Source: Desulfobacterales bacterium (GTDB lineage Bacteria > Desulfobacterota > Desulfobacteria > Desulfobacterales > JAFDHS01). From it: a DNA stretch of 59,763 nucleotides. Positions within the stretch are counted from its first letter, which is position 1; each line of letters starts with the position of its first letter. Both the position numbers and the translations under genes were made by a program. A model generated the notes under the pieces. It ran no database searches. It was not told the origin of the DNA and was given only the letters and a program-made list of their open reading frames with translations. This document shows, piece after piece, positions 1 to 59,763 of the stretch. The DNA is taken from contig JAUUWG010000002.1 of NCBI GenBank assembly GCA_030589165.1, positions 1 through 59,763 on the forward strand, read 5' to 3'.

Positions 1-96
1 GCCGATACCGGCTTCCCTTGCTATTTCATGTTGGGGCTTTTCACCCAACAACCCCTTTTTTATCACAGCTTCTTTCATTTCGATAGGATATCCCAT
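1..96 (-). CDS. Partial ORF (5' end only, runs off the window start) with a helix-turn-helix-like N-terminus, possibly an IS-family transposase OrfA
   Basis: Manual minus-strand translation from ATG at 96..94 gives MGYPIEMKEAVIKKGLLGEKPQHEIAREAGIG and stays open to position 1. The pattern resembles HTH N-termini of IS3/IS630-type transposases. It is too short to appear in the ORF track. Confidence 0.25.
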   Translation of the reverse strand, partial: MGYPIEMKEAVIKKGLLGEKPQHEIAREAGIG

Positions 97-149
97 CAAT
101 ATCACCTCAATGCCCCAGTGTTTAGTTCTCATTGGAGGCGACATCTATC

Positions 150-226
150 CTGCCACAGGGGGTCCGGGACATCACATGACAAACTGCCGGCTCAGAGGTT
201 CCACTCTATCCCGATAGGCGATCCAT
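150..226 (-). pseudogene. 5' fragment of a second RAYT/IS200-like Y1 transposase gene
   Basis: Minus-strand ATG at 226..224 is followed by an in-frame TAG after 6 codons. A 33-nt core (162..194) matches the 5' end of the intact gene (1882..1914, encoding EPAVYHVMSRT) with 2 mismatches. Similarity is lost after that. Confidence 0.5.
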
Positions 227-532
227 CTACGCAACCTTTAGCTTCGCTTTAGCCCATTGCCTTGCCATACGCTGCATTTCTTCTTCGTATTTCGGCCACT
301 CATGCAATGTTTCCGGATCAAAATCTGCCCCATTTGGCCACACCAAAGTGTGCAATTCTGGATTTATTTCAACTTGATTGAATTCGGTTTCGTCTTGCAA
401 TGGCCCAAATAGTGACCCTTCTAAAACAGGTCTAAAGTTTATAATTCGTTCCATATCGTCATCAAACTTTATCCGTAAAGTATAGGGTTTAATGATATCA
501 AAAGTAACAATCCGATAAATTTGATGTGACAT
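227..532 (-). CDS. DUF2442 family protein
   Basis: 101-aa ORF. N-terminus MSHQIYRIVTFDIIKPYTLRIKFDDD...NF and the WPNGADFDPETL motif are typical of DUF2442. It lies immediately downstream of a DUF4160 gene, the usual pairing. Confidence 0.85.
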   Translation of the reverse strand: MSHQIYRIVTFDIIKPYTLRIKFDDDMERIINFRPVLEGSLFGPLQDETEFNQVEINPELHTLVWPNGADFDPETLHEWPKYEEEMQRMARQWAKAKLKVA

Positions 533-563
533 TGTAAATTCCTTTCATCGAAGAGGTGCAATC

Positions 564-803
564 TTAAATGGTAGTTGCCCTGACTGTAGGCGTTCCCAAT
601 TCTCCTTGATGTAGTTCCGCCCATGCTTCCACAAGCCGCTGTTGTCTTCGAGATAATGTGCCACTTATCGTCTCAATAGTGTCAATCCCATAAACAGCAG
701 AGTGATTCTGATAGTATACATGAAAATGAGGTCGATGATGTGGTGCCCCAGGCTCCACATACATACAGATAATGACACCAAAAAAACAGGCAAGTTCAGG
801 CAT
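564..803 (-). CDS. DUF4160 family protein; the C-terminus appears frameshifted
   Basis: MPELACFFGVIICMYVEPGAPHHRPHFHVYYQNHSAVYGI matches the DUF4160 HxxPHFH core. The canonical C-terminus (KENWERLQSGQLPFKIAPLR-stop at 545) is present in a different frame from about 620 onward. Confidence 0.8.
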   Translation of the reverse strand: MPELACFFGVIICMYVEPGAPHHRPHFHVYYQNHSAVYGIDTIETISGTLSRRQQRLVEAWAELHQGELGTPTVRATTI

Positions 804-1028
804 GGATTTACCTCATAAGAGCAATTCGTAACATTTACTTGAGTTTTAGAATTTTATTCTATTGGCAAAATTTGTTGATTAAATCAATGTGTTTTACGAG
901 ACATTTTCGTCCGTCATTCCCGTGTAGGCGGAAATCCAGTAAAATTGTTTAATCAGAAAATTTGTCTCATCTTACTGTGAACAAACCGGCTTTTATATGT
1001 TCCGCGCCTCTACGGTAAAATTAAAACA

Positions 1029-1946
1029 TCATTCCGTCAACCGCTTCAACGAATAAATACCCCCCAACCCGTTAACCCGCCTGGGGATTTTATCCCTTCC
1101 GGATTGAAACAGATGCTTGAATTGCTGGTAATGGGTTGCCACAAAATCCTTGGTCCCAATGATTCCCGAATCGGTAAAATATCGCGTCCGGTATCTGAAC
1201 CGCTGCACCCGGTTCAGCTTAAACTCGTTTTCCCGCTCTTTTTCCAGAACCTGCGCATCAATCCGAGCGCCTTTCCCGGCATCGATTGCCCCGGCTTCAT
1301 ACACAAACCGGCGGTATCGTCTCAAGCGTTCGCCGGCATTCATGACGCCGAATTCCTTCAGCCCGAAATCCAGAGAGAGAAAGTTGGCTTTGTTCCCCGT
1401 TTGCACGTGATACCCGATGGAGTTCCAGCGATAGTCTTCCGGACGGTCAACAATCCCGGCTCTGACGGGATTCAGATCAATATAGGCCAGACAGTTAATC
1501 AGGGTCTCTCCATTTTCAACAATGACGCTTTTAAAGCGGTCTCCCCAGAAAAACCCCCGCCGGTTATGGCGTTTGTTGTAAAAGCGTGAAAACCCCAGTT
1601 TGATATCTTTGACAAATTCCGAAAGGCTGGACAACCGCTGCCTGAGCCAGGGGATCTGACCTTCGGCGAAATCCTCCTCTTTACCCGAAAACCGTTCATA
1701 CCGCTGCATCATCTGCCGGTCTGAAAAATCCGTTTCCGGCAGCATCCGCACCAGCAGGTGAAAGTGGTTGCCCATGCAGCAAAACCCAAGCACTTCCGTA
1801 AAATACAAGCCGCTGAATCGTTTAAGCAAATCGACAAAAAAATCCTTTTCCACATCGCCGAACGGAAACCCGTCCAGGGCCGTCCGGGACATCACATGAT
1901 AAACCGCCGGCTCACCGGATATCATCATACGAGCTATTCGTGCCAT
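1029..1946 (-). CDS. REP-associated tyrosine transposase-like (RAYT / IS200-like Y1 HUH transposase), long form
   Basis: 305-aa ORF with HUH motif GNHFHLLV and the catalytic-Tyr region AYIDLNPVRAGIV. No partner tnpB is adjacent. Confidence 0.8.
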   Translation of the reverse strand: MARIARMMISGEPAVYHVMSRTALDGFPFGDVEKDFFVDLLKRFSGLYFTEVLGFCCMGNHFHLLVRMLPETDFSDRQMMQRYERFSGKEEDFAEGQIPWLRQRLSSLSEFVKDIKLGFSRFYNKRHNRRGFFWGDRFKSVIVENGETLINCLAYIDLNPVRAGIVDRPEDYRWNSIGYHVQTGNKANFLSLDFGLKEFGVMNAGERLRRYRRFVYEAGAIDAGKGARIDAQVLEKERENEFKLNRVQRFRYRTRYFTDSGIIGTKDFVATHYQQFKHLFQSGRDKIPRRVNGLGGIYSLKRLTE

Positions 1947-1971
1947 CTTCTTTCTCCCCTTTTTTTAACAA

Positions 1972-2080
1972 TCTGAAACCAACTTTTATACAATAACTAT
2001 AAAAAAAATATGCTGTCAAACATTATTTACCTGTCACCGTTTTTCTTTTTTTGTTCTTAATATACCTGTCACCAGTTTTT
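1972..2080. repeat. Copy 1 of a local repeat family (AAACCAACTTTTATA ... ATGCTGTCAAACAT ... ACCTGTCACC(A)GTTTTT x2)
   Basis: Direct comparison with 2611..2683 shows shared blocks in the same order. The minus strand reads GGTGACAGGTAAATAATGTTTGACAGCAT, which contains a TTGACA -35-like hexamer. It lies between the hicB stop and the RAYT start. Confidence 0.7.
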
Positions 2081-2098
2081 GTTCTTTTCTTGCTTTTT

Positions 2099-2311
2099 CT
2101 ATGCATACATGAGTTTTCCGGCTGGTTCCGGTATGGGACGTCCAAGTTGGTGGGCGGTTTCAATCCATTCCTGAATGATAATCTCGGCATTTTTGACGGC
2201 TTCCTGATAGGTTGAGCCATCGGCCATGCAGCCCTGTAATTCAGGCACTTCAACGATGAAGCATTGGTCATCGTCGCTCCAGTAGATAACAAGTTCGTAT
2301 CGGCTTTGCAT
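2099..2311 (-). CDS. hicB: HicB family antitoxin (short UPF0150-type, no obvious DNA-binding domain)
   Basis: 70-aa ORF. YELVIYWSDDDQCFIVEVPELQGCMADGSTYQEAVKNAEIIIQEWIE is the HicB N-terminal fold signature. It starts 6 nt after the hicA stop. Confidence 0.85.
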   Translation of the reverse strand: MQSRYELVIYWSDDDQCFIVEVPELQGCMADGSTYQEAVKNAEIIIQEWIETAHQLGRPIPEPAGKLMYA

Positions 2312-2316
2312 GATTG

Positions 2317-2598
2317 TTACCTCGCCAGCTTGTATTTAAGAATCAGGTTTCGCACCTGCTTCACCTGATAAGCTTTTGCCTTGCCACCCAGCGGTTGCAG
2401 ATTGACAATTTCGGCCACACCAATCTTGCTGTAGATAAAGTGGTCACCCTTGATGCGCTCACTAAAACCAAGCGCATTGAGTATGTGGCGCAAGTCGGAA
2501 AACGGGATATTGTTGTCTGACGACCCACTAAGTATGCTAGCAAATATCTTGTCCAATTTCCCCACAGTTCCCCCATTCAGACAATCAAAATGCCACAT
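2317..2598 (-). CDS. hicA: HicA family mRNA-interferase toxin
   Basis: Only the C-terminal part of the 177-aa track ORF is HicA-like: SDLRHILNALGFSERIKGDHFIYSKIGVAEIVNLQPLGGKAKAYQVKQVRNLILKY. The start is placed at ATG 2598. A GTG at 2565 is an alternative start. Confidence 0.75.
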   Translation of the reverse strand: MWHFDCLNGGTVGKLDKIFASILSGSSDNNIPFSDLRHILNALGFSERIKGDHFIYSKIGVAEIVNLQPLGGKAKAYQVKQVRNLILKYKLAR

Positions 2599-2610
2599 TG
2601 AGTAGCATAA

Positions 2611-2683
2611 TCTAAAACCAACTTTTATATAAGAACCATGAAACAAGCATGCTGTCAAACATAATATACCTGTCACGAGTTTT
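2611..2683. repeat. Copy 2 of the local repeat family, upstream of hicA
   Basis: AAAACCAACTTTTATA (2614..2629), ATGCTGTCAAACAT (2649..2662) and ATATACCTGTCACGAGTTTT (2664..2683) are collinear with copy 1. Confidence 0.7.
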
Positions 2684-2767
2684 GTTCTCTCCCGTTTTTC
2701 CCGTTTAACATTCCGAATATAATCGTTGGTGGTCAATGATTTAAATGCCCCCAACCACATCCCCAAC

Positions 2768-2798
2768 TGTAGGGGCAATCCCTTGTGGTTGCCCCACA
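2768..2798. repeat. REP-like hairpin TGTAGGGGCAA-N10-TTGCCCCACA
   Basis: A 7-bp perfect stem GGGGCAA/TTGCCCC (2772..2778 and 2789..2795) is extended by TGT/ACA. This sequence class recurs in many genomes as an extragenic palindrome and yields spurious peptides of the GNHKGLPLQ type. Confidence 0.55.
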
Positions 2799-2810
2799 TT
2801 TTGGGTACCC

Positions 2811-2916
2811 TACGAATTCCTACGAATTCAACGATTCCATGAAAGAACATAATTTACCTGTCACCAGTTTTTTTTTGTCACCAGTTTTTTTTTTCTACGA
2901 ATTCAACGATTCCATG
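2811..2916. repeat. 21-nt perfect direct repeat TACGAATTCAACGATTCCATG (2821..2841 and 2896..2916), with copy 3 of the GTCACCAGTTTTT motif family between the two copies
   Basis: Exact duplication read directly from the sequence. A partial TACGAATTC is also present at 2811..2819. ACCTGTCACCAGTTTTTTTTT (2855..2876) and TGTCACCAGTTTTTTTTTTT (2877..2894) lie between the copies. Confidence 0.8.
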
Positions 2917-2942
2917 GATGAAATGATCCAATAATGCGCTTC

Positions 2943-3959
2943 TTATTCAATCAGGTTGAGTGTCAAAAGCGTCTCCCGCCAACCATCCTTCAGATGGTAA
3001 CGGGGTCGAAATCCAAGTTCCGTCTGTGCTTTTTCCCCGTTGACAGCCATGTCTTCAATCAGCTTATCGAGAAGATCCGGCTTCAAAGGAAAACGGATAG
3101 CGGTGATTTGCGTCAGCTTTTGCAACCCATAGAACAAAAAGCGTAAAAGTGCAACAGGGAGATAATATCGGGGACGAGATTTATCCAGCAGTTGATAAAT
3201 GGTGCGTTGAATTTCTTTGAGCGGATAGAAAGATCCATCGGTAATATTATAAATTTGGCCCGCAGCGCTTGGATGTTCGGCAGCAAGCAGTGCCGCCAAG
3301 GCGACATCCTTGTCATACACCAACGTTCGGCGGTTGCCGCCCGGACCGACCGGCACAAACCACCCTTGCCGAATCGCCTTGAGCATGTGCAAATAATTCC
3401 CTTTCATGCAGCCGCCATAGACCGCTGCCAATCGTAAGACCACAGCCAAGGGCGTATCGTTTTTTTTTCGTTTGGCATTCAGCGCTATCTGCTCTGCCTG
3501 ATATTTGGTCCGTTCATACAATGTCCGGGGATGCGGCGGGGACGATTCATCATAGATGACACCTGGACGGGAAGGACCGTATACGGAAATGGTACTGAAA
3601 TAAACAACGCGCCGGACATCTTGCGCGCGGGCGGCATCCATCAGGCATCGGGTGCCTTCAACATTGACGCGGTAATATTCATCTTCAAGGGCCGGATCCG
3701 GATCGTTGATATGCAGTTTGGCCGCCAGATGAAAAACCACGTCAACGCCCTGAAGGGCTGCATTCAAAGCAGAGCGGTCTGCAATATCTCCTTGAAAGAC
3801 TTCAATATCTTCGTTCTGACAATCCAAAGAGAGGGCGCGTCTGACATAAGCCCTGACACGATAGCGGTGCTCCAGCAGAGTTTGGATCAGTACCGGCCCA
3901 ATGCTGCCGGTGGGACCGGTTACAAGCGCAATCTTTTTCAAAACAGTCGGTAACCCCAT
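2943..3959 (-). CDS. NAD-dependent epimerase/dehydratase (extended SDR) family protein
   Basis: 338 aa. Rossmann motif VTGPTGSIG at the N-terminus, and catalytic YxxxK in YERTKYQAE. Confidence 0.85.
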   Translation of the reverse strand: MGLPTVLKKIALVTGPTGSIGPVLIQTLLEHRYRVRAYVRRALSLDCQNEDIEVFQGDIADRSALNAALQGVDVVFHLAAKLHINDPDPALEDEYYRVNVEGTRCLMDAARAQDVRRVVYFSTISVYGPSRPGVIYDESSPPHPRTLYERTKYQAEQIALNAKRKKNDTPLAVVLRLAAVYGGCMKGNYLHMLKAIRQGWFVPVGPGGNRRTLVYDKDVALAALLAAEHPSAAGQIYNITDGSFYPLKEIQRTIYQLLDKSRPRYYLPVALLRFLFYGLQKLTQITAIRFPLKPDLLDKLIEDMAVNGEKAQTELGFRPRYHLKDGWRETLLTLNLIE

Positions 3960-4723
3960 TTGTTAAAATAGCGAAATGCACTGGTCATAAATACGACGGC
4001 CCATTTCAATTCTTTATGCGCAGCCCTCTCCCATCGATGAATAATGCGCGCGTCCGGATGATAAACCGTACGATGGGTTCTCTGTACCCGCCGGCACAAA
4101 TCGACGTCTTCAAAGTACATGAAAAACCGCTCATCGAAACCCTTAAGTTTTTGAATCAGAGCCGTTCGCGCCAGCATAAACGCACCGGAAACAAACGGAA
4201 CATCGACGATCCGGTCATATCCGATATCACGCATCTCATAATAGTCCAATCTTTTTTTGAACATCTGTTGCAGCGCATGAGGGAAAAAGCGCCGTATAAA
4301 CAAGTCAAGACAGGTCGGATAGCGTTTGTTCAAAAACTGCAATGATCCGTCTTCGTTCAAAATTTTGGCGGTCATAATGCCGATCGCCGGATGTTGCTTC
4401 ATATATTCCAAAAGGATCTGAAAACATGCCGGATCAACAATCATATCGGCATTCATCAGGACGATATAACGGCCCTTGGCAACCGCCAAATTTTGGTTGT
4501 GATTGGCACCGTATCCTTGACGCAGCCGATTTTTTCGAAGGCGGATCTGAGGATAGTTTTTTTTGATAAATGCTACCGTATCATCATCAGAATTGTTATC
4601 CACAAGTAATATCTCACTTGAAATCGAACGTAAGGCAAGGAGCAAAGAAGGCAGCAGCCGCTCCAAATCCTTCCGGCTGTTATGGGAAATCAGTGACACG
4701 GATAAGTCAACAAATTTGTTCAT
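3938..4723 (-). CDS. Glycosyltransferase family 2 (rhamnosyltransferase-like)
   Basis: 261 aa. LSVSLISHNSRKDLERLLPSL...VDNNSDDDT and the FMYFEDVDLCRR motif are typical of the GT2 WbbL-like group. Confidence 0.85.
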   Translation of the reverse strand: MNKFVDLSVSLISHNSRKDLERLLPSLLLALRSISSEILLVDNNSDDDTVAFIKKNYPQIRLRKNRLRQGYGANHNQNLAVAKGRYIVLMNADMIVDPACFQILLEYMKQHPAIGIMTAKILNEDGSLQFLNKRYPTCLDLFIRRFFPHALQQMFKKRLDYYEMRDIGYDRIVDVPFVSGAFMLARTALIQKLKGFDERFFMYFEDVDLCRRVQRTHRTVYHPDARIIHRWERAAHKELKWAVVFMTSAFRYFNKWGYRLF

Positions 4724-4782
4724 CCTACCTGCTTTTCCATTCCATCAAGTGAACTTTTGCTTGGGCAACACCGATTTTGGCA

Positions 4783-4825
4783 TTTCAGGTCTGATTCAAG
4801 ATTAAGTCTCGAATCAGACCTGAAA
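4783..4825. repeat. 15-bp perfect inverted repeat (hairpin) in the intergenic gap
   Basis: TTTCAGGTCTGATTC (4783..4797), a 13-nt loop, then GAATCAGACCTGAAA (4811..4825). There is no flanking U-run on either strand. Confidence 0.8.
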
Positions 4826-4900
4826 CGGATGATGTTTATATCATAGCCTGTTCTTCAGAGCGGCTATGCTGGTCAAACTTTATCATAGTGATTAGATGTT

Positions 4901-5521
4901 TTATTCAGTTGAAACGGACTCGGTTTGTTCATCTTCATCAGACACTGTACCATTCGGTGGCTCCGAAGTGAAAGAAATGAGTTCAAAATTACTGGATGCC
5001 CCTCTTTGTTTCATTTCTACATCATAATACGTTGGACCATCGACAACCTGGACTACACCGATCGTCAAGACCGATTTTTTCAAATCGAAGCTGGCACTTT
5101 CTGTTTTTTGGGAGCTATCGTCGGATTGCGACGTGTCGCTTGAATCGGCTGGATCTTGAAAGCCATCGCTGGTTTGTGACGTGCTGCTGGGGTCGATGGC
5201 AAAGACCACCAGTTTGTCTTCATTGCTAGTAACATACGCATACGAACCTGAAACCACAACATTCTTGGCTCCGACTACGGCTCCGTCTACGGCGCTACCT
5301 GTAACAGGAATGACTGTTTGGACGGTGGGACTATTGATATCGAAAATTACAAGACCATCATCATTGGCAACGTACGCCGTTGTTCCGACCACATCAATCC
5401 CGTTCACCTGAACATCACCGATATCAATCGGCTGCTGATCCTCACATTGCGCGATATGGGGAGAAAAAACCCAAATGAGACCCAGAAAAAAAACTGCAAA
5501 AGCTAATAGTTTCCTGTTCAT
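4901..5521 (-). CDS. Secreted protein with LVIVD-like beta-propeller repeats and an acidic S/T/D-rich linker
   Basis: Signal peptide MNRKLLAFAVFFLGLIWVFSPHIAQC. Repeats are TTAYVANDDGLVIFDI and GSYAYVTSNEDKLVVFAI. Confidence 0.6.
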   Translation of the reverse strand: MNRKLLAFAVFFLGLIWVFSPHIAQCEDQQPIDIGDVQVNGIDVVGTTAYVANDDGLVIFDINSPTVQTVIPVTGSAVDGAVVGAKNVVVSGSYAYVTSNEDKLVVFAIDPSSTSQTSDGFQDPADSSDTSQSDDSSQKTESASFDLKKSVLTIGVVQVVDGPTYYDVEMKQRGASSNFELISFTSEPPNGTVSDEDEQTESVSTE

Positions 5522-5788
5522 GAAAAGCCCTCCTTAAATTTTTGATTTTAGGGTACATTATTGTAATTGCAGTATATTCACGACCGAATATGCTGTAAAG
5601 ATAACAGATAGACTAGGCCACTTGATGGCTGGGCAATCTGATCAAATTGCAATATGATTTTATGAGGGAATGGTGTTAGAGAAAAGCAGTTCGGCATATG
5701 CCGGTGGAAGGTTCTCTCAGAGGTTAATTAATTGCAACCCTGCTACCATATCCTCTTAATCAAAGCTTTAGGCCAGTGGCTTTGCGTC

Positions 5789-5804
5789 CTACTCTTTCGA
5801 GTAG
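5789..5804. repeat. Palindrome CTACTC-TTTC-GAGTAG
   Basis: Read directly from the sequence. It shares the core TACTC-N3/4-GAGTA with the palindrome at 5974..5996. Confidence 0.6.
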
Positions 5805-5876
5805 TTTGCCTTCATAATTATTTTTTATCTTTGGATAAGGCTATTGTCAAGAACTAATTTCCAGGAAACGCATTTT

Positions 5877-5904
5877 AAAAAAAAGCGGCTCGGTAGGAAA
5901 GCCG
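5877..5904 (-). terminator. Weak rho-independent terminator candidate downstream of the 6066..7691 gene
   Basis: The minus strand reads CGGCT-9 nt-AGCCG-C followed by T8. The stem is only 5 bp. Confidence 0.3.
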
Positions 5905-5973
5905 ACTGGAAATGCCGATTCATCCCCCACCGAATCAAAGATTCGGAAAGGGGACTTCTCGGCATAGGAGTTA

Positions 5974-5996
5974 AAATATACTCTTCGAGTATATTT
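5974..5996. repeat. 10-bp perfect palindrome AAATATACTC-TTC-GAGTATATTT
   Basis: Read directly from the sequence. The core is related to the palindrome at 5789..5804. Confidence 0.7.
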
Positions 5997-6065
5997 CGGC
6001 CCATTTGCTAAAAAACTTGAATCATATCTGCAGGACTTGTGGTATTCGCTTTTTTTCAACCGATT

Positions 6066-7691
6066 TTAATGCAGTTCATCATACAAAATATTGGACCATG
6101 TAAAAAAATAAGGCGAAGGAATGGAGAGAGAATTGTCAAAAATTCCGACCCAGTCCCCGTCAGCCGGTGTGGTGGCCGTTCCGTCGGCATTCGTATCGCC
6201 TTTGCGAGAATCATCCTTATACGATGTAAAATAGACCCCTTGGCCGTCACGATTCACGATAGCGGAAGCGCCATCGCCCAGAACCATCGCACTGCCCGCT
6301 CTAAACTTCAAAACAACATTATTCCCCATTGTAAGCGTGGCACCGGAATTAACCCAAAAATCATTGTCGTCAATCACAAAGGGCACTTCCGTCTCCTGCC
6401 AGCTGATCGCGCTGTGGATTTCATTGATCGTATCCACAAAAATACCGTTGTAAACGTTGGTTTGAGATGGATCGGCGGGATTGTGAAATATATTTGAATC
6501 ATCGATATCAAAATTTGTACTGGCGGAGAATGGACGAATATTGTCGTAGAAGATATTATTTCTTATCACCGTCCCGGCAACCGCGCTCTTGGCATCCAAA
6601 GCGCCATACCATCCCGTGGCGTCGCTGCCGTCATTATGCGCAAACGTACAATTGGTGACGGTTGCTCTGGAACCCGCCGATAAAGAGAGGGTCGAAGTAT
6701 ACGAGGTATTTCCGCCGTAATAGAACTCACAGTGATTAAAAATGGAACCGTTTAAGCCATTGGTATCTATGGTGCCCCAGTCTTTACGGGCCGGTTGGGT
6801 AGTCGCTCCATCGCCGTTAGTATCCCCTCCGTGGGCGTCATCTTTATAAGACGTGAAAATGATCGGCTGACATTCCGTACCGTCGGCGATGATGGTACCG
6901 GCCCCGCCCAGCGTCAGGAAAGGCCCTTCCGAAGGATGAAATTTGATGATAGCACCCGGTTCGATGACCAGGGTATCGTTAACGTAAAAGTCCCATGCCT
7001 TGATGACATACGTATTGTATCCCTTCCAGGTCGTATACGTATTGATATTCTCTGTGACCTCGATGACTTCGGATAGATAACAGGTAACCTGAACATCGTT
7101 TACATCCTGTCCTTCGATCGTTCCGGAGCAATTGGTTACAAGGCAGCGTTGGCCGGCCGGCTGCGATTTTACACTCACCTGGTAAGCGGTTTCATCAGTA
7201 AGCTGCCTGCCGAAAGTAAATGGACCGTCGGCCTGGATCGACAATTCATCCGAGCCGCTATTCTGCAGGACCAAACCGCTGCCCGAAAGTCCGGTTACGT
7301 TGCCGCCGATCGTATATCCCAAAATTCCGGTGCTTCCAAAATTATCAAGGACAAAGCTGAGAGTTGATGGATCCGTCAGCTTCAAATCGATCCAGTACGG
7401 AGCGCCCAGATCCAGACTGGGAATATGAAGTATACTGGTTAAAGAATTGTACGTGCTGCACTGCCCCCGGCTTTCAGTGCTGCCGAAGTTCTTGAGCTGA
7501 AAGGTGAAATTTGAAGCATCGATGAGCTCCAGATCCACCCAGTATGGAGTTCCCAGATCGAGACAGTAAACATGCAGCACGCCATTTGCTCCGTCATATC
7601 TAGCGCCCGGCTCAATCGTTTGAGCGGACACCGCACTGCAAAGCAGAAAAAAGATACTTCCCAAAATACCCAAAACCAGACGATTTTTCAT
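6066..7691 (-). CDS. Secreted protein: two N-terminal tandem domains, an Ig-like domain and a right-handed parallel beta-helix region
   Basis: Signal peptide MKNRLVLGILGSIFFLLCSAVSAQT. Duplicated segment LHVYCLDLGTPYWVDLELIDASNFTFQLKNFGST / LHIPSLDLGAPYWIDLKLTDPSTLSFVLDNFGST. Repeated motif DD..GGDTN(G/A)DG..TT.PA..DW. NxxF/NxT ladders typical of a beta-helix. Confidence 0.6.
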   Translation of the reverse strand: MKNRLVLGILGSIFFLLCSAVSAQTIEPGARYDGANGVLHVYCLDLGTPYWVDLELIDASNFTFQLKNFGSTESRGQCSTYNSLTSILHIPSLDLGAPYWIDLKLTDPSTLSFVLDNFGSTGILGYTIGGNVTGLSGSGLVLQNSGSDELSIQADGPFTFGRQLTDETAYQVSVKSQPAGQRCLVTNCSGTIEGQDVNDVQVTCYLSEVIEVTENINTYTTWKGYNTYVIKAWDFYVNDTLVIEPGAIIKFHPSEGPFLTLGGAGTIIADGTECQPIIFTSYKDDAHGGDTNGDGATTQPARKDWGTIDTNGLNGSIFNHCEFYYGGNTSYTSTLSLSAGSRATVTNCTFAHNDGSDATGWYGALDAKSAVAGTVIRNNIFYDNIRPFSASTNFDIDDSNIFHNPADPSQTNVYNGIFVDTINEIHSAISWQETEVPFVIDDNDFWVNSGATLTMGNNVVLKFRAGSAMVLGDGASAIVNRDGQGVYFTSYKDDSRKGDTNADGTATTPADGDWVGIFDNSLSIPSPYFFTWSNILYDELH

Positions 7692-7765
7692 ACCTATTCC
7701 CTCCTTCTTTCAGTGGTTTTAAAAAAAATGAGAATAACAAGACCTGATGAATTACCTTTTGTGGA

Positions 7766-8443
7766 TTATCCATTATTCTTGCGGGTATATATGTAATTTA
7801 ATACACTGGGTGCTCCTTGGGCACCCTTGATAAAAAGATTGATGGAATAGTCATGAGCATCAGGATAAAGAAAAAACATAAGCCCGCCATTAAATATATC
7901 GAGATTATCAATGTAATAACGAAACGTTCTTTTAACTTCATCAAGCATCCGTTTTTCAACGAGTAATTGTGGCTGCCCCGGTTCTATGTTCCCCCGACTG
8001 TCAAATTCCAGCAAGCCGTTTGCACTGGATTCCCCGATAAGCATTATTTTTAAATCATTCCGTCCGGATTCATGATTTTCTTTCATCAAGAGCTCTAAAG
8101 AAGACCGCATTCGACAATTAAATGCCATGTCAAGAATATCACAATCCAACTTTTGACTTTCCATATCATCCGTCATCGGTCCATCTTTGAAAAAAGAAAG
8201 CGCACGACGAATGTTTTTAATATCTTTCTCTTCAAAACATTTACATGCTTTATTCTTACCATTCCGGCTAAACCAGTCGAGCATTTCAGCGTACATGTGA
8301 TCAAAAAGCAAAGTAGATAAATAAAAATCAAACGCTATTAAATTAAGACCGTTGGGAATTTTGCCATCCGTTATAATATTGTTGCTTGTGTCATAGCTGA
8401 TGGTTTCGTAAAAAGTCCAAAAAGAAATTTTTGACCACCACAT
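7766..8443 (-). CDS. Hypothetical protein in a visibly AT-rich segment
   Basis: 225-aa ORF with no recognisable motif. It is in the same reading frame as the upstream ORF 8492..9382, separated from it by two TAA codons. Confidence 0.45.
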   Translation of the reverse strand: MWWSKISFWTFYETISYDTSNNIITDGKIPNGLNLIAFDFYLSTLLFDHMYAEMLDWFSRNGKNKACKCFEEKDIKNIRRALSFFKDGPMTDDMESQKLDCDILDMAFNCRMRSSLELLMKENHESGRNDLKIMLIGESSANGLLEFDSRGNIEPGQPQLLVEKRMLDEVKRTFRYYIDNLDIFNGGLMFFLYPDAHDYSINLFIKGAQGAPSVLNYIYTRKNNG

Positions 8444-8491
8444 GAAGTAGTCGGCTTGATTAACAGATACAACCGATTGTGGTTAAAATTT

Positions 8492-9382
8492 TTACCTGCG
8501 ACTTTTTACGAGTTCATCATAGCTTGTAATTCTGTTTTTCTGGAACTCGGCAACCCACCTTTGAAATGCCATAGCTTCTTTGGATTTTTTACCCAATAAA
8601 TGCGCATGTTGGAAATAATAATCATCTATTTGCTTGACATATTTTGTAAGTGAAGCCTCGACTTGTCTGGCGAATTCCGCATTGAACATTGCTCCGGCAA
8701 ATATCAAGCCGAATTGCATGTCAAAAATTTTTTCCCGTTCAAACAATGCTCGCAGTTTGGTGATTGCCCTTTCGAGTTCCTGCCGCTTGATACCATTCAG
8801 ATAAGGCTCATCCGCGATGAATATGGCCCCGATATTCTCCTTATATTTTTTTACGAGGCTGACAAATCCTTTGAGTCTCCTTTCAATTTCATTATTACCA
8901 ACAATGTCGAGAAGCTTATTGTCAACGAGAGGAGGGAATACTTTTGTACGAACGTTTCCTTTCTCGGTTGTATAGTTGACGTTGATGCGGTCAACCTCGC
9001 GAACTTTGGTTATCACCGGCCCGATGTCGATATTGAGTTTATGATTCAATCCTTTTATGCGCTTTAAACTGTGCTCCAAATGGTCTAAATTGATCACCGG
9101 CAGTCCGGTCTCAGGATCATTTTCAGGAATTGCATTCATCATTGAAAAATCCACATGGTAAATGAATTCATCAACCCCTGCCGGCGAAAAGAAACCGATC
9201 TGAAGATTTTTTCCGGAATCCGCTTTTTGATTTGCGCTCCAGGCCGATGCTTCGAAATTAAAAATCAGAGTTAAAAAGAAGCCGAATACAAATCCACCAA
9301 TCACCCACTTTTTAATTTTGGAACGTCTGATTTGTAAAATTTGATCATTTTTCGGGATGTATTTATCAGACATCTTTTTCAT
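8492..9382 (-). CDS. Hypothetical membrane-anchored protein in a visibly AT-rich segment
   Basis: 296-aa ORF with an N-terminal TM/signal-anchor WVIGGFVFGFFLTLIFNF. No recognisable catalytic motif. Confidence 0.5.
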   Translation of the reverse strand: MKKMSDKYIPKNDQILQIRRSKIKKWVIGGFVFGFFLTLIFNFEASAWSANQKADSGKNLQIGFFSPAGVDEFIYHVDFSMMNAIPENDPETGLPVINLDHLEHSLKRIKGLNHKLNIDIGPVITKVREVDRINVNYTTEKGNVRTKVFPPLVDNKLLDIVGNNEIERRLKGFVSLVKKYKENIGAIFIADEPYLNGIKRQELERAITKLRALFEREKIFDMQFGLIFAGAMFNAEFARQVEASLTKYVKQIDDYYFQHAHLLGKKSKEAMAFQRWVAEFQKNRITSYDELVKSRR

Positions 9383-9437
9383 CTTTCCCGCGGTTTTGGA
9401 AAATCAATAAGTTAAATTTTAACCTGCATCGATTCCA

Positions 9438-12224
9438 TCATTGCCCGGATAAAGGCTTCGGCAGATTCATCGCTTCATGGATTTTCATCAGTTTCTTTTT
9501 GAGTTCATCCCGCGTCAATTTACCCAGCTCATTCTCTTTCCATACATATTCATCATGAATAATAAGACCATTCTCAGCATAAAATGAAGCAATGGCCCGC
9601 AACATGCCAAAGCGGTCATACCGGTCCTTCAAGTATTTGTTTTTCATACTGATCTGTTTTCGGTAGACAAAATGATTGTGCAAAACCTGAGCGGCGGGGG
9701 CGTTGATCAGGCGATAGCCTTTCTTGCGTAAACCGAAAGAGACGCCGGCATCTTCAAAGGCATTCTGATAACCGGCATGCAGATAGGAAGATGGATCGAC
9801 CTTAAATAAGGTCGCGCCGATCGGAAGCCAGTCACAATCCCGAAAGAGCGCCGTCCGCGCATCAAAACGCGATTTCCCCTCATCGAAACGCACCAGTTCG
9901 ATCAATTCATCGTCAATAGGGTTAATTCCCCCGCCTGAAAACTGGAGGGTATTATCAGGGAAAAAAACGCGTGTTCCCACGGCGGCGATAGCCGGATCGG
10001 ATTCAGCCCGCACCAGCAGTTCTTCAATCCAGCCGGCCTGAGCAATTTCATCATTATCAAAAACAAGATAATAAGGTCCTTTGGCGTATTTCAGGGCTTG
10101 CCGGCGCCCCTCGGCCGGTCCGAGATTCGTTGAGTTAAACACCATTTTAACAAATGGAAATCTTACCGCTGCTTTCGATTTCAGATAATTGACGGTTGCC
10201 GCCTCCGAACCGTTGTCAAACAGGATGATATCAAAGGGAACGCTGACAGTGTCCACGATACTCTGGATGGCCTCAACGGTCTGTTCATGTTTTCCATAGG
10301 ACAACATGATAAAACTGATATTTTTATCAAACTTTCCTTCGCTGATATTTTTTCGCAAACAGGCTTCATTCTGGATGGTCAAGGTCGATCGGAGTTGCCG
10401 CTCCTCACTGTTCGAGGTTTCCTGATGCCCATGAATTCGATGAAAATAGGCAAATGGCGGCGCAAAGACAAAACTGTCAGAAGGATAATAAAAGGCAATA
10501 CGCATCAGCATATCATAATCCTGCGCCGAATCAAATCGGGGATCGAACATTCCAACTCTGGCAAAAACGTCTTTACGAATCAATTTGAAATGGGTGGCAT
10601 ACATTCTTTCCAGATTCTCGGTAAAATAATCCTTGCGAGGCAAATGCTCGAACGAAATCCGCTGTATCTTATCGCCTTTTTCATCGACATTGGTGCGGGC
10701 GGTGTGCAAATATACGGTTGACGCTTTCCAATACTTCAAAACGCTGGATATTGCATCGGCGGCCAAATAGTCATCACAATCCAGAAAGGCAATGATATCC
10801 CCCGAGGAATATTGAATCGCAAGATTTTGGGTCTCCGATATCCCCCTGTTTTTCTCATTGAAATACAATCGTAGCCGTTTGTCTGCCGCATATTTTTTCA
10901 AAAGCGGTCTGACATTCGAGTCTGTCGAGGCATCGTCAACAACAATAATTTCAAGCTCGGGATAGTCCTGAGCCGTCGCACTGCGAAGACATTGATCCAG
11001 ATATGCGACATGATTAAATACGGGAATAATCAGAGAAACCCTGGGACGGGCAAGATCCATCTGCGGAGAAGGAACGATTGCAGCAGGCATCTTTATCCAG
11101 GATTTTATTGTTTGCTTCAAGGGTGCCGGAAAAAACCGCAGCCACCCGCCGACCAAAGGCGAATGATACAGTTCGACCAACGTCCTTTTGATAACCGTTT
11201 CCGCCCTGTTGGTTTTCACATAATCGATAACTTTTGTCAGATGACAGACGCAACTTTTAAGCCGGCGCAGAGGAGACGTAATCTTCCATGATCTGGAATT
11301 TCGAAGCAGCGCAAGTTCCTCATTGCTTGCCTTGAGTGCTTCATTGAGCCGATCGATCTCCGTATTCTGACGCTCGATCTCCGTGTTCTGACGCTCGATC
11401 TTATCACGTAAAAACTGCAATTCATCTTCATGTTTAGGGATCAGATAACCGGAATAAAAGTCTTCCCAATCCTTACCGCTGATTCGCCCCTTGTGTTTGT
11501 CAAAGACCGCCCTGAACCATTTGGAGTGAATCGTTTTGCGATCCAATTCAATCTGATCGACCGCCTCGCGTGATTCATCTTTGGGAAAAATCCGGTACTC
11601 AGCCGTAACATCCGCCAAATGAAAAAAACGATACGATTGGGAAAGCCGGATGATCAGATCCCAGTCTTCATTGATTTCCAGATTTTCATCAAACCGGTTT
11701 TCCAAAAGAACGCGTTTTGAAAATAACAGCGCATTTAAGGGAATGTAATTTTCAAATAATAACCGCGCCCGGTTAAAATCGAAATTGTATAAATGGAAAT
11801 CTTTTATTTTAATAAAATCGGCATACGCACTCCCCGTCCATTGATAATACACGGATTGAACCGCGGAATAAGAAATTTCGACCCCGTTCTTTAAACAGGC
11901 ATCGACTAACTTTTCGACATGATCGGGATAATAGATATCATCATCATCCAGAAATGATGCAAATTCACCCTTCGCCGCTTCGATTCCAGCGTTAGCAGCC
12001 CCTGAGCGGCCATGTGTTTTTTCGAGGGCGACATACGTGAAAAAAACATCACGCATATTTTTTTGAAGATCTTCGATCAACAAAGGGGCGCCGCCGTCAT
12101 TGACGACGACAACTTCCAAAGGTCGGTAAGTTTGGGCGTTGATACTTTTCAATGCCTTTTTCAGCAGAAAAGGCCTGTTCTGTGTTCTGATGATGATGGA
12201 TACCAGTGAATTTTGTGACTTCAT
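9438..12224 (-). CDS. Triple-GT2 glycosyltransferase (three GT-A domains) with a central coiled coil
   Basis: Three separate GT2 N-terminal signatures: VSIIIRTQNRP...VVVVNDGG; VSLIIPVFNHVAYL...IIVVDDASTD; ISFIMLSYGKHE...IILFDNGS. Coiled coil ERQNTEIERQNTEIDRLNEALKASNEELALLRNSRSWKITSPLRRL. Confidence 0.85.
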   Translation of the reverse strand: MKSQNSLVSIIIRTQNRPFLLKKALKSINAQTYRPLEVVVVNDGGAPLLIEDLQKNMRDVFFTYVALEKTHGRSGAANAGIEAAKGEFASFLDDDDIYYPDHVEKLVDACLKNGVEISYSAVQSVYYQWTGSAYADFIKIKDFHLYNFDFNRARLLFENYIPLNALLFSKRVLLENRFDENLEINEDWDLIIRLSQSYRFFHLADVTAEYRIFPKDESREAVDQIELDRKTIHSKWFRAVFDKHKGRISGKDWEDFYSGYLIPKHEDELQFLRDKIERQNTEIERQNTEIDRLNEALKASNEELALLRNSRSWKITSPLRRLKSCVCHLTKVIDYVKTNRAETVIKRTLVELYHSPLVGGWLRFFPAPLKQTIKSWIKMPAAIVPSPQMDLARPRVSLIIPVFNHVAYLDQCLRSATAQDYPELEIIVVDDASTDSNVRPLLKKYAADKRLRLYFNEKNRGISETQNLAIQYSSGDIIAFLDCDDYLAADAISSVLKYWKASTVYLHTARTNVDEKGDKIQRISFEHLPRKDYFTENLERMYATHFKLIRKDVFARVGMFDPRFDSAQDYDMLMRIAFYYPSDSFVFAPPFAYFHRIHGHQETSNSEERQLRSTLTIQNEACLRKNISEGKFDKNISFIMLSYGKHEQTVEAIQSIVDTVSVPFDIILFDNGSEAATVNYLKSKAAVRFPFVKMVFNSTNLGPAEGRRQALKYAKGPYYLVFDNDEIAQAGWIEELLVRAESDPAIAAVGTRVFFPDNTLQFSGGGINPIDDELIELVRFDEGKSRFDARTALFRDCDWLPIGATLFKVDPSSYLHAGYQNAFEDAGVSFGLRKKGYRLINAPAAQVLHNHFVYRKQISMKNKYLKDRYDRFGMLRAIASFYAENGLIIHDEYVWKENELGKLTRDELKKKLMKIHEAMNLPKPLSGQ
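11354..11401. repeat. Tandem 21-nt repeat (2.3 copies) inside the triple-GT2 gene
   Basis: CGATCTCCGTATTCTGACGCT / CGATCTCCGTGTTCTGACGCT / CGATCT. It encodes the duplicated heptad ERQNTEI. Confidence 0.85.
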
Positions 12225-13109
12225 TTAACAGCCTAACCGTTCTTTAATTTTGTAATAGATCTTATAAACCCTGTGAGATCGAACCTGTTCCAAGGAGCGC
12301 AAGCATTTCCGCTTCAATCTCTCCACTTGCGCCGGTTTTGCTTTTCGTTGCGGTTTTACCCCTTGCTTATTCCCTGCCGAGCAATGCCGGATAGCGGACA
12401 AGATGAGAGGCACGATTTCTTTGTTGCGGATTTCAGCCGCCGACCATACCGAGAATCCTTCCGCATGGGACGCTGCTGCCGGCAACGTCAAACTCCTGAA
12501 ACGGTTCAACGCGAGACCAATCTCTTTATACGATCGCTCAAGCAGCTGAGTTTCATAGGCCTCCATTGCCCGCACTTTACGATCCAAAACCGGAGTGATA
12601 TCGATCAGGCAGTTGACAATCACCGGCTGGCCGATTTCCATAAAGGCCACTTGAAAGCAGTAATCCGTGCTTTGAATAAACGTCTGCATTATCTGCGTCG
12701 CCGCGCAATGGTCCGGGTGCATTTCAAATGGGGACGGAACATACACCAATTCGGGACGGTACGCCTGAAAAAGATCCCCCAGCCGTTGGAGCACATCTTG
12801 CGAAACGCCGAGATGACGATCGGCATACGGCCAGAACTCGATGTCATTCACATCCAGACAGGCACAAGCCTTGCGAGCCTCCGTCCGTCTCAGTTTGATG
12901 TAGGTCTCTTTGTCAAACCGGCCCGAAAAATCGCCCTGGGCTCCATCGGTCAAAAAAACGACTTTCACCGGGTCATCGGCCGCCCGATGAAGCGCAACAC
13001 TGCCCCCACATCCGATGGTCTCATCATCCGGATGAGGAGCCAGCACGAGGATCCGCTTCCCGGTCATGTCGGTTGCATGGTATGGAATCCGTTGTTGCTC
13101 AAACTGCAT
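12225..13109 (-). CDS. PIG-L / LmbE family N-acetylglucosaminyl deacetylase
   Basis: ILVLAPHPDDETIGCGGS and HPDH metal-binding motifs. Confidence 0.85.
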   Translation of the reverse strand: MQFEQQRIPYHATDMTGKRILVLAPHPDDETIGCGGSVALHRAADDPVKVVFLTDGAQGDFSGRFDKETYIKLRRTEARKACACLDVNDIEFWPYADRHLGVSQDVLQRLGDLFQAYRPELVYVPSPFEMHPDHCAATQIMQTFIQSTDYCFQVAFMEIGQPVIVNCLIDITPVLDRKVRAMEAYETQLLERSYKEIGLALNRFRSLTLPAAASHAEGFSVWSAAEIRNKEIVPLILSAIRHCSAGNKQGVKPQRKAKPAQVERLKRKCLRSLEQVRSHRVYKIYYKIKERLGC

Positions 13110-13149
13110 TCGTCAATCACCTGTTACGTAGAGTCTATCCGCTAATTTT

Positions 13150-14334
13150 TTAATAAAGATCCGCATCGGCCATGGTGTAATAAATCCTCTCGGAAAGCTT
13201 TTGCCACGGCCAATTCGGATCCATGGATCGTATGGTGGGGATGATGCCCAGCGGTTCCGGCGCCGGTTTCAACCCGGAAGTGATCAGCGCCCGGGTAATA
13301 AAATGACCTTCGGGCAGCCAGGTACTGATAGTTTCGATATCCCGCTTTTGGTACTCTTTCGCCAGGCGGAAGAGAAAATCGCTGATGATGGCGGGGGAAT
13401 CCGGCGCCAGGATATCAATCAGGCAGGCGGCTTGCTCCCTGATGGTAAACACCGCATAGGCTTTTAATTCGTTGTGAAAATAGGGCCGATAGCCCCAGAT
13501 TTCATACGTATATTGCGGATGTTCGCAAAAGCGCCACTTCAGAAAAGCGGCATCCCGAATCACGAAAAGGGGATACGATGATTGGCAGCGCTCAGCCAGA
13601 CGGTCGAATTGATAGGTGACCCTCTGAATTCGTTCAATCCGGCCGCCAAACCGTTTTCTGCCGCCGATATCCTCTGGAAGGGCACTCAAAAAAGACACGT
13701 TTTTAGCCAAATGGTACTGGAGAATCCGCTGCCCGAGTTTGAAATGAAATCTTCCCGGAAAACCGTAAAAAAAGACCGAACCCTCGGGAGGAGCGAAATA
13801 TTCATAGAATTCCCGCCCGGTCCTGGCAAACACCCGGTCGGCGCGATAGGCCGGATGCGACATGCTATCGGTCAGTTGCGTCATCCGAATGGTTTTTCCT
13901 TCCAGATGGGCGCGATACGGTATACCCGAATACATGGTCACAATTTGCCCGGCTTCGCTGACACACAGCAAAATCTGGCAGCCGTAGGGATTGTTCAGAT
14001 ATTTCCAGCGCCAAACTTCCGGGGCCATTTTTTTACCGAAGGCCACCTCCCAGAGCGCCAAAACCCCCTCTTCATCCCCGGAACGGTAGGGGCGGATGAC
14101 AAATTTTCCTTTTCGAGTTTCAAAATGCCTTTCCACTTTTTCAAACTCCGCAGCAATTATTTTATGACAGTCCAAGTGAATTGCAGGGCATCCCGGCCGG
14201 AACCATGCGGAGGTCCCAGCCGCCCGAAATAATTTCCCGCTGCCATCAGATTCCAATAGGTTTCGGAAAATTTCATCCGGGGTCCGCGGCCGAAACACCC
14301 CATGGCCGGAATAAAATCGGGATTCGGGCTCCAC
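13150..14334 (-). CDS. GNAT family N-acetyltransferase; the true start is probably downstream of 14334
   Basis: IRPYRSGDEEGVLALWEVAFGKKM...WRWKY is a GNAT N-terminal pattern. The maximal ORF overlaps the upstream GT2 by 178 nt. An in-frame TTG at 14175 would reduce the overlap to 19 nt. Confidence 0.7.
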   Translation of the reverse strand: MEPESRFYSGHGVFRPRTPDEIFRNLLESDGSGKLFRAAGTSAWFRPGCPAIHLDCHKIIAAEFEKVERHFETRKGKFVIRPYRSGDEEGVLALWEVAFGKKMAPEVWRWKYLNNPYGCQILLCVSEAGQIVTMYSGIPYRAHLEGKTIRMTQLTDSMSHPAYRADRVFARTGREFYEYFAPPEGSVFFYGFPGRFHFKLGQRILQYHLAKNVSFLSALPEDIGGRKRFGGRIERIQRVTYQFDRLAERCQSSYPLFVIRDAAFLKWRFCEHPQYTYEIWGYRPYFHNELKAYAVFTIREQAACLIDILAPDSPAIISDFLFRLAKEYQKRDIETISTWLPEGHFITRALITSGLKPAPEPLGIIPTIRSMDPNWPWQKLSERIYYTMADADLY

Positions 14335-15284
14335 TCGAACAGCCAGCTTTGCCGCAGAGAGGACGGCACTTCGAGTTCAAAAGGCGCTTTAAAACCGGTG
14401 CTGCCGGAACGATCAGCCGCTGAATCCTGCGGTCGCATTAACTTGCGCAGCAATATTGCTCCTCGGTAAAGCCGGTTTGCGGAGTATTTTTCCATAAAGA
14501 CGCCATGGGACTGGGTCATCAGCGATCGTTTTTGTTCAATGTGGCGTTGATCGCACTGATCATAATGATGCACGGCTTCCGCCGCCGGATCGATCACCAG
14601 CGAATAGCCTGCTTTTTTCAAACGCAGGAACAGATCCAGATCCTCAAAATACAAAAAAAAACGCGGATCGAACAAGCCGCCTGCTGCTTGAACGGCCGAG
14701 CGCTTTAAAAGGGCCAGGCCGCCGGAAAGGTTGGAGGCCTTGAGCGGCCGCTTGGATCGCCACACGCGGATGGCATGACGCCGCCACAAACCGCTGATCA
14801 GCCTTCGGATAGTGCCGTGCGCCAATGCCGCGGCCAAAAACGGTTGCGCAAAGACAAGTTCCGGCGGAAGGGACGGCGGCAATAAAAACCGCCGTTCATC
14901 GTCCCAAAAAACCCGGGCGGAAACCGCGCCGGTGGATTGGGCCTGAAAAAGGGTCTCCTGCAAGCGCTCCAGGCAGCCGGGCAAAAGCCGCGCATCGGGA
15001 TTGAGAAGCAGGATGCAATCATCGGAAAAGTCCTCAAAAACCCGGTTGCAGGCTCTGCCGAATCCCATATTCTCCGGATTGATGATTAATTGCACGCCAT
15101 CCGGCAGAGAGCGCGCCAAAACAGCCGCCTCATCAGCATCTTCACTGTTATCCACCACCACCACCTGCACCGGTCCATGGGATGCGGAAGCGCAAACGGA
15201 TGCTGCCGCTTTCAGCGTCAGGCCGGCGGCTTTGTAATTCACAATAATCGCCAGAGTTGAACGGCATTCATCAGGGAGAGTCAT
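14157..15284 (-). CDS. Glycosyltransferase family 2
   Basis: LAIIVNYKAAGLTLKAAASV...VVVVDNSEDADE and FFLYFEDLDLFLRLKKAGY motifs. Confidence 0.85.
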   Translation of the reverse strand: MTLPDECRSTLAIIVNYKAAGLTLKAAASVCASASHGPVQVVVVDNSEDADEAAVLARSLPDGVQLIINPENMGFGRACNRVFEDFSDDCILLLNPDARLLPGCLERLQETLFQAQSTGAVSARVFWDDERRFLLPPSLPPELVFAQPFLAAALAHGTIRRLISGLWRRHAIRVWRSKRPLKASNLSGGLALLKRSAVQAAGGLFDPRFFLYFEDLDLFLRLKKAGYSLVIDPAAEAVHHYDQCDQRHIEQKRSLMTQSHGVFMEKYSANRLYRGAILLRKLMRPQDSAADRSGSTGFKAPFELEVPSSLRQSWLFEWSPNPDFIPAMGCFGRGPRMKFSETYWNLMAAGNYFGRLGPPHGSGRDALQFTWTVIK

Positions 15285-16693
15285 CAGATAATATTACGCA
15301 GTAATTTCATGCCGTAACGGCAATAATTGACAGCCGCCCGGCGGTCTTTTGCCATTTCCCTGAGCCGGTCAAACAGATAAGCAGGTCGTAAATAGACGGT
15401 TCGCAGCGCCAGTTTGCGCAGCTGCATCAACTCTTCGGCCGTGAGGTGCGGCGTTCCCGCCCCTGCTCTGGCATGGTGATGGTTCTGCATATCGGGCACG
15501 GCAATTCCGTTGCGACGCATCTCTTTATAAATTTCCGTCCCGGGATACGGCACAAAAATGCTGAACTCATAAAAATCACACCGAAGCTGTTTGGCAAATT
15601 CGATGGTTTGCATAACCTCCGTTTTGCGCTCCCACGGAAATCCCAGCATGAAAAATCCGTAACTTTTGATTCCCGCCTGCCGCAGAAGCGACATGGCCGT
15701 TTCTGCCTGGCTGCAGGTCGTTCCCTTCCTGATGCGTTTGAGTCCCTCGTCATAACCAAGCTCAACGCCCAGGGCCACCAGCCAGCAGCCTGCCGCTTTC
15801 ATCCATTGCAGCCGTTCGGCGTCCAGGGTATCCACCCGACTGTTGGCCACCCAGGAGATTTGCCCGGAAATAGGACTTTTTAAAATTTGAGTACACAGCG
15901 CTTTGACCCACGCTGCGTTGGCCGTGAAGGTATCCGCCCGGAAAAAAAAGTTGCGGATGTTATGCTGCGTCACACAGCACTCCATTTCGGCCACGATACT
16001 TTCAGGACTTCGGCGTTTGATGCGGTGGCCGTCGAGTTGATAGGCCAGGCAGTAGGTGCAATGATAAGGACAGCCCTCTGCCGCCTGAATCGTGGTTTGG
16101 GGCTCTCCGGTATCAGGCCGGACGTAGCGCTCATTGGCCACCAGTGCCCGGCACGGAAACGGAAAATCGTCCAGAGCGTAGGTCAGGGGCATGGGAGGAT
16201 TGATCACGATTTGATCCGCCCGGCGGTAAACGATGCCGCGGCAGTCTTCGATGCCGGTTCGAACGAACTCCTGAAAGATCGGCTTGTATTCTCCCCGAAT
16301 AATAACGTCCAGCTCGGGATGGCGGGTCATGACCTCCTCGACACCCTCCAGAAACGGCGCCCCCTTGGCAAGGGTCAGGATGGCCGGATTGATTTCCCTG
16401 GCCACAGCAAAGGCCTGCATGTCGTCCGCAAAGGAACTCGAAATTGCGGACATCACCAGAACATCGGGTTTGCAGTCCTGCAAATCCCGGATATAGTCCT
16501 GCCAGCTTTTTCCCTCGGCCGGATAATCCCTGATCCAAACGCGGTGCCCTGCTTGCCGGGCCATCGCCGCCATATAGGCAAGATCCAGCGGCGGACGCAT
16601 GGATGTCGCAGCCAGATCGCTGACCGCCACCTGGCAGCGGTCTTCGCCGCGGATATATTGGCCGCCGGGAGGATAGAAGAAAAAATAATTCAT
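15284..16693 (-). CDS. B12-binding domain-containing radical SAM protein (class B)
   Basis: 469 aa. N-terminal cobalamin-binding-like Rossmann region, then a CxxxCxxC cluster in AEGCPYHCTYC. Confidence 0.85.
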   Translation of the reverse strand: MNYFFFYPPGGQYIRGEDRCQVAVSDLAATSMRPPLDLAYMAAMARQAGHRVWIRDYPAEGKSWQDYIRDLQDCKPDVLVMSAISSSFADDMQAFAVAREINPAILTLAKGAPFLEGVEEVMTRHPELDVIIRGEYKPIFQEFVRTGIEDCRGIVYRRADQIVINPPMPLTYALDDFPFPCRALVANERYVRPDTGEPQTTIQAAEGCPYHCTYCLAYQLDGHRIKRRSPESIVAEMECCVTQHNIRNFFFRADTFTANAAWVKALCTQILKSPISGQISWVANSRVDTLDAERLQWMKAAGCWLVALGVELGYDEGLKRIRKGTTCSQAETAMSLLRQAGIKSYGFFMLGFPWERKTEVMQTIEFAKQLRCDFYEFSIFVPYPGTEIYKEMRRNGIAVPDMQNHHHARAGAGTPHLTAEELMQLRKLALRTVYLRPAYLFDRLREMAKDRRAAVNYCRYGMKLLRNII

Positions 16694-16737
16694 AGCTTCT
16701 GCTCGTAGTAGTTTGGTTCGTCATCGGTCTATCGCCA

Positions 16738-17700
16738 TCACGGCTTGGGCCGAACGACGGCAATCATCGACATGCCGCTCCATCCCAGTAGCCGTCCCAA
16801 AGCGGTCAGCGGCCAGAGGCCGGATTTAATCATCCCGGCCATCCACAGGAAACCATCGGGACTGATGTCCAAAAGCCGGCCTGAAATATCCTGAATCCAG
16901 GCCAGACGGCCCCTGATCGACGCATTCGGCGCCGCCGCCAGCGACAGGACCATGGCATCAAACGGTATTTTCCAGAATTCAAGAACCTCGAAATCCAGCT
17001 CAACAAAAAGATTTCCGAACGCCTCCTCATTCCACCAGGTCAAATGGTGCGGCGGATACTCGGTGAGCTCACGATGACCGAGCAGGCGTTGCAATCCTTT
17101 GGCCAGCACGTTATCCCGGTCCGGCACGCTGAGCACCAGACATCCGCCGGGATTCAACCTTTCCGCCAATTTTTGCAGGGTTGCAGCCGGTGCCGTGAGG
17201 TGTTCCAGCACTTCAAACATCGTAATCACCGAAAATTTTTGGGGAATGTTCAGGAATTCCTCAAGCAGCTCGTGATAAAACGCGATCCCCGGCAAGGCAT
17301 CGCGGTTGCGGGCGATGACATCCCCCGCCGCGTCCAGTCCGTGCAGGTTGCGGAAGCCGCCCATCTGCAGATCCCTCAGAAAATCGGCTGTTCCGCAGCC
17401 GATATCCAGGATCGGCTGATCGGGCGCGACATGGTTTCGAATCCAGTGCCGGCAGCTGCGCGTCCGATCCGGAATCAGATAGCGCTGCAGGCGCTTGACA
17501 TGCGGACGTTGATGCCCGTCAACAAACGCCTTCAAATAGTACAAATGATCACGGTTGGCATAAAAGTTTCGCGGCACCCTGCGCGGCAGGGCGAACTCGA
17601 CGCCGCAATTTGCGCAATGGTAAATGCGGTAATCGATCTCACACGCAGGAACTTTTTGCCGCAAAATAAGGCGGCGGTTATTACAGATGATACAGTTCAT
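16738..17700 (-). CDS. Class I SAM-dependent methyltransferase with an N-terminal Zn-ribbon
   Basis: The start is placed at the internal ATG 17700 (MNCIICNN...CANCG), which avoids overlap with the upstream gene. SAM motif ILDIGCGTADF. VITMFEVLEHL. Confidence 0.8.
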   Translation of the reverse strand: MNCIICNNRRLILRQKVPACEIDYRIYHCANCGVEFALPRRVPRNFYANRDHLYYLKAFVDGHQRPHVKRLQRYLIPDRTRSCRHWIRNHVAPDQPILDIGCGTADFLRDLQMGGFRNLHGLDAAGDVIARNRDALPGIAFYHELLEEFLNIPQKFSVITMFEVLEHLTAPAATLQKLAERLNPGGCLVLSVPDRDNVLAKGLQRLLGHRELTEYPPHHLTWWNEEAFGNLFVELDFEVLEFWKIPFDAMVLSLAAAPNASIRGRLAWIQDISGRLLDISPDGFLWMAGMIKSGLWPLTALGRLLGWSGMSMIAVVRPKP

Positions 17701-17735
17701 GACGGTTATTTCTGCTGGCACGCTCAAAAATCCAT

Positions 17736-18677
17736 TCAGACCGACGAAGGCCCTGAGCCTAAAAACAAAACGAGGAACAACAAAACCCAAAGCAAAACGG
17801 AAATCTGCAGCGGACGATCCCTCCACAGGGTTTCCGTAGGATCTCCGTCCTGATCGGATTCGTAAAGTAAGTAGATATATCGGAAGACACCGTAAAAGAC
17901 AAGGGGCACGGTTAAAAAAAGTTCCTGGCCGAAGCGAGCGATCGTGTCCATATCCTTGCAGTATAAAAGGTAGGAGATCAGGGTGGAACCGGCCGCAACG
18001 CCCAGCATCACATCCAGAAAAATATTACTGTAGGAAGCCAGCACCGGCCGATGCTTCACGGCCTCGGCTCCCAAAGCCCGTATTTCGTAACGCCGTTTGC
18101 CAAGAGCCAGAAAGAGGGAAAGGTTCACCGCTCCGATCAGAAGCCAGGTCGATATGACGGCATCAATGGCCGTCGCCCCGGCGATGATTCGCAAGGCGAA
18201 GCCGGCCGAAATCGAAAAAAAATCAAGAATCACCACATGCTTGAGATAAAAGGTGTAAAGGCAGCCGTTCAGCATGTACGTTAGAATCAGCAGACTCAAA
18301 AAAAAATCGATGCGCATCCCCAGCGTCAAGGCCCCCAGCGCTGAAACGGCGGCCAGAGCCAGCGCCGTTTTGACACTTACCTGCCTGCAGGCCAGCGGCC
18401 GGAGTTTTTTGCGGGGATGAAGCCGATCCTGCTTGCGGTCCACCACATCATTGACCATGTAAACCGCGCTGCTGGCCATACAAAAACAGACAAAGGCCAC
18501 TATTGCGGCAGCCTGGCTGGAGGGCTGCAGGAGACTGCCGGAAAAAAAAAGGGGGATAAAAACAAAAACGTTTTTGACCCATTGCTTCACCCGGAGCAGC
18601 CGCAGCAGACAGGTTAATTGTTGATATCGATGATTCGATCCCATTGGCTCGGATTCTCCGGAGGTTTTTGTCCCCAT
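17736..18677 (-). CDS. UbiA-family prenyltransferase, decaprenyl-phosphate phosphoribosyltransferase-like
   Basis: Polytopic membrane protein. NDVVDRKQDRLHPRKKLRPLA matches the NDxxDxxxD...HPxKxxRPxA signature of the Rv3806c-type family. Confidence 0.75.
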   Translation of the reverse strand: MGTKTSGESEPMGSNHRYQQLTCLLRLLRVKQWVKNVFVFIPLFFSGSLLQPSSQAAAIVAFVCFCMASSAVYMVNDVVDRKQDRLHPRKKLRPLACRQVSVKTALALAAVSALGALTLGMRIDFFLSLLILTYMLNGCLYTFYLKHVVILDFFSISAGFALRIIAGATAIDAVISTWLLIGAVNLSLFLALGKRRYEIRALGAEAVKHRPVLASYSNIFLDVMLGVAAGSTLISYLLYCKDMDTIARFGQELFLTVPLVFYGVFRYIYLLYESDQDGDPTETLWRDRPLQISVLLWVLLFLVLFLGSGPSSV

Positions 18678-20119
18678 GCAACTTCTTTTTTCCAGTTTTG
18701 AACGTCAAACTCCCCGCCGGCTCTCCAGGCCTTGAAATCAATCGCAAATTCCGGATCGAGGGTCAGATTGACGGCAGGATTGATTCCGTTTCGAAACTGG
18801 TAGGCCCCCTTGTGAGTATCGAGATCGCCGACTACAAAAATTTTGCGTTCTTCAGGGGAGGTTTGAAAAACGATTTGACGGCAGAGCTCGTAGGAGTTTG
18901 CGGCGGCCGTATGCCAAGAGGTATTGTTAATCTGCAGCAAAACGGTCCATACGACCAGAAACACCACCCAGACTGCCTGCTTGAGCCATTTTGGTTTCGG
19001 ATTCGCACCTGACGGTGACAACAGAGCAGCGAGCAACATCGCAAATCCGGCCCCCGGCAGGTAGAGATAGCGGGTATTCTGCAGATCAGGGCTCACGGTC
19101 TGCAGCAAATTGAAAACCGGGGTTGACGTCAGAACAATCCAGGCCACCCCCAGGATCAGAAGGGACCCGGTTTTGTTGCGGCGGTGCCAGCCCGCATGAT
19201 ACAGCGCCCATAAAATGGCCGCGCCGTAGAGCGCCGCCAACAAGACAAGCGTGGCACGATAATAAACGGGACCCAGAATGGCACTATTCAGTGGAAAGGC
19301 AATGGTTTTGAGCGGAACCCACGTCAGATTGGAAATCAAAAGTGCCGGCGACCAAATCGCATGAATCGAATGCCCCTGACTGTCGAGGTAGCCCTTGATG
19401 CCGCCCAGCGTCAGCAACCGGAAAACCATATAACCGGCAGCGATCAGCCAGTAGAAAACCACCGCCCGCCGATATCGGGAAGCTTTGGCATAAAAAACCG
19501 CCAAAAGTGTGGCGACCAGCGGAAAGGAAAGCGCCATCTCCTTGTTCAGGAGTGCCGCCGCAAACGCCAGCAGAGAGAGAATCAGGTGCGAGGTCTGCCC
19601 TCCCTTAAGATAGCTGACCAGCAGACAGGCCGACAGAAGATAAAAAAAGACACAGGAGGGATCGTTCAATGCCGCCAACCAGGTCACTGCATCGGGATTC
19701 AAGGGCGAGAGAGCAAAGATCAGCCCCGCCGCAAAGGCTCCGCCGGCTGTCATTGCAAGCTGCCGGCATAATACGGCCAAAAGACCGGCATTCAATCCGT
19801 GCAAAACGACATTGGTCAAATGATAGCCAAGCGGGTCCAAACCCCACAAGCGGCTGTTGACCCACCAGGGTACAAACGAAAGCGGGCGGATAAAGTGGAA
19901 CACATCGGTTTCACGGGGCAGAAAAAGACCGAGCAGATCCCGCAACGAGGCACTTTTAAGAAGTAAAAGCAGGTTCCAGTCGTCACTCAGGAAATAATCG
20001 CCCAGAATATAAAAAAAGCCGCCAAGGGCAATCAGAACATACAGCCCCAGCAGCCGGCAGCGGGCGGCGAAGGTCGGTTCAAAAAAAAACAAGCTCAGTT
20101 TGTCGCTGGAGGAGCACAT
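18614..20119 (-). CDS. GT-C fold membrane glycosyltransferase (PMT/ArnT/TMTC-like, no TPR tail)
   Basis: 501 aa with more than 10 predicted TM helices. First-loop acidic motif YFLSDDWNLL resembles FYLDDFSSI of the TPR-GT-C at 49856. Confidence 0.65.
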   Translation of the reverse strand: MCSSSDKLSLFFFEPTFAARCRLLGLYVLIALGGFFYILGDYFLSDDWNLLLLLKSASLRDLLGLFLPRETDVFHFIRPLSFVPWWVNSRLWGLDPLGYHLTNVVLHGLNAGLLAVLCRQLAMTAGGAFAAGLIFALSPLNPDAVTWLAALNDPSCVFFYLLSACLLVSYLKGGQTSHLILSLLAFAAALLNKEMALSFPLVATLLAVFYAKASRYRRAVVFYWLIAAGYMVFRLLTLGGIKGYLDSQGHSIHAIWSPALLISNLTWVPLKTIAFPLNSAILGPVYYRATLVLLAALYGAAILWALYHAGWHRRNKTGSLLILGVAWIVLTSTPVFNLLQTVSPDLQNTRYLYLPGAGFAMLLAALLSPSGANPKPKWLKQAVWVVFLVVWTVLLQINNTSWHTAAANSYELCRQIVFQTSPEERKIFVVGDLDTHKGAYQFRNGINPAVNLTLDPEFAIDFKAWRAGGEFDVQNWKKEVAWGQKPPENPSQWDRIIDINN

Positions 20120-20715
20120 AGCATCTTCTCTACCGGTCCGAATATATCAATCAGGTTAACCGCAAGCCCTTCAAGGACTTGAGACTTGATAATATCTTCT
20201 TCTGCGTATATAATAGCTTTTGTATACTGCTCATCTGATCCTAAATGATAGATTAAAACCATCTTATCTGTTGGATGCACCAGCCAATATTCTTTAACAC
20301 CGTGTCTTTCATATAAATCACGCTTGATCTTGAGATCTTTTGCGGCAGTGGATGGTGACAGTATTTCTATAATCAAATCCGGAGCGCCTTTGCACCCTCT
20401 GTCATCCAGTTTTGACAGGTCACAGACAACTAAAATATCCGGTTGAACAACAGTAAAAATCTTATCATCTTCGGCATTGTCAGTGTCAGGCAGGCGAACA
20501 TCAAATGGCGCAATATTAATCTCGCATTCCTTATCATCCAAAAAATCAGCAAAGATTCTCGCTAATTTGAGAAGCAGGTTTTGATGAGAACGCGAAGGCG
20601 CCGGGCTCATATTATAAGCGATTCCATCAATCAGCTCCCATCTTTCATCATCCTTCCAGCCATAGTAATCTTTATATGTAAATTTTTTTTCTATCTTCTG
20701 TGCCAAAGGTGACAT
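20095..20715 (-). CDS. Uma2 (DUF820) family endonuclease
   Basis: FTYKDYYGWKDDERWELIDGIAYNMSPAPSRSHQ and the PDILVV...APDLIIEILSPST motifs. Confidence 0.85.
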   Translation of the reverse strand: MSPLAQKIEKKFTYKDYYGWKDDERWELIDGIAYNMSPAPSRSHQNLLLKLARIFADFLDDKECEINIAPFDVRLPDTDNAEDDKIFTVVQPDILVVCDLSKLDDRGCKGAPDLIIEILSPSTAAKDLKIKRDLYERHGVKEYWLVHPTDKMVLIYHLGSDEQYTKAIIYAEEDIIKSQVLEGLAVNLIDIFGPVEKMLCAPPATN

Positions 20716-20761
20716 AGACTATTCCCTGATATCTTAATGTCGAAGTTAACCATTTATCGTT

Positions 20762-21694
20762 CTAGCTTTTCAGGGCCCCGAATCTTCCCAGCAGGGCATC
20801 GCGCAGGCCTTGGACGACAAACCGGAAGCACTGCCGGGGAGCGCTGCCGTGGCGCTGCAGGGCTTTCAGATGGCGGTAAAGCTCGCCCCGGAAATACCAA
20901 AGCCCTTTCCAGCCTCCGAGCCGCAGGTAGCCCTCCGTCATGTTGCGCGCCATGTAGTAGTACCGAAAGGGAGCATGCTCGATCCAGAGTCCGTCCGCAG
21001 TGATGCGCTGAATGGTTCCGAGATGGTGATACAAGGTGGCTTTTTTCAGCCACCAGAACGCCCAGCCGGCATTCAGCAGACGAATGTGACATTCATGGTC
21101 GACAAAATCAATAAAATAATCTTCCCTGAAGCCGCCCACGGCTTGCAACGCTTTGACCCGGTACAGCGTGCCGGAGGTTATGGCCGAAGCGACGGCCACC
21201 GGCGGCCCGTCGGATTCGCCGTCCGAGACAGGCTCCAGCCGGAATCCGTTCCAGCGGTAGGGATGATGAATGACATCCGGAAATTGAATGCTGCGGGCCG
21301 TGGGACAAACCGCGCCCACCTGCCGGCCCTCCTGGACGAGTTGCTCGGCCGTAGTCAGTAAATCGTCCAGATCAGACGGGCTGCAAAGGCTGTCCTGGTC
21401 CAGCATGAAGATCCACTCCACTCCCATTCCGGCGGCGTGTTCGATTCCGAGGTTATACGCCTTGGCAACACCGTAATTCTCGGGCAACGGCATCACGGCG
21501 ACATCCGGCAGTGAAAGATCTACGATAACGTCAAGCGTCGAATCGGTCGAGGCATTATCGATAATTAGAATCGGCCGCCGGCAAGACGCTTCATCGGAGT
21601 ACAACGATTGGAGCAAAGATCCGATGGTTGCGGCACCATTGCAGGTCACGATCAAAATCAGGAGACGGTTTGGAGACGAGAGGTTTAGCGGCAC
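20762..21694 (-). CDS. Glycosyltransferase family 2
   Basis: LILIVTCNGAATIGSLLQSL...ILIIDNASTDST and the FMLDQDS motif. Confidence 0.85.
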   Translation of the reverse strand: MPLNLSSPNRLLILIVTCNGAATIGSLLQSLYSDEASCRRPILIIDNASTDSTLDVIVDLSLPDVAVMPLPENYGVAKAYNLGIEHAAGMGVEWIFMLDQDSLCSPSDLDDLLTTAEQLVQEGRQVGAVCPTARSIQFPDVIHHPYRWNGFRLEPVSDGESDGPPVAVASAITSGTLYRVKALQAVGGFREDYFIDFVDHECHIRLLNAGWAFWWLKKATLYHHLGTIQRITADGLWIEHAPFRYYYMARNMTEGYLRLGGWKGLWYFRGELYRHLKALQRHGSAPRQCFRFVVQGLRDALLGRFGALKS

Positions 21695-22926
21695 GCCCTA
21701 CCCCCGCAATCTTTCGGTTCGGTTGCGGCAGGTGCCGACTTTGCATCCAGAACCCATTCATGTGCCATCCACAGCATGCCGAATTCGGGATGGTCGCTCT
21801 CTACCAGAAACGGTTCGCATTTAAGCTCATGGATCGCCCTTACGACGTGTTCATCCGCAATCACGACTTTAGCCAGATAATTGCCGCTGAAAAAGGGAAT
21901 CGAAGGCACCACCAGCCGCATGGTCTGTCGGCCCGCAAATTCAAGGGGGGCAAACCCCGCGCTTTGGGTGGTCGTCGTGAAGATCGGCTGACCGTCCGGC
22001 CGTTCAATGATCAGGCCGAGATGCCCTTTGATGGGGGGGCCGATACAGCACGTTTTAATCTGAAAAATGAGGGTTTGGAACTGACGAGCCGTATCGATCG
22101 GATTTTCGCTCTCATCCAGCAGCAATAGTTCTTCAGCCATGATCTGCGGCATGGGCGCACCCGGCCCAGAAGCCGCCGCTTTGTCCTCTTTTGTTTTTGA
22201 GACTCCCTCTTCGAGATATGCAAGGTATTCGGAAATGACGGTTGAGGTTTTTCCATGGCTGCGCATGCCGCCGTCCGCCAGCCAGATGGATTCGGCGCAG
22301 AGCGTATTGATCATAAACATACTGTGACTGCAGACAATGATCGTTTTGCCGGCCTCCTTGAATCCCATCATGCGGTCGACGCATTTCTGCTGGAACTTCT
22401 GATCGCCGACGCCCAGAGCTTCGTCAATAATCAGGATATCGGGATCGACACTGGTAGCAATCGAAAAGGCCAGCCGCATATACATGCCGGAGGAATAGGT
22501 TTTCACCGGGCGGTCGATCACCTCTGCCAGTTCGGCAAACTCGATAATAGCGCCTTCCTGCTCCCGGATCTCGCTCTCGGTCAGTCCCAGCAGGGCCGCA
22601 TTGAGATGAATATTGCCCCTGCCGCTGAATTCGGGATGAAATCCGGAGCCCAGCTCCAGCAGCGCCGCCACCCGCCCCTTTTTTTTCAGGTGCCCGGAAC
22701 TGGGGGTCACCGTTCCGGCCAGAATTTTCAACAGGGTCGATTTGCCGGCCCCGTTTTCGCCGATAATTCCGAGGGTCTGCCCGTGAGGGATCTGAAACGA
22801 CACATTCTCCAAGGCTCTCACCAGCTGATGACAGGGCCGGCGGGTAAGGGCTTCCTTGAGGCGATCCAGCGGTCGCAGATAGACCCGGTAGTGTTTTGTC
22901 AGATTTTGTGCTTTTATTGCATACAT
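21685..22926 (-). CDS. wzt: Polysaccharide ABC exporter ATP-binding protein with a C-terminal Wzt_C-like extension
   Basis: Walker A GENGAGKSTLLKIL, signature YSSGMYMRLAF, Walker B ILIIDEAL. An extra tail of about 160 aa (LLLLDESENPI...FLVESDHPEFGMLWM) resembles the Wzt carbohydrate-binding domain. Confidence 0.85.
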   Translation of the reverse strand: MYAIKAQNLTKHYRVYLRPLDRLKEALTRRPCHQLVRALENVSFQIPHGQTLGIIGENGAGKSTLLKILAGTVTPSSGHLKKKGRVAALLELGSGFHPEFSGRGNIHLNAALLGLTESEIREQEGAIIEFAELAEVIDRPVKTYSSGMYMRLAFSIATSVDPDILIIDEALGVGDQKFQQKCVDRMMGFKEAGKTIIVCSHSMFMINTLCAESIWLADGGMRSHGKTSTVISEYLAYLEEGVSKTKEDKAAASGPGAPMPQIMAEELLLLDESENPIDTARQFQTLIFQIKTCCIGPPIKGHLGLIIERPDGQPIFTTTTQSAGFAPLEFAGRQTMRLVVPSIPFFSGNYLAKVVIADEHVVRAIHELKCEPFLVESDHPEFGMLWMAHEWVLDAKSAPAATEPKDCGGRACR

Positions 22927-22934
22927 AGGTAATA

Positions 22935-22974
22935 GGTTAGGGGTTAGGGGTTAGGGGTTAGGGGTTAGGGGTTT
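22935..22974. repeat. Tandem heptamer array (GGTTAGG), about 5.5 copies
   Basis: Read directly from the sequence. It lies between the wzt start codon (22926) and the 3' end of the four-helix-bundle pseudogene. It is complementary to the array at 23328..23367. Confidence 0.9.
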
Positions 22975-23327
22975 ACGCCTTGCTTTGATAAGTGCACCGA
23001 TCATTTTGCCAAGCTGACTGCATTCTTTATCGAGATTTTCAAAAAGATCCTTTTCAATATAACCAATTTCAAATGCTATCTGGAGCTGGGTACGTAATTC
23101 GGCCAACGAATCTTTAGAAATATAAAAAACCTGACTGCATCTTTATTGGTATCACGTTCATCCCCTTCAGCCAAATTACTAGAGATACTTACAGCACACC
23201 TTCGTATTTGATCTCTAAGCCCAAAATCTTTACCCAAAAGCCCTTTATTAGACATCTTATAAATTCTCACCGCCAAATCTTTGGCCCTTTGCCAAACCAA
23301 CAATCCCTTAAATCCCTTCTTTTCCAT
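22951..23327 (-). pseudogene. Four-helix-bundle protein gene (23S rRNA intervening-sequence protein / Avd-like family), interrupted by a -1 frameshift in a homopolymer
   Basis: N-part MEKKGFKGLLVWQRAKDLAVRIYKMS...QIRRCAVSISSNLAEGDERDTNKDAVRFF. C-part in another frame: YISKDSLAELRTQLQIAFEIGYIEKDLFENLDKECSQLGKMIGALIKARRKPLTPNP-stop. Adding one T to the T6 run (plus-strand A6 at 23124..23129) restores a 125-aa ORF. Confidence 0.8.
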
Positions 23328-23367
23328 TACCCCTAACCTCTCACCCCTAACCTCTCACCCCTAACCT
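23328..23367. repeat. Tandem 14-nt array (TCACCCCTAACCTC), about 3 copies, inverse complement of the GGTTAGGGG array
   Basis: Read directly from the sequence. It is followed by hairpin AGGGGC-GAA-GCCCCT (23369..23383), which overlaps the wzm stop codon. Confidence 0.9.
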
Positions 23368-23381
23368 GAGGGGCGAAGCCC

Positions 23382-24266
23382 CTATAACACATCCGCAAAT
23401 GCATGGCGGGCACGTCCGAAAAAGGCGACCCCGCTTAGAAAGAAAAAGACTGCCAGCGCCGTTGCATACGCCACCAATCCCCAGGAAATCGTGTGCTGCA
23501 GCAATATCTGATGATAGAGTTCAATAAAGGGATACATGGGATTCAGCTTAAATATCCCCATAAATTTTTCCGGCACCATGCTGACCGGATACAGAATGGG
23601 CGTCAAATACATCCACAATTGCAGCACCACACCGATAAACTGCCGGATATCCCTCACAAAAACACTCAACCCCGCAATCAGAATCACCAGCCCCAGCGTA
23701 AACAACACCTGCGTCATGACCACCAGCGGCAGATAAAGCCACATCCAGTGAAAATAGCCCTTGATCACGAGATAGCCGATCAGCAGCATAAAACCCAGCC
23801 CGTTCAGAATAAAGGTCACCACGACCTCGGCCACGGGCAGAATTTCAAAGGGAAACGCCACCTTGGTAATCAAATTGGCCTTGTTCAGAATAATGCCGGG
23901 GGAACTGCCCAGCGCCTCCGAAAAGGCGATCCACGGCAAGAGTCCTACCAGCAGGTAAACCACGAAACTGTCCGTTCCGGTTTCAATCGGCTTCAAACGA
24001 ATCTGGAAGATCACGGAAAAGACAAAAATATAAATCGGTAAATTGGCCAGCGGCGTCAGCACACTCCAGGCCAATCCCCCGATGGAGCCGGCGTAGCGCC
24101 CCCGGATTTCCTGACTGACAAATCCTTTAAAAAGGGTCTTGAAACGAAAAGGCGCCACCAGCCAGTGCCAGGCCATGAGCGGTAAACCTCGCATGCTGCG
24201 CACAAGCGCATAGATCCATTTTTTGAAAACCATTATTTGCTCCGCCATACCGTCGTCAATGGCCAA
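23382..24266 (-). CDS. wzm: ABC-2 type polysaccharide exporter permease
   Basis: 294 aa with 6 TM segments. N-terminal FVSQEIRGRYAGSIGGLAWSVLTPL matches the ABC-2 Wzm/TagG pattern. Confidence 0.85.
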   Translation of the reverse strand: MAIDDGMAEQIMVFKKWIYALVRSMRGLPLMAWHWLVAPFRFKTLFKGFVSQEIRGRYAGSIGGLAWSVLTPLANLPIYIFVFSVIFQIRLKPIETGTDSFVVYLLVGLLPWIAFSEALGSSPGIILNKANLITKVAFPFEILPVAEVVVTFILNGLGFMLLIGYLVIKGYFHWMWLYLPLVVMTQVLFTLGLVILIAGLSVFVRDIRQFIGVVLQLWMYLTPILYPVSMVPEKFMGIFKLNPMYPFIELYHQILLQHTISWGLVAYATALAVFFFLSGVAFFGRARHAFADVL

Positions 24267-24271
24267 AACCT

Positions 24272-25000
24272 TTAGTAGCCCCGCGCCCTGCGCAGCGCTT
24301 GCGAAAACGGATTGTTTTCATCAGGCGCTTGATTTCCGCCGGCCTGCCGCTTCTCGCGGGCTCTTTTCAATGCTTCCGCAAAGGGATTGGATGTTTTTGC
24401 GGAAGACGATTTTACCGTTGGGGAAACCACTGAACTCCCTTGCGCTTTATTTTTCGCGCTTTTGGAAAGCTGAGCAGCTTTTTGAGACGAATCAGCGGCG
24501 GATTTTTGAAGTCTGTGCGTTGAACCGCCGGCTGCCGGCGCCGACTTCGACTGCCTCGCAGCCGCGCCCGCCGTCGTCGATGGCAATGCCGGCGGCGCCG
24601 CCGGGCGGCGTTTCTCTCCCTGGAACAAGTTCAATCGCACCTCGGAGCCCTCACCCGTCAGAACAAGGTAATTACTACCGATCTCCTTGATCAGCAAGCC
24701 TCTGATTTCATCGCCCTCCTCGTAGCGTTTGATGGCTTCCTGCTGTCCTTTTCTCCCCCGGGCCTTTCGGTCGCGGATCATCGCCCAGTTACCCTGAGAA
24801 GATTTAATGATGCCGGAGAAGATCAGCTCTTTTTTCAGTTTCTCCACCAGCGGTGACTTCTGCAAGCCTTTCAGGAATTTATTTGTTTCAGACTCGGGGG
24901 TAAAAAGATGGCGCTTGACCATCGGGGAAGCATCAGCCCGCCCAATCGGCAAAGCCCACATGCAAAAAACCACTACCCAAAACCATACGCTGTGCTTCAA
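24272..25000 (-). CDS. Secreted low-complexity protein of unknown function (TTG start)
   Basis: Signal peptide KHSVWFWVVVFCMWALPIGRADA. A/P/S-rich centre. Duplicated C-terminal NPF..AL(K/R)RAR motif. RBS AAGGAA lies upstream of TTG 25000. Confidence 0.55.
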   Translation of the reverse strand: MKHSVWFWVVVFCMWALPIGRADASPMVKRHLFTPESETNKFLKGLQKSPLVEKLKKELIFSGIIKSSQGNWAMIRDRKARGRKGQQEAIKRYEEGDEIRGLLIKEIGSNYLVLTGEGSEVRLNLFQGEKRRPAAPPALPSTTAGAAARQSKSAPAAGGSTHRLQKSAADSSQKAAQLSKSAKNKAQGSSVVSPTVKSSSAKTSNPFAEALKRAREKRQAGGNQAPDENNPFSQALRRARGY

Positions 25001-26330
25001 TGATTAACTGTTCCTTTCTTCTTACTCATTCTTACTTACTCATTTTCAAAAATGAAGGGAAATTCCTGCTTCACGGAGGCTGCCCGAACGAACTGCTTAG
25101 GTCTTACTTCCTCTCCACAGGCTGTCACCGTAGAACCTACGGCCAGTTTTTCTAAATTAATCGCTGCATTTAAGTCTCGGTCTATTTTAAAACCGCAATT
25201 ATCACAGCGAAATACCCTATCCGATAAAGTTAAATTGTCTTTCTTAAATCCACATCTGCAACAGGTCTTGGAAGAAGGATAAAAGCGATCTGCCTGCACG
25301 ATCTCAACAGCAAACATCTTGGCTTTATAACTCAACTGCCTTACAAATTCTCCGAAGCCCATGTCTAAAATAGACCGGGAAAGCCGTCGGTTTTTCACCA
25401 TGCCATTGACGTTCAAATCCTCAATTCCGACTATGCTGAAATTCTGCACCAGCATGGTCGTTAACTTGTGGAGCGCGTCCTTTCTAATGTTGGCAATTCG
25501 CGCATGTAATCGAGATAGTTTAAGCTTTCCCTTCTTCCAATTATTAGAACCTTTTTCTTTTCGGGATAAAGACTTATTGAGTCTGCGAAGCCTTTGAAAT
25601 AAGACTTTATGAGGTTTCGGGCCTTCAACAATAGTTCCGTCACTTAAAGTGGCCAAATGCTTAACCCCAAGATCTACCCCGATAACCACGTGGTTCTTGC
25701 TAATTGCCGGGGTTAAATCTGTTTTGAGATTGATTGCAACAAACCACTTATCTGCAATTCTTGAGACCGTTGTTGATAAAATTTTACCTGTAAATCTCAA
25801 CTGTTTCCGCATTCTGATCCATCCCAACTTAGGAATTTTGATTTTACACCTATCAAGTCGGAATTTGTCATTAGCTATGTAAAAACTGTCATGTATTCCC
25901 CTTTTCTTAAAAACCGGGTACTTGCCGGTTCCTTCAAAGAATCTAACAAATGCTTTTCCAAGATTGGTAAAAGGTTGGCTGTTTGCATCCCGGAGGACAC
26001 TTGAAATCCAAGGGAATTCTTCATGCTTAAGAGCGTTGAATTGTTTTTTTAACGCAAAAGTTGATGGTTTTAAACCTTCCTGATACTGACGATTCCATTC
26101 TCCCAAGGCCCAATTATAGGTAAATCTGGCAGTCCCACAGGCTTGTCTAAAATAACCCTTTTGGATATTGTTAGGGCTGAGTTCTATCTTGTGGGCTATC
26201 TGGAACAGCATTTTATTCAGGTTCCTTTTTATATCTTGCTCATAGTGAGTAAGTATAGATAATTTTGATTAAGAAATTAACAACTATTCATAGCTCCCTA
26301 TTATTTACAAAACCTTAAATGTTGCACTTT
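25001..26330 (-). mobile_element. Solo TnpB (IS200/IS605-family, IS1341-like) element; approximate bounds
   Basis: Contains only tnpB, with no Y1 or serine tnpA. Sub-terminal 10-bp inverted match TACTTACTCA (25033..25042) / TGAGTAAGTA (26246..26255). The flanks are AT-rich. Element ends are not defined by sequence alone. Confidence 0.4.
25036..26211 (-). CDS. tnpB: TnpB-like RNA-guided endonuclease (OrfB_IS605 + Zn-ribbon)
   Basis: 391 aa. RuvC-I VIGVDLG, RuvC-II GIEDLN, Zn finger CCRCG...CDNCG, RuvC-III DRDLNAAINL. All catalytic acidic residues are present. Confidence 0.9.
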   Translation of the reverse strand: MLFQIAHKIELSPNNIQKGYFRQACGTARFTYNWALGEWNRQYQEGLKPSTFALKKQFNALKHEEFPWISSVLRDANSQPFTNLGKAFVRFFEGTGKYPVFKKRGIHDSFYIANDKFRLDRCKIKIPKLGWIRMRKQLRFTGKILSTTVSRIADKWFVAINLKTDLTPAISKNHVVIGVDLGVKHLATLSDGTIVEGPKPHKVLFQRLRRLNKSLSRKEKGSNNWKKGKLKLSRLHARIANIRKDALHKLTTMLVQNFSIVGIEDLNVNGMVKNRRLSRSILDMGFGEFVRQLSYKAKMFAVEIVQADRFYPSSKTCCRCGFKKDNLTLSDRVFRCDNCGFKIDRDLNAAINLEKLAVGSTVTACGEEVRPKQFVRAASVKQEFPFIFENE

Positions 26331-26372
26331 ACACCTTCGACCTTGAACTTTGAACATTAAACCTTAAACCTT
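26331..26372. repeat. Degenerate tandem heptamer array (ACCTTNA), about 6 copies
   Basis: ACCTTCG ACCTTGA ACTTTGA ACATTAA ACCTTAA ACCTTTT, followed by a T-run. No complementary partner array was found nearby. Confidence 0.7.
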
Positions 26373-26459
26373 TTTTTTTCAACCCCATTTCATCCTGATA
26401 ACAAAAAAGAAAACCTATGCTTTAAATTCGTTCACCCCTGCATTTGTTTTTTTATAGTG

Positions 26460-26488
26460 TTGACAACTAACTATCTATTTAATATGTT
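26460..26488 (+). promoter_or_regulatory. Sigma70-type promoter candidate for the plus-strand operon
   Basis: TTGACA (26460..26465), a 17-nt spacer, then TATGTT (26483..26488), about 120 nt upstream of ATG 26609 in an AT-rich gap. Confidence 0.35.
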
Positions 26489-26608
26489 GCACTGCTTAAT
26501 AAAGTAAGCATAGTTAATAAAATAAAATGATTATCGATTTAATACAACCTATTAAATTAAAGCTGCAAAAATCATTTTTCGGGAAAAGAAGTCGATGGTT
26601 GTGGAGAT

Positions 26609-27757
26609 ATGGCAGAAAAAATTAAACTGATCGTCAATGCCATTCCCCTTACCTATGTCAACACCGGGATCGGCCGTTATCTGCAATCTCTCTACAGCCA
26701 GATGGAAAGGCTCTATGGCAACAGAATTGAGATCGCATACTTTGACGGCCGGAAAGTTTGTACACAGATACCCAGGCAACCTGTAAATCTATCGCAATGG
26801 TCCAAGGCCGCGGACCTGTTCTGGAAACTTCCGACCTGCTGCGCCCTTGCCCTGCGTCTGGCTTTGCACGCCAGGCGGGAGATTCTTTTCCGCCGTCATG
26901 CCAGAGGCTTTGACATCTATCACGAGGTCGCTTTTTTCCCATTTTCGACGCCATCGCATGTAAAAACCATCTTTACGGTTCACGATCTGTCATTAATCCG
27001 TTTCCCTGAACATCATCCCAGGGAAAGAGCTCTCTATTCCAGACTCTTTTTCGAGCGCAGATGCAAAAATGTCGATCATTTCATCGCGGTATCCGAGTTT
27101 ACCCGAAAAGAGATGCAGACTCACCTCGGCATTCAACCCGGCAAGATCACCACGACTCGCCTGGCTCATTCCCCCGATATTTTTTTCCCGAAATCATCCG
27201 AACAGATCCAAAGATTCCTCAGAAAGCACTCACTGCCGCGGGAATACTTTCTCTTCGTGGGAAGCGGTGATCCCAGAAAAAACATGGATATCATTCCCGA
27301 AGCCCTTGAAAAATCCGGCCTGGATATCCCTCTGGTGGTTATCGGCTGGTCGGGATGGTCAACCGGAGGGCTGGGGAAAAAGGTGATATCCCTTGGATAT
27401 GTGGATGATGAAGATTTAGCCTTAGCCTATTCAGGTGCTCTGGCTCTGGTACTGCCCAGCACCTATGAAGGCTTCGGCCTGCCGGTTCTGGAAGCCATGG
27501 CTTGCGGGTGTCCTGTGGTGACTACCAAAAAGGCCAGTTTGCCGGAAGTGGGCGGAGATGCGGCCCTCTATATCAAAGATCCGCGGGACAACACCGAGCT
27601 TGCAGGATTACTTAAGGAACTTTATCTAGATCGAACCTTGCGAGCAGAACCGGTTCAAAAAGGCATCAAGCACACCGGCCAATTTTCGTGGGAACAAACC
27701 GCCGGGCAAACCTTTGAGGTGTTTGAGCGAGCGCTTGATACCCCTGCGTCAGGATAG
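26609..27757 (+). CDS. Glycosyltransferase family 4 (GT-B, group 1)
   Basis: EGFGLPVLEAMACGCPVV E-x7-E region and the N-terminal GT4 donor-binding pattern. Confidence 0.85.
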   Translation: MAEKIKLIVNAIPLTYVNTGIGRYLQSLYSQMERLYGNRIEIAYFDGRKVCTQIPRQPVNLSQWSKAADLFWKLPTCCALALRLALHARREILFRRHARGFDIYHEVAFFPFSTPSHVKTIFTVHDLSLIRFPEHHPRERALYSRLFFERRCKNVDHFIAVSEFTRKEMQTHLGIQPGKITTTRLAHSPDIFFPKSSEQIQRFLRKHSLPREYFLFVGSGDPRKNMDIIPEALEKSGLDIPLVVIGWSGWSTGGLGKKVISLGYVDDEDLALAYSGALALVLPSTYEGFGLPVLEAMACGCPVVTTKKASLPEVGGDAALYIKDPRDNTELAGLLKELYLDRTLRAEPVQKGIKHTGQFSWEQTAGQTFEVFERALDTPASG

Positions 27758-27827
27758 ATATCGACCCGAATCGAACCTCAGACAGGAGAAACGTTTTATT
27801 TCCGGAACCCTAAATAAAACAGTTGTC

Positions 27828-28970
27828 ATGGGCTGTACCCAACCTTACTGGTCGGCATTGCAGGTGGGCAGTCAGCATCTGGCCAGGCAGTTTGCAAAAC
27901 ACGGCTGGAAGGTACACTATTTTTCCGCGCCCATCTCATTGCTGCATCTGCCTAAACTGTTTGACACCGAAATCATAAAGCGTATCCAATGCGCCAGGCA
28001 GTCCCCGACACCGCATGCCAATGGAAGAATTCGATCGTATGTGCCCTCTTCTTTTATAGCTCCGGCAGGACTTTGCCTGTTAAGGAATAAGATGGTCACC
28101 CATAACTGGTTTAAAACGATGGTTCCATCCCTGAAAAGCATGCAGCATAAATCGGGATTTGAACGGATTGATCTTTTGTATATTGATAACCTCTCTTATC
28201 ATTTTTTACTGGATCGTCTTTCATATCAAAAAAGCATATTCAGGGTTATGGATATACATGAAGGCTTTCCAGGATGGCAGGGTAAAGCCCGGCATTTGGC
28301 GCAAAAAATTGCCGGACAAGTGGACGCAACCATATATTCCGCCCAGGGATTGGAGAAATATGTGCATACCCTTGGCTCCGGTAAATCGGCTTTAGTGCCC
28401 AATGGGGTGGATTTCGACTCTTTTAACCTGCAAAAACGATCGGGACAACGGCATCCGCTTCTCCAGGAGATACCTGATCCTGTCCTATTGTACACAGGAA
28501 TGATTGATTCGCGCCTGGATTTTGATCTTATCCGTTCAGCCGCACGCACCTTGCCCCACGCTTCGTTTATTTTTGCAGGTCCTGTGTCCTGCTCTGCCAC
28601 ACGGTTGACTGACCTGCCGGCTAACGTATATTTAATTGGTCCCGTGCCCCATGATGATCTGCCTGAACTTTTAGGCTCGGCCACAGCCGGTCTGATACCG
28701 TTTGACGTGAACAATCGAATGGACGTGATCCAGGGCATCAGGCCACTGAAACTTTTTGAGTATCTGGCCGCCGGCATCCCCGTCATCTCCGCCAAATGGC
28801 CTGAACTTGAGAAAATGAACAGCCCTGCCTGGCTTTATGACAATGAACAGGAGTTTGTAGAGCTTGTGCACAAAGCAACGACTGATAACCATGACCCAAT
28901 TGCCGCATGGAATTTTGCAAAGGAGCACGACTGGAAACATTCGTTTGAATTGATGTTGAACGCTTTGTAA
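27828..28970 (+). CDS. GT-B fold glycosyltransferase (TuaH-like)
   Basis: The start is placed at ATG 27828 (MGCTQPYWSALQVGSQHLARQFAKHGWKVHYFSAP). The C-terminal half has the pattern LLYTGMIDSRLDFDL...GIRPLKLFEYLAAGIPVIS. Confidence 0.75.
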   Translation: MGCTQPYWSALQVGSQHLARQFAKHGWKVHYFSAPISLLHLPKLFDTEIIKRIQCARQSPTPHANGRIRSYVPSSFIAPAGLCLLRNKMVTHNWFKTMVPSLKSMQHKSGFERIDLLYIDNLSYHFLLDRLSYQKSIFRVMDIHEGFPGWQGKARHLAQKIAGQVDATIYSAQGLEKYVHTLGSGKSALVPNGVDFDSFNLQKRSGQRHPLLQEIPDPVLLYTGMIDSRLDFDLIRSAARTLPHASFIFAGPVSCSATRLTDLPANVYLIGPVPHDDLPELLGSATAGLIPFDVNNRMDVIQGIRPLKLFEYLAAGIPVISAKWPELEKMNSPAWLYDNEQEFVELVHKATTDNHDPIAAWNFAKEHDWKHSFELMLNAL

Positions 28971-28977
28971 GAAAAGC

Positions 28978-29085
28978 CAGTGACGAGTGAATAGTGAACA
29001 GTGAATAATTGAGGAATTCTATCAATTTATAATGATAGCGCGGCAGCGCTACCTTCACTATTCACTATTCACTATTCACTACTTC
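28978..29085. repeat. Inverted arrays of tandem heptamers, (AGTGAAT)n ... (ATTCACT)n, forming a gene-less stem-loop
   Basis: Left arm AGTGACG AGTGAAT AGTGAAC AGTGAAT (28979..29006). Right arm (TTCACTA)x4 (29054..29081). About 28 bp are pairable with 3 mismatches. The loop of about 45 nt contains the palindrome TAGCGC-GGCA-GCGCTA. Confidence 0.85.
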
Positions 29086-29173
29086 ATAGTTCGATGAAGG
29101 CTGGTAACCATGGCGGTTTATTAAAATTCAAATATTTCTGGGTTAGAATCACTCTGAAAAGAAAACAGCAGGT

Positions 29174-31579
29174 ATGAATGTAATGGAGAAGAAAATCGAC
29201 TGTCTCATCATCCTTGGAATGCATAGAAGCGGAACCTCTACGCTGGCTGGATGCTTAAACCTGCTCGGCCTGGATCTTGGTGAAAATCTCATGCCTCCCG
29301 GTCAGGGCAATGGAGACGGACATTTTGTAAACAATGACCTGATCCTGGTCCATGACATCCTGTTGCGGGACCTCGGCTGCAAATGGGACATGGTCGGCAA
29401 CCTGCCCCGGGATTGGCAGGAATCCGAGGCTGCGGACAGGGCCGGAAAAAGCATCAAATCGATCCTGGAACGTAATTTTCCCTCTAATAAAATCTGGGCA
29501 GTCAAGGATCCCCGCATGTGCAGGTTCATGCCTCTGTGGCTTCCTCTCCTGAAGGAGATGGGAATCAATCCGGGCCTTATTTTGAACCTGCGCCATCCCC
29601 TGGAAACGGCCCGATCCCTCGCCCAAAAGGATGAATTCGACCTGCGAAAAGGTTTTCTCCTCTGGCTCTCTCATTACAGAGAAGCCTTCAGTGCCTGCCG
29701 GGACAATTCAAACGTGGTCATCACCTATGACCAGCTCTTGGCCGATCCTGTATCCACGCTCAAATTCATCAGCGAATCCCTTGATGTCGATTATCCCAGG
29801 TCTCTGCGAAAAACCTACCCGGAAATTCTGGATTTTATCCGCCCCGAAATGAAACACCAACACAGTGGCCCCTCCCAAAACAAGGAAGAATCCGGGTTTG
29901 CCCATTTTATTCATTTTTATGAGCAGATTCGCCGGTTCTGTGTGGAAAGAACAACGCAGCTCACTGCCGAAGCCGGTAAAAAGCCCGGGAGTTTTCAATA
30001 CGATACGAAATTGTTGCCATCAGTACTGCAACATTTCTCTTACAAGGATTCTGTTTCAGGTGTCCGAAATTCAAAGCAGGAAATGACCGTACTCGCCTCA
30101 GGCCGTTTATTCAACGATATTCTGTCCCTTATCGGCGATCATGAACGGGTTCAGCACAGCCTGCATTTGGAAAAAGAGCGCAGGCTTATGAACAGTACAA
30201 AGCCTGGAACCACTCTTTTCGCTCAGGTGTATTTCCCACAAGAGCAGGGTGCCGTCTTTATTGAGGAAAAGTCCAAAAAAATTCTGCTGGCCCCGGTCGA
30301 ATGGCAGGAGATCACAGTATCGGTACCTGATCCGATTCTTGTCAAAGACAAAGGTTTGCGCCTGAACCCGTTGAATACCAGAGGGATTGTACATATTTCC
30401 AGCATCAGGCTGGTGAATTCAGCCACCGGGGAAACGGTCTTCAAGATTGAAAAACCCGAAGAATTTGAGAAGTGCCGGATCAAGGAGGATGGCTTCTCCC
30501 TGCCCGGACAGGATGGTTTGGCCCTTTTTGTATTCAGTCATGACCCGCGGATCATTCTTCCTTCAATCCCTGACTTACCGGACTGCCCTCTGGAACTGCG
30601 GGTCTGGATCAAGGCCCAGACAAATCAGGAGGAGATCAAAAATCTCTGGATGCAGGAACAAACGGCCAAAGAAGCGCTGGAATCAGTAAAGCAGCAGATG
30701 GAAACCGACCTCGCCGAGGTCAAAACTCAATTGACTGCAGCGCGTGCAGAAACACAGCAAGGGCAGGAGCGGATTAACCAGTTGAATCTGGAAAATTCCA
30801 GGCTTTCCAGCAGTAATCATCTTTACGCCGAAAAAAACAAGCAGCTCAAACGCTGGATGGACCAACTCCAAAACGATTTCAACGCGCTCATGGACTCTAA
30901 ACGATGGCGGACAGGCAATGCGCTTATCCGATTCATTGAGATAGTTCTTTTAAAAGGCCGAAAGCCAGGCGCTGCTCACCACATGCAACAGACATTTGCA
31001 TCTTTTAACTCCATGCCGGATAAGAAACAGACTGAATCCCAGTTTCACCAATCATGGAATTTTGATCAAAAAGTTACTCTTGACCGCCTGATGCGGCAAC
31101 TGAAAAACGATGTATCAGCCTTGTCCAAATCAGCCCGATGGAAGACGGGAAACGCCGCGATACGAATTGTTGAAATCATGCTTCTGCGAGGCAGACCCCG
31201 CCTGGCCCTGAACCATATGCAGGAGATATTCAGCGAGTTTCACACAAAGAAAGATCATGGCCAAAATATTTCGCCCTGGTTAATGCAGGAATGGATGCGT
31301 CAGCTTGAATCCGACTGCCAAGATATTCTGGCATCAAGGCGTTGGCAGGTGGGCAACAGCCTGGTCCGAGGATTGGAAATGCTTTTGCTGCGAAAAAAGA
31401 GGCCCCTGGCCACTGATCACATGCAGAAATTGTTCATTCAATTCAGTCAAGGGGAATACTCATATCATAGCAATGATACGTATGAACAGACTGCTAATAT
31501 ATATCCTTCTCAATTCAACACGTATGTCTCTGTTGAGCAAGCGGCAGGCGAGCCTTATACGCTTCGGTCACCGCTTTAG
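29174..31579 (+). CDS. Sulfotransferase-domain fusion protein: N-terminal sulfotransferase, beta-rich middle domain, coiled coil, three C-terminal RW repeats
   Basis: PAPS P-loop-like ILGMHRSGTSTLAGCL. The middle domain is homologous to that of ORF 40567. The three repeat modules centre on SKRWRTGNALIRFIEIVLLKGRKP, SARWKTGNAAIRIVEIMLLRGRPR and SRRWQVGNSLVRGLEMLLLRKKRP. Confidence 0.75.
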   Translation: MNVMEKKIDCLIILGMHRSGTSTLAGCLNLLGLDLGENLMPPGQGNGDGHFVNNDLILVHDILLRDLGCKWDMVGNLPRDWQESEAADRAGKSIKSILERNFPSNKIWAVKDPRMCRFMPLWLPLLKEMGINPGLILNLRHPLETARSLAQKDEFDLRKGFLLWLSHYREAFSACRDNSNVVITYDQLLADPVSTLKFISESLDVDYPRSLRKTYPEILDFIRPEMKHQHSGPSQNKEESGFAHFIHFYEQIRRFCVERTTQLTAEAGKKPGSFQYDTKLLPSVLQHFSYKDSVSGVRNSKQEMTVLASGRLFNDILSLIGDHERVQHSLHLEKERRLMNSTKPGTTLFAQVYFPQEQGAVFIEEKSKKILLAPVEWQEITVSVPDPILVKDKGLRLNPLNTRGIVHISSIRLVNSATGETVFKIEKPEEFEKCRIKEDGFSLPGQDGLALFVFSHDPRIILPSIPDLPDCPLELRVWIKAQTNQEEIKNLWMQEQTAKEALESVKQQMETDLAEVKTQLTAARAETQQGQERINQLNLENSRLSSSNHLYAEKNKQLKRWMDQLQNDFNALMDSKRWRTGNALIRFIEIVLLKGRKPGAAHHMQQTFASFNSMPDKKQTESQFHQSWNFDQKVTLDRLMRQLKNDVSALSKSARWKTGNAAIRIVEIMLLRGRPRLALNHMQEIFSEFHTKKDHGQNISPWLMQEWMRQLESDCQDILASRRWQVGNSLVRGLEMLLLRKKRPLATDHMQKLFIQFSQGEYSYHSNDTYEQTANIYPSQFNTYVSVEQAAGEPYTLRSPL

Positions 31580-31666
31580 GGTGGATATTGATGACGAGAA
31601 ACCGACCACGGAAACCTTATTGAACCGCCATGAAAACTTGAACAGGCCCTCAAGCGTTTCAGATCG

Positions 31667-34600
31667 ATGAATAAAAACCATGACATTCAGCTTTTAAAGA
31701 CATCGGACCTGTCCGGATTCCATTATTCCAATCCGGAAGGCATTGCCGTTGTCATGCCTTGCATTGATACCGAAAAGGGCATGACAACGGCCCGGAATCT
31801 TTCTCGGCGGGCTGGCATGCCTTGTAAGGTCCTGATCGTTCATGACAGCCGACACCAAGGGTTCATCAAAACATTGAATGACGCTGCCCTGAAAATATCC
31901 GCTCGCCATATCGTCTATTTGGCTGAAGATGCCTATCCGGGACGCAATTGGCTTGTCTGCGCCTATCACACTTTGGAGAAAAGCGGTAAGGGGTTGCTGG
32001 CTTTTAACGACGGCAAATGGAAGGGACGCATTGCCTCTTTCGGTATGGTCAGAACCAAGTGGGTCAAGTCATTGTATGATGGCAAGCTTTTTTATCCGGG
32101 ATACGAATCCCATGGGGCAGACAACGAACTGACTGTCATTGCCCGGGTCCGGAATATGCATGCGTATAACCCGGACTGTACGCTTGTGGAGTATGACCCG
32201 GTCAAAGACTTTGGCGGTTCCAACCCAAGAGATAGAGAGCTCTTTCAAACTCGCTTTGTAAACGGCTTTGATGGAATGGTGCCCTTGAAAAAGCTTAAAA
32301 AACTGGCAAAAGAGTATAATGTAAAAATGCACCTGAAAAATCATGAAAATTTGACAAAGGGGTACAATGTGATTTGTGAGCCACAAAAAAACAGAATCGG
32401 CATCTCCATTATCATTCATGCACGTAGTGGCGCAACCCCGCTGGATCGCCTGCTCTCTGCTTTTTACCAAGTCAACACCTATCAACCAGTTGAATTCATT
32501 GTCATTGATAATACCCTCAACGATCAGACACGAAAGGTTGTTGCCAAATATGCAGCAAATGATTCTATTCGTCATCTAAAACGTAACGAAAATGAATCCT
32601 TTGCAATTTCCAATAATTTGGCTGTCAAAAAGGCAAACTATCCTTATCTGCTTTTTTTGAGCACGGATATCATCTACACCAGCGATGTGCTGCCCCTGGC
32701 AGTTGCCCAGTTGCAGGATGCGAACATCGGCGTAGTGGGCATTCGGCTGGACGATTCCCCCCCGAGCCTGCCGCCCGGCAATCTCCCCGGCGTACGGCAC
32801 ACGGGCATCAAGTTCGTCCATGATCCGGCCCATGAATTCTACAGGCCTCTTCAGTTGAGTCTGAAAACCATTGAGGAAGCAAAAAAAGTTCCCAGCAGCA
32901 TTTATCCGGCCGTGGCCGGAGCCTTCCTGCTCTGCCGCAAGGGGGAGTTTGAAAAGCTGGACGGATTTTGCGAGGAGTACGACTACGGGTTCGAGGATAT
33001 TGATTTCTGCCTGCGGATAGGCTCGAAGCTGAAGAAGAAGTGTTTGTGCATCAATGAGGTCAGCCTGGGGTATGTTGGCGGAAACACACGGCATATGGAG
33101 CCTGGTGTTGCGGGGACAATTCAGGTCAAAAACTTACAACTGCTGAACAAGAGAGCAGGAGGCCAAATCAGCAAGTTTCCGACCCAAAAAACCGGATCAC
33201 AAAAATCATTCCACATATCCCAAGAACATGCGCCATTCATAAAACAAACATCAACCGTTTTCAGCAAATCATCGCCAAATATTGGCCAACGAATTTTATA
33301 CATTATTCATGATGGTGGTGGTGGTATGGTTTATACATCGTTTGATTTGATGAAATCGATGAATCAACGTAATACATCTTTTTTATTAAAAACAGGCAAA
33401 AAAGAATGGAAGCTTTATGAGTACATTAACAATGAAATAGCTTGTAAACATAAGTATGATTTCAAAATAGACTGGAAGGAAATTGTTGATATTAATAATG
33501 AACGAAAAGCTGCTTTAGATGATATCTATAATAAACTCAACCCTACTCTGATACATTTGAGAGTCCTTATCGGCAACGGACCTTATCTCATTGATTTTTT
33601 TAAAAATAAAAAACTGCCTGTTGTGCTCTCATTTCATGACTTTTCCGCGATATGCCCGAATATACAACTAATCAATAATGGCAAGTTCTGCTATGGAGAT
33701 TGTGAACTGCATCACCATCAAAATGATTGCCATTATTCAAAAAGCTGGTTTGGAAATAGAAGACGACTGCGTGGAGTTTTTCGCTACAATTGGGCTGAGA
33801 GGGTTGCTGAGTCTCTTTCTAAATGTGACGCTTATATCGTAACATCAAATTATACTAAGGAAATTATTTTAAAAAATTATCCGATGTTGGATCCTGAGAA
33901 ATTTCACAATATTGAACATGGTAGAGATTTTGAAAAAAAATATTCATTTTTTAAGGAATATAAGAATGGAAATTGCTGCGATATAATTTTCTTTGGCGCG
34001 CTAAATGAGGCGAAAGGATGTTCACTTGTGTCTGACATCATCAGGATAAATGAGGACAACGACGGGCCACTGAAATTTCATATCATCGGTGGGATCACGA
34101 ATAAGTATAAAAAACGATTTTCCGCGTACAAAAATGTTATTTTATACGGTAAGTATGAACGAGATGATTTAAGAAATTACTTTGAAGAGATTAAACCAAC
34201 CCTTACTATTTTACCATCAATATGTCATGAAACATATTCTCACGCGCTCACGGAGTCATGGGCTTATGGTGTTCCTGTTTTAGGGTCTTCGCTTGGAGCA
34301 ATTGGCGAAAGAATACGCGTTCATGATGGAGGATGGACGTTGGATCCAGTTCATAAACAACAATGGTATAATAAAATATTAAAAATAATCAAGGACAAAA
34401 AGGATTATTTACAAAAACTTAGTAATATTAAACAAATTGATATAAAAAGTCTGGATCATATGGCAGATGAGTATTGTATGGTTTATCGTAACTTGTTGAA
34501 GCCTCAGCAAAAGATTTCATCTGCAGCGAAAATTCAATCGTTCTTAAAAAAAGTAAAATTTAAATCACCAGAAAAGAAAGAGAAAAATAATCAGAAACGG

Positions 34601-37600
34601 AAAAATGAACGTCATGTCAAACTCCTGAGGCTTAAGCTGCTGAACCTTGGTATAACCGAGCGTGCTTTCGCGGACTTGAAAAAGCTGGCAGCGGACGATT
34701 CGGAACCTTACACGCAAAGGCTGGCCGCCTGGGAGTTGGCTTTATGGCACGCCAACAAGTGTAATAGAGAAGACGCCCGTCAATGTTTAGATCTGTTGCC
34801 CATAGCCACTCAAGATGAAAACGATCCGGAGCGTTTGCGCCGGGTTGCCATCCTTAAAGCTGAATGTCATGATATTCTGGGTGACTTAGAGGCTGGAAAA
34901 AAAGTAATCCAACATGCCCTATTTTCAGGCGACGATGCAGATCTTTACTTTGCCGCCGCGAACTTGGAGCCATCGATTTCGGGACGAATAGATTATATCA
35001 ATAAAGCACTTGAGCTATACGGCATTTCAAAAATCACATTTGACCCTATCGCCGGCCGACCACCCTATGACTGCCTGCGCCCAGGGCCTGGAACAAGAAA
35101 GCGGCCACAAATAACCAAGGATTCTTCCAAAGTTACCGTGATAGTACCAGCATATAACGCTGAAAAGACTATACAGACTGCCCTTGATTCCATTCTTGCT
35201 CAAACTTGGACCAACTTGGAAGTATTGGTGGTTGACGATTGCAGCACGGATGGCACCGTGGAAGTGGTCAAAGAGTATGAAATGAAAGATTCCAGGGTTA
35301 GACTGATCAAGGCTGAAACCAACCAGGGGCCTTATGTGGCGCGCAACTTGGCGCTCAAAGCGGCAACAGGAGATTTCGTAACCTGTAATGATGCTGACGA
35401 CTGGTCCCATCCCGAAAAAATTGAAATACAAGCAAAACATCTAATCCAAAATTCAAATTTTTTGGCCAACGTTTCACGATGGGCACGGGTTACCAATGAT
35501 CTGAAATTCTATCGGCGGGGCAATCCTGGTTTTTATATACAATTAAATATATCTTCATTAATGTTTCGTCGTGGGCCTCTGATGAAGGCTTTAGGCTACT
35601 GGGACAGCGTAAGATTCGGTGCTGACACTGAACTGTTCAATCGAATAAAAAAGGTGTTCGGGAAAGATGCGATTGAAGAGAATACGCTTGGACTCCTCTC
35701 TTTCGCAAGATATACTGAGTATTCTCTTACAGAGAATAAGAAATTTGGTTATCCGGGCTTCCCCATGGGTGCGAGAAGTGAATATCGTGAGAGTTATTTG
35801 CACTATCATGGTTTGGCAAACAAACTGCACTACGAATTTCCTATGAAATCTCGACCTTTTCCCGCACCCGGAGTCATGCGTCCGGTCAGAGAGACTAATT
35901 CTTTCTCAAATCGGCATTTTGAAGTAGTCTTCGTATCTGATTTTCGACATCCTGGCAATGCCATCTCTATTGCTGAGGGAATCAAGGCACAAAAAAGAAA
36001 GGGCGTTCGAACCGGCCTTGTCCAGATAGCGCGCTATGACTTGGCCTTAAGAAATTATAATATTGATAAGGAGATACGTGAGTTAATTGATGGTGATCAT
36101 GTTCAACTGCTTGTTTACGGAGAAGAGATCACTTGTGACATGTTGATAATCAGAGATCCTTCCATCCTTCAGGAAAAACAGCGCTATATTCCAGAAGTGA
36201 AAACAGGAAATGTTAGCGTTGTCGTAGAACAAGCGCCTGAGAAAGATTCTGGTTCTGGAGGCCTTGTCTATGACATCAGGCGATGCGCAAAGCATCTTTA
36301 TGAATACTTTGGCAAAAGCGGTGTTTGGCATCCCACTGACGCTCAGGTCCGACATGCGCTTTATAAACTCCACGGCGATGACTTGAAGGCAATAACCCTG
36401 GCAAATGAAGATTGGTCTAATAATACAGATGTAAAAGAATTCCAAAAGACCTCGCGCCCTCAAAGTGGATATAAGATCACTAACCAAAATTTTGATATGG
36501 TGAATGATAATGAAGTTATAAAACTTATGGACGTAAAAGATCTCTGGTCATTTGCATATACGGATACTGAAGGTGTAGCGGTAATCATGCCCTGCATTGA
36601 TACAAAAAAGGGCATGGATACAGCTAGTATCCTTTCCAAAAGGGCTGGAATTGATTGCAAAATATTGATAATTCATGACACCTTATGTCAAGGGTTTATC
36701 AAAACCCTGAACGATACGGCAGCGAGGGTCTCTACCAGATATATTGTATATCTTGCAGAAGATGCCTTTCCGTCGATAGACTGGCTGCGTTGCGCCTATG
36801 ACATCTTGGGAAAAAGCGGTAAAGGACTGCTGGCATTCAATGATGGTAAATGGAGGGGACGTATTGCGGCATTTGGTATGGTCAGGATCGAGTGGGTCAA
36901 AACTTTGTATGGGGGCTTGATATTTTATCCGGAGTATAATGCTCACAAGGCGGATAATGAACTGACGGTCATTGCCCGAGCCCAAGGAATGCATGTGTAT
37001 AATCCGGAATGTACGCTTATAGAGTATGATCCGAATAAGGTGTTTAAAGAAAATATTCCAAAAGATAAAGAGATTTTCAGAAAACGATTTCAACAGGGCT
37101 TTGACGGGCTTGTACCTTTGGAGAAACTCGCGCCAATGGCGAAAGAATATTTTGTCCCATGGAATGTTGAAAAGCCAATGTCAGCACAAAAAAAAACAAA
37201 TTTTAAACAGAAAAATTTTAGCAAAATTGAATCATATTCTCAAGGCGCTAAATCAAATAAATTTACTTTTTTTAAAAAAAAATCTAAGTCAAAAGCTTTA
37301 CGTAATGTTTCGGATACCTTTGCTCTGTATCGTATTATCGGCAATGATTTGCACCCGAGACACAAAAAAAGACAATCACGTGAGAACCTGCGGTTTATAT
37401 TAGAAAATGAGCCTGATTTCGAAAATTGTGAAAAGAGATTCATCATCAATCGCATTATTGATCAGAATGAAGAACAGGCTATCATTAAATTGCTCAAAGA
37501 CCATAAACGTGAATATATACAGATCCGGTTTAATCCCGATGAATATCGCAAAATCGGATTTGACACCGACTGCTTTCCGGAGCCGGGGTACCTTTCCAGT

Positions 37601-40408
37601 AAAAAATTCGAAGCTTTTGACAATATCAAAAAAGATAGAGCTACCGCTGCAATTTACCGTTTGAAAAATAACTATGTTATGAACAACAACGGCGCTCGGA
37701 ACGCCGCGCTGCGTGATGGAAGGAGACGGGCAAAGTGGGTCCTCCCCTGGGACGGCAACTGTTTTATTACAACAAAAGCGTGGGAGCGAATCCATACCGA
37801 TGTCACTGCCTCGCCCCACCTGAAATATTTTGTCGTGCCCATGGCTCGCGTCCTTGATAATACGCAATTGTTATCAAAGGGATTTGCCCCTGCGCCGGTT
37901 GAGGAGCCGCAGATTATCTTTCGCAACGATGCCAAGGAAGAGTTCAACAAAGCTTTTTGTTATGGACGTAGACCCAAGGTGGAGCTTTTCTGGAGGCTCG
38001 GCGTCCCTGGCAAATGGGATCACTGGCCGGAAGACGATCCGTGGGATCAAAAGCGTTTACCGGAATCCATTGAAGCCCGCCAATTCGGGGTGGCAGGCTG
38101 GGTGGCCAGGTTGTTTTCCGGTATGAAGGATTTGGAACTTGAGAACAAGCAAAGTATTACAAAAAGAGTTTTAGCACGAAATGAAGCGATCATTACAACA
38201 CTGAATCATGTGGATACAATGGTTGCAGGCATGTCCAATGATAAGCCCACCAGTTTTCGGTCCGATATTCTGGAAGCAGAGTGCTTGAAATACCAAGCAG
38301 GAGATGACCCGGCGCTTGCCAATGTTGTTGAAAGGCTGATCTTGGATGCCGAAGATGCGCTAACGCACGGGCCCTATTCAGTCACGGACAAAACAACGTT
38401 GCCACCAAGCGGCAACGCAAACGACTACTGGCATCCTGCCCCTTACTGGTGGCCCAACCCGGATACGCAAGACGGTTTGCCTTATATTCGAAAAGACGGG
38501 GAGCGGGCGCCCGGCACCAGTATGTATGAGGCGGAAAGTGATAAGTATGATCGCACGCGTTTGCAGCGTGTGTTCGATGATTCCTTCATTCTGGCGCTGG
38601 CATGGAAGTTTTCAGGTGAAAAGAAGTATGCTGAGCATGGCGCACGAATTCTGGAACGTTTTTTCGTGGATCCAATTACGCGAATGACGCCTCACTTAAA
38701 ATACGGCCAAGTCAGAATGGGACACAATAAGAATATTGGTTCCAGCACCGGGATCATCGAGATGAAGGATATGTATTATTATCTCGATGCCGTGCGCATG
38801 ATGACCGCGGCCGGTGTTGTTTCAAGTGACGATCTCGGTAGTTTTAAAGATTGGCTGAAAACATATTTGGACTGGCTGTTGTATTCCCCCCAGGGAAGAG
38901 TCGAATGCGGATCGGCCAACAATCATGGCGCCTGCTATGATCTTCAAGTATCTTCCATTGCCTCTTTTTTGAATGATAAATCAGTCCTGTTTGAAACCTT
39001 GGCTCGCGCTCAGTCCAGAATCTCTCAGCAATTTGCACCTGACGGCTCACAGCCCGATGAATTAAAACGGAAAACGACAGCGCATTATTGCCTTTTTAAT
39101 TTTCAAAGCTGGTTAAACCTGGCAGAAATAGCCTCTCGGTATAATACGGATTTCTGGTCCTATGAAGCACCAAATGGTGCAAGCTTGATTAAGGGTGCGC
39201 AATGGCTTCTGGGTCATATGGGGAAAAAGTGGCCCTATCAGCAGATAGATGATTTTGACGCAGAACGCTTTTACCCCATATGGTTTGCTGTTTCTGCCGT
39301 CTCAATTAATCCACTGGGAGTCACCAATTTACCAGACTCAAAATACAAGGTAAAACCGAGATTTTTCCCACATGACGGGATTCGACCGTTTTGGAATTTG
39401 GGAGCCCAGTGCCACTCTTGTCACCACGATTCGGGTAGTAGCAGCCAACAGGTCAGTAACACCACAAAAACCAGCGTCAGATCTCAGAAGGCAGTTGCCA
39501 AAATGGATATAAATATGGTTGAATCACAACAAGTTTTCATTAACATAGACGATGCAATGAAATACGCTGAAGAAGCTATGAAGCAAAAAGACTGGTCTGA
39601 GGCGGAGAAATGCTGGCAAGAAATTTTGAATGTTTTTAGCACTACAGCAAAACCGCGTGTTACAGAGATTGCAGATGCTATGTCTGCAAAAGCTGAATGG
39701 CAAGACTATCGGTATTGCAATATCTGCGGTTGCCCGCTATTTGGCAAAATGGGATCAAGAAAAAATGTAAAATGTTTAAATTGTGGATCTTTAGAGCGAA
39801 CCAGGTTGCTATATTTACATTTACAAAATTTTGAATTAATTACTCCAGATATAAAAGTTTTTCATCTGGCGCCAGAGAAAGCGCTGTACCAAGCTATATC
39901 AAAAATTATTCCTCCGTCAAATTATTTCGTTACGGACTATGATCCAAGTAGATATAGTTTTGCGAAGGGGATACAAAAGTTTGATTTATGTAATGATGTT
40001 GAGGGATTGCCTGACAATTTTTTTGATCTTATTATTCACAGCCATGTTATGGAACATGTACCTTGTAATTATAGTTTTGTTCTTAAGCATTTACATCGGG
40101 CCCTTAAAGACAATGGAAGACATCTTTGCGTGATACCGTTCATGGCAGGCTACTATGATGAATGTTTTGCCCCTCTCAGTGTTGAGGAGGCAAAAACGCG
40201 GTTTGGTCAATTTGATCATGTCAGACGTATTGGCACTAATGATATTCATAATACTCTTGGTCGTGTCATTCCAATTGATCCTGATTACGATGCTACAAAA
40301 CTATTTTCACCAGAGATTCTTTTAAAAGCCAACATTCCAGAGAATTGCTGGAAAGGTTTGACAATTCATACAGTTCTTCTACTCAAAAAGGAAGATTACA
40401 AGCTCTAA
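31667..40408 (+). CDS. Giant multi-module glycan-biosynthesis protein (2,913 aa)
   Basis: Uninterrupted ORF. Approximate modules:
- A1, unknown GT-A-like: 31690-32320
- GT2: 32393-33100
- GT-B/GT4: 33285-34500 (HETYSHALTESWAYGVPVL)
- TPR-like: 34650-35040
- GT2: 35129-35800 (VIVPAYNAEKTI..VVDDCSTDGT)
- unknown: 35909-36420
- A2, duplicate of A1: 36500-37150
- unknown B domain: 37315-38130
- alginate-lyase (PL5)-fold domain: 38250-39405 (NNHGACYD)
- Zn-ribbon + class I methyltransferase: 39706-40405. Confidence 0.85.
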   Translation: MNKNHDIQLLKTSDLSGFHYSNPEGIAVVMPCIDTEKGMTTARNLSRRAGMPCKVLIVHDSRHQGFIKTLNDAALKISARHIVYLAEDAYPGRNWLVCAYHTLEKSGKGLLAFNDGKWKGRIASFGMVRTKWVKSLYDGKLFYPGYESHGADNELTVIARVRNMHAYNPDCTLVEYDPVKDFGGSNPRDRELFQTRFVNGFDGMVPLKKLKKLAKEYNVKMHLKNHENLTKGYNVICEPQKNRIGISIIIHARSGATPLDRLLSAFYQVNTYQPVEFIVIDNTLNDQTRKVVAKYAANDSIRHLKRNENESFAISNNLAVKKANYPYLLFLSTDIIYTSDVLPLAVAQLQDANIGVVGIRLDDSPPSLPPGNLPGVRHTGIKFVHDPAHEFYRPLQLSLKTIEEAKKVPSSIYPAVAGAFLLCRKGEFEKLDGFCEEYDYGFEDIDFCLRIGSKLKKKCLCINEVSLGYVGGNTRHMEPGVAGTIQVKNLQLLNKRAGGQISKFPTQKTGSQKSFHISQEHAPFIKQTSTVFSKSSPNIGQRILYIIHDGGGGMVYTSFDLMKSMNQRNTSFLLKTGKKEWKLYEYINNEIACKHKYDFKIDWKEIVDINNERKAALDDIYNKLNPTLIHLRVLIGNGPYLIDFFKNKKLPVVLSFHDFSAICPNIQLINNGKFCYGDCELHHHQNDCHYSKSWFGNRRRLRGVFRYNWAERVAESLSKCDAYIVTSNYTKEIILKNYPMLDPEKFHNIEHGRDFEKKYSFFKEYKNGNCCDIIFFGALNEAKGCSLVSDIIRINEDNDGPLKFHIIGGITNKYKKRFSAYKNVILYGKYERDDLRNYFEEIKPTLTILPSICHETYSHALTESWAYGVPVLGSSLGAIGERIRVHDGGWTLDPVHKQQWYNKILKIIKDKKDYLQKLSNIKQIDIKSLDHMADEYCMVYRNLLKPQQKISSAAKIQSFLKKVKFKSPEKKEKNNQKRKNERHVKLLRLKLLNLGITERAFADLKKLAADDSEPYTQRLAAWELALWHANKCNREDARQCLDLLPIATQDENDPERLRRVAILKAECHDILGDLEAGKKVIQHALFSGDDADLYFAAANLEPSISGRIDYINKALELYGISKITFDPIAGRPPYDCLRPGPGTRKRPQITKDSSKVTVIVPAYNAEKTIQTALDSILAQTWTNLEVLVVDDCSTDGTVEVVKEYEMKDSRVRLIKAETNQGPYVARNLALKAATGDFVTCNDADDWSHPEKIEIQAKHLIQNSNFLANVSRWARVTNDLKFYRRGNPGFYIQLNISSLMFRRGPLMKALGYWDSVRFGADTELFNRIKKVFGKDAIEENTLGLLSFARYTEYSLTENKKFGYPGFPMGARSEYRESYLHYHGLANKLHYEFPMKSRPFPAPGVMRPVRETNSFSNRHFEVVFVSDFRHPGNAISIAEGIKAQKRKGVRTGLVQIARYDLALRNYNIDKEIRELIDGDHVQLLVYGEEITCDMLIIRDPSILQEKQRYIPEVKTGNVSVVVEQAPEKDSGSGGLVYDIRRCAKHLYEYFGKSGVWHPTDAQVRHALYKLHGDDLKAITLANEDWSNNTDVKEFQKTSRPQSGYKITNQNFDMVNDNEVIKLMDVKDLWSFAYTDTEGVAVIMPCIDTKKGMDTASILSKRAGIDCKILIIHDTLCQGFIKTLNDTAARVSTRYIVYLAEDAFPSIDWLRCAYDILGKSGKGLLAFNDGKWRGRIAAFGMVRIEWVKTLYGGLIFYPEYNAHKADNELTVIARAQGMHVYNPECTLIEYDPNKVFKENIPKDKEIFRKRFQQGFDGLVPLEKLAPMAKEYFVPWNVEKPMSAQKKTNFKQKNFSKIESYSQGAKSNKFTFFKKKSKSKALRNVSDTFALYRIIGNDLHPRHKKRQSRENLRFILENEPDFENCEKRFIINRIIDQNEEQAIIKLLKDHKREYIQIRFNPDEYRKIGFDTDCFPEPGYLSSKKFEAFDNIKKDRATAAIYRLKNNYVMNNNGARNAALRDGRRRAKWVLPWDGNCFITTKAWERIHTDVTASPHLKYFVVPMARVLDNTQLLSKGFAPAPVEEPQIIFRNDAKEEFNKAFCYGRRPKVELFWRLGVPGKWDHWPEDDPWDQKRLPESIEARQFGVAGWVARLFSGMKDLELENKQSITKRVLARNEAIITTLNHVDTMVAGMSNDKPTSFRSDILEAECLKYQAGDDPALANVVERLILDAEDALTHGPYSVTDKTTLPPSGNANDYWHPAPYWWPNPDTQDGLPYIRKDGERAPGTSMYEAESDKYDRTRLQRVFDDSFILALAWKFSGEKKYAEHGARILERFFVDPITRMTPHLKYGQVRMGHNKNIGSSTGIIEMKDMYYYLDAVRMMTAAGVVSSDDLGSFKDWLKTYLDWLLYSPQGRVECGSANNHGACYDLQVSSIASFLNDKSVLFETLARAQSRISQQFAPDGSQPDELKRKTTAHYCLFNFQSWLNLAEIASRYNTDFWSYEAPNGASLIKGAQWLLGHMGKKWPYQQIDDFDAERFYPIWFAVSAVSINPLGVTNLPDSKYKVKPRFFPHDGIRPFWNLGAQCHSCHHDSGSSSQQVSNTTKTSVRSQKAVAKMDINMVESQQVFINIDDAMKYAEEAMKQKDWSEAEKCWQEILNVFSTTAKPRVTEIADAMSAKAEWQDYRYCNICGCPLFGKMGSRKNVKCLNCGSLERTRLLYLHLQNFELITPDIKVFHLAPEKALYQAISKIIPPSNYFVTDYDPSRYSFAKGIQKFDLCNDVEGLPDNFFDLIIHSHVMEHVPCNYSFVLKHLHRALKDNGRHLCVIPFMAGYYDECFAPLSVEEAKTRFGQFDHVRRIGTNDIHNTLGRVIPIDPDYDATKLFSPEILLKANIPENCWKGLTIHTVLLLKKEDYKL

Positions 40409-40566
40409 TAAAGTTCTTGTATACGGTATTAAGGATTGGAGCCACCGCAGGCGTGCTAAAAATTATCAGCTTGAACCATGCACGTATGGAGCGGGGCGAT
40501 TGAAAAAAGACCAGTCCCCGCAAAATCAGTCACAAGTAATAAGCTTTTCGAAGCATTGGAATACAT

Positions 40567-43014
40567 ATGGCCAAACCTACCATTATATTAATAGGTGCGC
40601 CCAGAAGTGGCATATCCATACTCGGCGAATGCTTGAGCAAGCTTGGACTGCACGCTCTTGACGAACGGAGCCGGGCAGAAATTTCCACTATCAACCGTCT
40701 GCTTTTCCAAGACACAGACCATTCTCCAACCATGGTTGGCCCTTTGCCTCAGGGGTGGTTGAACTCGTATGGCGCGGACAAGGCCAGAGGGCGCATCCGG
40801 GGTCTGCTCGCCTCCCGACGGAATGCTGGTGGCCTCCTGTTTCTGGCTGACCCCTTGCTGTGCCGTATTCTGCCCCTATGGATGGAAGCCTTTCAGGATC
40901 AAGATCTGGAGCCACGCTTCATTCATATGGTTCGCCATCCTTATGAAGTCGCTCTTTCCTTGCAGGAAGACCAAGATATCGACCTTCTCAAAGGCCACCT
41001 AGTCTGGCTGGCATGGGTGCGGGATGCTCTAACCGGCTCTGCAAATCGTAAAAGTGTTCTGATCACTTTTGATCAGCTCATGGCAAACCCGATCACTACC
41101 CTGAATTCAGCCGGGAGATCCCTGGATATAAAATTTCCTATAGACCTGAGCACCTCATACCACGCCCTTCTAAATTTTGTTAAGCCAGGCTTGATGCACC
41201 ACCATGCAGGGATTGCTTCGGAGGCCGACAGGAAACGATTCACCCCGTTCAATCGCTTCTATGATGCCTTGCAGCTGCTCCAGGCCGGCGCCGGGGTTCA
41301 GGCAACAACACATTCCAGCCGCGGCATGATGGCCATTGGCGACCACGAGGCGGTTTCCGGCGGCGATGGTCTCCTGGACATGATGTTTCAGGTACTTGGG
41401 CATTATGAGCACAAAGAACATGGCCTGCGCACACGGGAAGAGCGGCTTTTGAGCGCCTCCCATGCGGGGCAGGCCTTGTTTGCCACGCTCTCTATCCCCA
41501 CAAGCGTCGGCGAATACAGGGCAAAGCGGATTCCTATTTTGCCTGACCAGTGGCAAAAGATCACCCTGGATATCCCCAGGCCAGACCTGCTCAACGACAC
41601 GCCTTTGCGCTTTTGTCCCCTGAATACCACGGGGGCGGCAACCATATCAGCCGTCAAACTCGTCAACCGGGCTACGGATGAGGTGCTCTGGTCCGCCCAG
41701 ACATCCGAGGACAACAACCTTGTGGCCGTGGAAGGAACAGCCTTGCGGGTTCCGGCAAAGGACAATCTCGCCTTACTCATCACCGGCAAGGAGCCTGTCG
41801 TTGTCCTTACAGGTCCTGCCCAAATGCCGGACTTTCCGGCACGAGTAGAGATATGGCTCAAGGTAAGCCAAAATCAGGGATTGCACCATGAGTCATTGCG
41901 GGCTTTTCTCAGCTTGGAGAGTTGGAAAACACTCCTGGGGACAACTCCCCAAGACTCGGATTCCGACAACTTGCTGCATTTGGCCACAGCGTTTGAAGAC
42001 GCAGGATGCTTGGCCGAAGCCGATGCAGTATTGCGCAAGGGTGTGGAAGATGAGCCAGGGGCAGTGACACTGAGAATGGCCTTTGCTGAACTCTCCATGA
42101 AGCGCAAAGACTGGCCCGAGGCTGTCAGGCGCTGGCAGGATGTGGCAGCACTTCAGGGAGAAAGCACCCCTGCCCAGGTCTACCAACGCCTGGATGAAGC
42201 TTATCAGAAGCAAAAGTCTTTTCCCAAGGGGAGCCCTGAAGAGGAAGTGCGCATTGGTGACGGTGACAAGCATGAAATGCTCTCCTTGATCCATCGCATC
42301 CTCGCACCTGAGATGTACCTGGAAATCGGTGTTCAGAGCGGGAAAAGCCTGGCTTTGGCGTCATGTGATGCAATTGGCGTTGATCCCATGCCCCAAGTAA
42401 GTGTTGTGTTGTCCGAGGGGGCCAAGGTAGTGGCCATGACCAGCGATGATTTCTTCCGCGGCCCTGCCGTTTCATTGGTGAAGAACCCACCGGATCTGGT
42501 GTTCATCGACGGCATGCACCTTTTCGAGCACACCCTGCGTGACTTCATGCATGTGGAACGAATGGCGGCTCCGTGGACCCTGGTGGTCATCGACGACATC
42601 TTTCCCGCACATCCGGCCCAGGCGGAGCGGCGGCGAAGAACGCGCGCCTGGACTGGCGACGTGTGGAAGATCTACGAGATCCTGAGCCGATACCGGCCCG
42701 ACCTGTTTCTCCTGCCTGTAAATACCTCGCCCACCGGTCTGCTCCTGATCGCCGGTTTCCAACCAGCCAACCAGGTTTTGTGGAACAACTACGACGCCAT
42801 TGTCAGCAAATATTCCGCCGGCAGGAAGCCACCGGAAGCGATATTGAAACGAGACGGTGTCCTATCCTCCAGGCACGACGCCATTCCACGCATTCTGGCG
42901 GCATTGAAAACGGGGCGGGAGGAACTGCTTGAATCAGTAACGATCATAAGTCATCTGGAGAAAGAACTCACAGATGCTTGTAATGGCTCTCGGCCGAGAT
43001 TCCCATTTATGTGA
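40567..43014 (+). CDS. Sulfotransferase - beta-rich domain - TPR - class I SAM methyltransferase fusion protein
   Basis: N-terminus IILIGAPRSGISILGECL. The middle domain (RIPILPDQWQKITLDIP...RFCPLNTTGAATISAVKLVNRATDEVLW) is paralogous to ORF 29174. The C-terminus EIGVQSGKSLALAS...VFIDGMHLFEHTLRDF...VVIDDIFP is a Methyltransf_24/CmcI-like pattern. Confidence 0.75.
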   Translation: MAKPTIILIGAPRSGISILGECLSKLGLHALDERSRAEISTINRLLFQDTDHSPTMVGPLPQGWLNSYGADKARGRIRGLLASRRNAGGLLFLADPLLCRILPLWMEAFQDQDLEPRFIHMVRHPYEVALSLQEDQDIDLLKGHLVWLAWVRDALTGSANRKSVLITFDQLMANPITTLNSAGRSLDIKFPIDLSTSYHALLNFVKPGLMHHHAGIASEADRKRFTPFNRFYDALQLLQAGAGVQATTHSSRGMMAIGDHEAVSGGDGLLDMMFQVLGHYEHKEHGLRTREERLLSASHAGQALFATLSIPTSVGEYRAKRIPILPDQWQKITLDIPRPDLLNDTPLRFCPLNTTGAATISAVKLVNRATDEVLWSAQTSEDNNLVAVEGTALRVPAKDNLALLITGKEPVVVLTGPAQMPDFPARVEIWLKVSQNQGLHHESLRAFLSLESWKTLLGTTPQDSDSDNLLHLATAFEDAGCLAEADAVLRKGVEDEPGAVTLRMAFAELSMKRKDWPEAVRRWQDVAALQGESTPAQVYQRLDEAYQKQKSFPKGSPEEEVRIGDGDKHEMLSLIHRILAPEMYLEIGVQSGKSLALASCDAIGVDPMPQVSVVLSEGAKVVAMTSDDFFRGPAVSLVKNPPDLVFIDGMHLFEHTLRDFMHVERMAAPWTLVVIDDIFPAHPAQAERRRRTRAWTGDVWKIYEILSRYRPDLFLLPVNTSPTGLLLIAGFQPANQVLWNNYDAIVSKYSAGRKPPEAILKRDGVLSSRHDAIPRILAALKTGREELLESVTIISHLEKELTDACNGSRPRFPFM

Positions 43015-43029
43015 TCATAGTGCAAAAGG

Positions 43030-44478
43030 ATGTTCGTTTCTTCTTCCTCAAACGGTTTGATAAGGCCAATAAATATGGATTCTATAAAATTTCATCGTCT
43101 ACTGTTTACTGTTGCGGTTTTTACCTTTGCAGTTTTGATTTTTTCGACAAGTCAGGCGCATTCACAGGCAAGCAACGTCATCCAGCCTAAAAATACAATC
43201 AACCTGGGTAATGGCTGGGCCACAAACACCATCAATACTGTGATCTTCCGTCATCATGGGGTGATCACCTCCAAAAACTTTCAATTTACCGCTTTTTACG
43301 ACTCTGAGGGTAACATAAAACTGGTCCAGAGAAATCTGGATAGCAACAAAATAATGACGCATCTTATTCCGGGTGAATACAACCTTTTTGATGCGCACAA
43401 TTCCATTAGCATTGGCATTGACCGCCTTGGCCATTTGCATATTAGCTACGATCATCATGGAAATGATCTTCGTTACCGCAGGTCCTTGGAACCTTTATCA
43501 ATCAATTTATGGACTGATATGGTTCAAATGACGGGACGGCGTGAGAGCCTGATAACGTACCCAGCTTTTATTTATGACGGAGCAGGGGAAGTGCAAAGGC
43601 CCATGCTTTTCCTGTATCGTTATGGAAGTTCTGGAAAGGGAGAAGCATGCATCAAGGAATATGATGAGCAGTCATCAGAGTGGAAAGACAGGGAACCGTG
43701 CATTCTGTCCGGATCGCAACAAAACCCCTGGACCAGCAACGCCTATTGGAACCACCCGATTATAGACCATACAGGCAGGATGCATTTATCTTTTGTCTGG
43801 AGGACAAACTCCATCGGTTCAGAGAAAAGAATCAATAACATAAATGTGGATTATGCCTATTCGGATGATCACGGTTGTACTTGGCATAGTTCTAAGGGCC
43901 GGGAACTGAAAACTCCTATTACGCAGGTGAATTCGGAGACGGTTTGGACCGTTTCCCCAGGATCGAATCTGATCAACCAAACCAGCATGGCTGTGGATAG
44001 CAAAGGCCGCCCGCACATTGTGTTTTACTCTGATGATCCAGACAAGATTCCCCAGTATGAACATCTGTGGTTTGATGGAAAGGTGTGGCGGCATCATTAC
44101 ATAAGCACGCGGGACAAGCCGTTTGTTCTTGCCGGCGGGGGAGCCCTTCAAATACCCATCAGCCGGCCGGAGATTGTTATTGATAAACAGGACCGGGTTT
44201 ACGTGATTTTCAGGGGTGATTTCACAAAAGACCGAATGGTTGTGCAAAGGTTGCTTTCCCCGGAATATAAACCAGATGCAAGTGAAACAAAGATACTCTG
44301 GCCGGCGCCTCTGGAGTTCGCGGAACCGGTCATTGACCGCATCCGCTGGGACAGGGACGGCATATTAACCATGCTTATTCAACGAAACGGCCAACCACCT
44401 CATGACAAAGGCGGAGTTCCAAGAAGCGAGCCTGTTTATTTGGTTGATTGGGATATAGTAGGTGGGTGGAATAATTGA
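43030..44478 (+). CDS. BNR_4-type beta-propeller protein with an N-terminal membrane anchor or signal
   Basis: TM/signal segment LLFTVAVFTFAVLIFSTSQA. HNSISIGIDRLGHLHISYDHHGNDLRYRRS and NAYWNHPIIDHTGRMHLSFVWR are typical of the BNR_4 family. Confidence 0.65.
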   Translation: MFVSSSSNGLIRPINMDSIKFHRLLFTVAVFTFAVLIFSTSQAHSQASNVIQPKNTINLGNGWATNTINTVIFRHHGVITSKNFQFTAFYDSEGNIKLVQRNLDSNKIMTHLIPGEYNLFDAHNSISIGIDRLGHLHISYDHHGNDLRYRRSLEPLSINLWTDMVQMTGRRESLITYPAFIYDGAGEVQRPMLFLYRYGSSGKGEACIKEYDEQSSEWKDREPCILSGSQQNPWTSNAYWNHPIIDHTGRMHLSFVWRTNSIGSEKRINNINVDYAYSDDHGCTWHSSKGRELKTPITQVNSETVWTVSPGSNLINQTSMAVDSKGRPHIVFYSDDPDKIPQYEHLWFDGKVWRHHYISTRDKPFVLAGGGALQIPISRPEIVIDKQDRVYVIFRGDFTKDRMVVQRLLSPEYKPDASETKILWPAPLEFAEPVIDRIRWDRDGILTMLIQRNGQPPHDKGGVPRSEPVYLVDWDIVGGWNN

Positions 44479-44570
44479 GTCAGATGAGATAAATGATTGG
44501 CGGGTCCCTGATGCCATCTACAGGGAAATGAGAATTTTCCTCGAAATCAAATCTTTGTTGAGAATGAAAT

Positions 44571-45467
44571 ATGCACGATTGGCCATTTGTTTCCGTGATT
44601 ATTCCCGTACATAATGATCCTTACGGAATACAGCAAACGCTTCGATCATTGTTCAGGCAAGACTACCCCAAAAAACAGTATGAGATTATTGTTGTCGATA
44701 ATAATTCAAATGATGATACAATCTCAATGATTCAGAAAACAGTATCTGAATTTGAAGGTAATGTCATTGTTGAAACTGAAGAAATGCAAGGTTCGTACGC
44801 TGCGCGGAACAAAGGATTCAGTGTGTCACGTGGTGAAATTATTGCTTTTATTGATTCGGACATGACTGTTGGTTCAGACTGGATTTATAAGGGTGTTCAA
44901 TGTTTCACAAATAAAAAAAAGGATTATGTCGGTTGTAATATTGAAATATATTCATCAAAGAAAATACCGTCTTTATGGGAAAAATATGATATTATTTTGG
45001 GATTTCCCATAAAAAATTATATGAAAATCGATGGATACGCGCCAACAGCATGTCTCTTTGTAGCAAGGAACGTCATCGAAAAAGCCGGTAATTTTGATTC
45101 CAGGCTTTTATCTGGCGGTGATTGTGAATTTGGCAATCGTGCACGTAGCCACGGTTTTAAAATGTACTTTGACCAGGACAATATCATGTATCATCCAGCC
45201 AGGAATTCTTTTTCATCACTCTTTCAAAAACAAAAAAGGGTTACCCCGGGTCAGATACGCCTGCGCAGGCTTTTTCCTGAAAGATTTCCGCATAACCGAT
45301 TCAAGGATGTCGCCATTTGCTGTATTCACCTGTTCCCTGTCGCAAGTCCTGCGGTATTGTTTAAATTGTCCCGTTCAAGGGTTGACTTTTTCCCCTTGTT
45401 TGGCATTTTTTATGCTTTGCGATTGTATACGTGCTGGTTCAAATTTGCCAATAAATGTTTTTTTTGA
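44571..45467 (+). CDS. Glycosyltransferase family 2
   Basis: VSVIIPVHNDPYGIQQTLRSL...IIVVDNNSNDDT and FIDSDM motifs. Confidence 0.85.
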   Translation: MHDWPFVSVIIPVHNDPYGIQQTLRSLFRQDYPKKQYEIIVVDNNSNDDTISMIQKTVSEFEGNVIVETEEMQGSYAARNKGFSVSRGEIIAFIDSDMTVGSDWIYKGVQCFTNKKKDYVGCNIEIYSSKKIPSLWEKYDIILGFPIKNYMKIDGYAPTACLFVARNVIEKAGNFDSRLLSGGDCEFGNRARSHGFKMYFDQDNIMYHPARNSFSSLFQKQKRVTPGQIRLRRLFPERFPHNRFKDVAICCIHLFPVASPAVLFKLSRSRVDFFPLFGIFYALRLYTCWFKFANKCFF

Positions 45468-45510
45468 GATAAATAAATTAGCAGCTGATTAGATAAGGTT
45501 TTAATCCTCC

Positions 45511-47784
45511 ATGCACTTTTGGGAAACTTTCAAAAAACTAGTGAGTCAGGTTCCTGGATCAGTTACTCTGTATCATTTTCTGAAGGGACTGCACGGACCT
45601 GAAAAAGTGGTGCGGACCTCTCTGGACCGAGGATCATATCCAACGGTTACTCTTTCTAATTTAAAAGAAAAATACCTGCAATGCCCAATATCCAATGAAC
45701 CTGACACATTTGTGCTCTACCGAATACTTGGCAATGATCTGGTGCCCCGCCATCGCAAAGGTCAAACCCGAGAAAATCTCGGGTTCATCCTTGAAAATGA
45801 ATCGGAGTTTCCGGAATGCGAGAAACGCTTTGTGGTCAACCGTATTGTCGATCCGGGCGAAGAAAAAATCATTCTGCGCATGTTGAAAGAAGCGAACCGC
45901 TCCTATCTCCACATCCCTTTTCATCAGGATGAATACCTGAACGTGAGCTGGGACATTGAGGGGGTGCCTGTAGAATTCGTTCCCTACTCCCGCCGTTTCA
46001 AGGCTCTCAGCCCGGATGAACAAGGGCGAGTACTGATGCGTCTTTACCGGCATAAAAACAACTATGTGATGAACAATAACGAGGCACGCAACGCGGCCCT
46101 TGCTCAAGGCAAGGGACTGGCCAAATGGGTATTGCCCTGGGATGGCAACTGCTTTATCACAAAACAGGGATGGGATGACATTGTTACAACCGTGCAAGCC
46201 TCACCTGAAATCCCGTATTTTGTGATACCCATGGCCCGAATCACGGATAACCGTCTGGTATTGGATCCGGATTTCAGCCCAGCGGCAGTGGAAGAACCCC
46301 AGATCCTGTTTCGAAGGGACAGCTCGCTTTCCTTTAACGAGTCCTTTTTTTACGGGCGCCGGCCCAAGGTAGAATTGCTCTGGCAGCTGGGCATACCAGG
46401 AAACTGGGATGAATGGAAGCTGGAGCCCTGGGACCTGCCCGGACCCCGCTATGCAAAGGAGGCAGGTGCTTTTTCTTATGCCGGTTGGGTGGCCAGATTG
46501 AATTCAGGTCAGGAGCGATTGGAAAAGGATCCCGTCCAGGGCAAGGTTGATCGAGGTGTGGCACGGGTCGAGGCCGTCATCGGCTTGCTGGATCATCTGG
46601 ACACACAGGCAAGGATCGGGAGACAGGATAATGCACTCGTAATCATCGGAAAAGCATTGGCGCCCTGTGATAAGACGAGCGATTCTCACAACACGCTCCT
46701 TGATAAACTTCGGGAAGAGGCTGAACAGGCCGTGGTGCAAGGTCCCTACTCTGTTCTGGACAAGACCACCCGGGCTCCAAGCGGAGACCCTCATGATTAT
46801 TGGCATCCCGCACCGTACTACTGGCCCAACCCCCTGACTCCATCGGGCCGGCCCTACGTGAGCCGCGACGGACAGCGGGTTCCCGGGACCCGGTTATATG
46901 AACCACTCAGTGATCAATATGACCGAACCCGCCTGCAACGCCTTTTTGATGACACTATGGTGCTGGCGCTGGCCTGGCATCATCTGGGGGAACAACGCTT
47001 TGCCCAACACGGCGCCCGATTGATCCGTCGCTGGTTTCTGGACCCCGATTCGGCCATGAATCCACACCTCACCTATGCCCAGGTACGACTGGGACACAAT
47101 AATGACAAGGGAAGCAGTTCCGGCATTATCGAGATGAAGGATCTATACTTTTTTCTGGACGCGGTCAAACTGCTTGTGCGCGCCGGAATAATTTCACCTG
47201 AAGAACACTCTCGGTTACAGGAATGGTTTGAGCATTACCTTCACTGGTTGAGAACCAGTCCGCAGGGACAGAAAGAGCGAGCAGCACAAAACAATCACGG
47301 CGTTTACTATGATCTGCAGGTAGCATCCATTGCTGCCTTCCTGGGGGAGACCCTGCTGCTCCGTGATACCCTGCGCGACAGCCGGTTCAGGCTGCTGCAG
47401 CATTTTGATGCCCAGGGACGACAACCGGAAGAGATGAAACGAACCACAACTGCCCATTATTGCTGTTTTAATCTTCAGGGGTGGATTCATTTAGCCCAAT
47501 TGGCTGCAACTTTTCATGAAGATTTGTGGCGTTTTGAAGGACAGGATGGCCAAGGCATACGAAAAGGTATGTGGTGGCTTCTTGCATACCTGGGCAGGGA
47601 CTGGCCTTACCAGCAGATCGATGCATTTGATCACGAGCGTTTTTATCCCATTTACCATGCCTGCAAGGCCACCTATGGGTTGCCTTCGGAATTGGAGTCG
47701 CTGAACGTTCCTGATGCGGAGGCAATCAAGCCCCTGTTCCACCCCCACGATGGCATTCGACCCTTCTGGCAGTTATCTGGTTGA
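45511..47784 (+). CDS. Unknown B domain + alginate-lyase (PL5)-fold domain protein; a standalone paralog of giant-ORF residues encoded at about 37315-39405
   Basis: Shared blocks: LYRILGNDLVPRHRKGQTRENLGFILENE, NNYVMNNNEARNAAL, AKWVLPWDGNCFIT, GPYSVLDKTTRAPSG..DYWHPAPYYWPNP, YDRTRLQRLFDD, NNHGVYYDLQV, HPHDGIRPFW. No signal peptide is evident. Confidence 0.7.
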   Translation: MHFWETFKKLVSQVPGSVTLYHFLKGLHGPEKVVRTSLDRGSYPTVTLSNLKEKYLQCPISNEPDTFVLYRILGNDLVPRHRKGQTRENLGFILENESEFPECEKRFVVNRIVDPGEEKIILRMLKEANRSYLHIPFHQDEYLNVSWDIEGVPVEFVPYSRRFKALSPDEQGRVLMRLYRHKNNYVMNNNEARNAALAQGKGLAKWVLPWDGNCFITKQGWDDIVTTVQASPEIPYFVIPMARITDNRLVLDPDFSPAAVEEPQILFRRDSSLSFNESFFYGRRPKVELLWQLGIPGNWDEWKLEPWDLPGPRYAKEAGAFSYAGWVARLNSGQERLEKDPVQGKVDRGVARVEAVIGLLDHLDTQARIGRQDNALVIIGKALAPCDKTSDSHNTLLDKLREEAEQAVVQGPYSVLDKTTRAPSGDPHDYWHPAPYYWPNPLTPSGRPYVSRDGQRVPGTRLYEPLSDQYDRTRLQRLFDDTMVLALAWHHLGEQRFAQHGARLIRRWFLDPDSAMNPHLTYAQVRLGHNNDKGSSSGIIEMKDLYFFLDAVKLLVRAGIISPEEHSRLQEWFEHYLHWLRTSPQGQKERAAQNNHGVYYDLQVASIAAFLGETLLLRDTLRDSRFRLLQHFDAQGRQPEEMKRTTTAHYCCFNLQGWIHLAQLAATFHEDLWRFEGQDGQGIRKGMWWLLAYLGRDWPYQQIDAFDHERFYPIYHACKATYGLPSELESLNVPDAEAIKPLFHPHDGIRPFWQLSG

Positions 47785-47955
47785 AACCCTCCCATGGATC
47801 ATGGCAAGTTATTGAAGCATATCTTGAAACTGAAAAAAACTACTTTGCCAATTGTTGGTGTATTTATTATAGGAGAAATAACGTGAGTTTCTCCCAATTA
47901 TTGGATACATTGAATTCATTAAACACAAATAATCGAAAATGAAAATGGACGTTGG

Positions 47956-48741
47956 ATGTTAAGACTTAGCAAAGATATCTGGGAAAACCGTCACGCCTTG
48001 CGCAGTCAATTTTATGTAAACACCAAAACCACGGTGGCAACCACCAAATTGGGAATGCTCTGGTGGATTTTAGATCCTTTGTTTCTCATGCTGATTTATT
48101 ATTTTGTGGTAAAAGTCATTTTTAACCGCGGCGGGCCCAATTACCATCTATTTCTTCTCTGCGGCCTTGTAACGTATCAGTTTTTTTCCCGTTCGATTGC
48201 TTTATGCACGGGAGCCCTTGTTCGCAGCGAAGGCCTGATCAAGCAGGCATCCCTGCCCATGGTAATTTATGTAATCATTTCCCCCCTGGTGCAGGCCTTC
48301 TTTTGCATAATCGGCTTCATCGTCATCATGATCTGGAATTATCATGCGTTGGGATTGCACACCTTGAGTATTGTAGTTCCAGTGTTCTTGACGATTATGA
48401 TATCGTTTACCGCGGGGTTGTTTTTGTCAATATTTGAAGTCTATATCAGAGACACCGGTAAATTGATCTCCTATGTGTTGCGTTTCGGTATGTATCTAAG
48501 CCCTGTTTTATACGCTTCGGACAGAATTTATGACAATCCGTCCATTCCTGAATACGCCAAGGCCCTTTATTCGTTGAACCCCATGGTTCATGTCATAACC
48601 GCTGTTAAAGACCTTCTTTTTCATGGGAGGATGTTCGATCCCGTTCCCCTGCTGATTGTCTTTGCAGCTGTTTTTGCTATCATGCAGTTCGGATTGTTCT
48701 TTTTCCGCAGGTCATCACCCTATGTTCCCAAAATGCTGTAA
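47956..48741 (+). CDS. ABC-2 type polysaccharide exporter permease (second copy)
   Basis: 261 aa with 6 TM segments. The N-terminal RSQFYVNTKTTVATTKLGMLWWILDPL pattern is Wzm/KpsM-like. Confidence 0.85.
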   Translation: MLRLSKDIWENRHALRSQFYVNTKTTVATTKLGMLWWILDPLFLMLIYYFVVKVIFNRGGPNYHLFLLCGLVTYQFFSRSIALCTGALVRSEGLIKQASLPMVIYVIISPLVQAFFCIIGFIVIMIWNYHALGLHTLSIVVPVFLTIMISFTAGLFLSIFEVYIRDTGKLISYVLRFGMYLSPVLYASDRIYDNPSIPEYAKALYSLNPMVHVITAVKDLLFHGRMFDPVPLLIVFAAVFAIMQFGLFFFRRSSPYVPKML

Positions 48742-48769
48742 AACCATTGCGCAGGTTTGATTTTGACTT

Positions 48770-49597
48770 ATGACTGAATTTTCAAATGACACGTGTCAAC
48801 CATTATCGAAAAACCTTTCACCCATAGTCGTCTTTGATAATGTAAGTTTATGCTTTCGCAAGCATTCATCCATTTTTGAGCTGTTTTTTAAAAACAAAAA
48901 CAGAGATAAGAATTTCTGGGCACTGCGGGGTGTTTCTTTCTGCATCCATGAGGGTGAAACCCTGGGTATTATCGGTCGCAACGGATCAGGAAAGAGCACA
49001 TTATCCCTGGTCTGTACAAAAGTATACCAGCCGGACAAAGGAGAGATAGAGATTAACGGCCGGGTACAGCTTCTGGCCCTGGGAGTAGGGTTTCAAAAAC
49101 AGCTTTCCGGCCGGGAAAACGTTTACATCAGCGGCAGCCTGCTGGGCCTTAAAACATCTGAAATAAGAGAGCGAATGGATGAAATAGAAGCGTTTGCCGA
49201 TATCGGAGAGTTCATGGATGAGCAGGTGCGCACGTATTCCAGCGGGATGAGAAGCCGCCTGGCATTTGCCATTGCCACTGCCATCCGCCCGGACATCCTT
49301 ATCCTGGACGAGGTAATGGCAACGGGTGACAACGCTTTTCGGGATAAGGCAATGGATAGAATGAAAAACCTGCACTCACTGACCAAGTGCGCCATTGTCA
49401 TTTCACACAGTCCTGCCCAGCTTAAACAACTCTGCAATAAAGTAATCTGGCTGGAAAAAGGAAGAATGGTGATGCAGGGGGAACCGACTCCGGTTTTGGA
49501 TGCATATCAGGCATTTTGCAAGAATCCCAAAGAATGGATGGAAAAACATCCGGAATATTTACATGATTCGAATATTACAACATCAAATCAATCTTAA
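48770..49597 (+). CDS. Polysaccharide ABC exporter ATP-binding protein (short form, no Wzt_C tail)
   Basis: Walker A GRNGSGKSTL, signature YSSGMRSRLAF, Walker B ILILDEVM. Confidence 0.85.
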   Translation: MTEFSNDTCQPLSKNLSPIVVFDNVSLCFRKHSSIFELFFKNKNRDKNFWALRGVSFCIHEGETLGIIGRNGSGKSTLSLVCTKVYQPDKGEIEINGRVQLLALGVGFQKQLSGRENVYISGSLLGLKTSEIRERMDEIEAFADIGEFMDEQVRTYSSGMRSRLAFAIATAIRPDILILDEVMATGDNAFRDKAMDRMKNLHSLTKCAIVISHSPAQLKQLCNKVIWLEKGRMVMQGEPTPVLDAYQAFCKNPKEWMEKHPEYLHDSNITTSNQS

Positions 49598-49855
49598 AAA
49601 GAACCCTTTGGTTGATGAAGTGGCCAAATTACAAAAAGAAAACGCAGGGATTCATGGTTCAGGCCGATTGCGAATCCGTTCTTGACCGCCTGCGGCTTCA
49701 GGACGGGACGATCTCCACACCGGCTTAAAGCAAAAGACACACAAACCGTATGATGTAAAATTAGTATTTGTTTCCTCATTTCCAGTACCAACATCGCATC
49801 ATCCAACGACTGACAGACAAATTGGAACACTGAAAATTCGGTCGCAATACCAGGC

Positions 49856-51790
49856 ATGAGCAAAAAAAAGAAACATAAAAAACGAAACTCGGGTTCCGGA
49901 CAGGCCCGTCCGCCGGCACAGCGCGAGGTCCGGAAAAAGAAAAATCATCCCGCGCCGGCGAATAGGGAGACCGCTCTTCCGCGTACTACCGGGCTTCTGC
50001 AAGCAGCCGGTCTATGGTGGTTTCAGGCCGCTGTTCTTGCCCTGGCCGTCGTCATGGCCTGTGGCCATACCCTGGATGTCCCCTTCTACCTGGACGATTT
50101 TTCATCCATCGTTGAAAACCCAACTATTTACAACTGGCTCGATATCGACAGGTTGTGGCGCTTTGCGCCACTCAGGGTGGTTGGATACTTTACCTTTGCC
50201 CTGAATTATCACTGGCACCAGTTTCAGGTGGAGGGATACCATGTTGTCAACATCCTGATCCATTTTCTTGCGGGGTGTGCCGTTCTCGCGTTCGGGAAAG
50301 GGATCGTACGCACGCCGGCCATGGCCGACCGAATCCCGCCGGGTGCCGCCAAATGGCTGCCCTTGCTGGCGGCCATGCTTTTTGCGCTCCATCCGCTTCA
50401 GACCCAGGCCGTCACCTATACGGTTCAGCGGCTGGCCTCAATGGCTGCTTTGTTCTACATCGCCGCCCTCGCCTGCTATGTCCATGCCCGGCTTGCCGGA
50501 AAAAATCGGCTGAAGTGGCTCCAGTCGGCGGCTGCGATCATGTTTGCCCTGCTGGCATTCTTTACCAAGCAGAATACCATTACCCTGCCCCTGGCGATCC
50601 TCATCATCGAGATGGTCTTTTTCCCGGCAAACCGAAAACGGCTTGCAATTATAACAGGCGCCATGCTGCTGGGACTGGGGGCGGCATGGGCCGTTCTGGG
50701 ATTGATCCTCCACTATGATCCGTTTTCCCTGGATGCCATGCAGGCCCTGACCCGCGAGACCACCACCATCTCACGGGGAGAGTATCTCTTCACACAGTCC
50801 AAGGTTTTATGGATATACCTCCGGCTCTTTTTCTGGCCGCTGGGGTTGCATCTGGACTATGACGTACCCCTGGCCGCGGGGTTTTTCGACTGGAAGGTTA
50901 TTGCGTCCATGACAGGGCATCTGGGTCTTCTCACCGGAGCGCTGCTGTTCTTGAGACGTTTTCCGATGGCGGCCTTTGCCGTGCTGTTCTATTATCTCGC
51001 GCACCTTATAGAATGGAGTTTGATTCCCATCAGGGATGTCTGCTTTGAGCATCGGACCTATCTGCCGAACCTGGGGCTCTGCCTGGGAACCGGATGGCTT
51101 CTGGCTATTTTGGTAACAAAATTCAAAAGAAGCTATGGGGCATCATTAATCCCTGTGGTTTTGGTTTTGATCATGGGCACCATGACCTGGCAGCGTAATC
51201 AGGTATGGAGGGATCCGATTCTTTTCTGGCAGAATTGCACGAAATATTCACCCCAAAAAGCCAGGCCTTGGAACACCCTGGCAAAGCACCTCCTTAATGC
51301 CGGGGAAAATGAGGCGGCGGCAAAAGCACTGTATCATGCAATAAAACCTTGGGACGCCGGGGATCATAACGGGATCAAGATGAACGAGACCGCAGCCGTC
51401 AATCTCTTAATCGTACTTCGACGCCTTGGGCGGTACGATGAAGCACTTGAGAAAGCAGATGTTTTTTTGAAACAACGGATGAACTCGCTGAATCGTTCGA
51501 AGATACTTAACAATAAGGGGAATATATACTTCATAAAGAAGCAATATCCCGAGGCTGAAACGTGTTACCGCAAGGCCGTCGAAGCTTACCCCGAAAACCT
51601 CTCTGCCGTGACCAACCTGGGCAATGTACTTGCACTCCGGGGACGCATATCCGAGGCAAGAAAAATGTTTTTGAAGGTCCTCAAAAGGGACCCGCAGCAC
51701 AAGGAGGCGAGGCATAATCTTGCTTTGCTTGGGAACCCGCAATCCGCAACCAGCAAACCACAACCTGTAACCAAACAGTCCGGCTTATAA
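49856..51790 (+). CDS. GT-C fold membrane glycosyltransferase with C-terminal TPR repeats (TMTC/PMT_2-like)
   Basis: Basic N-tail, about 10 TM helices, and first-loop motif PFYLDDFSSIVENP. C-terminal TPRs include NNKGNIYFIKKQYPEAETCYRKAVEAYPENLSAVTNLGNVL. Confidence 0.75.
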   Translation: MSKKKKHKKRNSGSGQARPPAQREVRKKKNHPAPANRETALPRTTGLLQAAGLWWFQAAVLALAVVMACGHTLDVPFYLDDFSSIVENPTIYNWLDIDRLWRFAPLRVVGYFTFALNYHWHQFQVEGYHVVNILIHFLAGCAVLAFGKGIVRTPAMADRIPPGAAKWLPLLAAMLFALHPLQTQAVTYTVQRLASMAALFYIAALACYVHARLAGKNRLKWLQSAAAIMFALLAFFTKQNTITLPLAILIIEMVFFPANRKRLAIITGAMLLGLGAAWAVLGLILHYDPFSLDAMQALTRETTTISRGEYLFTQSKVLWIYLRLFFWPLGLHLDYDVPLAAGFFDWKVIASMTGHLGLLTGALLFLRRFPMAAFAVLFYYLAHLIEWSLIPIRDVCFEHRTYLPNLGLCLGTGWLLAILVTKFKRSYGASLIPVVLVLIMGTMTWQRNQVWRDPILFWQNCTKYSPQKARPWNTLAKHLLNAGENEAAAKALYHAIKPWDAGDHNGIKMNETAAVNLLIVLRRLGRYDEALEKADVFLKQRMNSLNRSKILNNKGNIYFIKKQYPEAETCYRKAVEAYPENLSAVTNLGNVLALRGRISEARKMFLKVLKRDPQHKEARHNLALLGNPQSATSKPQPVTKQSGL

Positions 51791-51792
51791 AT

Positions 51793-52947
51793 ATGCGTGT
51801 ACTCCATATCGGCAAATTCTATCCGCCCTTTGCCGGGGGAATGGAAAATTTCCTGGGTGATCTGCTCCCGGCCTTAAAGCGTATCGGAGTCAATGCAAAA
51901 GCCCTGGTCCATGATCAGCCATCATTACGAAAGCGCTCATGCTGCAACAATATATCTTCTCCGGTCTATCGCGTACCCTGTTACGGAAGCCTGATGTATG
52001 CGCCGGTCAGCCCGGGGTTTCCGCTGGTGTTAAATAAGTTTATCCATACGTTTCACCCGCAAATTTTGCACCTGCACCTGCCGAACACTTCCGCCTTCTG
52101 GGCAATGACGCTTGCATGCGCCCGGCGAATCCCCTGGGTGGTTCACTGGCATTCGGACGTGGTGCCTTCGGAGATCGACCGCAGGCTGGCCGTTGCCTAC
52201 AGGCTGTATCGGCCGGTTGAACAGCGCCTTTTGCAACGCACCCAAACGATTGTTGCCACTTCTCCCTCCTATCTTGCCACGAGTGAAGCCCTGACACCCT
52301 GGAGGGATAAATGCCGGGTAGTTCCGCTTGGATTGGATGCGATGCGGTTGAAAATACCTGCCGAAGCTCTCAAAAAGTGGGCAGAGGGAATATGGCAACA
52401 AAAACATATCAGGGTACTTGCCATTGGCAGACTGACGTATTATAAGGGGCACGAGGTCCTGATAAGGGCGGCGGCACACGTGCCGGGTATCAGGGTTCTC
52501 ATTGTTGGAGAAGGAGATCGTAAGGAACGCCTGCAAAGCCTTATCAAGGAACTGGGACTTGCGGAAAGGGTGGAACTTTCAGGTTTTATGGAAGAGACGA
52601 AGCTTCAGGCGCTGCTGGCTAGCTGCGACTGCCTCTGCCTTCCCTCCGTGGAGCGGACCGAAGCGTTCGGGCTGGTTCTTTTGGAGGCCATGCGGTATGC
52701 CAAGCCTGTTGTGGCGAGTGACGTGGCGGGATCAGGTATCGGCTGGGTAGTAACGCACGGAGAAACCGGTTTTTTGGTTCCCCCCGGAGATGCAAGCGGC
52801 CTGGCGCGCGCGTTACAAGCCATGGCCGAAAAACAGCATTTAAGGAAAAGTATGGGCAGGGCCGCGAAAGAGCAGTTTAATAACTTTTTCCAGATAGACC
52901 AAGTGGCTCGCAAGGTCATATCCCTGTATCGGGATATTGTGCAATGA
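51793..52947 (+). CDS. Glycosyltransferase family 4
   Basis: MRVLHIGKFYPPFAGGME N-terminus and TEAFGLVLLEAMRYAKPVV E-x7-E region. Confidence 0.85.
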   Translation: MRVLHIGKFYPPFAGGMENFLGDLLPALKRIGVNAKALVHDQPSLRKRSCCNNISSPVYRVPCYGSLMYAPVSPGFPLVLNKFIHTFHPQILHLHLPNTSAFWAMTLACARRIPWVVHWHSDVVPSEIDRRLAVAYRLYRPVEQRLLQRTQTIVATSPSYLATSEALTPWRDKCRVVPLGLDAMRLKIPAEALKKWAEGIWQQKHIRVLAIGRLTYYKGHEVLIRAAAHVPGIRVLIVGEGDRKERLQSLIKELGLAERVELSGFMEETKLQALLASCDCLCLPSVERTEAFGLVLLEAMRYAKPVVASDVAGSGIGWVVTHGETGFLVPPGDASGLARALQAMAEKQHLRKSMGRAAKEQFNNFFQIDQVARKVISLYRDIVQ

Positions 52948-53636
52948 GATCGAGTAAATTCTCACGCAGCCGATCATTGGTGGTTCTGATCCCGGCGCTA
53001 AACGAAGTGCTTACCATAGGTCGCATTGTTCGGGACGTCAAGGCGGCAGTTAACGGCGATGTGGTCGTGATCGACGATGCCAGCACGGACGGTACCGCGG
53101 AGGCGGCTCGGGCGGCAGGAGCTGTGGTCTTGCCGCACACCTTGCGCTCAGGTGCGTGGGGTGCCATGCGGACAGGTTTTCGCTACGCCGCCGCCCATGG
53201 TTACGAGATTGCGGTGACAATGGATGCGGACGGCCAACATCCTGCCGATTCCGTTCTATCCGTTGTTGCCCCTGTTGAATCGAATCAGGCGGATGTGGTT
53301 ATCGGATCGTGTCTGCATCGGGGAAGTCCGGCCAGGAAATTTGCGTGGGCCTTTTTTCGTAAACTTGCAATGCTTGAGATCAAAGATTTGACGTCGGGGT
53401 TCCGCGCTTACAATCGTGATGCCATTTGCGCCCTCATATCGGCTGACACCGGCCTTCTCGATTATCAGGACATCGGGGTTCTGCTTTGTCTGCAAAAGAG
53501 AGGCCTTAAGATATCAGAAACACCGGTAAAGATGTGCCCCAGAATTTCGGGACATTCAAGAGTCTTTTCATCGTGGTTTGCTGTCTTTCAGTACCTGGTC
53601 TTTACAGGGATTTTGTGTTTATCCAAATTGAAATAA
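52944..53636 (+). CDS. GT2 polyprenyl-phosphate sugar synthase-like (Dpm1/GtrB/ArnC-type)
   Basis: Short GT2 of 230 aa. LIPALNEVLTIGRIV...VIDDASTDGT...MDADGQH. Followed by a DUF2304 gene, the common pairing. Confidence 0.75.
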   Translation: MRSSKFSRSRSLVVLIPALNEVLTIGRIVRDVKAAVNGDVVVIDDASTDGTAEAARAAGAVVLPHTLRSGAWGAMRTGFRYAAAHGYEIAVTMDADGQHPADSVLSVVAPVESNQADVVIGSCLHRGSPARKFAWAFFRKLAMLEIKDLTSGFRAYNRDAICALISADTGLLDYQDIGVLLCLQKRGLKISETPVKMCPRISGHSRVFSSWFAVFQYLVFTGILCLSKLK

Positions 53637-53750
53637 CGGCCTGAGTTTTCGAAATTCAGCAAAGGAAAGATCCTGTGCCTGGTAAGGATCGGGCAACCGT
53701 CTATCCCATTCCATAAATAAATGGTTGCGCTCCATTAGAGCGTTCCGGAG

Positions 53751-54167
53751 GTGCCATTGTTTACTTATCGTTTGACATCATTAGTATTGGGTTTTGTGAT
53801 AGCAGGCGTTATAATTCAACTGGTTCGCAGAGATCTTCTGCATACCAGATATTCCGTCCTGTGGTTTCTGATTGCCATCGCAGCTGTCGTGTTTGGGGCC
53901 TTTCCGCACCTGAACGACTGGATCGCGGTAAAGCTGGGTGTCCATTATCCACCGATCCTGTTTATTATCACCGGAATGGGGATAATTCTGATCAAGATCC
54001 TGACGATGGACATTGACCGTTCAAAGCAGGAACAAAAACTCCGCATACTCAATGAGAAAATTGCCATATTGGAAGGCGAAAAACATTCCGGAGCGAGAAA
54101 ACAAGAGAACCATCGGTCAACTTTCTGCCCAAACGATCAAATAGATCCACATCACCGTCTTTCATAA
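53751..54167 (+). CDS. DUF2304 family small membrane protein
   Basis: Three or four TM helices plus LVRRDLLHTRYSVLWFLIA. GTG start at 53751, or TTG at 53757 after GGAGG. Confidence 0.65.
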   Translation: MPLFTYRLTSLVLGFVIAGVIIQLVRRDLLHTRYSVLWFLIAIAAVVFGAFPHLNDWIAVKLGVHYPPILFIITGMGIILIKILTMDIDRSKQEQKLRILNEKIAILEGEKHSGARKQENHRSTFCPNDQIDPHHRLS

Positions 54168-54188
54168 CCGGAACACTTTGCATTTCAC

Positions 54189-54205
54189 AATTGCAAATTG
54201 CAATT
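54189..54205. promoter_or_regulatory. Perfect palindrome AATTGCAA-A-TTGCAATT, 16 nt upstream of a sigma54 -24 element
   Basis: Read directly from the sequence. 8-bp arms with a 1-nt spacer. Candidate operator. Confidence 0.35.
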
Positions 54206-54220
54206 TTGAAATAGGGCTAT

Positions 54221-54236
54221 TGGCATGGTCATTGCA
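54221..54236 (+). promoter_or_regulatory. Sigma54 (RpoN) -24/-12 promoter candidate for the CAP-domain gene
   Basis: TGGCAT-GGTCA-TTGCA matches TGGCAY-N5-TTGCW with correct GG/GC spacing. It lies about 20-35 nt upstream of the candidate start codons. Confidence 0.55.
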
Positions 54237-54255
54237 TCTCTGATTAAAAAATCTT

Positions 54256-55158
54256 TTGGAGACCATGAGTATGAAAATTTTAAAAATAGCCCTCATATAT
54301 TTTTTTTTGGCCCTTTGTATGGCCCCGGCAGTTCCTGCGGACGACTATTTGGATGCCTCTTTTTACCTGTGGCGGCTGATCAATGAGACCAGAAATAAAC
54401 CGTTACAAACCTTGGCAAAGTTTGGGATCGAGGAACAATCGGCCCGCGAAGCCTTGGGAGCGGAGGGCTGGATTCTGGATCAGGGGCTTCCGCCGCTGGC
54501 CTGGAACCAGAATCTCTTTGACTCGGCCTGGGGTCATAATCAGGATATGATCGACAATCTTTATTACGCCTACAATTCCCCGGATGGCACCACTGTTACC
54601 GAAAGAATCGCGGCTGCCGGATACGATGCCCTGAATACGGGTGAGAGTCTGGGCGCCCTGCTTTTTGACACGTATCTGGAGCCGATGGAAGCGGTGGATA
54701 TCATCTTCACCAACATGCTGAAGGACGAACTGGCCCCCGGCAACCCTTTGGCAAGGAATATCTTCAATCCCGCTTTTACCGAGATCGGGATCGCGCTTAC
54801 GGCGGCCCGGCTTGATCTCGGGGATGATCTTTCTACGAACGCCTACGTTGCCGTGGCCGACTTCGGGCAGCCGCTTCAGCCGCGGGCCTTTCTGCTGGGC
54901 AACGTCTATCACGATCCTGATGGCGACGGGACCATGAATCCGGCGGATGCGGCTTCCGGGGTGAATGTGGTACTCAGACTACTGGCTCCGAATATTGAGC
55001 TGGAAATGCCGGTCGGGCCTCTCGGCGCTTACCAGTTTGAGCTTCCCGCCGGTTTTCTGCTGCTTGAGGCAAGGAATGCCGCCGGGCAGGTTGTGGCCCG
55101 GAGGAGCGTTTTCAGGCAGGAGAACAATCAGCTGGTGGACTTGAGGGTCGGGGATTGA
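54256..55158 (+). CDS. Secreted CAP (SCP/PR-1, YkwD-like) domain protein
   Basis: Signal peptide MKILKIALIYFFLALCMAPAVPA. CAP pattern LINETRNKP...LAWNQNLFDSAWGHNQDMI...SPDGTTVTERIAAAGY...GESLG. The track start is TTG 54256. ATG 54271 after GGAGA is more likely. Confidence 0.75.
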   Translation: METMSMKILKIALIYFFLALCMAPAVPADDYLDASFYLWRLINETRNKPLQTLAKFGIEEQSAREALGAEGWILDQGLPPLAWNQNLFDSAWGHNQDMIDNLYYAYNSPDGTTVTERIAAAGYDALNTGESLGALLFDTYLEPMEAVDIIFTNMLKDELAPGNPLARNIFNPAFTEIGIALTAARLDLGDDLSTNAYVAVADFGQPLQPRAFLLGNVYHDPDGDGTMNPADAASGVNVVLRLLAPNIELEMPVGPLGAYQFELPAGFLLLEARNAAGQVVARRSVFRQENNQLVDLRVGD

Positions 55159-55208
55159 GGAACGTTGGCTATATTTAACCAACTGTGTTTTGATCTAACC
55201 AGAGGAAA

Positions 55209-55378
55209 GGGTTAGGGGATAAGAGTATAGTGTATAAGAAAAATTTTCATTATATCATAAGGGAGTGCCATGCTATTTCGTGCATGTTAAACCGGCTTAT
55301 CCAGGCCAGGATTGTATCCGTTAATGAAAAAAGTAGGCCCGTTATCATACTTTTTGCACCTTAATATTTAAACCCTAA
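55209..55378. repeat. GGGTTAGGGG word (55209..55218) and its complement AACCCTAA (55371..55378) bracketing an ORF-free segment; possibly a decayed four-helix-bundle cassette
   Basis: Same word and same left/right polarity as the cassette at 22935..23367. The minus strand between them encodes AKSMITGLLFSL, weakly reminiscent of the C-terminus of four-helix-bundle proteins. The arms are not collinear enough for a clean hairpin. Confidence 0.3.
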
Positions 55379-55407
55379 ACTTTATACTTGATGCCCTTAT
55401 CCTTTGC

Positions 55408-55423
55408 TGGCACAATTTTTGCT
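55408..55423 (+). promoter_or_regulatory. Sigma54 (RpoN) -24/-12 promoter candidate for the 887-aa surface protein gene
   Basis: TGGCAC-AATTT-TTGCT is an exact match to TGGCAC-N5-TTGCW. It lies about 155 nt upstream of ATG 55579. Confidence 0.6.
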
Positions 55424-55578
55424 CATCTCTATCGTTTCAAAGCTATTTAAAAACAAGAAAGGAGGTGATACGGTTAAGGTAAATGAATGATTAAATTAGT
55501 GCTCATTAATAGGGTACGAGAAAATGGATTAATGGAAATTAATATTTTGAACCACTAAAATTTTACAGGAGAAAGTGA

Positions 55579-58242
55579 ATGATAGGAATTAAAAAAAAGC
55601 TTGTTGCTCCCATTGTTGCGCTAATGTTTGTATGCGGCACGATGGTGAGTGGGGCGTGGGCCGAAACCTCAACCCAAAGTGGTTATTTTGTTATTGATAA
55701 AACTACTGTTACGGCCGGAGAAACCATCAATTTATCCATTCTGGGTCTTGATGAAGAAGGCAAGGTAGACCTTTTCGGAGAACAGTTCGGCGCAACTATT
55801 ATGGCCGTGGTGAGCAGCCAATTAGGTGAGGTTAAGGATGGTGGCACTAGTGGAAACTGGCCTGTAACGGGATCTTGGGCTGCAACTATTAAGTATATCG
55901 AACTTGTTCAAGGAGTTGGTCAAGTACATATTAAGTACCCAGCTACCGTATCAGGCACCGATAAGCTAACCGTAACGCTGCAGGAAAAATTTTTTAATGA
56001 ACAGGGAGGTGTCACTTACAATACCATCGATACCTTTTCGCAGAATGTCACGGTCAATGCAGCCTCGGCTGTCGTTAAATCGCTTGATATTACGAAATTT
56101 GAACCTAGCCCTGCAGATGACGATGGTGATGATACTCCAGCTGATGGTATTAATGGCGCAATGACAGCAGGCATTGCCGGCGGTCAGGTAACGATAAAAG
56201 CCGATAACGACGCAGCAAGCGGACCTGTAACATTAACCCTTTACACGGCTCTCGGTACCGCATACACCTTTACCGGTACAATGGGTGCAGGTACTGCCAC
56301 TATCACCTTTGATTCATCGGTCACAAAAGCTGGAAAATATTACATTAAGGCCGAATTGGAAGGATTTGACGGCGACTCGATTGATTTTAATGACAGCGAT
56401 ACTCTCACCGTCAAGGCTAAGCAAACCGTTAAAGGGCTTTTGCTGGCCTCAGAGAAATCGGTTATCAGTAATGATAATATCCCTAATGCAAGCACTGTGG
56501 TAACCGCTTATGTTCTGGATGAATATGGCAATAAGACCACAAATAATACCGGGACTGACATAACGTTAGAGATTAAGGATGATAACGAGGTAGTAAGTGA
56601 TACGGCTCTCACAATTACCATTATCGATGGCGCTTCAGAAGGTACTGACTATTTGGGCGAAGGGAATAATGATGTATTGAAGCTGGGAACCGCCTCTCTT
56701 GTAGCCAGTACTCCTGCTATAGCTACGATTGCTGATTCCGCTCCGCTTGAAATTAAGGTTGTGGATAAGAACCTGATAGCTCAACTTGATGCGACCTTTA
56801 CTTCTTCTAAAAAAGCTGGAGAGAACTTCGATGCGTTTAATGTACGTGTTGATGCAGATGTGTTTGGAGATTATGCGGTAACTGATTCAGTCCTCTCCGA
56901 TGCCGTAGCAACAACAATGGTGATCAAACATGTGGTCAATGGATTTGTGATAGAAAGCATCGAAGCTAATATTGCCGCGGATTATGCTGACCTCGAGGCG
57001 CTGTTCCAGAAGGCGACCGGAACGATTACCGCTGCCGCTGATGAATATTATATCATTGCCGATAAGAAGAATCGTTATGGGGAATGCATAGTGGCTAACC
57101 AAGGCGGTGATACGAACTCGGATATTCTTACAGCCGCACCAAATTCGGCCAAGGTGGTAAACGGTCATAATGAAGAAGTGACAACAATTCCGGTGAACTT
57201 GGACTTAGTTACTGGCAACTACGTAGCCAAGATTCCCGAAGCACAACTGAAAATGGCGGATTCCTTTGGAAACTCCATAACTTCTGTTGATGCTGGAACT
57301 TTCTCTATTACTTCGGAAAAAGGCGAGGTGGGTCTATTTGTAGCTGGTGATGGTGATTTAACGCCTGGAGGCACGGATGGAACCATTGCAAGCATTACGT
57401 ATGATCCTAATGTGTTTACAGGAACGGATACCATCGAACTCGCCTACACCAAACCAGGCGTAGAAACAAACACGTTAGAGGCAACCGTTCCGGCCAAGCC
57501 TGAGCTGAATTCCATCGTAATCAGCGTCTCACAAGCGAATATTCCTCTCAACGGCGTGATTGCCGTGAGCGTGGAAACACTGGATCAGAATGGCGCTAAA
57601 TACGATGATCCGACGGGTATTATCATCGGAATCAGCGGTACGGTAACCCCTACAGTCGAAGCGAAGAATCCTTCGTGGACTACCTTGAGCTCAGGACAAA
57701 GAGTTGATTTCACTACTGGTCCTGGTCGAAATGTCTTAGCTATTACGGTGCAAGATATCACCGGCGAATTTACGCTGAGCTTCTCTAATGCAGACGGAAC
57801 AGTGACCGCTGAAAAGAAATTCACAGTGACTGAGATCGCGCAACCAGGGCCGACAGTGATCGGCGAAGCAGCCGGTGCATCGACCACTGAAGTCGCAGCG
57901 ACTGATTCACTTGAACTGAACCTCAACGTCACCCCTGAAGCCGGTGATACCCCGGCCCAGGAATATCTGGCGATCAACTTCACGCAGGGCGGCGTTGATT
58001 TCGGCTGGTTCGTTTTCACACCGGCAGCCGGTTTTGTACCGGTCGGCCAGACGGGTTGGGAAGACGTGCAGCTTGATACCAGCGGCGCGGTTAACGGCGT
58101 TCTCTCCCTGGCGGTATTGTCCATGGACGATCTGACGCTGGGCGCAGGCGACACCTTCACCTACGGTTATGCCTACACCACGACTGCGAGTGATTTCGAT
58201 ACGCTCGTATTCAGCAATGTCAATACAATTGTCGTAAAATAA
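55579..58242 (+). CDS. Large secreted T/G/A/D/V-rich surface protein with Ig-like (Big-type) repeats; candidate S-layer or adhesin
   Basis: RBS AGGAGA. Signal peptide MIGIKKKLVAPIVALMFVCGTMVSGAWA. Only one Cys follows the signal peptide (GECIVANQGG). Repeated beta-strand-like segments. A strong terminator follows. Confidence 0.6.
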   Translation: MIGIKKKLVAPIVALMFVCGTMVSGAWAETSTQSGYFVIDKTTVTAGETINLSILGLDEEGKVDLFGEQFGATIMAVVSSQLGEVKDGGTSGNWPVTGSWAATIKYIELVQGVGQVHIKYPATVSGTDKLTVTLQEKFFNEQGGVTYNTIDTFSQNVTVNAASAVVKSLDITKFEPSPADDDGDDTPADGINGAMTAGIAGGQVTIKADNDAASGPVTLTLYTALGTAYTFTGTMGAGTATITFDSSVTKAGKYYIKAELEGFDGDSIDFNDSDTLTVKAKQTVKGLLLASEKSVISNDNIPNASTVVTAYVLDEYGNKTTNNTGTDITLEIKDDNEVVSDTALTITIIDGASEGTDYLGEGNNDVLKLGTASLVASTPAIATIADSAPLEIKVVDKNLIAQLDATFTSSKKAGENFDAFNVRVDADVFGDYAVTDSVLSDAVATTMVIKHVVNGFVIESIEANIAADYADLEALFQKATGTITAAADEYYIIADKKNRYGECIVANQGGDTNSDILTAAPNSAKVVNGHNEEVTTIPVNLDLVTGNYVAKIPEAQLKMADSFGNSITSVDAGTFSITSEKGEVGLFVAGDGDLTPGGTDGTIASITYDPNVFTGTDTIELAYTKPGVETNTLEATVPAKPELNSIVISVSQANIPLNGVIAVSVETLDQNGAKYDDPTGIIIGISGTVTPTVEAKNPSWTTLSSGQRVDFTTGPGRNVLAITVQDITGEFTLSFSNADGTVTAEKKFTVTEIAQPGPTVIGEAAGASTTEVAATDSLELNLNVTPEAGDTPAQEYLAINFTQGGVDFGWFVFTPAAGFVPVGQTGWEDVQLDTSGAVNGVLSLAVLSMDDLTLGAGDTFTYGYAYTTTASDFDTLVFSNVNTIVVK

Positions 58243-58303
58243 CAAACCATACCATCACTCCGGATCGGATTCCTTCGGTCCGGGGTTGATCTGATCAACT
58301 TGA

Positions 58304-58339
58304 GGCAAGGGGTGAGTTTATCCCCTTGCCTTTCTTGTT
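58304..58339 (+). terminator. Rho-independent terminator
   Basis: GGCAAGGGG-TGAGTTTAT-CCCCTTGCC is a 9-bp perfect GC-rich stem, followed by TTTCTTGTT, 62 nt after the stop codon. Confidence 0.8.
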
Positions 58340-58388
58340 GATGCAGTAGAGGATTGGGGTTGAATCAGGAGAAACCAAGGAAGCAACA

Positions 58389-59763
58389 ATGACCAAACAC
58401 AATGTTCTAAGAATCGCGTATACCATTTTGCTGATCGGCCTGTTTTTGGTGCCCAGCGTTTACGGAACGGAGACGGTTGAGGTGCTGGTCGGGATAAAGG
58501 CGGATGCCGGGCCCTACTCATGGCCGCAAGAGGTGGTTGAGAAGCGCTGTATCCCGGCTTCCCGTATCTGTCGCGTATGGGTTGCGGCTGACCAGGTTGA
58601 TGGTTTCCTCTCGAAGCTTAAACAGGCGGACTGGGTGGAATTCGTTGAACCGTCCGGCACTGCTAAAATCGAAACTGCAATCTTTGATTCCCAATTTGCA
58701 AACGGCAATTCGCCATCCGACTGGCAGGCTATCATCAACCTCTCCTCTTTTGCAAAATTGGCGGACGGCGAAGGGGTTATGGTGGCGGTGCTTGATACCG
58801 GAATTGACCTTGCAAACCCCTTTTTTTCTTCCCGCCTGTGGCAAAACACGAGGGAAATACCGGATGACGGGATCGATAATGACGGCAACGGCTACCCGGA
58901 TGATGTGAGCGGCTGGGATTTCGGTGACAACGATAACGATCCGCAGGACGAGAACGGTCACGGCACGAATGTCTCAGCCCTGTTCCTTGGCGTTGCAGCG
59001 GCCGGCAGGGTTCTGCCGCTAAAGCTGAACCCGGGCGGCAGCAACATGTTCACCATCGGGGAGGCCGTGGAAGGGATTTTTTATGCAATTTCGGCCGGCG
59101 CAGGGGTGATCAATATGAGCTTCACCGCAGAAGCCGATTCCGAGGCATTGGCAGCCGCAGTCCGGGCCGCGCATGAGGCAGGGGTCGTGCTGGTGGCTGC
59201 CGCCGGAAACAACGGCGCCGGGGTGGAATTTCCGGCCAGCATGCCTGAGGTGATCGCGGTCGGCTCCCTCGATGTTGCCGATGATGTCGCCTGGTTTTCT
59301 CCCCAGGGACCAGAGATCGATATCACGGCTCCCGGCGTGGCGATCGAAACCACAGCCCTGGGCGGCGGCACGACATGGGTATCGGGCACGTCAATGAGTG
59401 CCCCCATGGTCAGCGGCGCGGCGGCGGTTCTGCGTTCCATGAACCCCCACCTCAAGGCCGCTACGGTGCGGATCCTCCTTTTGGATGGCACCAAAGATCT
59501 GGGAGAAGCCGGCCGGGACACCTTCTTTGGGGCCGGTGCCCTGGACAGCGCGGCGCTCCGGGCCGCGGCGACGCCGCGGATTATCCTCCCCTCTTCTTTC
59601 TTTGGCATTTTGGGGCGAGAAAACCCGATGACAGTCAGTTTTCACCTTCCGCCGATGGATACGCGGGCCGAAATCTTTGTCGGGCTTTTGGGACCTGACG
59701 GCTTGAACTGGCTCGATCCTTGGGGAGCATGGCACGATGCGGCGGCGGAACCCCTCGCGAGCC
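58389..59763 (+). CDS. Subtilisin-like S8 serine peptidase (partial, open at the window end; absent from the ORF track)
   Basis: Manual translation from ATG 58389 gives signal peptide MTKHNVLRIAYTILLIGLFLVPSVYG. The catalytic triad is in VAVLDTGID, NGHGTNV and GTSMSAPMVSGAAAVL. No stop codon occurs before 59763. Confidence 0.85.
   Translation, partial: MTKHNVLRIAYTILLIGLFLVPSVYGTETVEVLVGIKADAGPYSWPQEVVEKRCIPASRICRVWVAADQVDGFLSKLKQADWVEFVEPSGTAKIETAIFDSQFANGNSPSDWQAIINLSSFAKLADGEGVMVAVLDTGIDLANPFFSSRLWQNTREIPDDGIDNDGNGYPDDVSGWDFGDNDNDPQDENGHGTNVSALFLGVAAAGRVLPLKLNPGGSNMFTIGEAVEGIFYAISAGAGVINMSFTAEADSEALAAAVRAAHEAGVVLVAAAGNNGAGVEFPASMPEVIAVGSLDVADDVAWFSPQGPEIDITAPGVAIETTALGGGTTWVSGTSMSAPMVSGAAAVLRSMNPHLKAATVRILLLDGTKDLGEAGRDTFFGAGALDSAALRAAATPRIILPSSFFGILGRENPMTVSFHLPPMDTRAEIFVGLLGPDGLNWLDPWGAWHDAAAEPLAS

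Follow-up and report, generated by a model that had tools for sequence, protein, structure and literature searches.

The run of minus-strand genes analysed here probably encodes an extracytoplasmic pentofuranosylation core of the 'three-component' type within a Wzm/Wzt polysaccharide locus, with a lipid-linked donor that would be modified by a radical-SAM enzyme. A DprE-free pair of a UbiA-family synthase and a GT-C transferase in an ABC-transporter polysaccharide locus is, by comparison with the literature, a published type of system. The new element, as judged from sequence comparison, is a radical-SAM gene with a B12-binding domain that is tied to DPPR-synthase-like UbiA genes in bacteria and an archaeon. 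The window, that is, the whole stretch of DNA analysed, was an entire metagenome contig of 59,763 bp, and statements of absence cover this window alone.

The same-strand run is headed by a Wzm-type ABC-2 permease (23382..24266, minus strand like all genes of the run; Pfam ABC2_membrane E 1.7e-14; six hydrophobic segments) and extends to a 928-aa protein with three GT2 modules (9438..12224; Pfam Glycos_transf_2 in three stretches, E 9.9e-77), a candidate for the chain polymerase of the ABC-transporter pathway. The overlapping UbiA and GT-C genes lie inside this run, and the PPPRS-like and GT-C genes share one glycan locus with the Wzm, Wzt and GT2 genes. The Wzt-type ABC ATPase (21685..22926; Pfam ABC_tran E 4.7e-21) carries a C-terminal extension of ~160 aa, possibly a glycan-binding module, with a weak Wzt_C match (Pfam, 18.5 bits vs a cut-off of 30.4); its matches to the NCBIfam TagH and galactan Wzt/RfbE models were all below the cut-offs. 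A rhamnosyltransferase-like GT2 (20762..21694; Glycos_transf_2 E 7.4e-18; NCBIfam TIGR01556 120.7 bits, below cut-off) was assigned a putative role in cytoplasmic chain synthesis. Beyond the radical-SAM gene, whose stop overlaps the start of a second GT2 (14157..15284; Glycos_transf_2 E 5.7e-15) by 1 nt at an ATGA junction, follow a GNAT acetyltransferase-like protein of 328 aa (13150..14136, JGI gene call; Pfam Acetyltransf_9 E 2.6e-12) and a PIG-L/LmbE-family N-acetylglucosaminyl deacetylase (12225..13109; Pfam PIG-L E 2.3e-29).

The UbiA-family gene, a predicted polyprenyl-phosphate 5-phosphoribosyltransferase (DPPR/PPPR synthase-like; 17736..18644), encodes 302 aa from the JGI gene-call start at 18644, or 313 aa from an alternative ATG at 18677. 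The protein matched the Pfam UbiA family (E 6.4e-22), scored above the curated cut-offs of the NCBIfam models NF008977 'decaprenyl-phosphate phosphoribosyltransferase' (264.8 bits vs 234) and NF008978 (215.3 bits vs 207), and carried no extra fused domain in Pfam or NCBIfam at either length. Rv3806c (PDB 8j8j) aligned with it end to end (E 8e-31 over residues 24-299). The loop NDxxDxxxD...HPxKxxRP was kept, with NDVVDRKQDRLHPRKKLRPLA aligned to NDVRDVEADREHPTKRFRPIA of Rv3806c; this signature, the Mg2+/PRPP-binding loop of DPPR synthases, lies at 18390..18452 on the minus strand (residues 76-96 of the ORF 18677..17736). Its residues N65, D66, D69, D73, H76, P77, K79, R82 and P83 were invariant in 27 relatives, as were K183, R184, R185 and E187 of the second loop, KRRxE. 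The equivalent N and D residues are essential in Citrobacter youngae ORF15 (PMC11127046). In the tree, the protein fell within an environmental group of NF008977 members, separated from Rv3806c by a long branch. The original prediction had left the choice between a DPPR synthase and a quinone or heme prenyltransferase to phylogenetic placement; the two models above cut-off, the 8j8j alignment and the tree all place the protein, at the level of sequence, with the DPPR synthases. The JGI automatic name of many relatives is '4-hydroxybenzoate polyprenyltransferase', yet an aromatic or heme prenyltransferase outside glycan synthesis, only coincidentally adjacent to a GT-C gene, is barely credible, given that the NCBIfam quinone and heme prenyltransferase models scored 16-43 bits (35-43 bits for heme-o synthase and 4-hydroxybenzoate prenyltransferase), compared with the 265 bits of the DPPR synthase model, that the Rv3806c match is full-length with the PRPP loop conserved, and that the UbiA and GT-C genes overlap.

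The overlap amounts to 31 nt between the 3' end of the GT-C gene (18614..20119) and the UbiA start, or 64 nt with the alternative start, which confirmed the earlier observation that the UbiA signature stands directly downstream of a polytopic GT-C gene. The 501-aa product is PMT_2/TMTC-like. By sequence it gave a weak Pfam PMT_2 match (17.4 bits, below cut-off), no EpsG match and no match in the PDB. Its AlphaFold model (pLDDT 81.5, pTM 0.87) was compared with the PDB by Foldseek, and GT-C enzymes filled all of the top 31 places (probability 0.98-1.00, TM-score (query) 0.31-0.54), among them STT3, AglB, PglB, ArnT, DPY19, Pmt4, ALG9, AftD and AftA. According to the model, the protein has the GT-C architecture. 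D46 and D47 after TM1 were invariant and H100, R350 and Y353 conserved in 35 relatives. Because Lys/Arg residues precede TM1, the N-terminus was placed in the cytoplasm by the positive-inside rule; the DD motif would then face the periplasm in the first extracytoplasmic loop. The closest relatives (29% identity) are not adjacent to a UbiA gene. The same GT-C family occurs in Gallionellaceae loci together with DprE1-like, DprE2-like, HAD and UbiA genes (TM-only HMM E 4.9e-46 and 4.6e-39), and the family therefore works with UbiA-made donors elsewhere. The GT-C fold, the periplasm-facing DD motif and the translational overlap with UbiA suit an enzyme that takes a pentofuranose from a lipid carrier and transfers it at the periplasmic face; we propose this role for the 501-aa protein, and the same three features lend support to the periplasmic-face pentofuranosylation that had been predicted.

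A second member of the GT-C family of the 501-aa protein, this one with a TPR tail, is encoded at 49856-51790. It belongs to a second lipid-sugar module in the window, together with a PpgS-like GT2 (52944-53636; best NCBIfam match PpgS, 83 bits vs a cut-off of 370) and a DUF2304 protein (53751-54167). The module has the same three kinds of parts as the Mycobacterium tuberculosis galactosamine system PpgS (Rv3631)/Rv3632/Rv3779. Since it adjoins its own GT-C gene, the 501-aa GT-C is left for UbiA.

Pfam scans of all non-overlapping ORFs of at least 70 aa revealed no FAD_binding_4 protein in the window, and tblastn with DprE1-like, DprE2-like, HAD, LPG_synthase_TM, EamA and SMR queries from related loci gave no match to the window at E <= 1, whatever the reading frame; the earlier statement that no FAD-oxidase-like ORF is present was correct. 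A dedicated small flippase (4-TM SMR/EamA/GtrA-type) was not found among the window ORFs of at least 70 aa by Pfam or tblastn. The other multi-TM ORFs of the window are Wzm (two copies), the second GT-C, DUF2304 and a 168-aa ORF (32069-32575, minus strand) that sits inside a 2913-aa gene, and a flippase may be encoded elsewhere. For a phosphoribose 5-phosphatase, there was no HAD or PAP2 match in the window, fused or separate; most related UbiA loci likewise have no phosphatase nearby.

Because DprE1 and DprE2 are missing, the sugar would not be D-arabinofuranose made by the mycobacterial route. A canonical D-arabinofuranose pathway, with DprE1, DprE2, phosphatase and flippase elsewhere in the genome and the GT-C as arabinofuranosyltransferase, would agree with the window being a single whole contig of a genome otherwise unseen, and with the co-occurrence of same-family GT-Cs and DprE1-like and DprE2-like genes in Gallionellaceae. 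We nevertheless consider it improbable: in the six related loci that have a DprE1-like gene, it lies within ~1-3 kb of UbiA, all radical-SAM-linked loci are without one, and 59.8 kb rich in glycan genes yielded no DprE-like match.

The DprE-free route, which the original prediction had termed 'non-canonical', has already been published (Kelly et al. 2024, PMC11127046), and the absence of DprE1/2 on its own is ordinary. The three-component systems described there combine a flippase and a GT-C with a polyprenyl-phosphoribose synthase, and add alpha-Ribf, or Xylf with the help of an SDR epimerase, to O antigens exported by ABC transporters, without DprE1/2 (PMC11127046). In C. youngae O1/O2 the parts are ORF15 (PPPRS), ORF14 (flippase) and ORF12 (GT-C/GT136), the small flippase being termed MATE (PMC11127046). 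Our locus shares with C. youngae the UbiA-type synthase with its NDxxDxxxD loop, the adjacent GT-C, the Wzm/Wzt setting and the lack of DprE1/DprE2. Unlike in C. youngae, UbiA lacks a fused HAD phosphatase (PRP) domain, and neither a phosphatase nor a small flippase gene is present in the locus. The GT-C is PMT_2/TMTC-like, whereas ORF12 is described as EpsG-like (PMC11127046), and its model shows no beta-rich C-terminal CBM such as would be expected for GT136, ORF12 being compared by description and not by sequence. D46/D47, H100 and R350-Y351 resemble D31, H106 and R349-Y350 of ORF12 (PMC11127046), a resemblance of position only. The radical-SAM and methyltransferase genes occupy the place of the SDR epimerase gene of C. 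youngae O2, and the word 'radical' does not appear in the supplement of Kelly et al. 2024 (PMC11127046). An extended SDR at 2943-3959 could in principle epimerise lipid-linked ribose at C3, like C. youngae ORF13, and yield xylofuranose. SDR epimerases stand beside DPPRS-like UbiA genes in seven related loci, the window SDR is 26-28% identical to those of two of them, and it shares with the UbiA-adjacent SDRs its best NCBIfam match, HpnA-like, below cut-off. Such similarity is generic for extended SDRs, however, and the gene lies 14 kb from UbiA and overlaps a different GT2 gene (3938-4723), which makes the xylofuranose variant very improbable.

The first enzyme here and that of the mycobacterial decaprenyl-phospho-arabinose pathway (Rv3806c, Rv3807c, DprE1/DprE2, Emb/Aft GT-Cs) are full-length homologues, and the two systems follow one logic, in which a GT-C outside the cytoplasm draws on a lipid-linked pentofuranose donor. 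The window differs in having no DprE1, DprE2 or PAP2 phosphatase, and the GT-C model fits AftD, AftA and Emb worse than OST, ArnT and PMT enzymes. TfpW, which arabinosylates pilin in Pseudomonas aeruginosa/paraeruginosa with Rv3806c/DprE1/DprE2 homologues, is likewise a GT-C that uses a UbiA-derived lipid-linked pentofuranose; its DDx motif is essential, and the window GT-C has a DD motif. A TPR tail as in TfpW is present in the second GT-C and in most relatives of the 501-aa protein, but the 501-aa GT-C itself, which is likened to TfpW by description and not by sequence, is without a TPR domain, and its locus has neither a pilin gene nor DprE1/2.

Downstream of UbiA, the original prediction had placed a methyltransferase and a B12-radical-SAM enzyme, and Pfam and NCBIfam searches identified both, at 17700..16738 and 16693..15284. 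The former, a class-I SAM methyltransferase (Pfam Methyltransf_23 E 3.1e-20), carries an N-terminal CxxC...CxxC element, and in the PDB it scored best against sugar N,N-dimethyltransferases and UbiG (E ~5e-7). It may tailor the donor sugar, or else methylate or cap the glycan. The latter, 469 aa and HpnJ/BchE/AprD4-like, is encoded two genes downstream of UbiA and scored above cut-off for Pfam PF04055 Radical_SAM (62 bits) and PF02310 B12-binding (40.9 bits vs 32.1). The class B hallmarks are present, namely the CxxxCxxC motif (C208/C212/C215) and an N-terminal B12-binding domain. Its scores were far below the NCBIfam equivalog cut-offs for HpnJ (197.4 vs 577.6), BchE (168.2 vs 481.35) and AprD4 (110.9 vs 500), with HpnJ as the best-scoring named family and AprD4 (PDB 6fd2) as the best solved structure. 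AprD4, the nearest solved relative, binds no cobalamin, and B12 dependence is therefore not assured. HpnJ, the radical-SAM enzyme of the hopanoid cyclitol ether, acts on a sugar that the neighbouring GT2 HpnI has joined to a polyisoprenoid lipid, with HpnK as deacetylase; the target of AprD4, the apramycin diol dehydratase, is a vicinal diol in the sugar of an aminoglycoside. Unlike for HpnJ, there are no hopanoid genes here and the partner is a UbiA phosphoribosyltransferase. Ring contraction to a carbocycle would, we infer, destroy the anomeric centre that the donor of a GT-C needs.

The radical-SAM gene had been listed simply as a neighbour; comparative genomics shows it, at the sequence level, as a conserved partner of this kind of DPPRS-like UbiA. 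Among the 19 best metagenomic relatives of the enzyme, 16 have a DPPRS-like UbiA gene directly upstream and the other three have no upstream DNA; loci L116 and L119 show the same arrangement. The pair was found in a Planctomycetota MAG, in an Elusimicrobia MAG with DUF2079, and in the cultured archaeon Thermococcus pacificus beside DUF2079, a PMT-type GT-C and pilin-like proteins, which recall the pilin system of TfpW. GT-C genes of three different families are often near such pairs, for example a TMEM260-like GT-C directly after the pair (L116) or PA14+PMT_2 GT-Cs beside it (L090, L095), and in L119 a VTT/DedA protein precedes it. The UbiAs linked to radical-SAM genes derive from at least four separate UbiA lineages, and DprE1-like and radical-SAM genes exclude each other in related loci, in both directions. 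Members of the radical-SAM subclade adjoin a DPPRS-like UbiA in at least six lineages, including Planctomycetota, Elusimicrobiota and Thermococcus pacificus; as most adjacent pairs belong to one lineage with shared synteny (PmbA/TldD, PilT), the independent observations of the pair number ~6, not twenty. A radical-SAM gene was present in just 2 of 62 UbiA loci from genomes. Subclade members without UbiA nearby also exist (L132, L155 and L159 in the tree, and the close relative L174, which was left out of it). Sister clades adjoin PpgS/AglJ/ArnC-like GT2 polyprenyl-phosphate sugar synthases in 24 loci, and two of their proteins are GT2-radical-SAM fusions. From these neighbourhoods, the enzyme probably tailors a polyprenyl-phosphate-linked pentose, and the link could be what makes the donor the 'modified pentose' of the original prediction.

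Counting against this, besides the small number of independent pairs, the scarcity of the gene among UbiA loci from genomes and the subclade members without UbiA, is that here the methyltransferase gene separates UbiA and radical-SAM genes that are directly adjacent elsewhere. Near other radical-SAM loci, relatives of the methyltransferase are weak only (24-28% identity). Because the radical-SAM stop overlaps the GT2 gene and GNAT and PIG-L genes follow, the enzyme could also be in an HpnI/HpnK/HpnJ-like amino-sugar branch. The glycan would then bear a plain alpha-ribofuranose side chain as in C. youngae O1, made with a housekeeping phosphatase and flippase, and the methyltransferase and radical-SAM enzyme would act elsewhere in it, for example on a terminal methyl cap that the C-terminal module of Wzt reads, or on a GlcN-derived residue whose synthesis involves the neighbouring GT2, PIG-L and GNAT genes. 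Ribf requires no epimerase, and Wzt C-terminal modules pair with methyltransferase terminators in known systems (PMC11127046), Wzt being extended here; HpnJ is the top-scoring named family, and the L171 locus, with YdjC and a GT2-radical-SAM fusion, resembles HpnK/HpnI/HpnJ. In the tree, however, the radical-SAM enzyme falls in the UbiA-linked subclade and not in the GT2-adjacent clades, the pair recurs at loci with no PIG-L, GNAT or Wzt nearby, and the 375-aa GT2 of the window has a relative in one radical-SAM locus only. We therefore regard a plain ribofuranose side chain as rather unlikely.

In the preferred mechanism, with a donor modified by the radical-SAM enzyme, UbiA would move ribose-5-phosphate from PRPP to polyprenyl phosphate at the cytoplasmic face, as its family membership and conserved catalytic loop suggest. 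A phosphatase encoded outside the window would remove the 5-phosphate. The radical-SAM enzyme, possibly with the methyltransferase, would modify the lipid-linked pentose while still cytoplasmic, consistent with the conserved gene neighbourhood, candidate chemistries being C-methylation, epimerisation and diol dehydration/deoxygenation. The donor would be flipped by a protein also encoded outside the window, and the GT-C, with the DD motif in its first periplasmic loop, would transfer the pentofuranosyl residue to an exported glycan or protein, as fold, motif and gene overlap suggest. The sugar would be ribofuranose or a radical-SAM-derived pentose. Since the window holds no phosphatase or flippase, two of these steps rest on unseen genes.

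More tentatively, UbiA and the radical-SAM enzyme may form an undescribed donor cassette, a reading that we find quite possible without leaning towards it. The radical-SAM enzyme, with or without paralogues and a methyltransferase, would convert polyprenyl-phospho-ribofuranose at the cytoplasmic face to a different pentofuranose donor, which GT-Cs of several families transfer; the cassette would be shared between Bacteria and Archaea, mostly anaerobes, as a branch of a wider family that tailors GT2-made polyprenyl-phosphate sugars. Candidates for such a donor are an epimer whose synthesis bypasses the flavin oxidase DprE1, and a C-methyl or deoxy pentose.

As components of surface glycans, pentofuranoses are strongly antigenic, and their chemistry is a source of drug targets, DprE1 being a tuberculosis drug target. 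To our knowledge, there are only three ways to diversify a lipid-linked ribose donor, namely none (Ribf), an SDR epimerase (Xylf) and DprE1/DprE2 (Araf). If the radical-SAM enzyme is unrelated to the donor, the locus is another Ribf-type system of the published kind. If it does act on the donor, radical-SAM tailoring of a polyprenyl-phosphate sugar would add a fourth to these ways and extend the B12-domain radical-SAM enzymes to a new class of substrate, and a large set of unannotated radical-SAM genes that adjoin UbiA or GT2 lipid-sugar synthases would gain a function. Planctomycetota, Elusimicrobiota, Thermococcales and others would then be expected to have unknown sugars in their glycans, and Thermococcus pacificus, being in culture, offers a locus at which the idea can be tested.

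Two overlapping genes on the minus strand were found within 17736-20119. The downstream ORF (18677..17736, -) encodes a UbiA protein of 313 aa, or 302 aa from an alternative start at 18644. The latter start is used in the public gene calls of two near-identical JGI contigs, and an exact-sequence look-up of the 313-aa ORF gave no match, the database version starting at the ATG at 18644 with 302 aa. The protein matched Pfam UbiA (E 6.4e-22) and exceeded the curated cut-offs of both NCBI equivalog models for decaprenyl-phosphate phosphoribosyltransferase (DPPRS), with 264.8 bits on NF008977 (cut-off 234) and 215.3 bits on NF008978 (cut-off 207). Models for heme-o synthase and for 4-hydroxybenzoate and menaquinone prenyltransferases yielded only 16-43 bits, compared with 264.8 for NF008977, which ruled out a quinone or heme prenyltransferase. 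The solved Mycobacterium tuberculosis Rv3806c (8j8j) aligned with residues 24-299 (E 8e-31), including its NDxxDxxxD...HPxKxxRP loop, whose residues in the UbiA protein were invariant across 27 relatives. The signature NDVVDRKQDRLHPRKKLRPLA corresponds to residues 76-96 in the 313-aa numbering (18390-18452). The cut-offs, the Rv3806c match and the retained loop bear out the assignment to the DPPR-synthase type made in the original prediction.

The upstream gene (20119..18614, -) encodes the 501-aa GT-C protein, and its 3' end overlaps the UbiA gene by 31 or 64 nt, according to the UbiA start chosen; the UbiA signature thus indeed follows directly on a polytopic GT-C gene. In Pfam the GT-C protein showed a sub-threshold match to PMT_2 only. 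Sequence searches of the PDB returned chance matches only, and a fold search was therefore needed. The AlphaFold model, built with 35 relatives in the alignment, was confident (pLDDT 81.5, pTM 0.87), and its 31 best PDB fold matches were all GT-C enzymes, namely STT3/AglB/PglB, ArnT, DPY19, Pmt4 and ALG9, then AftD and AftA. Immediately behind the first transmembrane helix the family has two invariant residues, D46 and D47; H100, R350 and Y353 are conserved. UbiA was absent from the contexts of the three closest relatives (P0122, P0124 and P0125, 27-29% identity), one of which is surrounded by an Arn-like locus, so the family is not specific to UbiA-made donors. For further searches the family HMM was built on the membrane domain only, leaving out the TPR columns of alignment A2. 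TPR proteins (for example L012:212-1657 and L090:1-1323) had been false GT-C calls arising from these columns, and a 'GT-C-UbiA-SDR' reading of L012 was withdrawn with the new HMM. The same HMM placed two GT-Cs of Gallionellaceae UbiA loci in the family (E 4.9e-46 and 4.6e-39), which shows that it serves UbiA-derived donors elsewhere. The donor is therefore indicated by the neighbouring synthase, not by the GT-C family.

A second candidate donor source lies in an export/modification module at 47956-54167 (+), which comprises second copies of Wzm (47956-48741, +) and Wzt (48770-49597, +), a 644-aa GT-C+TPR protein with a YLDDF motif (49856-51790, +; E 6.9e-49 with the membrane-domain HMM used for the 501-aa GT-C), a GT4 (+), a PpgS-like GT2 (52944-53636, +) and DUF2304 (53751-54167, +). 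The 644-aa protein shares the architecture of TfpW, a GT-C with a C-terminal TPR. This module has the appearance of a side-chain system of its own, based on polyprenyl-phosphate-hexose. Use of the PpgS-like GT2 donor by the 501-aa GT-C was considered and rejected in favor of a simpler reading, since the GT2/DUF2304 module has its own adjoining GT-C+TPR, leaving the 501-aa GT-C for UbiA. Elsewhere in the window, GT4 and two GT2 modules are joined to alginate-lyase and methyltransferase domains in a single 2913-aa ORF (31667-40408, +), an unusually large glycan synthase/modifier; genes near it encode an alginate-lyase-domain protein of 757 aa (45511-47784) and a BNR_4 protein (43030-44478).

Downstream of UbiA are a class-I methyltransferase (17700..16738, -) and a radical-SAM protein with a B12-binding domain (16693..15284, -), the partners named in the original prediction. 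The radical-SAM stop is overlapped by the start of a GT2 gene, followed by genes for a GNAT, a PIG-L deacetylase and a protein of 928 aa that carries three GT2 modules. Wzm, Wzt and one GT2 lie upstream of the GT-C on the same strand, so that the pair sits in an ABC-transporter-type polysaccharide locus. An odd passenger in this operon is a Uma2-family (putative restriction endonuclease-like) gene (20095-20715, -) just downstream of the GT2, its 3' end overlapping the GT-C start by 25 nt. Between Wzm and Wzt lies a small ORF of the '23S rRNA intervening sequence protein' four-helix bundle family (23076-23327, -). It has 83 aa in the window and in L002 (1040-1291) but just 51 aa in L001 (1526-1681), a contig that is otherwise near-identical and in which the adjacent GT2 call has 297 aa versus 310 aa; these differences are strain-level variation between two samples. 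The operon is bordered by an IS605-type TnpB (OrfB_IS605 plus Cas12f-like TNB; 25036-26211, -), and a partial IS200-like Y1 transposase match was seen near the contig start (1029-1946, -). GC content is 51-56% over 12-24 kb, compared to 41-47% in neighboring stretches. This contrast suggests a mosaic locus.

The original prediction had noted that no DprE1/DprE2-like epimerase genes accompany the pair. A Pfam scan of every non-overlapping window ORF of at least 70 aa was negative for FAD_binding_4/ALO proteins, DprE2-type SDRs, HAD and PAP2 phosphatases, and small transporters of the SMR/EamA/GtrA/MATE type. Likewise, DprE1-like, DprE2-like, HAD, LPG_synthase_TM, EamA and SMR queries from related UbiA loci gave no tblastn match at E <= 1 in any of the six frames of the window. 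The sole related match was an extended SDR 14 kb away (2943-3959), with 26-28% identity to UbiA-neighboring SDRs elsewhere. The window being the entire contig, the absence holds for the contig, and DprE1/DprE2 may be encoded elsewhere in the genome. One of the two main rival readings, a canonical arabinofuranose pathway with off-contig DprE1/DprE2, draws on this. In the loci examined, in either direction, DprE1-like genes never occurred together with the radical-SAM gene.

A type of system already in the literature also explains the absence. In the Wzm/Wzt-exported O antigens of Citrobacter youngae O1 and O2, alpha-pentofuranose side chains are added in the periplasm by three components: an Rv3806c-homologous UbiA-type polyprenyl-phosphoribose synthase, a small flippase, and a GT-C that founded GT136 (Kelly, Duong, Nothof, Lowary, Whitfield, PNAS 2024; PMC11127046). 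The sugar is ribofuranose without an epimerase, xylofuranose with the SDR epimerase ORF13 and arabinofuranose with DprE1/DprE2 homologues, and such systems are widespread (PMC11127046). The window's UbiA plus GT-C pair, lying in a Wzm/Wzt locus without DprE1/DprE2, is therefore one more example of this kind. The missing epimerases, read in the original prediction as a non-canonical donor route, are thus accounted for by a described type of pathway. Unlike the C. youngae-type systems, the window has a UbiA without fused phosphatase domain and neither a phosphatase nor a flippase gene; this is weak evidence, because most related loci also lack both nearby. C. youngae ORF12, compared by description only, is EpsG-like with a CBM, whereas the window GT-C is PMT_2/TMTC-like. 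The TfpW pilin-arabinosylating system had been correctly described in the original prediction; TfpW carries a TPR tail, as do most relatives of the window GT-C. The UbiA neighbors also differ from the C. youngae type, being the methyltransferase and the radical-SAM enzyme.

Scanning one genome per species yielded at least 595 UbiA relatives, the best 80 of which (40-47% identity) came from MAGs of many phyla. Neighbors were counted in the 62 loci of these 80 with a recovered UbiA ORF. DUF362 was directly downstream of UbiA in 15/62 (median gap 26 nt; e.g. L056, 1044-2126), a pairing (L010-L089) conserved in MAGs of several phyla, mostly without an adjacent GT-C. Extended SDR epimerases and LPG_synthase_TM proteins were each found near UbiA in 7 of the 62 loci and DprE1-like FAD oxidases in 6; EamA or SMR small transporters were also among the commonest neighbors. 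Three Gallionellaceae loci (L028, L033, L055) showed the order GT-C, DprE1-like, DprE2-like, HAD, UbiA, LPG_synthase_TM.

In one Planctomycetota MAG (L011), the gene directly after UbiA encodes a radical-SAM protein that shares 45% identity with that of the window. Metagenome contigs were searched with a three-sequence radical-SAM alignment. Among the 19 loci with the best matches (44-46% identity), 16 have a DPPRS-like UbiA immediately upstream, at distances ranging from an overlap to a gap of 359 nt; the other three had <300 nt of upstream DNA. The same pair recurred in L116 and L119 (radical-SAM identity 41%), and one UbiA of the paired set scored 298.7 bits on NF008977. In a distance tree, the window enzyme fell inside the subclade holding all UbiA-adjacent members, and the partnered UbiAs were spread over four or more separate positions of the UbiA tree. 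Many adjacent pairs share PmbA/TldD and PilT synteny and were therefore counted as one lineage. The independent cases are then the window, this lineage, L116, L119, an Elusimicrobia MAG (UbiA, radical-SAM, radical-SAM, DUF2079, radical-SAM, radical-SAM) and Thermococcus pacificus. Proteins of the membrane glycosyltransferase type adjoin the pair in several loci: it is directly followed by a TMEM260-like protein in L116, flanked by PA14+PMT_2 proteins in L090 and L095, and preceded by a VTT/DedA-family protein in L119. In T. pacificus, a cultured archaeon (L170, CP015102.1, 10001-17208), the radical-SAM gene (45% identity) precedes UbiA and DUF2079, followed by a class-III-signal (pilin-like) protein, a 735-aa PMT/PMT_2 GT-C and further class-III-signal proteins (pilin/archaellin-like). 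Its UbiA carries NDLRDFEVDRFHPKKRKRPL and is 36% identical to that of the window. By analogy with TfpW pilin arabinosylation, this locus suggests a pentofuranosyl modification of pilin-like proteins.

Sister radical-SAM clades adjoin small PpgS/AglJ/ArnC-type GT2s, which are polyprenyl-phosphate sugar synthases, in 24/80 loci, often with several radical-SAM paralogues and GT-Cs nearby. Two database proteins (P0328, P0338) are natural GT2-radical-SAM fusions. In L171 (7174-10214) such a fusion lies after a YdjC-family deacetylase, amid three further radical-SAM genes with a B12 domain and one with a SPASM domain, an arrangement resembling HpnK/HpnI/HpnJ outside any hopanoid context. In the metagenome contig L166 (6269-21149), a single radical-SAM and PpgS-like GT2 pair is surrounded by six tandem GT-C paralogues that belong to the family of the window GT-C and mostly have TPR tails. 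The common denominator of the radical-SAM neighbors is an enzyme loading sugar onto polyprenyl phosphate. Radical-SAM enzymes require SAM and a reductant, and their action must therefore be cytoplasmic. Modification of the lipid-linked sugar before flipping would then be the most economical reading. We found no literature linking a radical-SAM enzyme to a DPPR synthase or to polyprenyl-phosphate sugars, and the Kelly et al. supplement (PMC11127046) mentions none.

The window enzyme has a CxxxCxxC motif, and its B12-binding-type domain scores higher than the Pfam threshold. Its best named families, HpnJ (197 bits), BchE (168) and AprD4 (111), were all far below equivalog cut-offs. The nearest solved structure is AprD4 (6fd2, E 1e-37 over the core), a diol dehydratase on an aminoglycoside sugar that does not bind cobalamin; others are MgmA (9ccb), a true B12-dependent C-methyltransferase, OxsB, TsrM, TokK and CysS. 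HpnJ, thought to contract the ring of the glucosamine put on hopanoid by the GT2 HpnI, is a precedent for this family acting on a lipid-bound sugar. Such ring contraction is disfavored here, since the carbocyclic product would lose its anomeric center and be unusable as a GT-C donor. On polyprenyl-phospho-ribofuranose, candidate reactions would be C-methylation, radical epimerization at C2 or C3 in place of DprE1/DprE2 or ORF13, or diol dehydration to a deoxy pentose. Some loci carry radical-SAM paralogues in tandem, which suggests tailoring in multiple steps. The carriers recognized to date (Thermococcus, a Candidatus Brocadia entry, Elusimicrobia and groundwater Planctomycetota) are mostly anaerobes, which is compatible with, though no proof of, an alternative that needs neither oxygen nor flavin. 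Among solved structures, the best relatives of the methyltransferase are sugar N,N-dimethyltransferases. Near other radical-SAM loci its relatives were weak and non-specific, with no convincing conserved partnership. It may act in donor tailoring, in methylation of a PIG-L-made amino sugar, or in chain capping read by the extended Wzt. The other main rival is a plain ribofuranose system, with the methyltransferase and the radical-SAM enzyme serving another part of the glycan; the recurrent placement of the radical-SAM gene beside UbiA points instead to the donor.

In summary, the gene arrangement first noted is confirmed. As far as sequence inference goes, there is support for its interpretation as a periplasmic pentofuranosylation that uses ribofuranose or a modified pentose, which is also what the C. 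youngae paradigm (PMC11127046) would predict. The locus is best filed among the three-component pentofuranosylation systems, as a variant. Its distinguishing mark is the conserved coupling of UbiA to a radical-SAM enzyme, which was previously undescribed and is testable in a cultured archaeon.

Follow-up and report, generated by a model that had tools for sequence, protein, structure and literature searches.

Intervening sequences (IVSs) of 23S rRNA lie in helices 9, 25 or 45. Those carrying an ORF, as in Coxiella burnetii, Leptospira and others (helix 45), encode members of the S23p/PF05635 family, to which the gene described here also belongs. In the Coxiella IVS, which has a 28-bp stem, (GACAGAT) repeats stand ahead of the S23p ORF, and the RNase III cleavage site mapped by RACE falls in the stem, at the first of these repeats (PMC4990558). 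This is the only paper in the literature searched that notes heptamers beside this ORF, and no earlier account of heptamer packaging across the four-helix-bundle (4HB) family was found in that literature, which omits most subscription journals.

The window discussed here (the whole stretch of DNA analyzed, 59,763 nt, from an uncultured organism) contains a unit of 433 bp, compared with 428 nt in Coxiella. It resembles the rRNA IVSs in that complementary terminal arms enclose an ORF prone to decay, and the Coxiella and Azospirillum (L093) IVSs in that tandem heptamers lie directly upstream of the ORF. It differs from the rRNA IVSs in its host transcript, which is an mRNA (wzm-wzt), and in the sequence of its heptamers. 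RNase III excision has been shown for rRNA copies and is proposed by analogy at wzm-wzt; cleavage in the mRNA would uncouple two cistrons, whereas in the rRNA IVSs it fragments the ribosomal RNA.

Several other systems share part of this organization. Intercistronic stem-loops processed by RNase III are known from the early region of phage T7 and the rpsO-pnp region of E. coli. These, like the stem predicted here, are long, double-stranded and able to separate the fates of two cistrons, but they contain no enclosed gene and no tandem heptamers. As in REP/RAYT systems, and in MITEs with their parent transposons, one small gene lies between inverted short repeats and gene-less repeat hairpins occur at other intergenic sites; unlike these, the gene encodes a small helical bundle in which neither a nuclease nor a transposase fold is recognizable, the repeats come as tandem arrays of heptamers rather than as a single palindromic unit, and no target-site duplication is visible. 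The Avd protein of diversity-generating retroelements (bAvd, PDB 4DWL) is a distantly homologous four-helix-bundle protein. To our knowledge, Avd genes have not been described as lying inside heptamer hairpins. Avd and XCC0516 (PDB 2GSC) have been described as homologous pentamer-forming proteins.

Intergenic heptamers, such as the STRR sequences of cyanobacteria and TAACTGA of the Beggiatoaceae, often end by a start codon and vary in copy number, and a regulatory role on RNA has been proposed for them (PMC4679880). The heptamers of the cassette are likewise tandem and intergenic, and vary in copy number in the related Brocadia locus L002, but STRR and TAACTGA are described as direct repeats upstream of many different genes, whereas here complementary arrays bracket one gene family. 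No link between intergenic heptanucleotide repeats and 4HB genes is made in the literature searched.

Location and gene organization

The cassette occupies positions 22935-23367 of the minus strand, its bounds being set by the repeats, inside the 455-bp gap between a wzm-like and a wzt-like gene. In the order of transcription the features are:

23382-24266, minus strand: ABC-2 type permease (Wzm-like); PF01061 ABC2_membrane, E = 1.7e-14; TAG stop at 23384-23382
23370-23382, minus strand: small GC hairpin GGGGCTTCGCCCC, read from the sequence and paired in the minimum-energy fold
23329-23367, minus strand: 5′ arm; TRF period 14, 2.8 copies, 100% matches; inverted repeat
23124-23327, minus strand: first part of the 4HB ORF, from ATG at 23327 to the homopolymer; the unshifted frame continues to TAG at 23076
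23124-23129, minus strand: frameshift site; T6 in the sense strand (A6 in the plus strand) versus T7 in intact relatives
22951-23123, minus strand: second part of the 4HB ORF, −1 frame; ends in ...IKARRKPLTPNP, with TAA at 22953-22951
22935-22973, minus strand: 3′ arm; TRF period 7, 5.6 copies, 100% matches; sense (CCCCTAA) x5.6
21685-22926, minus strand: ABC transporter ATPase (Wzt/TagH-like); PF00005, E = 4.7e-21; weak PF14524 Wzt_C match

The permease has weak NCBIfam matches to the Wzm/RfbD and KpsM permeases, and the ATPase has matches to TagH and Wzt/RfbE, both below their cutoffs. The annotated ORFs between 20.1 and 27.8 kb encode a Uma2 endonuclease, a glycosyltransferase, Wzt, Wzm, a GspC-like protein, TnpB and a GT4 glycosyltransferase. 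No rRNA match was obtained in 22700-23600 and the neighbors of the cassette are protein-coding, which places it outside a 23S rRNA helix. A comparison with Rfam families gave no match at the cassette, apart from one chance lncRNA hit below threshold, and promoter and terminator scans found nothing within it. The GGGGCTTCGCCCC hairpin overlaps the last base of the wzm stop codon and lies 2 nt ahead of the 5′ arm; no T-tract follows it and the terminator scan did not call it.

The initial annotation had placed the cassette exactly between the wzm stop and the wzt start. This is nearly so, the gaps being 14 nt from the stop to the cassette and 8 nt from the cassette to the wzt ATG; these 8 nt contain no obvious Shine-Dalgarno sequence. 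The claim that it had colonized an operon junction fits the orthologous wzm-wzt junction of a related Desulfobacteraceae genome (L081), which lacks the cassette and has a 131-nt spacer. No second 4HB gene was found within the 60-kb window.

The heptamer arms and the predicted stem

The 14-mer of the 5′ arm consists, in the sense strand, of two alternating heptamers, AGGTTAG and GGGTGAG; the pair occurs twice and is followed by AGGTTAG and GGGTA(AT), this last unit running into the ATG. These heptamers are purine-rich and fit the subfamily consensus DGGYNAK. The copy numbers in the initial annotation, about 5.5 of GGTTAGG on the left and about three of the repeat on the right, agree with those from TRF (x5.6 at 22935-22973, and a 14-mer x2.8 at 23329-23367). 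The motif GGTTAGGGGT, with one mismatch allowed, has 10 occurrences in the window as a whole, against an expectation of 2.3, and a count of 10 was reached in none of 100 shuffles; eight of the occurrences are in the flanks.

Together the arms constitute a 39-nt inverted repeat, 90% complementary, in which G.A and A.C mismatches recur every 14 nt, giving an interrupted stem. A terminal stem enclosing the ORF is predicted in both the minimum-energy and the centroid structures of the sense-strand RNA (z = −3.6; 0 of 100 shuffles as stable), and the earlier suggestion that the transcript could fold into a long stem around the ORF is borne out by this modeling. Assembly-artefact and chance-repeat readings of the cassette were considered and rejected. 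A DNA contig of 1423 nt that spans the cassette covers 24366 to 23372 plus 428 further bases, which would end at approximately 22944, inside the left array.

The four-helix-bundle gene

The 83-aa ORF at 23076-23327 scores 67.9 bits against PF05635, over profile positions 3-62. A subfamily profile built in this analysis was used to test the frames; positions 1-71 match in one frame and 67-118 in the next. Intact relatives have AGG TTT TTT TAT (T7) at the homopolymer, from which the break in the ORF reads as a 1-nt contraction, T7 to T6. The earlier proposal of a 1-nt deficit in a T-run is thus supported by the division of the domain over two frames and by the comparison with relatives. A −1 slip on U6 would restore the 4HB frame.

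The restored protein of 125 aa scores 120.4 bits against PF05635 (cutoff 33.8; profile positions 3-105 of 106), 123.5 against TIGR02436 (cutoff 24) and 134.4 against NF008912 (cutoff 124), all of which confirm its assignment to the 23S rRNA IVS/four-helix-bundle family. It also matches PDB 2GSC (E = 1.9e-14) and PDB 2RLD (E = 2.5e-6). The restored C-terminus does run into the repeat, as had been noted: the 3′ arm supplies its last seven codons (KPLTPNP), apart from the first base of the K codon, together with the stop, and the TAA falls in the third CCCCTAA unit. No near-identical intact protein was found in another assembly, the best match being 74-79% identical. The 4HB protein in this window is probably inactive.

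The relation to Avd amounts to a distant likeness. Identity as the Avd accessory protein of a diversity-generating retroelement is hardly credible and was rejected, the matches to PF22296 bAvd (E = 4.5e-4; 21 bits, cutoff 40) and NF033474 (33 bits, cutoff 80) being weak and far below cutoff, with no reverse transcriptase among the annotated ORFs of 20.1-27.8 kb and no repeats other than the heptamer arrays in or around the cassette, hence no template/variable pair.

Distribution of the packaging

Close relatives were collected from 81 loci in at least six phyla. At least three DGGYNAK heptamers stand on each side of the gene in 59 of these (0.24 and 0.41 expected), and by a strict period-7 test the gene is preceded by a G-type and followed by a C-type array in 65 of the 81. 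The density of arrays is 3.5/kb near the gene, 0.56/kb elsewhere in the loci and 0.09/kb in shuffles. The two arms covary, strongly at heptamer position 4 (rho = 0.82, p = 2.5e-17) and also at position 7 (rho = 0.68), and the calculated duplex energy is −72.8 kcal/mol for arms of the same locus, compared with −62.3 for cross-locus pairs and −54.3 when the 3′ flank is shuffled.

A Bacteroidota subfamily has (AATTGAC)n and its complement as flanks in 74 of 76 loci, with a stem score of 23 for a locus's own arms versus 12 for cross-locus pairs. AATTGAC also accompanies copies from Oscillospiraceae and, in similar form, from Aquificota. Cyanobacterial plasmid copies carry heptamers other than DGGYNAK, and in Nostoc three subfamilies have three different heptamers. 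The Azospirillum L093 copy lies inside LSU rRNA (2549 bits) with (GGACAGA)n arms, the array before the ORF being (GGACAGA/GGACGGA)n, with complementary repeats 3′ of it. Hairpin packaging is a property of the gene family, present in at least six phyla, in Bacteroidota, on cyanobacterial plasmids and in a 23S rRNA copy. Culturable carriers of a cassette include Desulfosarcina variabilis, D. alkanivorans, Nitrospira sp. NS4, Nostoc punctiforme and Picosynechococcus PCC 7003, the last with its copy at cmr2-cmr3.

None of the 156 close and Bacteroidota-type relatives lies in an rRNA gene, so that the rRNA copies look like a special case. The initial description of an IVS-like cassette at an mRNA junction holds for the architecture, but not in the sense of a stray rRNA element.

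Proposed explanation

In our judgment the locus is probably a degraded copy of a hairpin-bounded 4HB gene cassette that is borne on mRNA and whose stem is cut by RNase III. The unit would consist of a 4HB gene of approximately 120 codons (PF05635/TIGR02436, NF008912) between complementary heptamer arrays, transcribed within the wzm-wzt message. Its arms are predicted to pair into an interrupted stem of approximately 39 nt around the ORF. RNase III would cut this stem, much as it cuts rRNA copies of the same architecture, thereby freeing the ORF RNA and dividing the transcript into a wzm and a wzt portion. While uncut, the stem would bury the ribosome-binding region and start codon that belong to the cassette. 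The heptamer periodicity might most simply reflect replication slippage, an easy mutational route to lengthening two arms, which would still be able to pair in several registers.

RNase III processing of the mRNA-borne cassette is proposed by analogy with the rRNA copies. In RNA-labelled Brocadia runs, available as assembled contigs, the depth of the cassette unitig is 1.7 to 3.5 times that of its flanks; the ratio is approximately 1 in two runs with flat depth over the locus, read as DNA-like. The excess is weak evidence at the RNA level, and could alternatively be due to an internal promoter or to the collapse of repeat copies.

Alternative explanations

It is possible, though we give it a distinctly minor share, that gene and arms form a cognate protein-repeat module, loosely analogous to RAYT genes and REP repeats. 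The heptamers would then be putative binding sites of the encoded 4HB pentamer or of a host factor, the arms being retained because their sequence is recognized, on RNA or single-stranded DNA, and the protein would control its own expression, processing or propagation and act on solo hairpins as well; such a module is compatible with RNase III cleavage. Each protein subfamily does have its own heptamer whatever the host (DGGYNAK, AATTGAC, three in Nostoc), but this would also follow without binding if gene and arms were inherited as one transferred unit. Within the heptamer, positions 2, 3, 4 and 6 are conserved far beyond the needs of pairing and position 5 is free. Watson-Crick pairing reaches only 55% at position 5 and 69% at position 1, which suggests that something besides pairing also shapes the arms. 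Relatives still 72-77% identical differ by dS of up to 2.2, with synonymous sites near saturation, and the retention of the heptamer consensus across phyla despite this hints at sequence-specific recognition. Against this, the motif may reflect translation signals (AGG or GGAG as Shine-Dalgarno, AT|G as start), and nucleic-acid specificity of the 4HB family is not reported in the literature searched. The fixed orientation of the arms, in which the ORF invariably follows the purine-rich arm, and the purifying selection on the protein (dN/dS approximately 0.1 in relatives) also favor the module.

Hairpins without the gene speak for such a module too. One lies in the window:

28985-29086, plus strand: solo inverted heptamer hairpin without an ORF, identified by TRF, sequence and RNA fold

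It consists of (AGTGAAT) x3, a loop of approximately 46 nt and (TTCACTA) x4.6, folds at −47.1 kcal/mol (z = −7.0) and is flanked on both sides by plus-strand ORFs, which are co-directional. Such a hairpin may represent a relative of the cassettes that lacks the gene, or what is left of one. Comparable solo hairpins, and one truncated 4HB copy, occur near full copies in related loci. The wider distribution of arrays counts against the module. Exact (GGTTAGG)3 arrays occur in more than 120 loci, of which 120 (up to 8 kb each) were sampled; none has a 4HB gene adjoining the array and only two have one anywhere in the locus. Arrays thus mostly occur with no protein gene close by, and their presence does not identify a cassette; those lacking a 4HB gene greatly outnumber cassettes.

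Equally in the minority, in our estimate, is a mobile element acting at the DNA level, in which the arrays are the terminal inverted repeats or form a hairpin or cruciform in the DNA, a recombination function supplied in trans or replication slippage inserts, excises or exchanges the cassette, and any effect on RNA is incidental. At the wzm-wzt junction the window has a cassette and the relative none; several copies occur per locus or genome at unrelated sites, the insertion sites include rRNA helices, a cmr2-cmr3 junction and many operon junctions, and full copies, truncated copies and solo hairpins form a decay series. Arrays differ by exactly one heptamer between Brocadia populations at locus L002. 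Among the stem mismatches, A.C (112) outnumbers G.U (58), the opposite of what is expected for a stem maintained in the sense RNA; in a folded antisense DNA strand the excess mismatches would become G.T wobble pairs.

Other features are difficult to reconcile with such an element. No transposase or recombinase is encoded in the cassette, nor does one consistently lie next to it; a TnpB gene 1.7 kb away in the window has no evident link to it. No target-site duplication is visible; in the window the sequences next to the arms, GGGGCTTCGCCCCTC on one side and CTATTACCT on the other, do not form a direct repeat. The same insertion sites are kept across genera of Opitutaceae (rfbB-rfbA) and across Nitrospira (GT2-PMT), and movement must therefore be rare. 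Both neighbors are co-directional with the 4HB gene in 40 of 66 loci, and a fixed orientation to host transcription is not needed by a purely DNA-level element. The term "selfish", applied to the cassette in the initial annotation, is doubtful because of the purifying selection and of the sites conserved across genera.

Slightly less probable is a purely translational or stabilizing element, an uncleaved intercistronic hairpin that stabilizes the upstream message or gates translation. Ribosomes finishing wzm would open the 5′ arm for translation of the 4HB gene, and translation of wzt would be coupled to termination in the 3′ arm. The arrangement of signals lends itself to this. Shine-Dalgarno-like sequences are confined to the 5′ arm, which also contains the start codon; there GGGTAAT|GG puts the ATG (23327) in register with the last heptamer, as in most relative loci. 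Among relatives the upstream stop codon is often inside or just ahead of the 5′ array, at a median of 36 nt from the 4HB ATG. The 4HB stop falls in the 3′ arm, 24 nt ahead of a wzt ATG that has no Shine-Dalgarno sequence of its own, and in either arm every frame meets a stop codon within three repeats. However, near-perfect RNA duplexes of this length (30-40 bp) are typically cut by RNase III, as happens to the rRNA copies that share the architecture. The frameshift, moreover, ends 4HB translation approximately 150 nt upstream of wzt, so that coupling, if ever important, is already broken here.

That the arrays are ordinary intergenic simple-sequence repeats, or phase-variation repeats tuning wzt, and no cassette as such, is very improbable: heptamer arrays are common between genes in many phyla, vary by one heptamer between populations and belong to what is reported as the most abundant class of long simple-sequence repeats in most genomes (PMC4679880), but exact (GGTTAGG)3 arrays are mostly not inverted (plain direct arrays in 95 of 105 scorable loci), the start codon here is in heptamer register, and the reading is already largely refuted by the recurrent, covarying inverted arms around this family (59-65 of 81 and 74 of 76 loci).

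Implications for the family

The family annotated as "23S rRNA IVS protein/four helix bundle protein" is very large, one search giving 1,884 clusters, and is named only for the odd place in which it was first sighted. Tentatively, 4HB genes and their cognate inverted arrays may constitute a widespread class of cassettes in which the protein recognizes the arrays, the IVSs being the subset that landed in rRNA and the gene-less hairpins derivatives or landing sites. If this is true, recognition of the arrays, on RNA or single-stranded DNA, would control processing, expression or spread, and the gene-less heptamer hairpins would be non-autonomous derivatives or landing sites of the cassettes.

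If the gene is almost always packaged in a hairpin, the ORF-bearing rRNA IVSs would trace back to a cassette of general occurrence, for which an rRNA helix is an occasional landing place. Many operons, often those for cell-surface glycans, would then be predicted to be cut or gated at such stems, among them the rfbB-rfbA junction of Opitutaceae, the GT2-PMT junction of Nitrospira and the cmr2-cmr3 junction of a cyanobacterium. The heptamer arrays also account for assembly breaks at 4HB genes and for miscalled starts and ends. Part of the excess of intergenic heptanucleotide repeats in bacteria would, on the same condition, be tied to a specific gene family.

The cassette between wzm and wzt

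The feature is a 23S rRNA intervening sequence (IVS)-type cassette at an mRNA junction, in which inverted heptamer arrays enclose a four-helix-bundle (4HB) gene between wzm-like and wzt-like genes.

Features of the window
20095-20715, minus: Uma2-family putative restriction endonuclease gene (PF05685, E = 4e-34)
21685..22926, minus: ABC ATPase gene, wzt-like, weak Wzt_C match
22935-22973: (GGTTAGG) x5.6, 100% matches (TRF)
23329-23367: 14-mer x2.8, 100% matches (TRF)
23382-23370, minus: small GC hairpin between the wzm stop and the 5′ arm
23384-23382, minus: wzm stop codon, TAG
23382..24266, minus: ABC-2 permease gene, wzm-like
25036-26211, minus: TnpB gene, IS200/IS605-family, 1.7 kb upstream of the cassette
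26310-26372: degenerate (AAACCTT) x9 array, just past the 5′ end of the TnpB gene
28985-29086, plus: solo inverted heptamer hairpin, (AGTGAAT) x3, ~46-nt loop, (TTCACTA) x4.6
31667-40408, plus: giant ORF of 2913 aa

The two transporter genes are part of a cluster for glycan biosynthesis that also encodes GT2 and GT4 glycosyltransferases, a PIG-L deacetylase, a methyltransferase and a radical-SAM enzyme. On the sense strand the 5′ arm, upstream of the 4HB ORF, reads (AGGTTAG-GGGTGAG)2-AGGTTAG-GGGTAAT followed by GG, its last heptamer unit supplying the ATG at 23327. The 3′ arm is (CCCCTAA) x5.6; it codes the KPLTPNP and stop of the 4HB ORF, and the wzt ATG lies 8 nt past it. Together the arrays make a 39-nt inverted repeat, 90% complementary, and the arm-arm stem is present in both the minimum-energy and centroid RNA folds of the sense strand (z = -3.6). 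The initial annotation had described a cassette between wzm and wzt with about 5.5 copies of GGTTAGG on the left, about 3 copies of another repeat unit on the right, a stem enclosing the ORF and a restored C-terminus reaching into the repeat, all of which was borne out. Scans of the cassette gave no match to any Rfam family, promoter or terminator. The (GGTTAGG)n array (22934-22975) is telomere-like and can be filtered out as human sequence, so that pipelines removing host reads would hide such cassettes.

The TnpB gene scores 328 bits with NF038281 (below the 425-bit cutoff) and 308 bits with guided_TnpB NF040570 (cutoff 100), and no TnpA-sized ORF adjoins it in the ORF list. An array of (GAACCTT), similar to its neighbouring (AAACCTT), lies upstream of the 4HB gene of one relative (L062). 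The Uma2 gene, another small insert-looking gene, extends into the end of the following gene in the same glycan operon.

The 4HB gene

The 4HB ORF is split at a T6 run (23124-23129; A6 on the plus strand). Read through the break, its 125-aa product scores 120 bits with PF05635, matched from end to end, 123.5 bits with TIGR02436 "four helix bundle protein" and 134 bits, above cutoff, with the subfamily model NF008912, and it also matches the pentameric XCC0516 structure 2GSC (E = 1.9e-14), confirming the proposed membership in the 23S rRNA IVS/four-helix-bundle family. Since intact relatives read AGG TTT TTT TAT at this point, the window ORF appears to have had one T deleted, as the 1-nt deficit reported initially had implied. 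Restoration of the 4HB frame by a -1 slip on U6 is a formal possibility only. No near-identical intact copy of the protein was found in the protein collection searched. A role as a component of a diversity-generating retroelement (DGR) was rejected, because scores with models of the DGR accessory protein Avd fall far under the cutoffs and none of the ORFs annotated between 20.1 and 27.8 kb is a reverse transcriptase. The protein is under selection in relatives, with a dN/dS of ~0.10 for the ORF core (12 pairs), and by this measure is therefore functional there.

Packaging among close relatives

Eighty genomic loci encoding proteins 52-72% identical were fetched from Nitrospirota, Desulfobacterota, Verrucomicrobiota (Opitutaceae), Planctomycetota (Brocadia), Omnitrophota, Acidobacteriota and others (81 loci with the window). 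The architecture is family-wide: the printed flanks of the 80 loci have the layout of the window almost everywhere, and by a strict test a G-rich period-7 array upstream is combined with a C-rich one downstream in 65 of the 81. At least three copies of the heptamer consensus DGGYNAK are found on the sense strand upstream, with at least three antisense downstream, in 59/81 loci; chance expectation is 0.24 and 0.41, respectively, and the values for the wrong strands are 0.2 and 0.8. Arrays are densest near the gene, at 3.5 per kb up to a distance of 200 nt, compared to 0.56 per kb in the rest of these loci and 0.09 per kb after shuffling. In most loci the last heptamer forms the ATG (RGGYNAT followed by GGG), and the proteins therefore begin with MG.

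The arms vary between loci, match within a locus, and covary: between the two arms, the C/T choice at heptamer position 4 is correlated with rho = 0.82 (p = 2.5e-17) and position 7 with rho = 0.68. Mean duplex energy is -72.8 kcal/mol for own arms, versus -62.3 for cross-locus pairs and -54.3 for the 5′ arm with a shuffled 3′ flank.

Stem mismatches in these relatives are more often A.C (112) than G.U (58), mostly at heptamer positions 1 and 5, where pairing is weak (69% and 55%, respectively), and positions 2, 3, 4 and 6 are nearly fixed. Sense-RNA pairing is therefore not the sole constraint, and translation signals, protein recognition or other-strand folding may also act on the arms. The 5′ arm favours AGG at sites that are GGG in the 3′-arm complement; this preference and the A.C bias might be due to opposite-strand folding or to a need to avoid additional upstream ATGs. 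The mechanism proposed at the end has two rivals here, a module of cognate protein and repeats, and a hairpin with a purely translational or stabilising role; they are compatible with each other and with the mobile element considered below.

Distant subfamilies and rRNA copies

Plasmid-borne relatives, 30-42% identical, have the same design with other heptamers: (GGGAAAA)n/(TTTTCCC)n on one Nostoc and one Geminocystis plasmid, (CAGGAGT)n/(ACTCCTG)n in Nostoc punctiforme, and (GGAGATA)-type arms on a Picosynechococcus sp. PCC 7003 plasmid (NZ_CP016476.1; L091, 1501-1857). The last is a further operon-junction insertion, in a type III-B CRISPR operon, with cas10/cmr2 on one side and cmr3 on the other.

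The copy in Azospirillum lipoferum is embedded in a gene for 23S rRNA (Rfam LSU, 2549 bits), between (GGACAGA/GGACGGA)n and its complement. It closely resembles the Coxiella burnetii IVS, in which the S23p ORF follows 3-4 (GACAGAT) repeats, strain-variable in number, the termini pair into a 28-bp stem, and the RNase III cut was mapped by RACE to the start of the first repeat (PMC4990558).

A fourth subfamily, related to the Bacteroides protein 2RLD, has period-7 arrays on both sides in 74/76 loci, with (AATTGAC/AATTGAT)n as the 5′ arm and the complement as the 3′ arm (stem score 23 for own arms versus 12 for cross-locus pairs). An identical or AATTGAC-like heptamer also accompanies copies in Oscillospiraceae and Aquificota genomes. 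Because distinct subfamilies have distinct heptamers and this one recurs across Bacteroidota, Oscillospiraceae and Aquificota, heptamer type, judged from these comparisons, tracks protein subfamily and not host. Upstream of the ORF the arm is always the purine-rich one, which in Bacteroidota is A/G-rich. Tandem AATTGAC in the 5′ arm of the Bacteroidota subfamily (L215-L294) contains TTGACA, the sigma-70 -35 hexamer; arms are AT-rich in hosts making little use of Shine-Dalgarno sequences and GG-rich in hosts that use them.

Insertion sites and copy history

The orthologous site is empty in Desulfobacteraceae UBA4064 (Wzt 61% identical), where the 131-nt wzm-wzt spacer has neither cassette nor heptamers. 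In 40/66 loci the cassette and the genes on either side of it all point the same way, against a random expectation of 25%, probably an underestimate owing to the crude ORF caller. The upstream stop lies a median of 36 nt ahead of the ATG, often within the array. Upstream neighbours include RfbB-type dehydratases (18/76) and GT2 enzymes (8/76), and downstream neighbours RfbA enzymes (12/70) and PMT-family transferases (8/70). Glycan neighbours are thus frequent, but much of the enrichment comes from two old lineage-wide sites, rfbB/rfbA in Opitutaceae and GT2/PMT in Nitrospira.

The same loci also contain additional complete copies, a single N-terminal fragment and numerous G-array/C-array hairpins that lack the gene. 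Second 4HB copies occur within 2 kb of the first (L053, 4838-5041; L048, 976-1359; L056, 4198-4629; L061, 832-1227; L051, 571-963), at least three of them (L048, L056, L061) with their own G-type and C-type arrays. That in L053 is reduced to the N-terminal half (profile positions 1-53), still enclosed by its arrays, suggesting an internal deletion en route to a solo hairpin, i.e. arrays without the gene. Among Brocadia populations array length differs by exactly one heptamer in either arm; at the Brocadia locus L002 (2468 and 2877) one heptamer is absent from the 5′ arm in run X12 and from the 3′ arm in run X13. Run X17 joins this cassette to a different upstream sequence. A DNA-level mobile element is the third rival explanation, likewise compatible with the other two.

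Heptamer arrays without 4HB genes

Arrays are far commoner than cassettes: more than 120 loci of many phyla contain exact (GGTTAGG)3, and in none of the 120 inspected does a 4HB gene adjoin the array. Among the 105 scorable loci, 95 have plain direct arrays and 10 short hairpins; the inverted pair, not the array as such, is the distinctive feature of the 4HB gene family. Matches to GGTTAGGGGTTAGGGGTTAGGGG (L095-L214) present (GGGGTTA)n as a widespread intergenic repeat of Acidobacteriota, Planctomycetota, Chloroflexota, Cyanobacteria, Bacteroidota and Gammaproteobacteria, often starting directly after a stop codon; about 10% of these arrays form a hairpin with a complementary array 30-245 nt away. 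One such locus (L122) has several repeat types in series, including a 9-nt GATGAGACA repeat containing the Coxiella-type heptamer GACAGAT.

The solo hairpin of the window (28985-29086; -47 kcal/mol, z = -7.0) lies between co-directional ORFs (27714..28970 and 29174..31579), has no ORF in its loop, and its heptamer is unlike that of the cassette.

Proposed mechanism

The best-supported reading is a transcript-borne cassette. The host operon transcript would carry it, the arms would pair into a long duplex with periodic mismatches, and RNase III, by analogy with the rRNA copies, would cut this duplex. Cleavage would uncouple wzm from wzt and free the ORF RNA, and an uncut stem would conceal the start region of the cassette itself. 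RNA data give indirect evidence: in four RNA-labelled Brocadia runs, seen as contigs in which RNA ends are invisible, the depth of the cassette unitig exceeds that of its flanks by a factor of 1.7 to 3.5; the ratio is ~1 in two runs with flat locus depth, which we read as DNA-like.

Apart from the heptamers reported for the Coxiella IVS, this packaging is undescribed in the literature searched, the coverage of which was incomplete. The generalisation to the whole family is more interesting than the window feature itself.

What the first reader, a model, noticed from the sequence alone, without database searches (positions are those of the whole stretch)
31667..40408. One 2,913-codon ORF fuses about nine carbohydrate-enzyme modules, a single-polypeptide glycan assembly line
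Seen in the sequence: 8.7 kb without a stop codon. By motif it contains:
- two copies of an unknown GT-A-like domain
- two GT2 domains
- a GT-B/GT4 domain and a TPR-like linker
- a further unknown Rossmann-like segment and an unknown B domain
- an alginate-lyase-fold domain
- a terminal Zn-ribbon/class I methyltransferase

Established: ABC-transporter-dependent O-antigen polymerases such as WbdA combine 2-3 GT domains, and chain terminators such as WbdD are separate proteins.

Inference: here polymerising, modifying and chain-terminating activities seem to be concatenated in one protein beside two ABC exporters. That goes beyond described architectures.
Basis: partly seen in the sequence, partly recalled or inferred. 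Interest (0 to 1): 0.8.

Follow-up and report, generated by a model that had tools for sequence, protein, structure and literature searches.

The report
Giant multi-module glycan synthase gene
A real 2,913-residue bacterial gene strings together six sugar-transferase modules, a lyase/epimerase-type module with an intact active site and a recently fused methyltransferase; it is an unusually large member of a widespread but unstudied class of polysaccharide-building proteins.

Summary
The ORF is real: 31667..40408, + strand, 2,913 codons. Two other metagenome assemblies carry identical DNA. Three 83-89% relatives carry 2,325-2,511-aa versions. Every module tested is under purifying selection (the N-terminal GT-A copy and the methyltransferase could not be scored).

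- The two "unknown" repeats are GT-A folds.
- The "B domain" is a divergent GT-A.
- The "Rossmann segment" is the N-half of a GT-B whose donor half is missing.
- The lyase domain is PL38-like, with all nine BoPL38 active-site residues intact.

- Single-polypeptide polymerase-terminator proteins are already described (WbbB, K. pneumoniae O7 ORF6).
- About 100 proteins of 1,600-4,300 aa reuse these modules. One has nine of the ten in the same order.
- The C-terminal methyltransferase is joined through a stretch that is an intergenic spacer in a relative. No other protein found has this fusion.
- The giant has no coiled-coil ruler. The flanking sulfotransferase proteins are better terminator candidates.

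The most interesting part is the conserved GT-A + PL38 didomain. It lacks a signal peptide, has about 1,400 family clusters across more than ten phyla, and has no known function.

Verdict: new variant of a known kind, moderate interest.

The parts
31667..40408 (+). Whole ORF, 2913 codons plus stop
   Evidence: Identical DNA on two JGI contigs. No transmembrane-like stretch.
31667..32341 (+). X1: GT-A-fold domain with no Pfam model (aa 1-225), acidic 'EDA' motif at aa 87-89
   Evidence: AF2 pLDDT 90.6. Foldseek PDB hits are GT2-type GT-A enzymes (WrtF, PcManGT, TarP, TarS), E 6e-7, TM 0.5-0.65. Absent in relative L001, present in L002.
32384..33166 (+). GT2a: GT2 (GT-A) module, aa 240-500
   Evidence: Second PF00535 stretch, plus Glyco_tranf_2_5 and Glyco_transf_7C hits. 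dN/dS 0.26-0.30.
33284..34516 (+). GT4 (GT-B) module, aa 540-950; low GC3 (0.30)
   Evidence: PF13439 and PF00534 above threshold. Replaced by a non-homologous GT-B in relative P0004. GC3.
34619..35071 (+). Conserved 150-aa linker module, always N-terminal to GT2b; TPR/HEAT-like status unverified
   Evidence: Recurs before GT2b in more than 20 homologues. Only a weak HEAT_2 hit, E 0.049. dN/dS 0.26-0.37.
35114..35971 (+). GT2b: GT2 module with DAD motif, aa 1150-1435
   Evidence: PF00535 at 1157-1286, whole-protein E 1.4e-56. Best NCBIfam hit is TuaG-like, far below cutoff.
35972..36481 (+). N-terminal half of a GT-B fold whose C-terminal donor-binding half is missing, aa 1436-1605
   Evidence: The homologous segment in P0009 and P0021 continues into a Glycos_transf_1 half. 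In the window X2 follows directly. Still constrained, dN/dS 0.28-0.38.
36509..37216 (+). X2: second copy of the GT-A-fold X domain, aa 1615-1850
   Evidence: 60% identical to X1. Fold assignment as for X1.
37289..38266 (+). B: divergent GT-A-like domain, aa 1875-2200. Motifs YRIIGNDLxPRH, NNNGARN, PWDGN, EEPQ, YGRRPKVE.
   Evidence: AF2 pLDDT 83. Foldseek gives TarP, GalS1 (GT92), SpsA and K4CP, E 3e-4, TM 0.3-0.45. No Pfam, NCBIfam or PDB sequence hit. Family of 1,419 50%-identity clusters.
38339..39403 (+). PL38-like lyase/epimerase domain, aa 2225-2579. Active-site residues Y2260, D2277, Q2348, E2413, N2419, H2420, R2468, H2473, Y2474.
   Evidence: PF05426, E 1.7e-72. PDB 3nfv E 2e-62 and BoPL38 8bdq E 3e-43. 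All nine BoPL38 residues are conserved here, and each is kept in 90-93 of the 94 family members aligned.
39404..39502 (+). 33-aa junction (AQCHSCHHDSGSSSQQVSNTTKTSVRSQKAVAK) homologous to an intergenic spacer in relative L002
   Evidence: blastn and tblastn against L002 show a stop after FWNLGIH, a second stop and a frame change in the spacer, then a new ATG.
39503..40405 (+). TPR-like helix pair + Zn ribbon (aa 2684-2706, nt 39716-39784) + class I methyltransferase. Starts at an internal ATG with GAAGG 11 nt upstream. GC3 0.27-0.37.
   Evidence: PF08241 29.2 bits and PF13489 28.1 bits, both above cutoffs. Family motifs are conserved in standalone homologues. The nearest homologues are separate 294-364-aa genes.
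29174..31579 (+). Neighbour: 801-aa sulfotransferase + beta domain + heptad-rich region + three S(K/A)RWxxGN repeats; candidate terminator/ruler partner
   Evidence: PF13469. Sequence. Its C-terminus is conserved upstream of the giant gene in L001 and L002. The sulfotransferase is fused N-terminally in P0013-P0032.
40567..43014 (+). Neighbour: 815-aa paralogue of the 801-aa protein (sulfotransferase-like + beta domain), then TPR + Methyltransf_24
44571..47784 (+). Neighbours: GT2 (298 aa) and a standalone B+PL38 protein (757 aa, no signal peptide)
   Evidence: The cassette recurs across phyla.
47956..49597 (+). Wzm2/Wzt2 ABC-2 exporter; the Wzt has no C-terminal extension
21685..24266 (-). Wzt1 (413 aa, C-terminal extension with a weak Wzt_C match) and Wzm1
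   Evidence: Wzt_C E 5.7e-4, below Pfam threshold.

Best explanation
The ORF encodes a genuine, soluble, cytoplasmic multi-module glycan synthase of an ABC-transporter-dependent pathway (O-antigen, capsule or EPS type).

Modules and proposed roles:
- Five GT-A-fold modules (X1, GT2a, GT2b, X2, B) and one complete GT-B (GT4). Each presumably makes one linkage of a complex repeat unit on a lipid-linked acceptor at the inner face of the membrane.
- A helical linker and a half GT-B, which serve as scaffold or acceptor-binding parts.
- A PL38-type domain fused behind the B module. Its full proton-abstraction machinery is retained, so it most likely acts on a uronic-acid residue of the nascent chain in the cytoplasm. 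It would either epimerise it at C5 or cut by beta-elimination.
- A C-terminal Zn-ribbon methyltransferase that methylates the product. It became part of the polypeptide only recently, through loss of the stop codon and in-frame read-through of a former intergenic spacer.

Chain-length control and termination, if present, are more likely supplied by the adjacent sulfotransferase/heptad-repeat protein. Export is by the Wzm/Wzt pairs. The protein evolves by swapping, gaining and losing whole modules.

Shown: ORF reality, fold and family of each module, active-site conservation, the fusion junction, module plasticity.
Inferred: substrates, order of action, the role of the PL38 domain, and which enzyme terminates the chain.
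For: - ORF and domains.
- No transmembrane-like segment in the giant and no signal peptide on the 757-aa paralogue.
- Identical DNA in three assemblies.
- Relatives with 2,325-2,511-aa versions from other samples.
- dN/dS of 0.13-0.38 in every module scored against the two close relatives, and about 0.95 in the X2-B linker. X1 could not be scored because synonymous sites are saturated, and the methyltransferase has no counterpart in those relatives.
- X is a GT-A fold. B is GT-A-like.
- The half GT-B.
- PL38 similarity and nine conserved catalytic residues. BoPL38 is both a lyase and an M-to-G epimerase: bioRxiv 10.1101/2024.12.11.627697.
- Fusion junction homologous to a spacer.
- Methyltransferase standalone elsewhere, and recurrent near giant GT or B-PL38 genes.
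- GC3 mosaic and uneven dS between modules.
- Wzm/Wzt pairs, further GTs (one with a GumK_N match) and sulfotransferases in the locus.
- Precedent for module redistribution in such pathways: PMC11231755.
Against: - No experimental data exist and the glycan is unknown.
- No UDP-glucose or GDP-mannose dehydrogenase gene is in the window. Only 2 of 20 related loci have one within 5 kb. A uronic-acid substrate therefore rests on the PL38 active site alone.
- The B-domain fold match is weak (TM 0.3-0.45) and its DxD is reduced to 'DGN'.
- The Wzt1 carbohydrate-binding-domain match is below threshold.
- The methyltransferase could also, or only, be made from the internal ATG at 39503.
- The organism is unidentified, so the envelope type is unknown.
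Confidence: 0.7

Rival explanations
1. The 8.7-kb ORF is an assembly or sequencing artefact: a chimera joined through the X1/X2 repeat, or a missed frameshift or stop. The true genes are several ordinary GT genes.
For: The window is metagenomic. It has an internal 60%-identical repeat. The last module is joined through a spacer-like stretch.
Against: - Two other assemblies give identical DNA over the whole ORF plus or minus 1 kb, with one SNP outside it.
- Three relatives from different samples carry 2,325-2,511-aa ORFs with the same module order.
- Every module scored is under purifying selection in this frame.
- The repeat copies are too diverged to mis-assemble.
Confidence: 0.03
2. The giant protein effectively ends after the PL38 domain. 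The C-terminal methyltransferase functions as a separate protein, translated from the internal ATG at 39503. The in-frame join is a recent, neutral or even deleterious accident, not an evolved 'terminator module'.
For: - The relative L002 has a stop, a spacer and a new ATG at the homologous place. L001 lacks the module entirely.
- A GAAGG lies 11 nt upstream of the ATG at 39503.
- No other lyase-methyltransferase fusion was found among 5.8 billion protein clusters.
- The closest homologues are standalone genes.
- GC3 of 0.27 marks the module as foreign.
Against: - There is no stop codon, so ribosomes translating the giant ORF must read into the module.
- The same sequence is fixed in three assemblies.
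- Fusion and internal initiation are not mutually exclusive.
Confidence: 0.4
3. The PL38-like domain is a chain-terminating or chain-trimming lyase. It cuts the nascent lipid-linked chain by beta-elimination, possibly after the B module adds a sugar to O4 of a uronate. This leaves a 4,5-unsaturated uronate that cannot be extended and may mark the chain for export.
For: - The full lyase catalytic set is conserved.
- The tight GT-A + PL38 fusion is conserved in 79 genomes and often sits next to Wzm/Wzt.
- ABC-dependent systems commonly need a non-reducing-end cap (PMC11231755).
- Wzt1 has a possible carbohydrate-binding domain.
Against: - I found no described precedent for such a cap.
- The Wzt adjacent to the standalone B-PL38 has no extra domain.
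- Some family members have the lyase without B (P0024-P0032).
Confidence: 0.2
4. The PL38-like domain is a polymer-level C5-epimerase (ManA to GulA, or GlcA to IdoA) working in the cytoplasm on the residue just added by the fused GT-A.
For: - BoPL38 itself epimerises M to G with the same Tyr/His pair, and that pair is conserved here.
- Lyase-fold enzymes used as epimerases are established (AlgG, AlgE; own knowledge).
- AglQ is a loose precedent: an alpha/alpha-barrel protein needed in lipid-linked assembly of a hexuronate-containing glycan that is later methylated (PMC3827465).
Against: - Nothing distinguishes epimerase from lyase by sequence.
- Identity of roughly 40% to degradative lyases argues for retained lyase chemistry.
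- No uronate precursor genes lie nearby.
Confidence: 0.3
5. The locus is catabolic, a polysaccharide-utilisation locus, and the lyase domains degrade imported alginate or glucuronan.
For: - The closest solved structures are degradative Bacteroides lyases.
- A GH145-like BNR_4 protein with a signal-like N-terminus lies in the locus.
Against: - The lyase domains have no signal peptide and are covalently fused to glycosyltransferases.
- The locus is dominated by GTs, sulfo- and methyltransferases and Wzm/Wzt exporters.
- There are no SusC/D-type or sugar-import genes.
Confidence: 0.03

Closest known systems
WbbB (Klebsiella pneumoniae O12 / Raoultella terrigena) and ORF6 of K. pneumoniae O7
   Same: A single cytoplasmic polypeptide combining several GT modules with a modifying or terminating enzyme, in a Wzm/Wzt-dependent pathway. 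Module distribution varies between systems (PMC11231755).
   Different: Those proteins have 2 polymerising GTs plus one terminator, separated by a long coiled coil (ORF6 is 1,414 aa). The window protein has six GT-fold modules, no coiled coil, a PL38-like domain and a methyltransferase attached directly at the C-terminus. No sequence relationship was tested or seen.
WbdA/WbdD (E. coli O8/O9a)
   Same: A multi-GT polymerase plus a separate protein carrying a terminating enzyme and a coiled coil. The window's 801-aa sulfotransferase/heptad-repeat neighbour plus the giant protein mirrors this split.
   Different: The WbdD terminator is a methyltransferase (with or without a kinase). Here the candidate is a sulfotransferase. 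No sulfotransferase is mentioned in PMC11231755. The ruler function is untested.
Multi-enzyme capsule polymerases (Hib Bcs3; TPR-containing TagF-like polymerases)
   Same: Several catalytic domains and helical-repeat scaffolds in one chain, in ABC-dependent capsule synthesis (PMC10299916, PMC5974469).
   Different: Different catalytic families (phosphotransferases, ribofuranosyltransferase). Three catalytic domains rather than eight. No lyase-fold module.
PL38 polysaccharide lyases (BoPL38, PDB 8BDQ; BACOVA protein 3NFV)
   Same: E 3e-43 to 2e-62, and all nine active-site residues conserved. BoPL38 has both lyase and epimerase activity.
   Different: The known PL38 enzymes are standalone, exported, degradative enzymes. 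Here the domain is internal to a cytoplasmic GT protein and fused to a GT-A-like domain.
Uncharacterised giant GT proteins in databases (e.g. Hyphomonas johnsonii MHS-2 'family 2 glycosyl transferase', 2,749 aa, P0013)
   Same: They share the X, B and PL38 modules at 50-65% identity. The sulfotransferase is fused in these proteins rather than adjacent.
   Different: Different module order and content: sulfotransferase, coiled coil, GT2, X-X, B, PL38. They have no GT2a, this GT4 or the methyltransferase. None has been studied.

Membership tests
ABC-transporter-dependent polymerase/terminator glycan assembly (WbdA/WbdD, WbbB type) | Wzm/Wzt ABC-2 exporter encoded in the locus | tested here: met
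   Two pairs: 21685-24266 (-) and 47956-49597 (+). PF01061 and PF00005.
ABC-transporter-dependent polymerase/terminator glycan assembly (WbdA/WbdD, WbbB type) | Soluble multi-GT polymerase, one GT module per linkage | tested here: met
   Six GT-fold modules and no transmembrane-like segment. The number of linkages is unknown.
ABC-transporter-dependent polymerase/terminator glycan assembly (WbdA/WbdD, WbbB type) | Terminating enzyme at the distal end of an extended coiled coil | tested here: inconclusive
   None in the giant protein. The 801-aa neighbour has a sulfotransferase, then a heptad-rich stretch of about 70 aa, judged by inspection only. No coiled-coil predictor was available.
ABC-transporter-dependent polymerase/terminator glycan assembly (WbdA/WbdD, WbbB type) | Wzt with a C-terminal carbohydrate-binding module that reads the cap | tested here: inconclusive
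   The Wzt1 C-terminal 164 aa match Wzt_C at E 5.7e-4, 20.3 bits against a cutoff of 30.4. Wzt2 has no extension.
ABC-transporter-dependent polymerase/terminator glycan assembly (WbdA/WbdD, WbbB type) | Non-reducing-end cap on the exported glycan | not testable with these tools
   Needs the glycan structure.
CAZy GT2 (modules GT2a, GT2b) | PF00535 match above the gathering score; GT-A DxD motif | tested here: met
   PF00535, 191.5 bits, two stretches. GT2b has DAD. GT2a has only the last Asp (STD), read from the sequence.
CAZy GT4 (GT-B) | Both Rossmann halves (PF13439 and PF00534) above threshold | tested here: met
   PF13439 29.1 bits (cutoff 28.5) and PF00534 54.9 bits.
CAZy GT4 (GT-B), segment aa 1436-1605 | C-terminal donor-binding half present | tested here: not met
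   The homologous segment in P0009 continues into Glycos_transf_1. In the window X2 follows at aa 1615.
PL38 polysaccharide lyase | Sequence similarity to structurally characterised PL38 members | tested here: met
   8bdq E 3e-43; 3nfv E 2e-62.
PL38 polysaccharide lyase | Catalytic and substrate residues Y91, D108, Q173, E236, N242, H243, R292, H297, Y298 | tested here: met
   All nine are present in both window copies, and each is kept in 90-93 of 94 family members.
PL38 polysaccharide lyase | Beta-elimination activity on glucuronan or alginate; exported degradative enzyme | not testable with these tools
   Activity is untested. The location differs: no signal peptide, and the domain is internal to a GT protein.
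Class I SAM-dependent methyltransferase | Pfam methyltransferase match above threshold | tested here: met
   PF08241 29.2 bits (cutoff 21.2) and PF13489 28.1 bits (cutoff 27).
Class I SAM-dependent methyltransferase | Canonical motif I (GxGxG) | tested here: not met
   The position reads 'VFHLAPE'. This variant is conserved in the whole subfamily, so it is a family trait rather than decay.
GT-A fold glycosyltransferase (X and B domains) | Predicted structure matches GT-A enzymes | tested here: met
   X: E 6e-7, TM up to 0.65. B: E 3e-4, TM 0.3-0.45, weaker.
GT-A fold glycosyltransferase (X and B domains) | Assignment to a CAZy GT family; transferase activity | not tested
   No dbCAN or CAZy library was on hand. 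No Pfam or NCBIfam model matches either domain.

The most novel reading that the evidence does not exclude
The conserved GT-A(B)+PL38 didomain is a previously unrecognised biosynthetic device. A polysaccharide-lyase fold works in the cytoplasm on the growing lipid-linked chain. It either installs a 4,5-unsaturated uronate cap that ends polymerisation and licenses ABC export, or performs polymer-level C5 epimerisation before export. The didomain occurs here twice and in about 1,400 protein clusters across more than ten phyla. The giant proteins carrying it would behave as module-swappable assembly lines whose glycan product could be reprogrammed.
Probability: 0.2. Interest if true: 0.85.

Novelty: new variant of a known kind. 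Interest (0 to 1): 0.55.

Why it matters
- ABC-transporter-dependent glycan assembly is understood from a handful of enterobacterial prototypes with two or three GT modules. This protein and its roughly 100 relatives show the same logic scaled to eight catalytic modules. Whole modules are swapped, gained and lost between near relatives, which is useful for reading and engineering glycan diversity.
- More specifically, there is a catalytically intact polysaccharide-lyase/epimerase fold inside a cytoplasmic biosynthetic protein. It is always partnered with an unclassified GT-A-like domain and is conserved at 40-67% identity from Bacillaceae to Proteobacteria and Bacteroidota. This points to an undescribed step in polysaccharide biosynthesis.
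- That step can be tested directly in cultured carriers such as Hyphomonas johnsonii, Halomonas spp. and Peribacillus sp. SCS-155.

Tried and rejected
- Sequence searches of the X and B domains against PDB found nothing meaningful. Fold assignment needed AF2 plus Foldseek.
- NCBIfam gave no family for the 757-aa and 801-aa proteins.
- I tested whether uronic-acid precursor genes accompany B-PL38. A Pfam census of 116 neighbouring ORFs from 20 loci found UDP-glucose/GDP-mannose dehydrogenase in only 2 loci. GT2 was the one consistent neighbour. This is inconclusive for the uronate hypothesis.
- The promoter and terminator scan of 28.9-43.1 kb gave no more than the shuffled expectation, so there is no evidence for or against an internal transcription unit.
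- Taxonomic placement via the NAD-epimerase gene gave a best hit of 43% to Desulfobacterium MAGs. The organism is left unassigned. The Uma2 and TnpB genes are not diagnostic.
- Literature searches for lyase-GT fusions, sulfotransferase terminators or unsaturated-uronate caps found no description.
- Mis-assembly was rejected. A catabolic PUL was rejected.
- I rejected counting the 'Rossmann segment' as a ninth catalytic module.
Full report
**1. Observation**

The window holds one ORF at 31667..40408 on the + strand, 2,913 codons with an ATG start. From the base composition of the region, the chance of so long a stop-free frame is about 1e-81. The other five frames carry 90-263 stops.

Pfam confirms these domains:
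- two GT2 stretches (best 1157-1286)
- a GT4 pair (PF13439 at 614-756, PF00534 at 762-914)
- Alginate_lyase at 2238-2517 (E 1.7e-72)
- a class I methyltransferase near 2750-2824

Residues 1-242 and about 1612-1850 are 60% identical (E 1e-109). The locus holds two Wzm/Wzt ABC-2 exporter pairs, at 21685-24266 (-) and 47956-49597 (+). It also holds many further GTs, two sulfotransferase-domain proteins and methyltransferases.

**2. Is the ORF real?**

- The exact 2,913-aa product is encoded on two other JGI metagenome contigs of 23.9 and 35.3 kb. Their DNA over the ORF plus or minus 1 kb is identical to the window, apart from one SNP in the upstream gene.
- Three relatives at 83-89% identity, from unrelated sequencing runs, carry ORFs of 2,325-2,511 aa with the same module order.
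- Codon-level comparison with two of them gives dN/dS of 0.13-0.38 for every module scored, including the linker module and the half GT-B. The X2-to-B linker evolves neutrally (about 0.95), as a flexible tether would. X1 could not be scored because synonymous sites are saturated, and the methyltransferase has no counterpart in those relatives.
- The protein has no hydrophobic stretch compatible with a membrane span.

Mis-assembly or a hidden frameshift is therefore very unlikely.

**3. Anatomy**

- *X domain, two copies.* It matches no Pfam, NCBIfam or PDB sequence. An AF2 model is confident (pLDDT 90.6) and matches GT-A enzymes of the GT2 type: WrtF, PcManGT, TarP and TarS, at E 6e-7 and TM up to 0.65.
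- *B domain.* Its model (pLDDT 83) gives weaker matches, again only to GT-A enzymes: TarP, GalS1, SpsA and K4CP, at E 3e-4 and TM 0.3-0.45. Its invariant motifs NNNGARN and PWDGN sit where GT2 enzymes have their nucleotide-binding segment and DxD (alignment, read against the GT2b sequence).
- *Rossmann-like segment, aa 1436-1605.* It is the N-terminal half of a GT-B. In homologues P0009 and P0021 the same segment runs on into a Glycos_transf_1 half. In the window that half is missing and X2 follows directly.
- *Lyase domain.* It is closest to PDB 3NFV (E 2e-62) and to BoPL38, PDB 8BDQ (E 3e-43). The nine BoPL38 residues shown to bind or act on the +1 uronate are Y91, D108, Q173, E236, N242, H243, R292, H297 and Y298 (bioRxiv 10.1101/2024.12.11.627697). 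All nine are conserved here as Y2260, D2277, Q2348, E2413, N2419, H2420, R2468, H2473 and Y2474. Each is also kept in 90-93 of the 94 family members I aligned.
- *C-terminal module.* It passes Pfam's methyltransferase thresholds when scanned alone. It carries a CxxC...CxxC ribbon at aa 2684-2706. Its unusual motif I ('HLAPE') is conserved in the whole subfamily.

In all, the protein has five GT-A-fold modules, one full GT-B, one half GT-B, one helical linker, one PL38-like domain and one methyltransferase. The 'TPR-like' nature of the linker at aa 985-1135 was not verified (HEAT_2 E 0.049).

**4. The C-terminal fusion**

- In the 89% relative (L001) the gene ends at FWNLGIS*. The next gene is the homologue of the window's 815-aa protein, with no methyltransferase between them.
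- In the 83% relative (L002) the gene ends at FWNLGIH*. About 78 nt of spacer follow, with a second stop and a frame change. Then a new ORF starts (MNKSQQS...KYAEEAMNRKDWPEA), homologous to window aa ~2616-2660. That ORF is only 74 aa long and carries no methyltransferase domain.
- In the window the homologous stretch is stop-free and in frame. It gives the 33-aa junction AQCHSCHHDSGSSSQQVSNTTKTSVRSQKAVAK, followed by an ATG at 39503 with GAAGG 11 nt upstream.
- A search with aa 2400-2913 found no protein that covers both the lyase part and the methyltransferase part. The closest methyltransferase homologues (61-67% identity) are standalone genes of 294-364 aa, lying beside other giant TPR/GT proteins.
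- The module has GC3 of 0.27, against 0.49-0.57 for the X1, GT2a and PL38 parts.

The fusion is thus recent and specific to this lineage. It arose by stop-codon loss next to a horizontally acquired gene. It cannot be taken as an evolved built-in terminator.

**5. Comparative picture**

The full-length search returned 99 relatives of 1,600-4,336 aa. A module map shows recurring blocks:
- linker-GT2b-half-GT-B-X, with or without B-PL38
- X-X-B-PL38 behind an N-terminal sulfotransferase and a long coiled coil (for example Hyphomonas johnsonii P0013, 2,749 aa)
- X-GT2a at N-termini

P0004 has nine of the window's ten modules in the same order, but with a non-homologous GT-B in place of the window's GT4. 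P0002 and P0003 lack X1. The window's GT4 module has GC3 of 0.30, and its dS against L001 is only 0.10, compared with 0.38-0.54 for X2 and PL38. These proteins evolve by exchanging whole modules.

The B+PL38 pair is also a unit of its own:
- The window encodes a second, standalone copy at 45511-47784 (757 aa, 51% identity, no signal peptide).
- 79 genomes from more than ten phyla carry the pair at 40-67% identity. They include Bacillaceae, Alpha- and Gammaproteobacteria, Bacteroidota, Chloroflexota, Cyanobacteria, Planctomycetota and Verrucomicrobiota. The pair is mostly a protein of about 700-800 aa, often next to a GT2 like the one at 44571-45467 and to Wzm/Wzt.
- A profile of the B domain finds 1,419 clusters (50% identity level) among 1.84 billion representatives.

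**6. How it most likely works**

*Shown:* a soluble multi-GT protein in a Wzm/Wzt locus; the fold and family of each module; an intact PL38 active site; a fused methyltransferase.

*Inferred:*
- The GT modules build a complex repeat on a lipid-linked acceptor in the cytoplasm.
- The PL38 domain acts on a uronate of the nascent chain, either as a C5-epimerase or as a lyase that trims or caps the chain. BoPL38 itself does both reactions.
- The methyltransferase decorates the product.
- Termination and length control are more plausibly provided by the 801-aa upstream protein. It has a sulfotransferase, a beta domain, a heptad-rich stretch and three S(K/A)RWxxGN repeats. Its gene is conserved upstream of the giant gene in both close relatives, and its sulfotransferase is fused to the N-terminus of the distant homologues.
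- That protein's paralogue, the 815-aa downstream protein, carries TPR + Methyltransf_24 instead.
- Wzt1 has a 164-aa C-terminal extension with a sub-threshold Wzt_C match. This fits cap-dependent export but does not prove it.

*Weak points:*
- No uronate-precursor gene lies in the window, and only 2 of 20 related loci have one nearby.
- The GumK_N match of the GT at 27714-28970 is the only other hint of glucuronate.
- The organism is unidentified.

**7. Comparison with what is known**

- PMC11231755 documents that WbbB (O12) puts polymerase, terminator and ruler in one polypeptide. It also shows that K. pneumoniae O7 ORF6 (1,414 aa) joins a methyltransferase-kinase, a coiled coil and two GT2 modules.
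- The same paper notes that module distribution is flexible and that orthologues occur in cyanobacteria and proteobacteria.
- Multi-enzyme capsule polymerases with helical-repeat scaffolds are also described (PMC10299916, PMC5974469).
- So the concept is known.

What is not described in the literature I could search:
- the scale of eight catalytic modules
- sulfotransferase-bearing partner proteins
- above all, a lyase/epimerase fold inside the biosynthetic protein

AglQ of Haloferax is only a loose analogue.

**8. Verdict**

The finding is a new variant of a known kind. Interest is moderate (0.55). It is carried less by the size of the ORF than by the conserved, unexplained GT-A + PL38 didomain and by the clear module-swapping between near relatives.

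Noticed in passing
window 44571-49597: A cassette of GT2 (298 aa), standalone B+PL38 protein (757 aa, 51% identical to giant aa 1878-2580) and Wzm2/Wzt2. The same GT2 + B-PL38 arrangement, often with Wzm/Wzt, recurs in Ruegeria, Halomonas, Microbulbifer, Desulfobacteraceae and others.
   Followed up: partly
window 43030-44478: A BNR_4 beta-propeller protein resembling the GH145 alpha-L-rhamnosidase BT3686 (NCBIfam E 4e-101, below cutoff). It has a hydrophobic signal-like N-terminus. It may be an exported glycan-trimming enzyme inside a biosynthetic locus.
   Followed up: no
window 29174-31579 and 40567-43014: The two genes flanking the giant ORF are paralogues over about 490 aa (28% identity, E 2e-74): a sulfotransferase domain plus a beta domain. 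One continues with a heptad-rich region and three S(K/A)RWxxGN repeats. The other continues with TPR + Methyltransf_24.
   Followed up: partly
window 31667-40405: Strong GC3 mosaic between modules of one ORF: GT4 0.30 and methyltransferase 0.27, against X1/GT2a 0.54-0.57. Synonymous divergence from the same relative is also uneven (dS 0.10 to 0.54). This suggests module-wise recombination or horizontal acquisition.
   Followed up: partly
window 21688-22179 (-): The C-terminal 164 aa of Wzt1 give a sub-threshold match to the Wzt_C carbohydrate-binding domain (E 5.7e-4). Wzt2 lacks any extension, so the two exporters may differ in cap dependence.
   Followed up: partly
window 25036-26211 (-) and 1029-1946 (-): A TnpB/IS605 OrfB gene sits between the Wzm1 operon and the + strand GT operon. 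An IS200-like Y1 transposase fragment lies near the window start.
   Followed up: no
window 9438-12224 (-): A second multi-GT protein: 927 aa with three GT2 stretches. Next to it are a PIG-L deacetylase, a GNAT, a B12-radical SAM enzyme, a methyltransferase and a UbiA-family prenyltransferase. The whole 60-kb window is a glycan island.
   Followed up: no
L012 and L014 (genome-contig hits): Loci titled Parvibaculum sp. MAG and Candidatus Obscuribacterales MAG show identical module coordinates and identities. They are probably the same sequence binned into two differently named MAGs.
   Followed up: no
window 26609-28970: Two GT4 genes overlap by 44 nt (26609-27757 and 27714-28970). The second has a GumK_N (glucuronosyltransferase N-domain) match, E 3e-7. 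This is the only direct hint of glucuronate in the locus.
   Followed up: no
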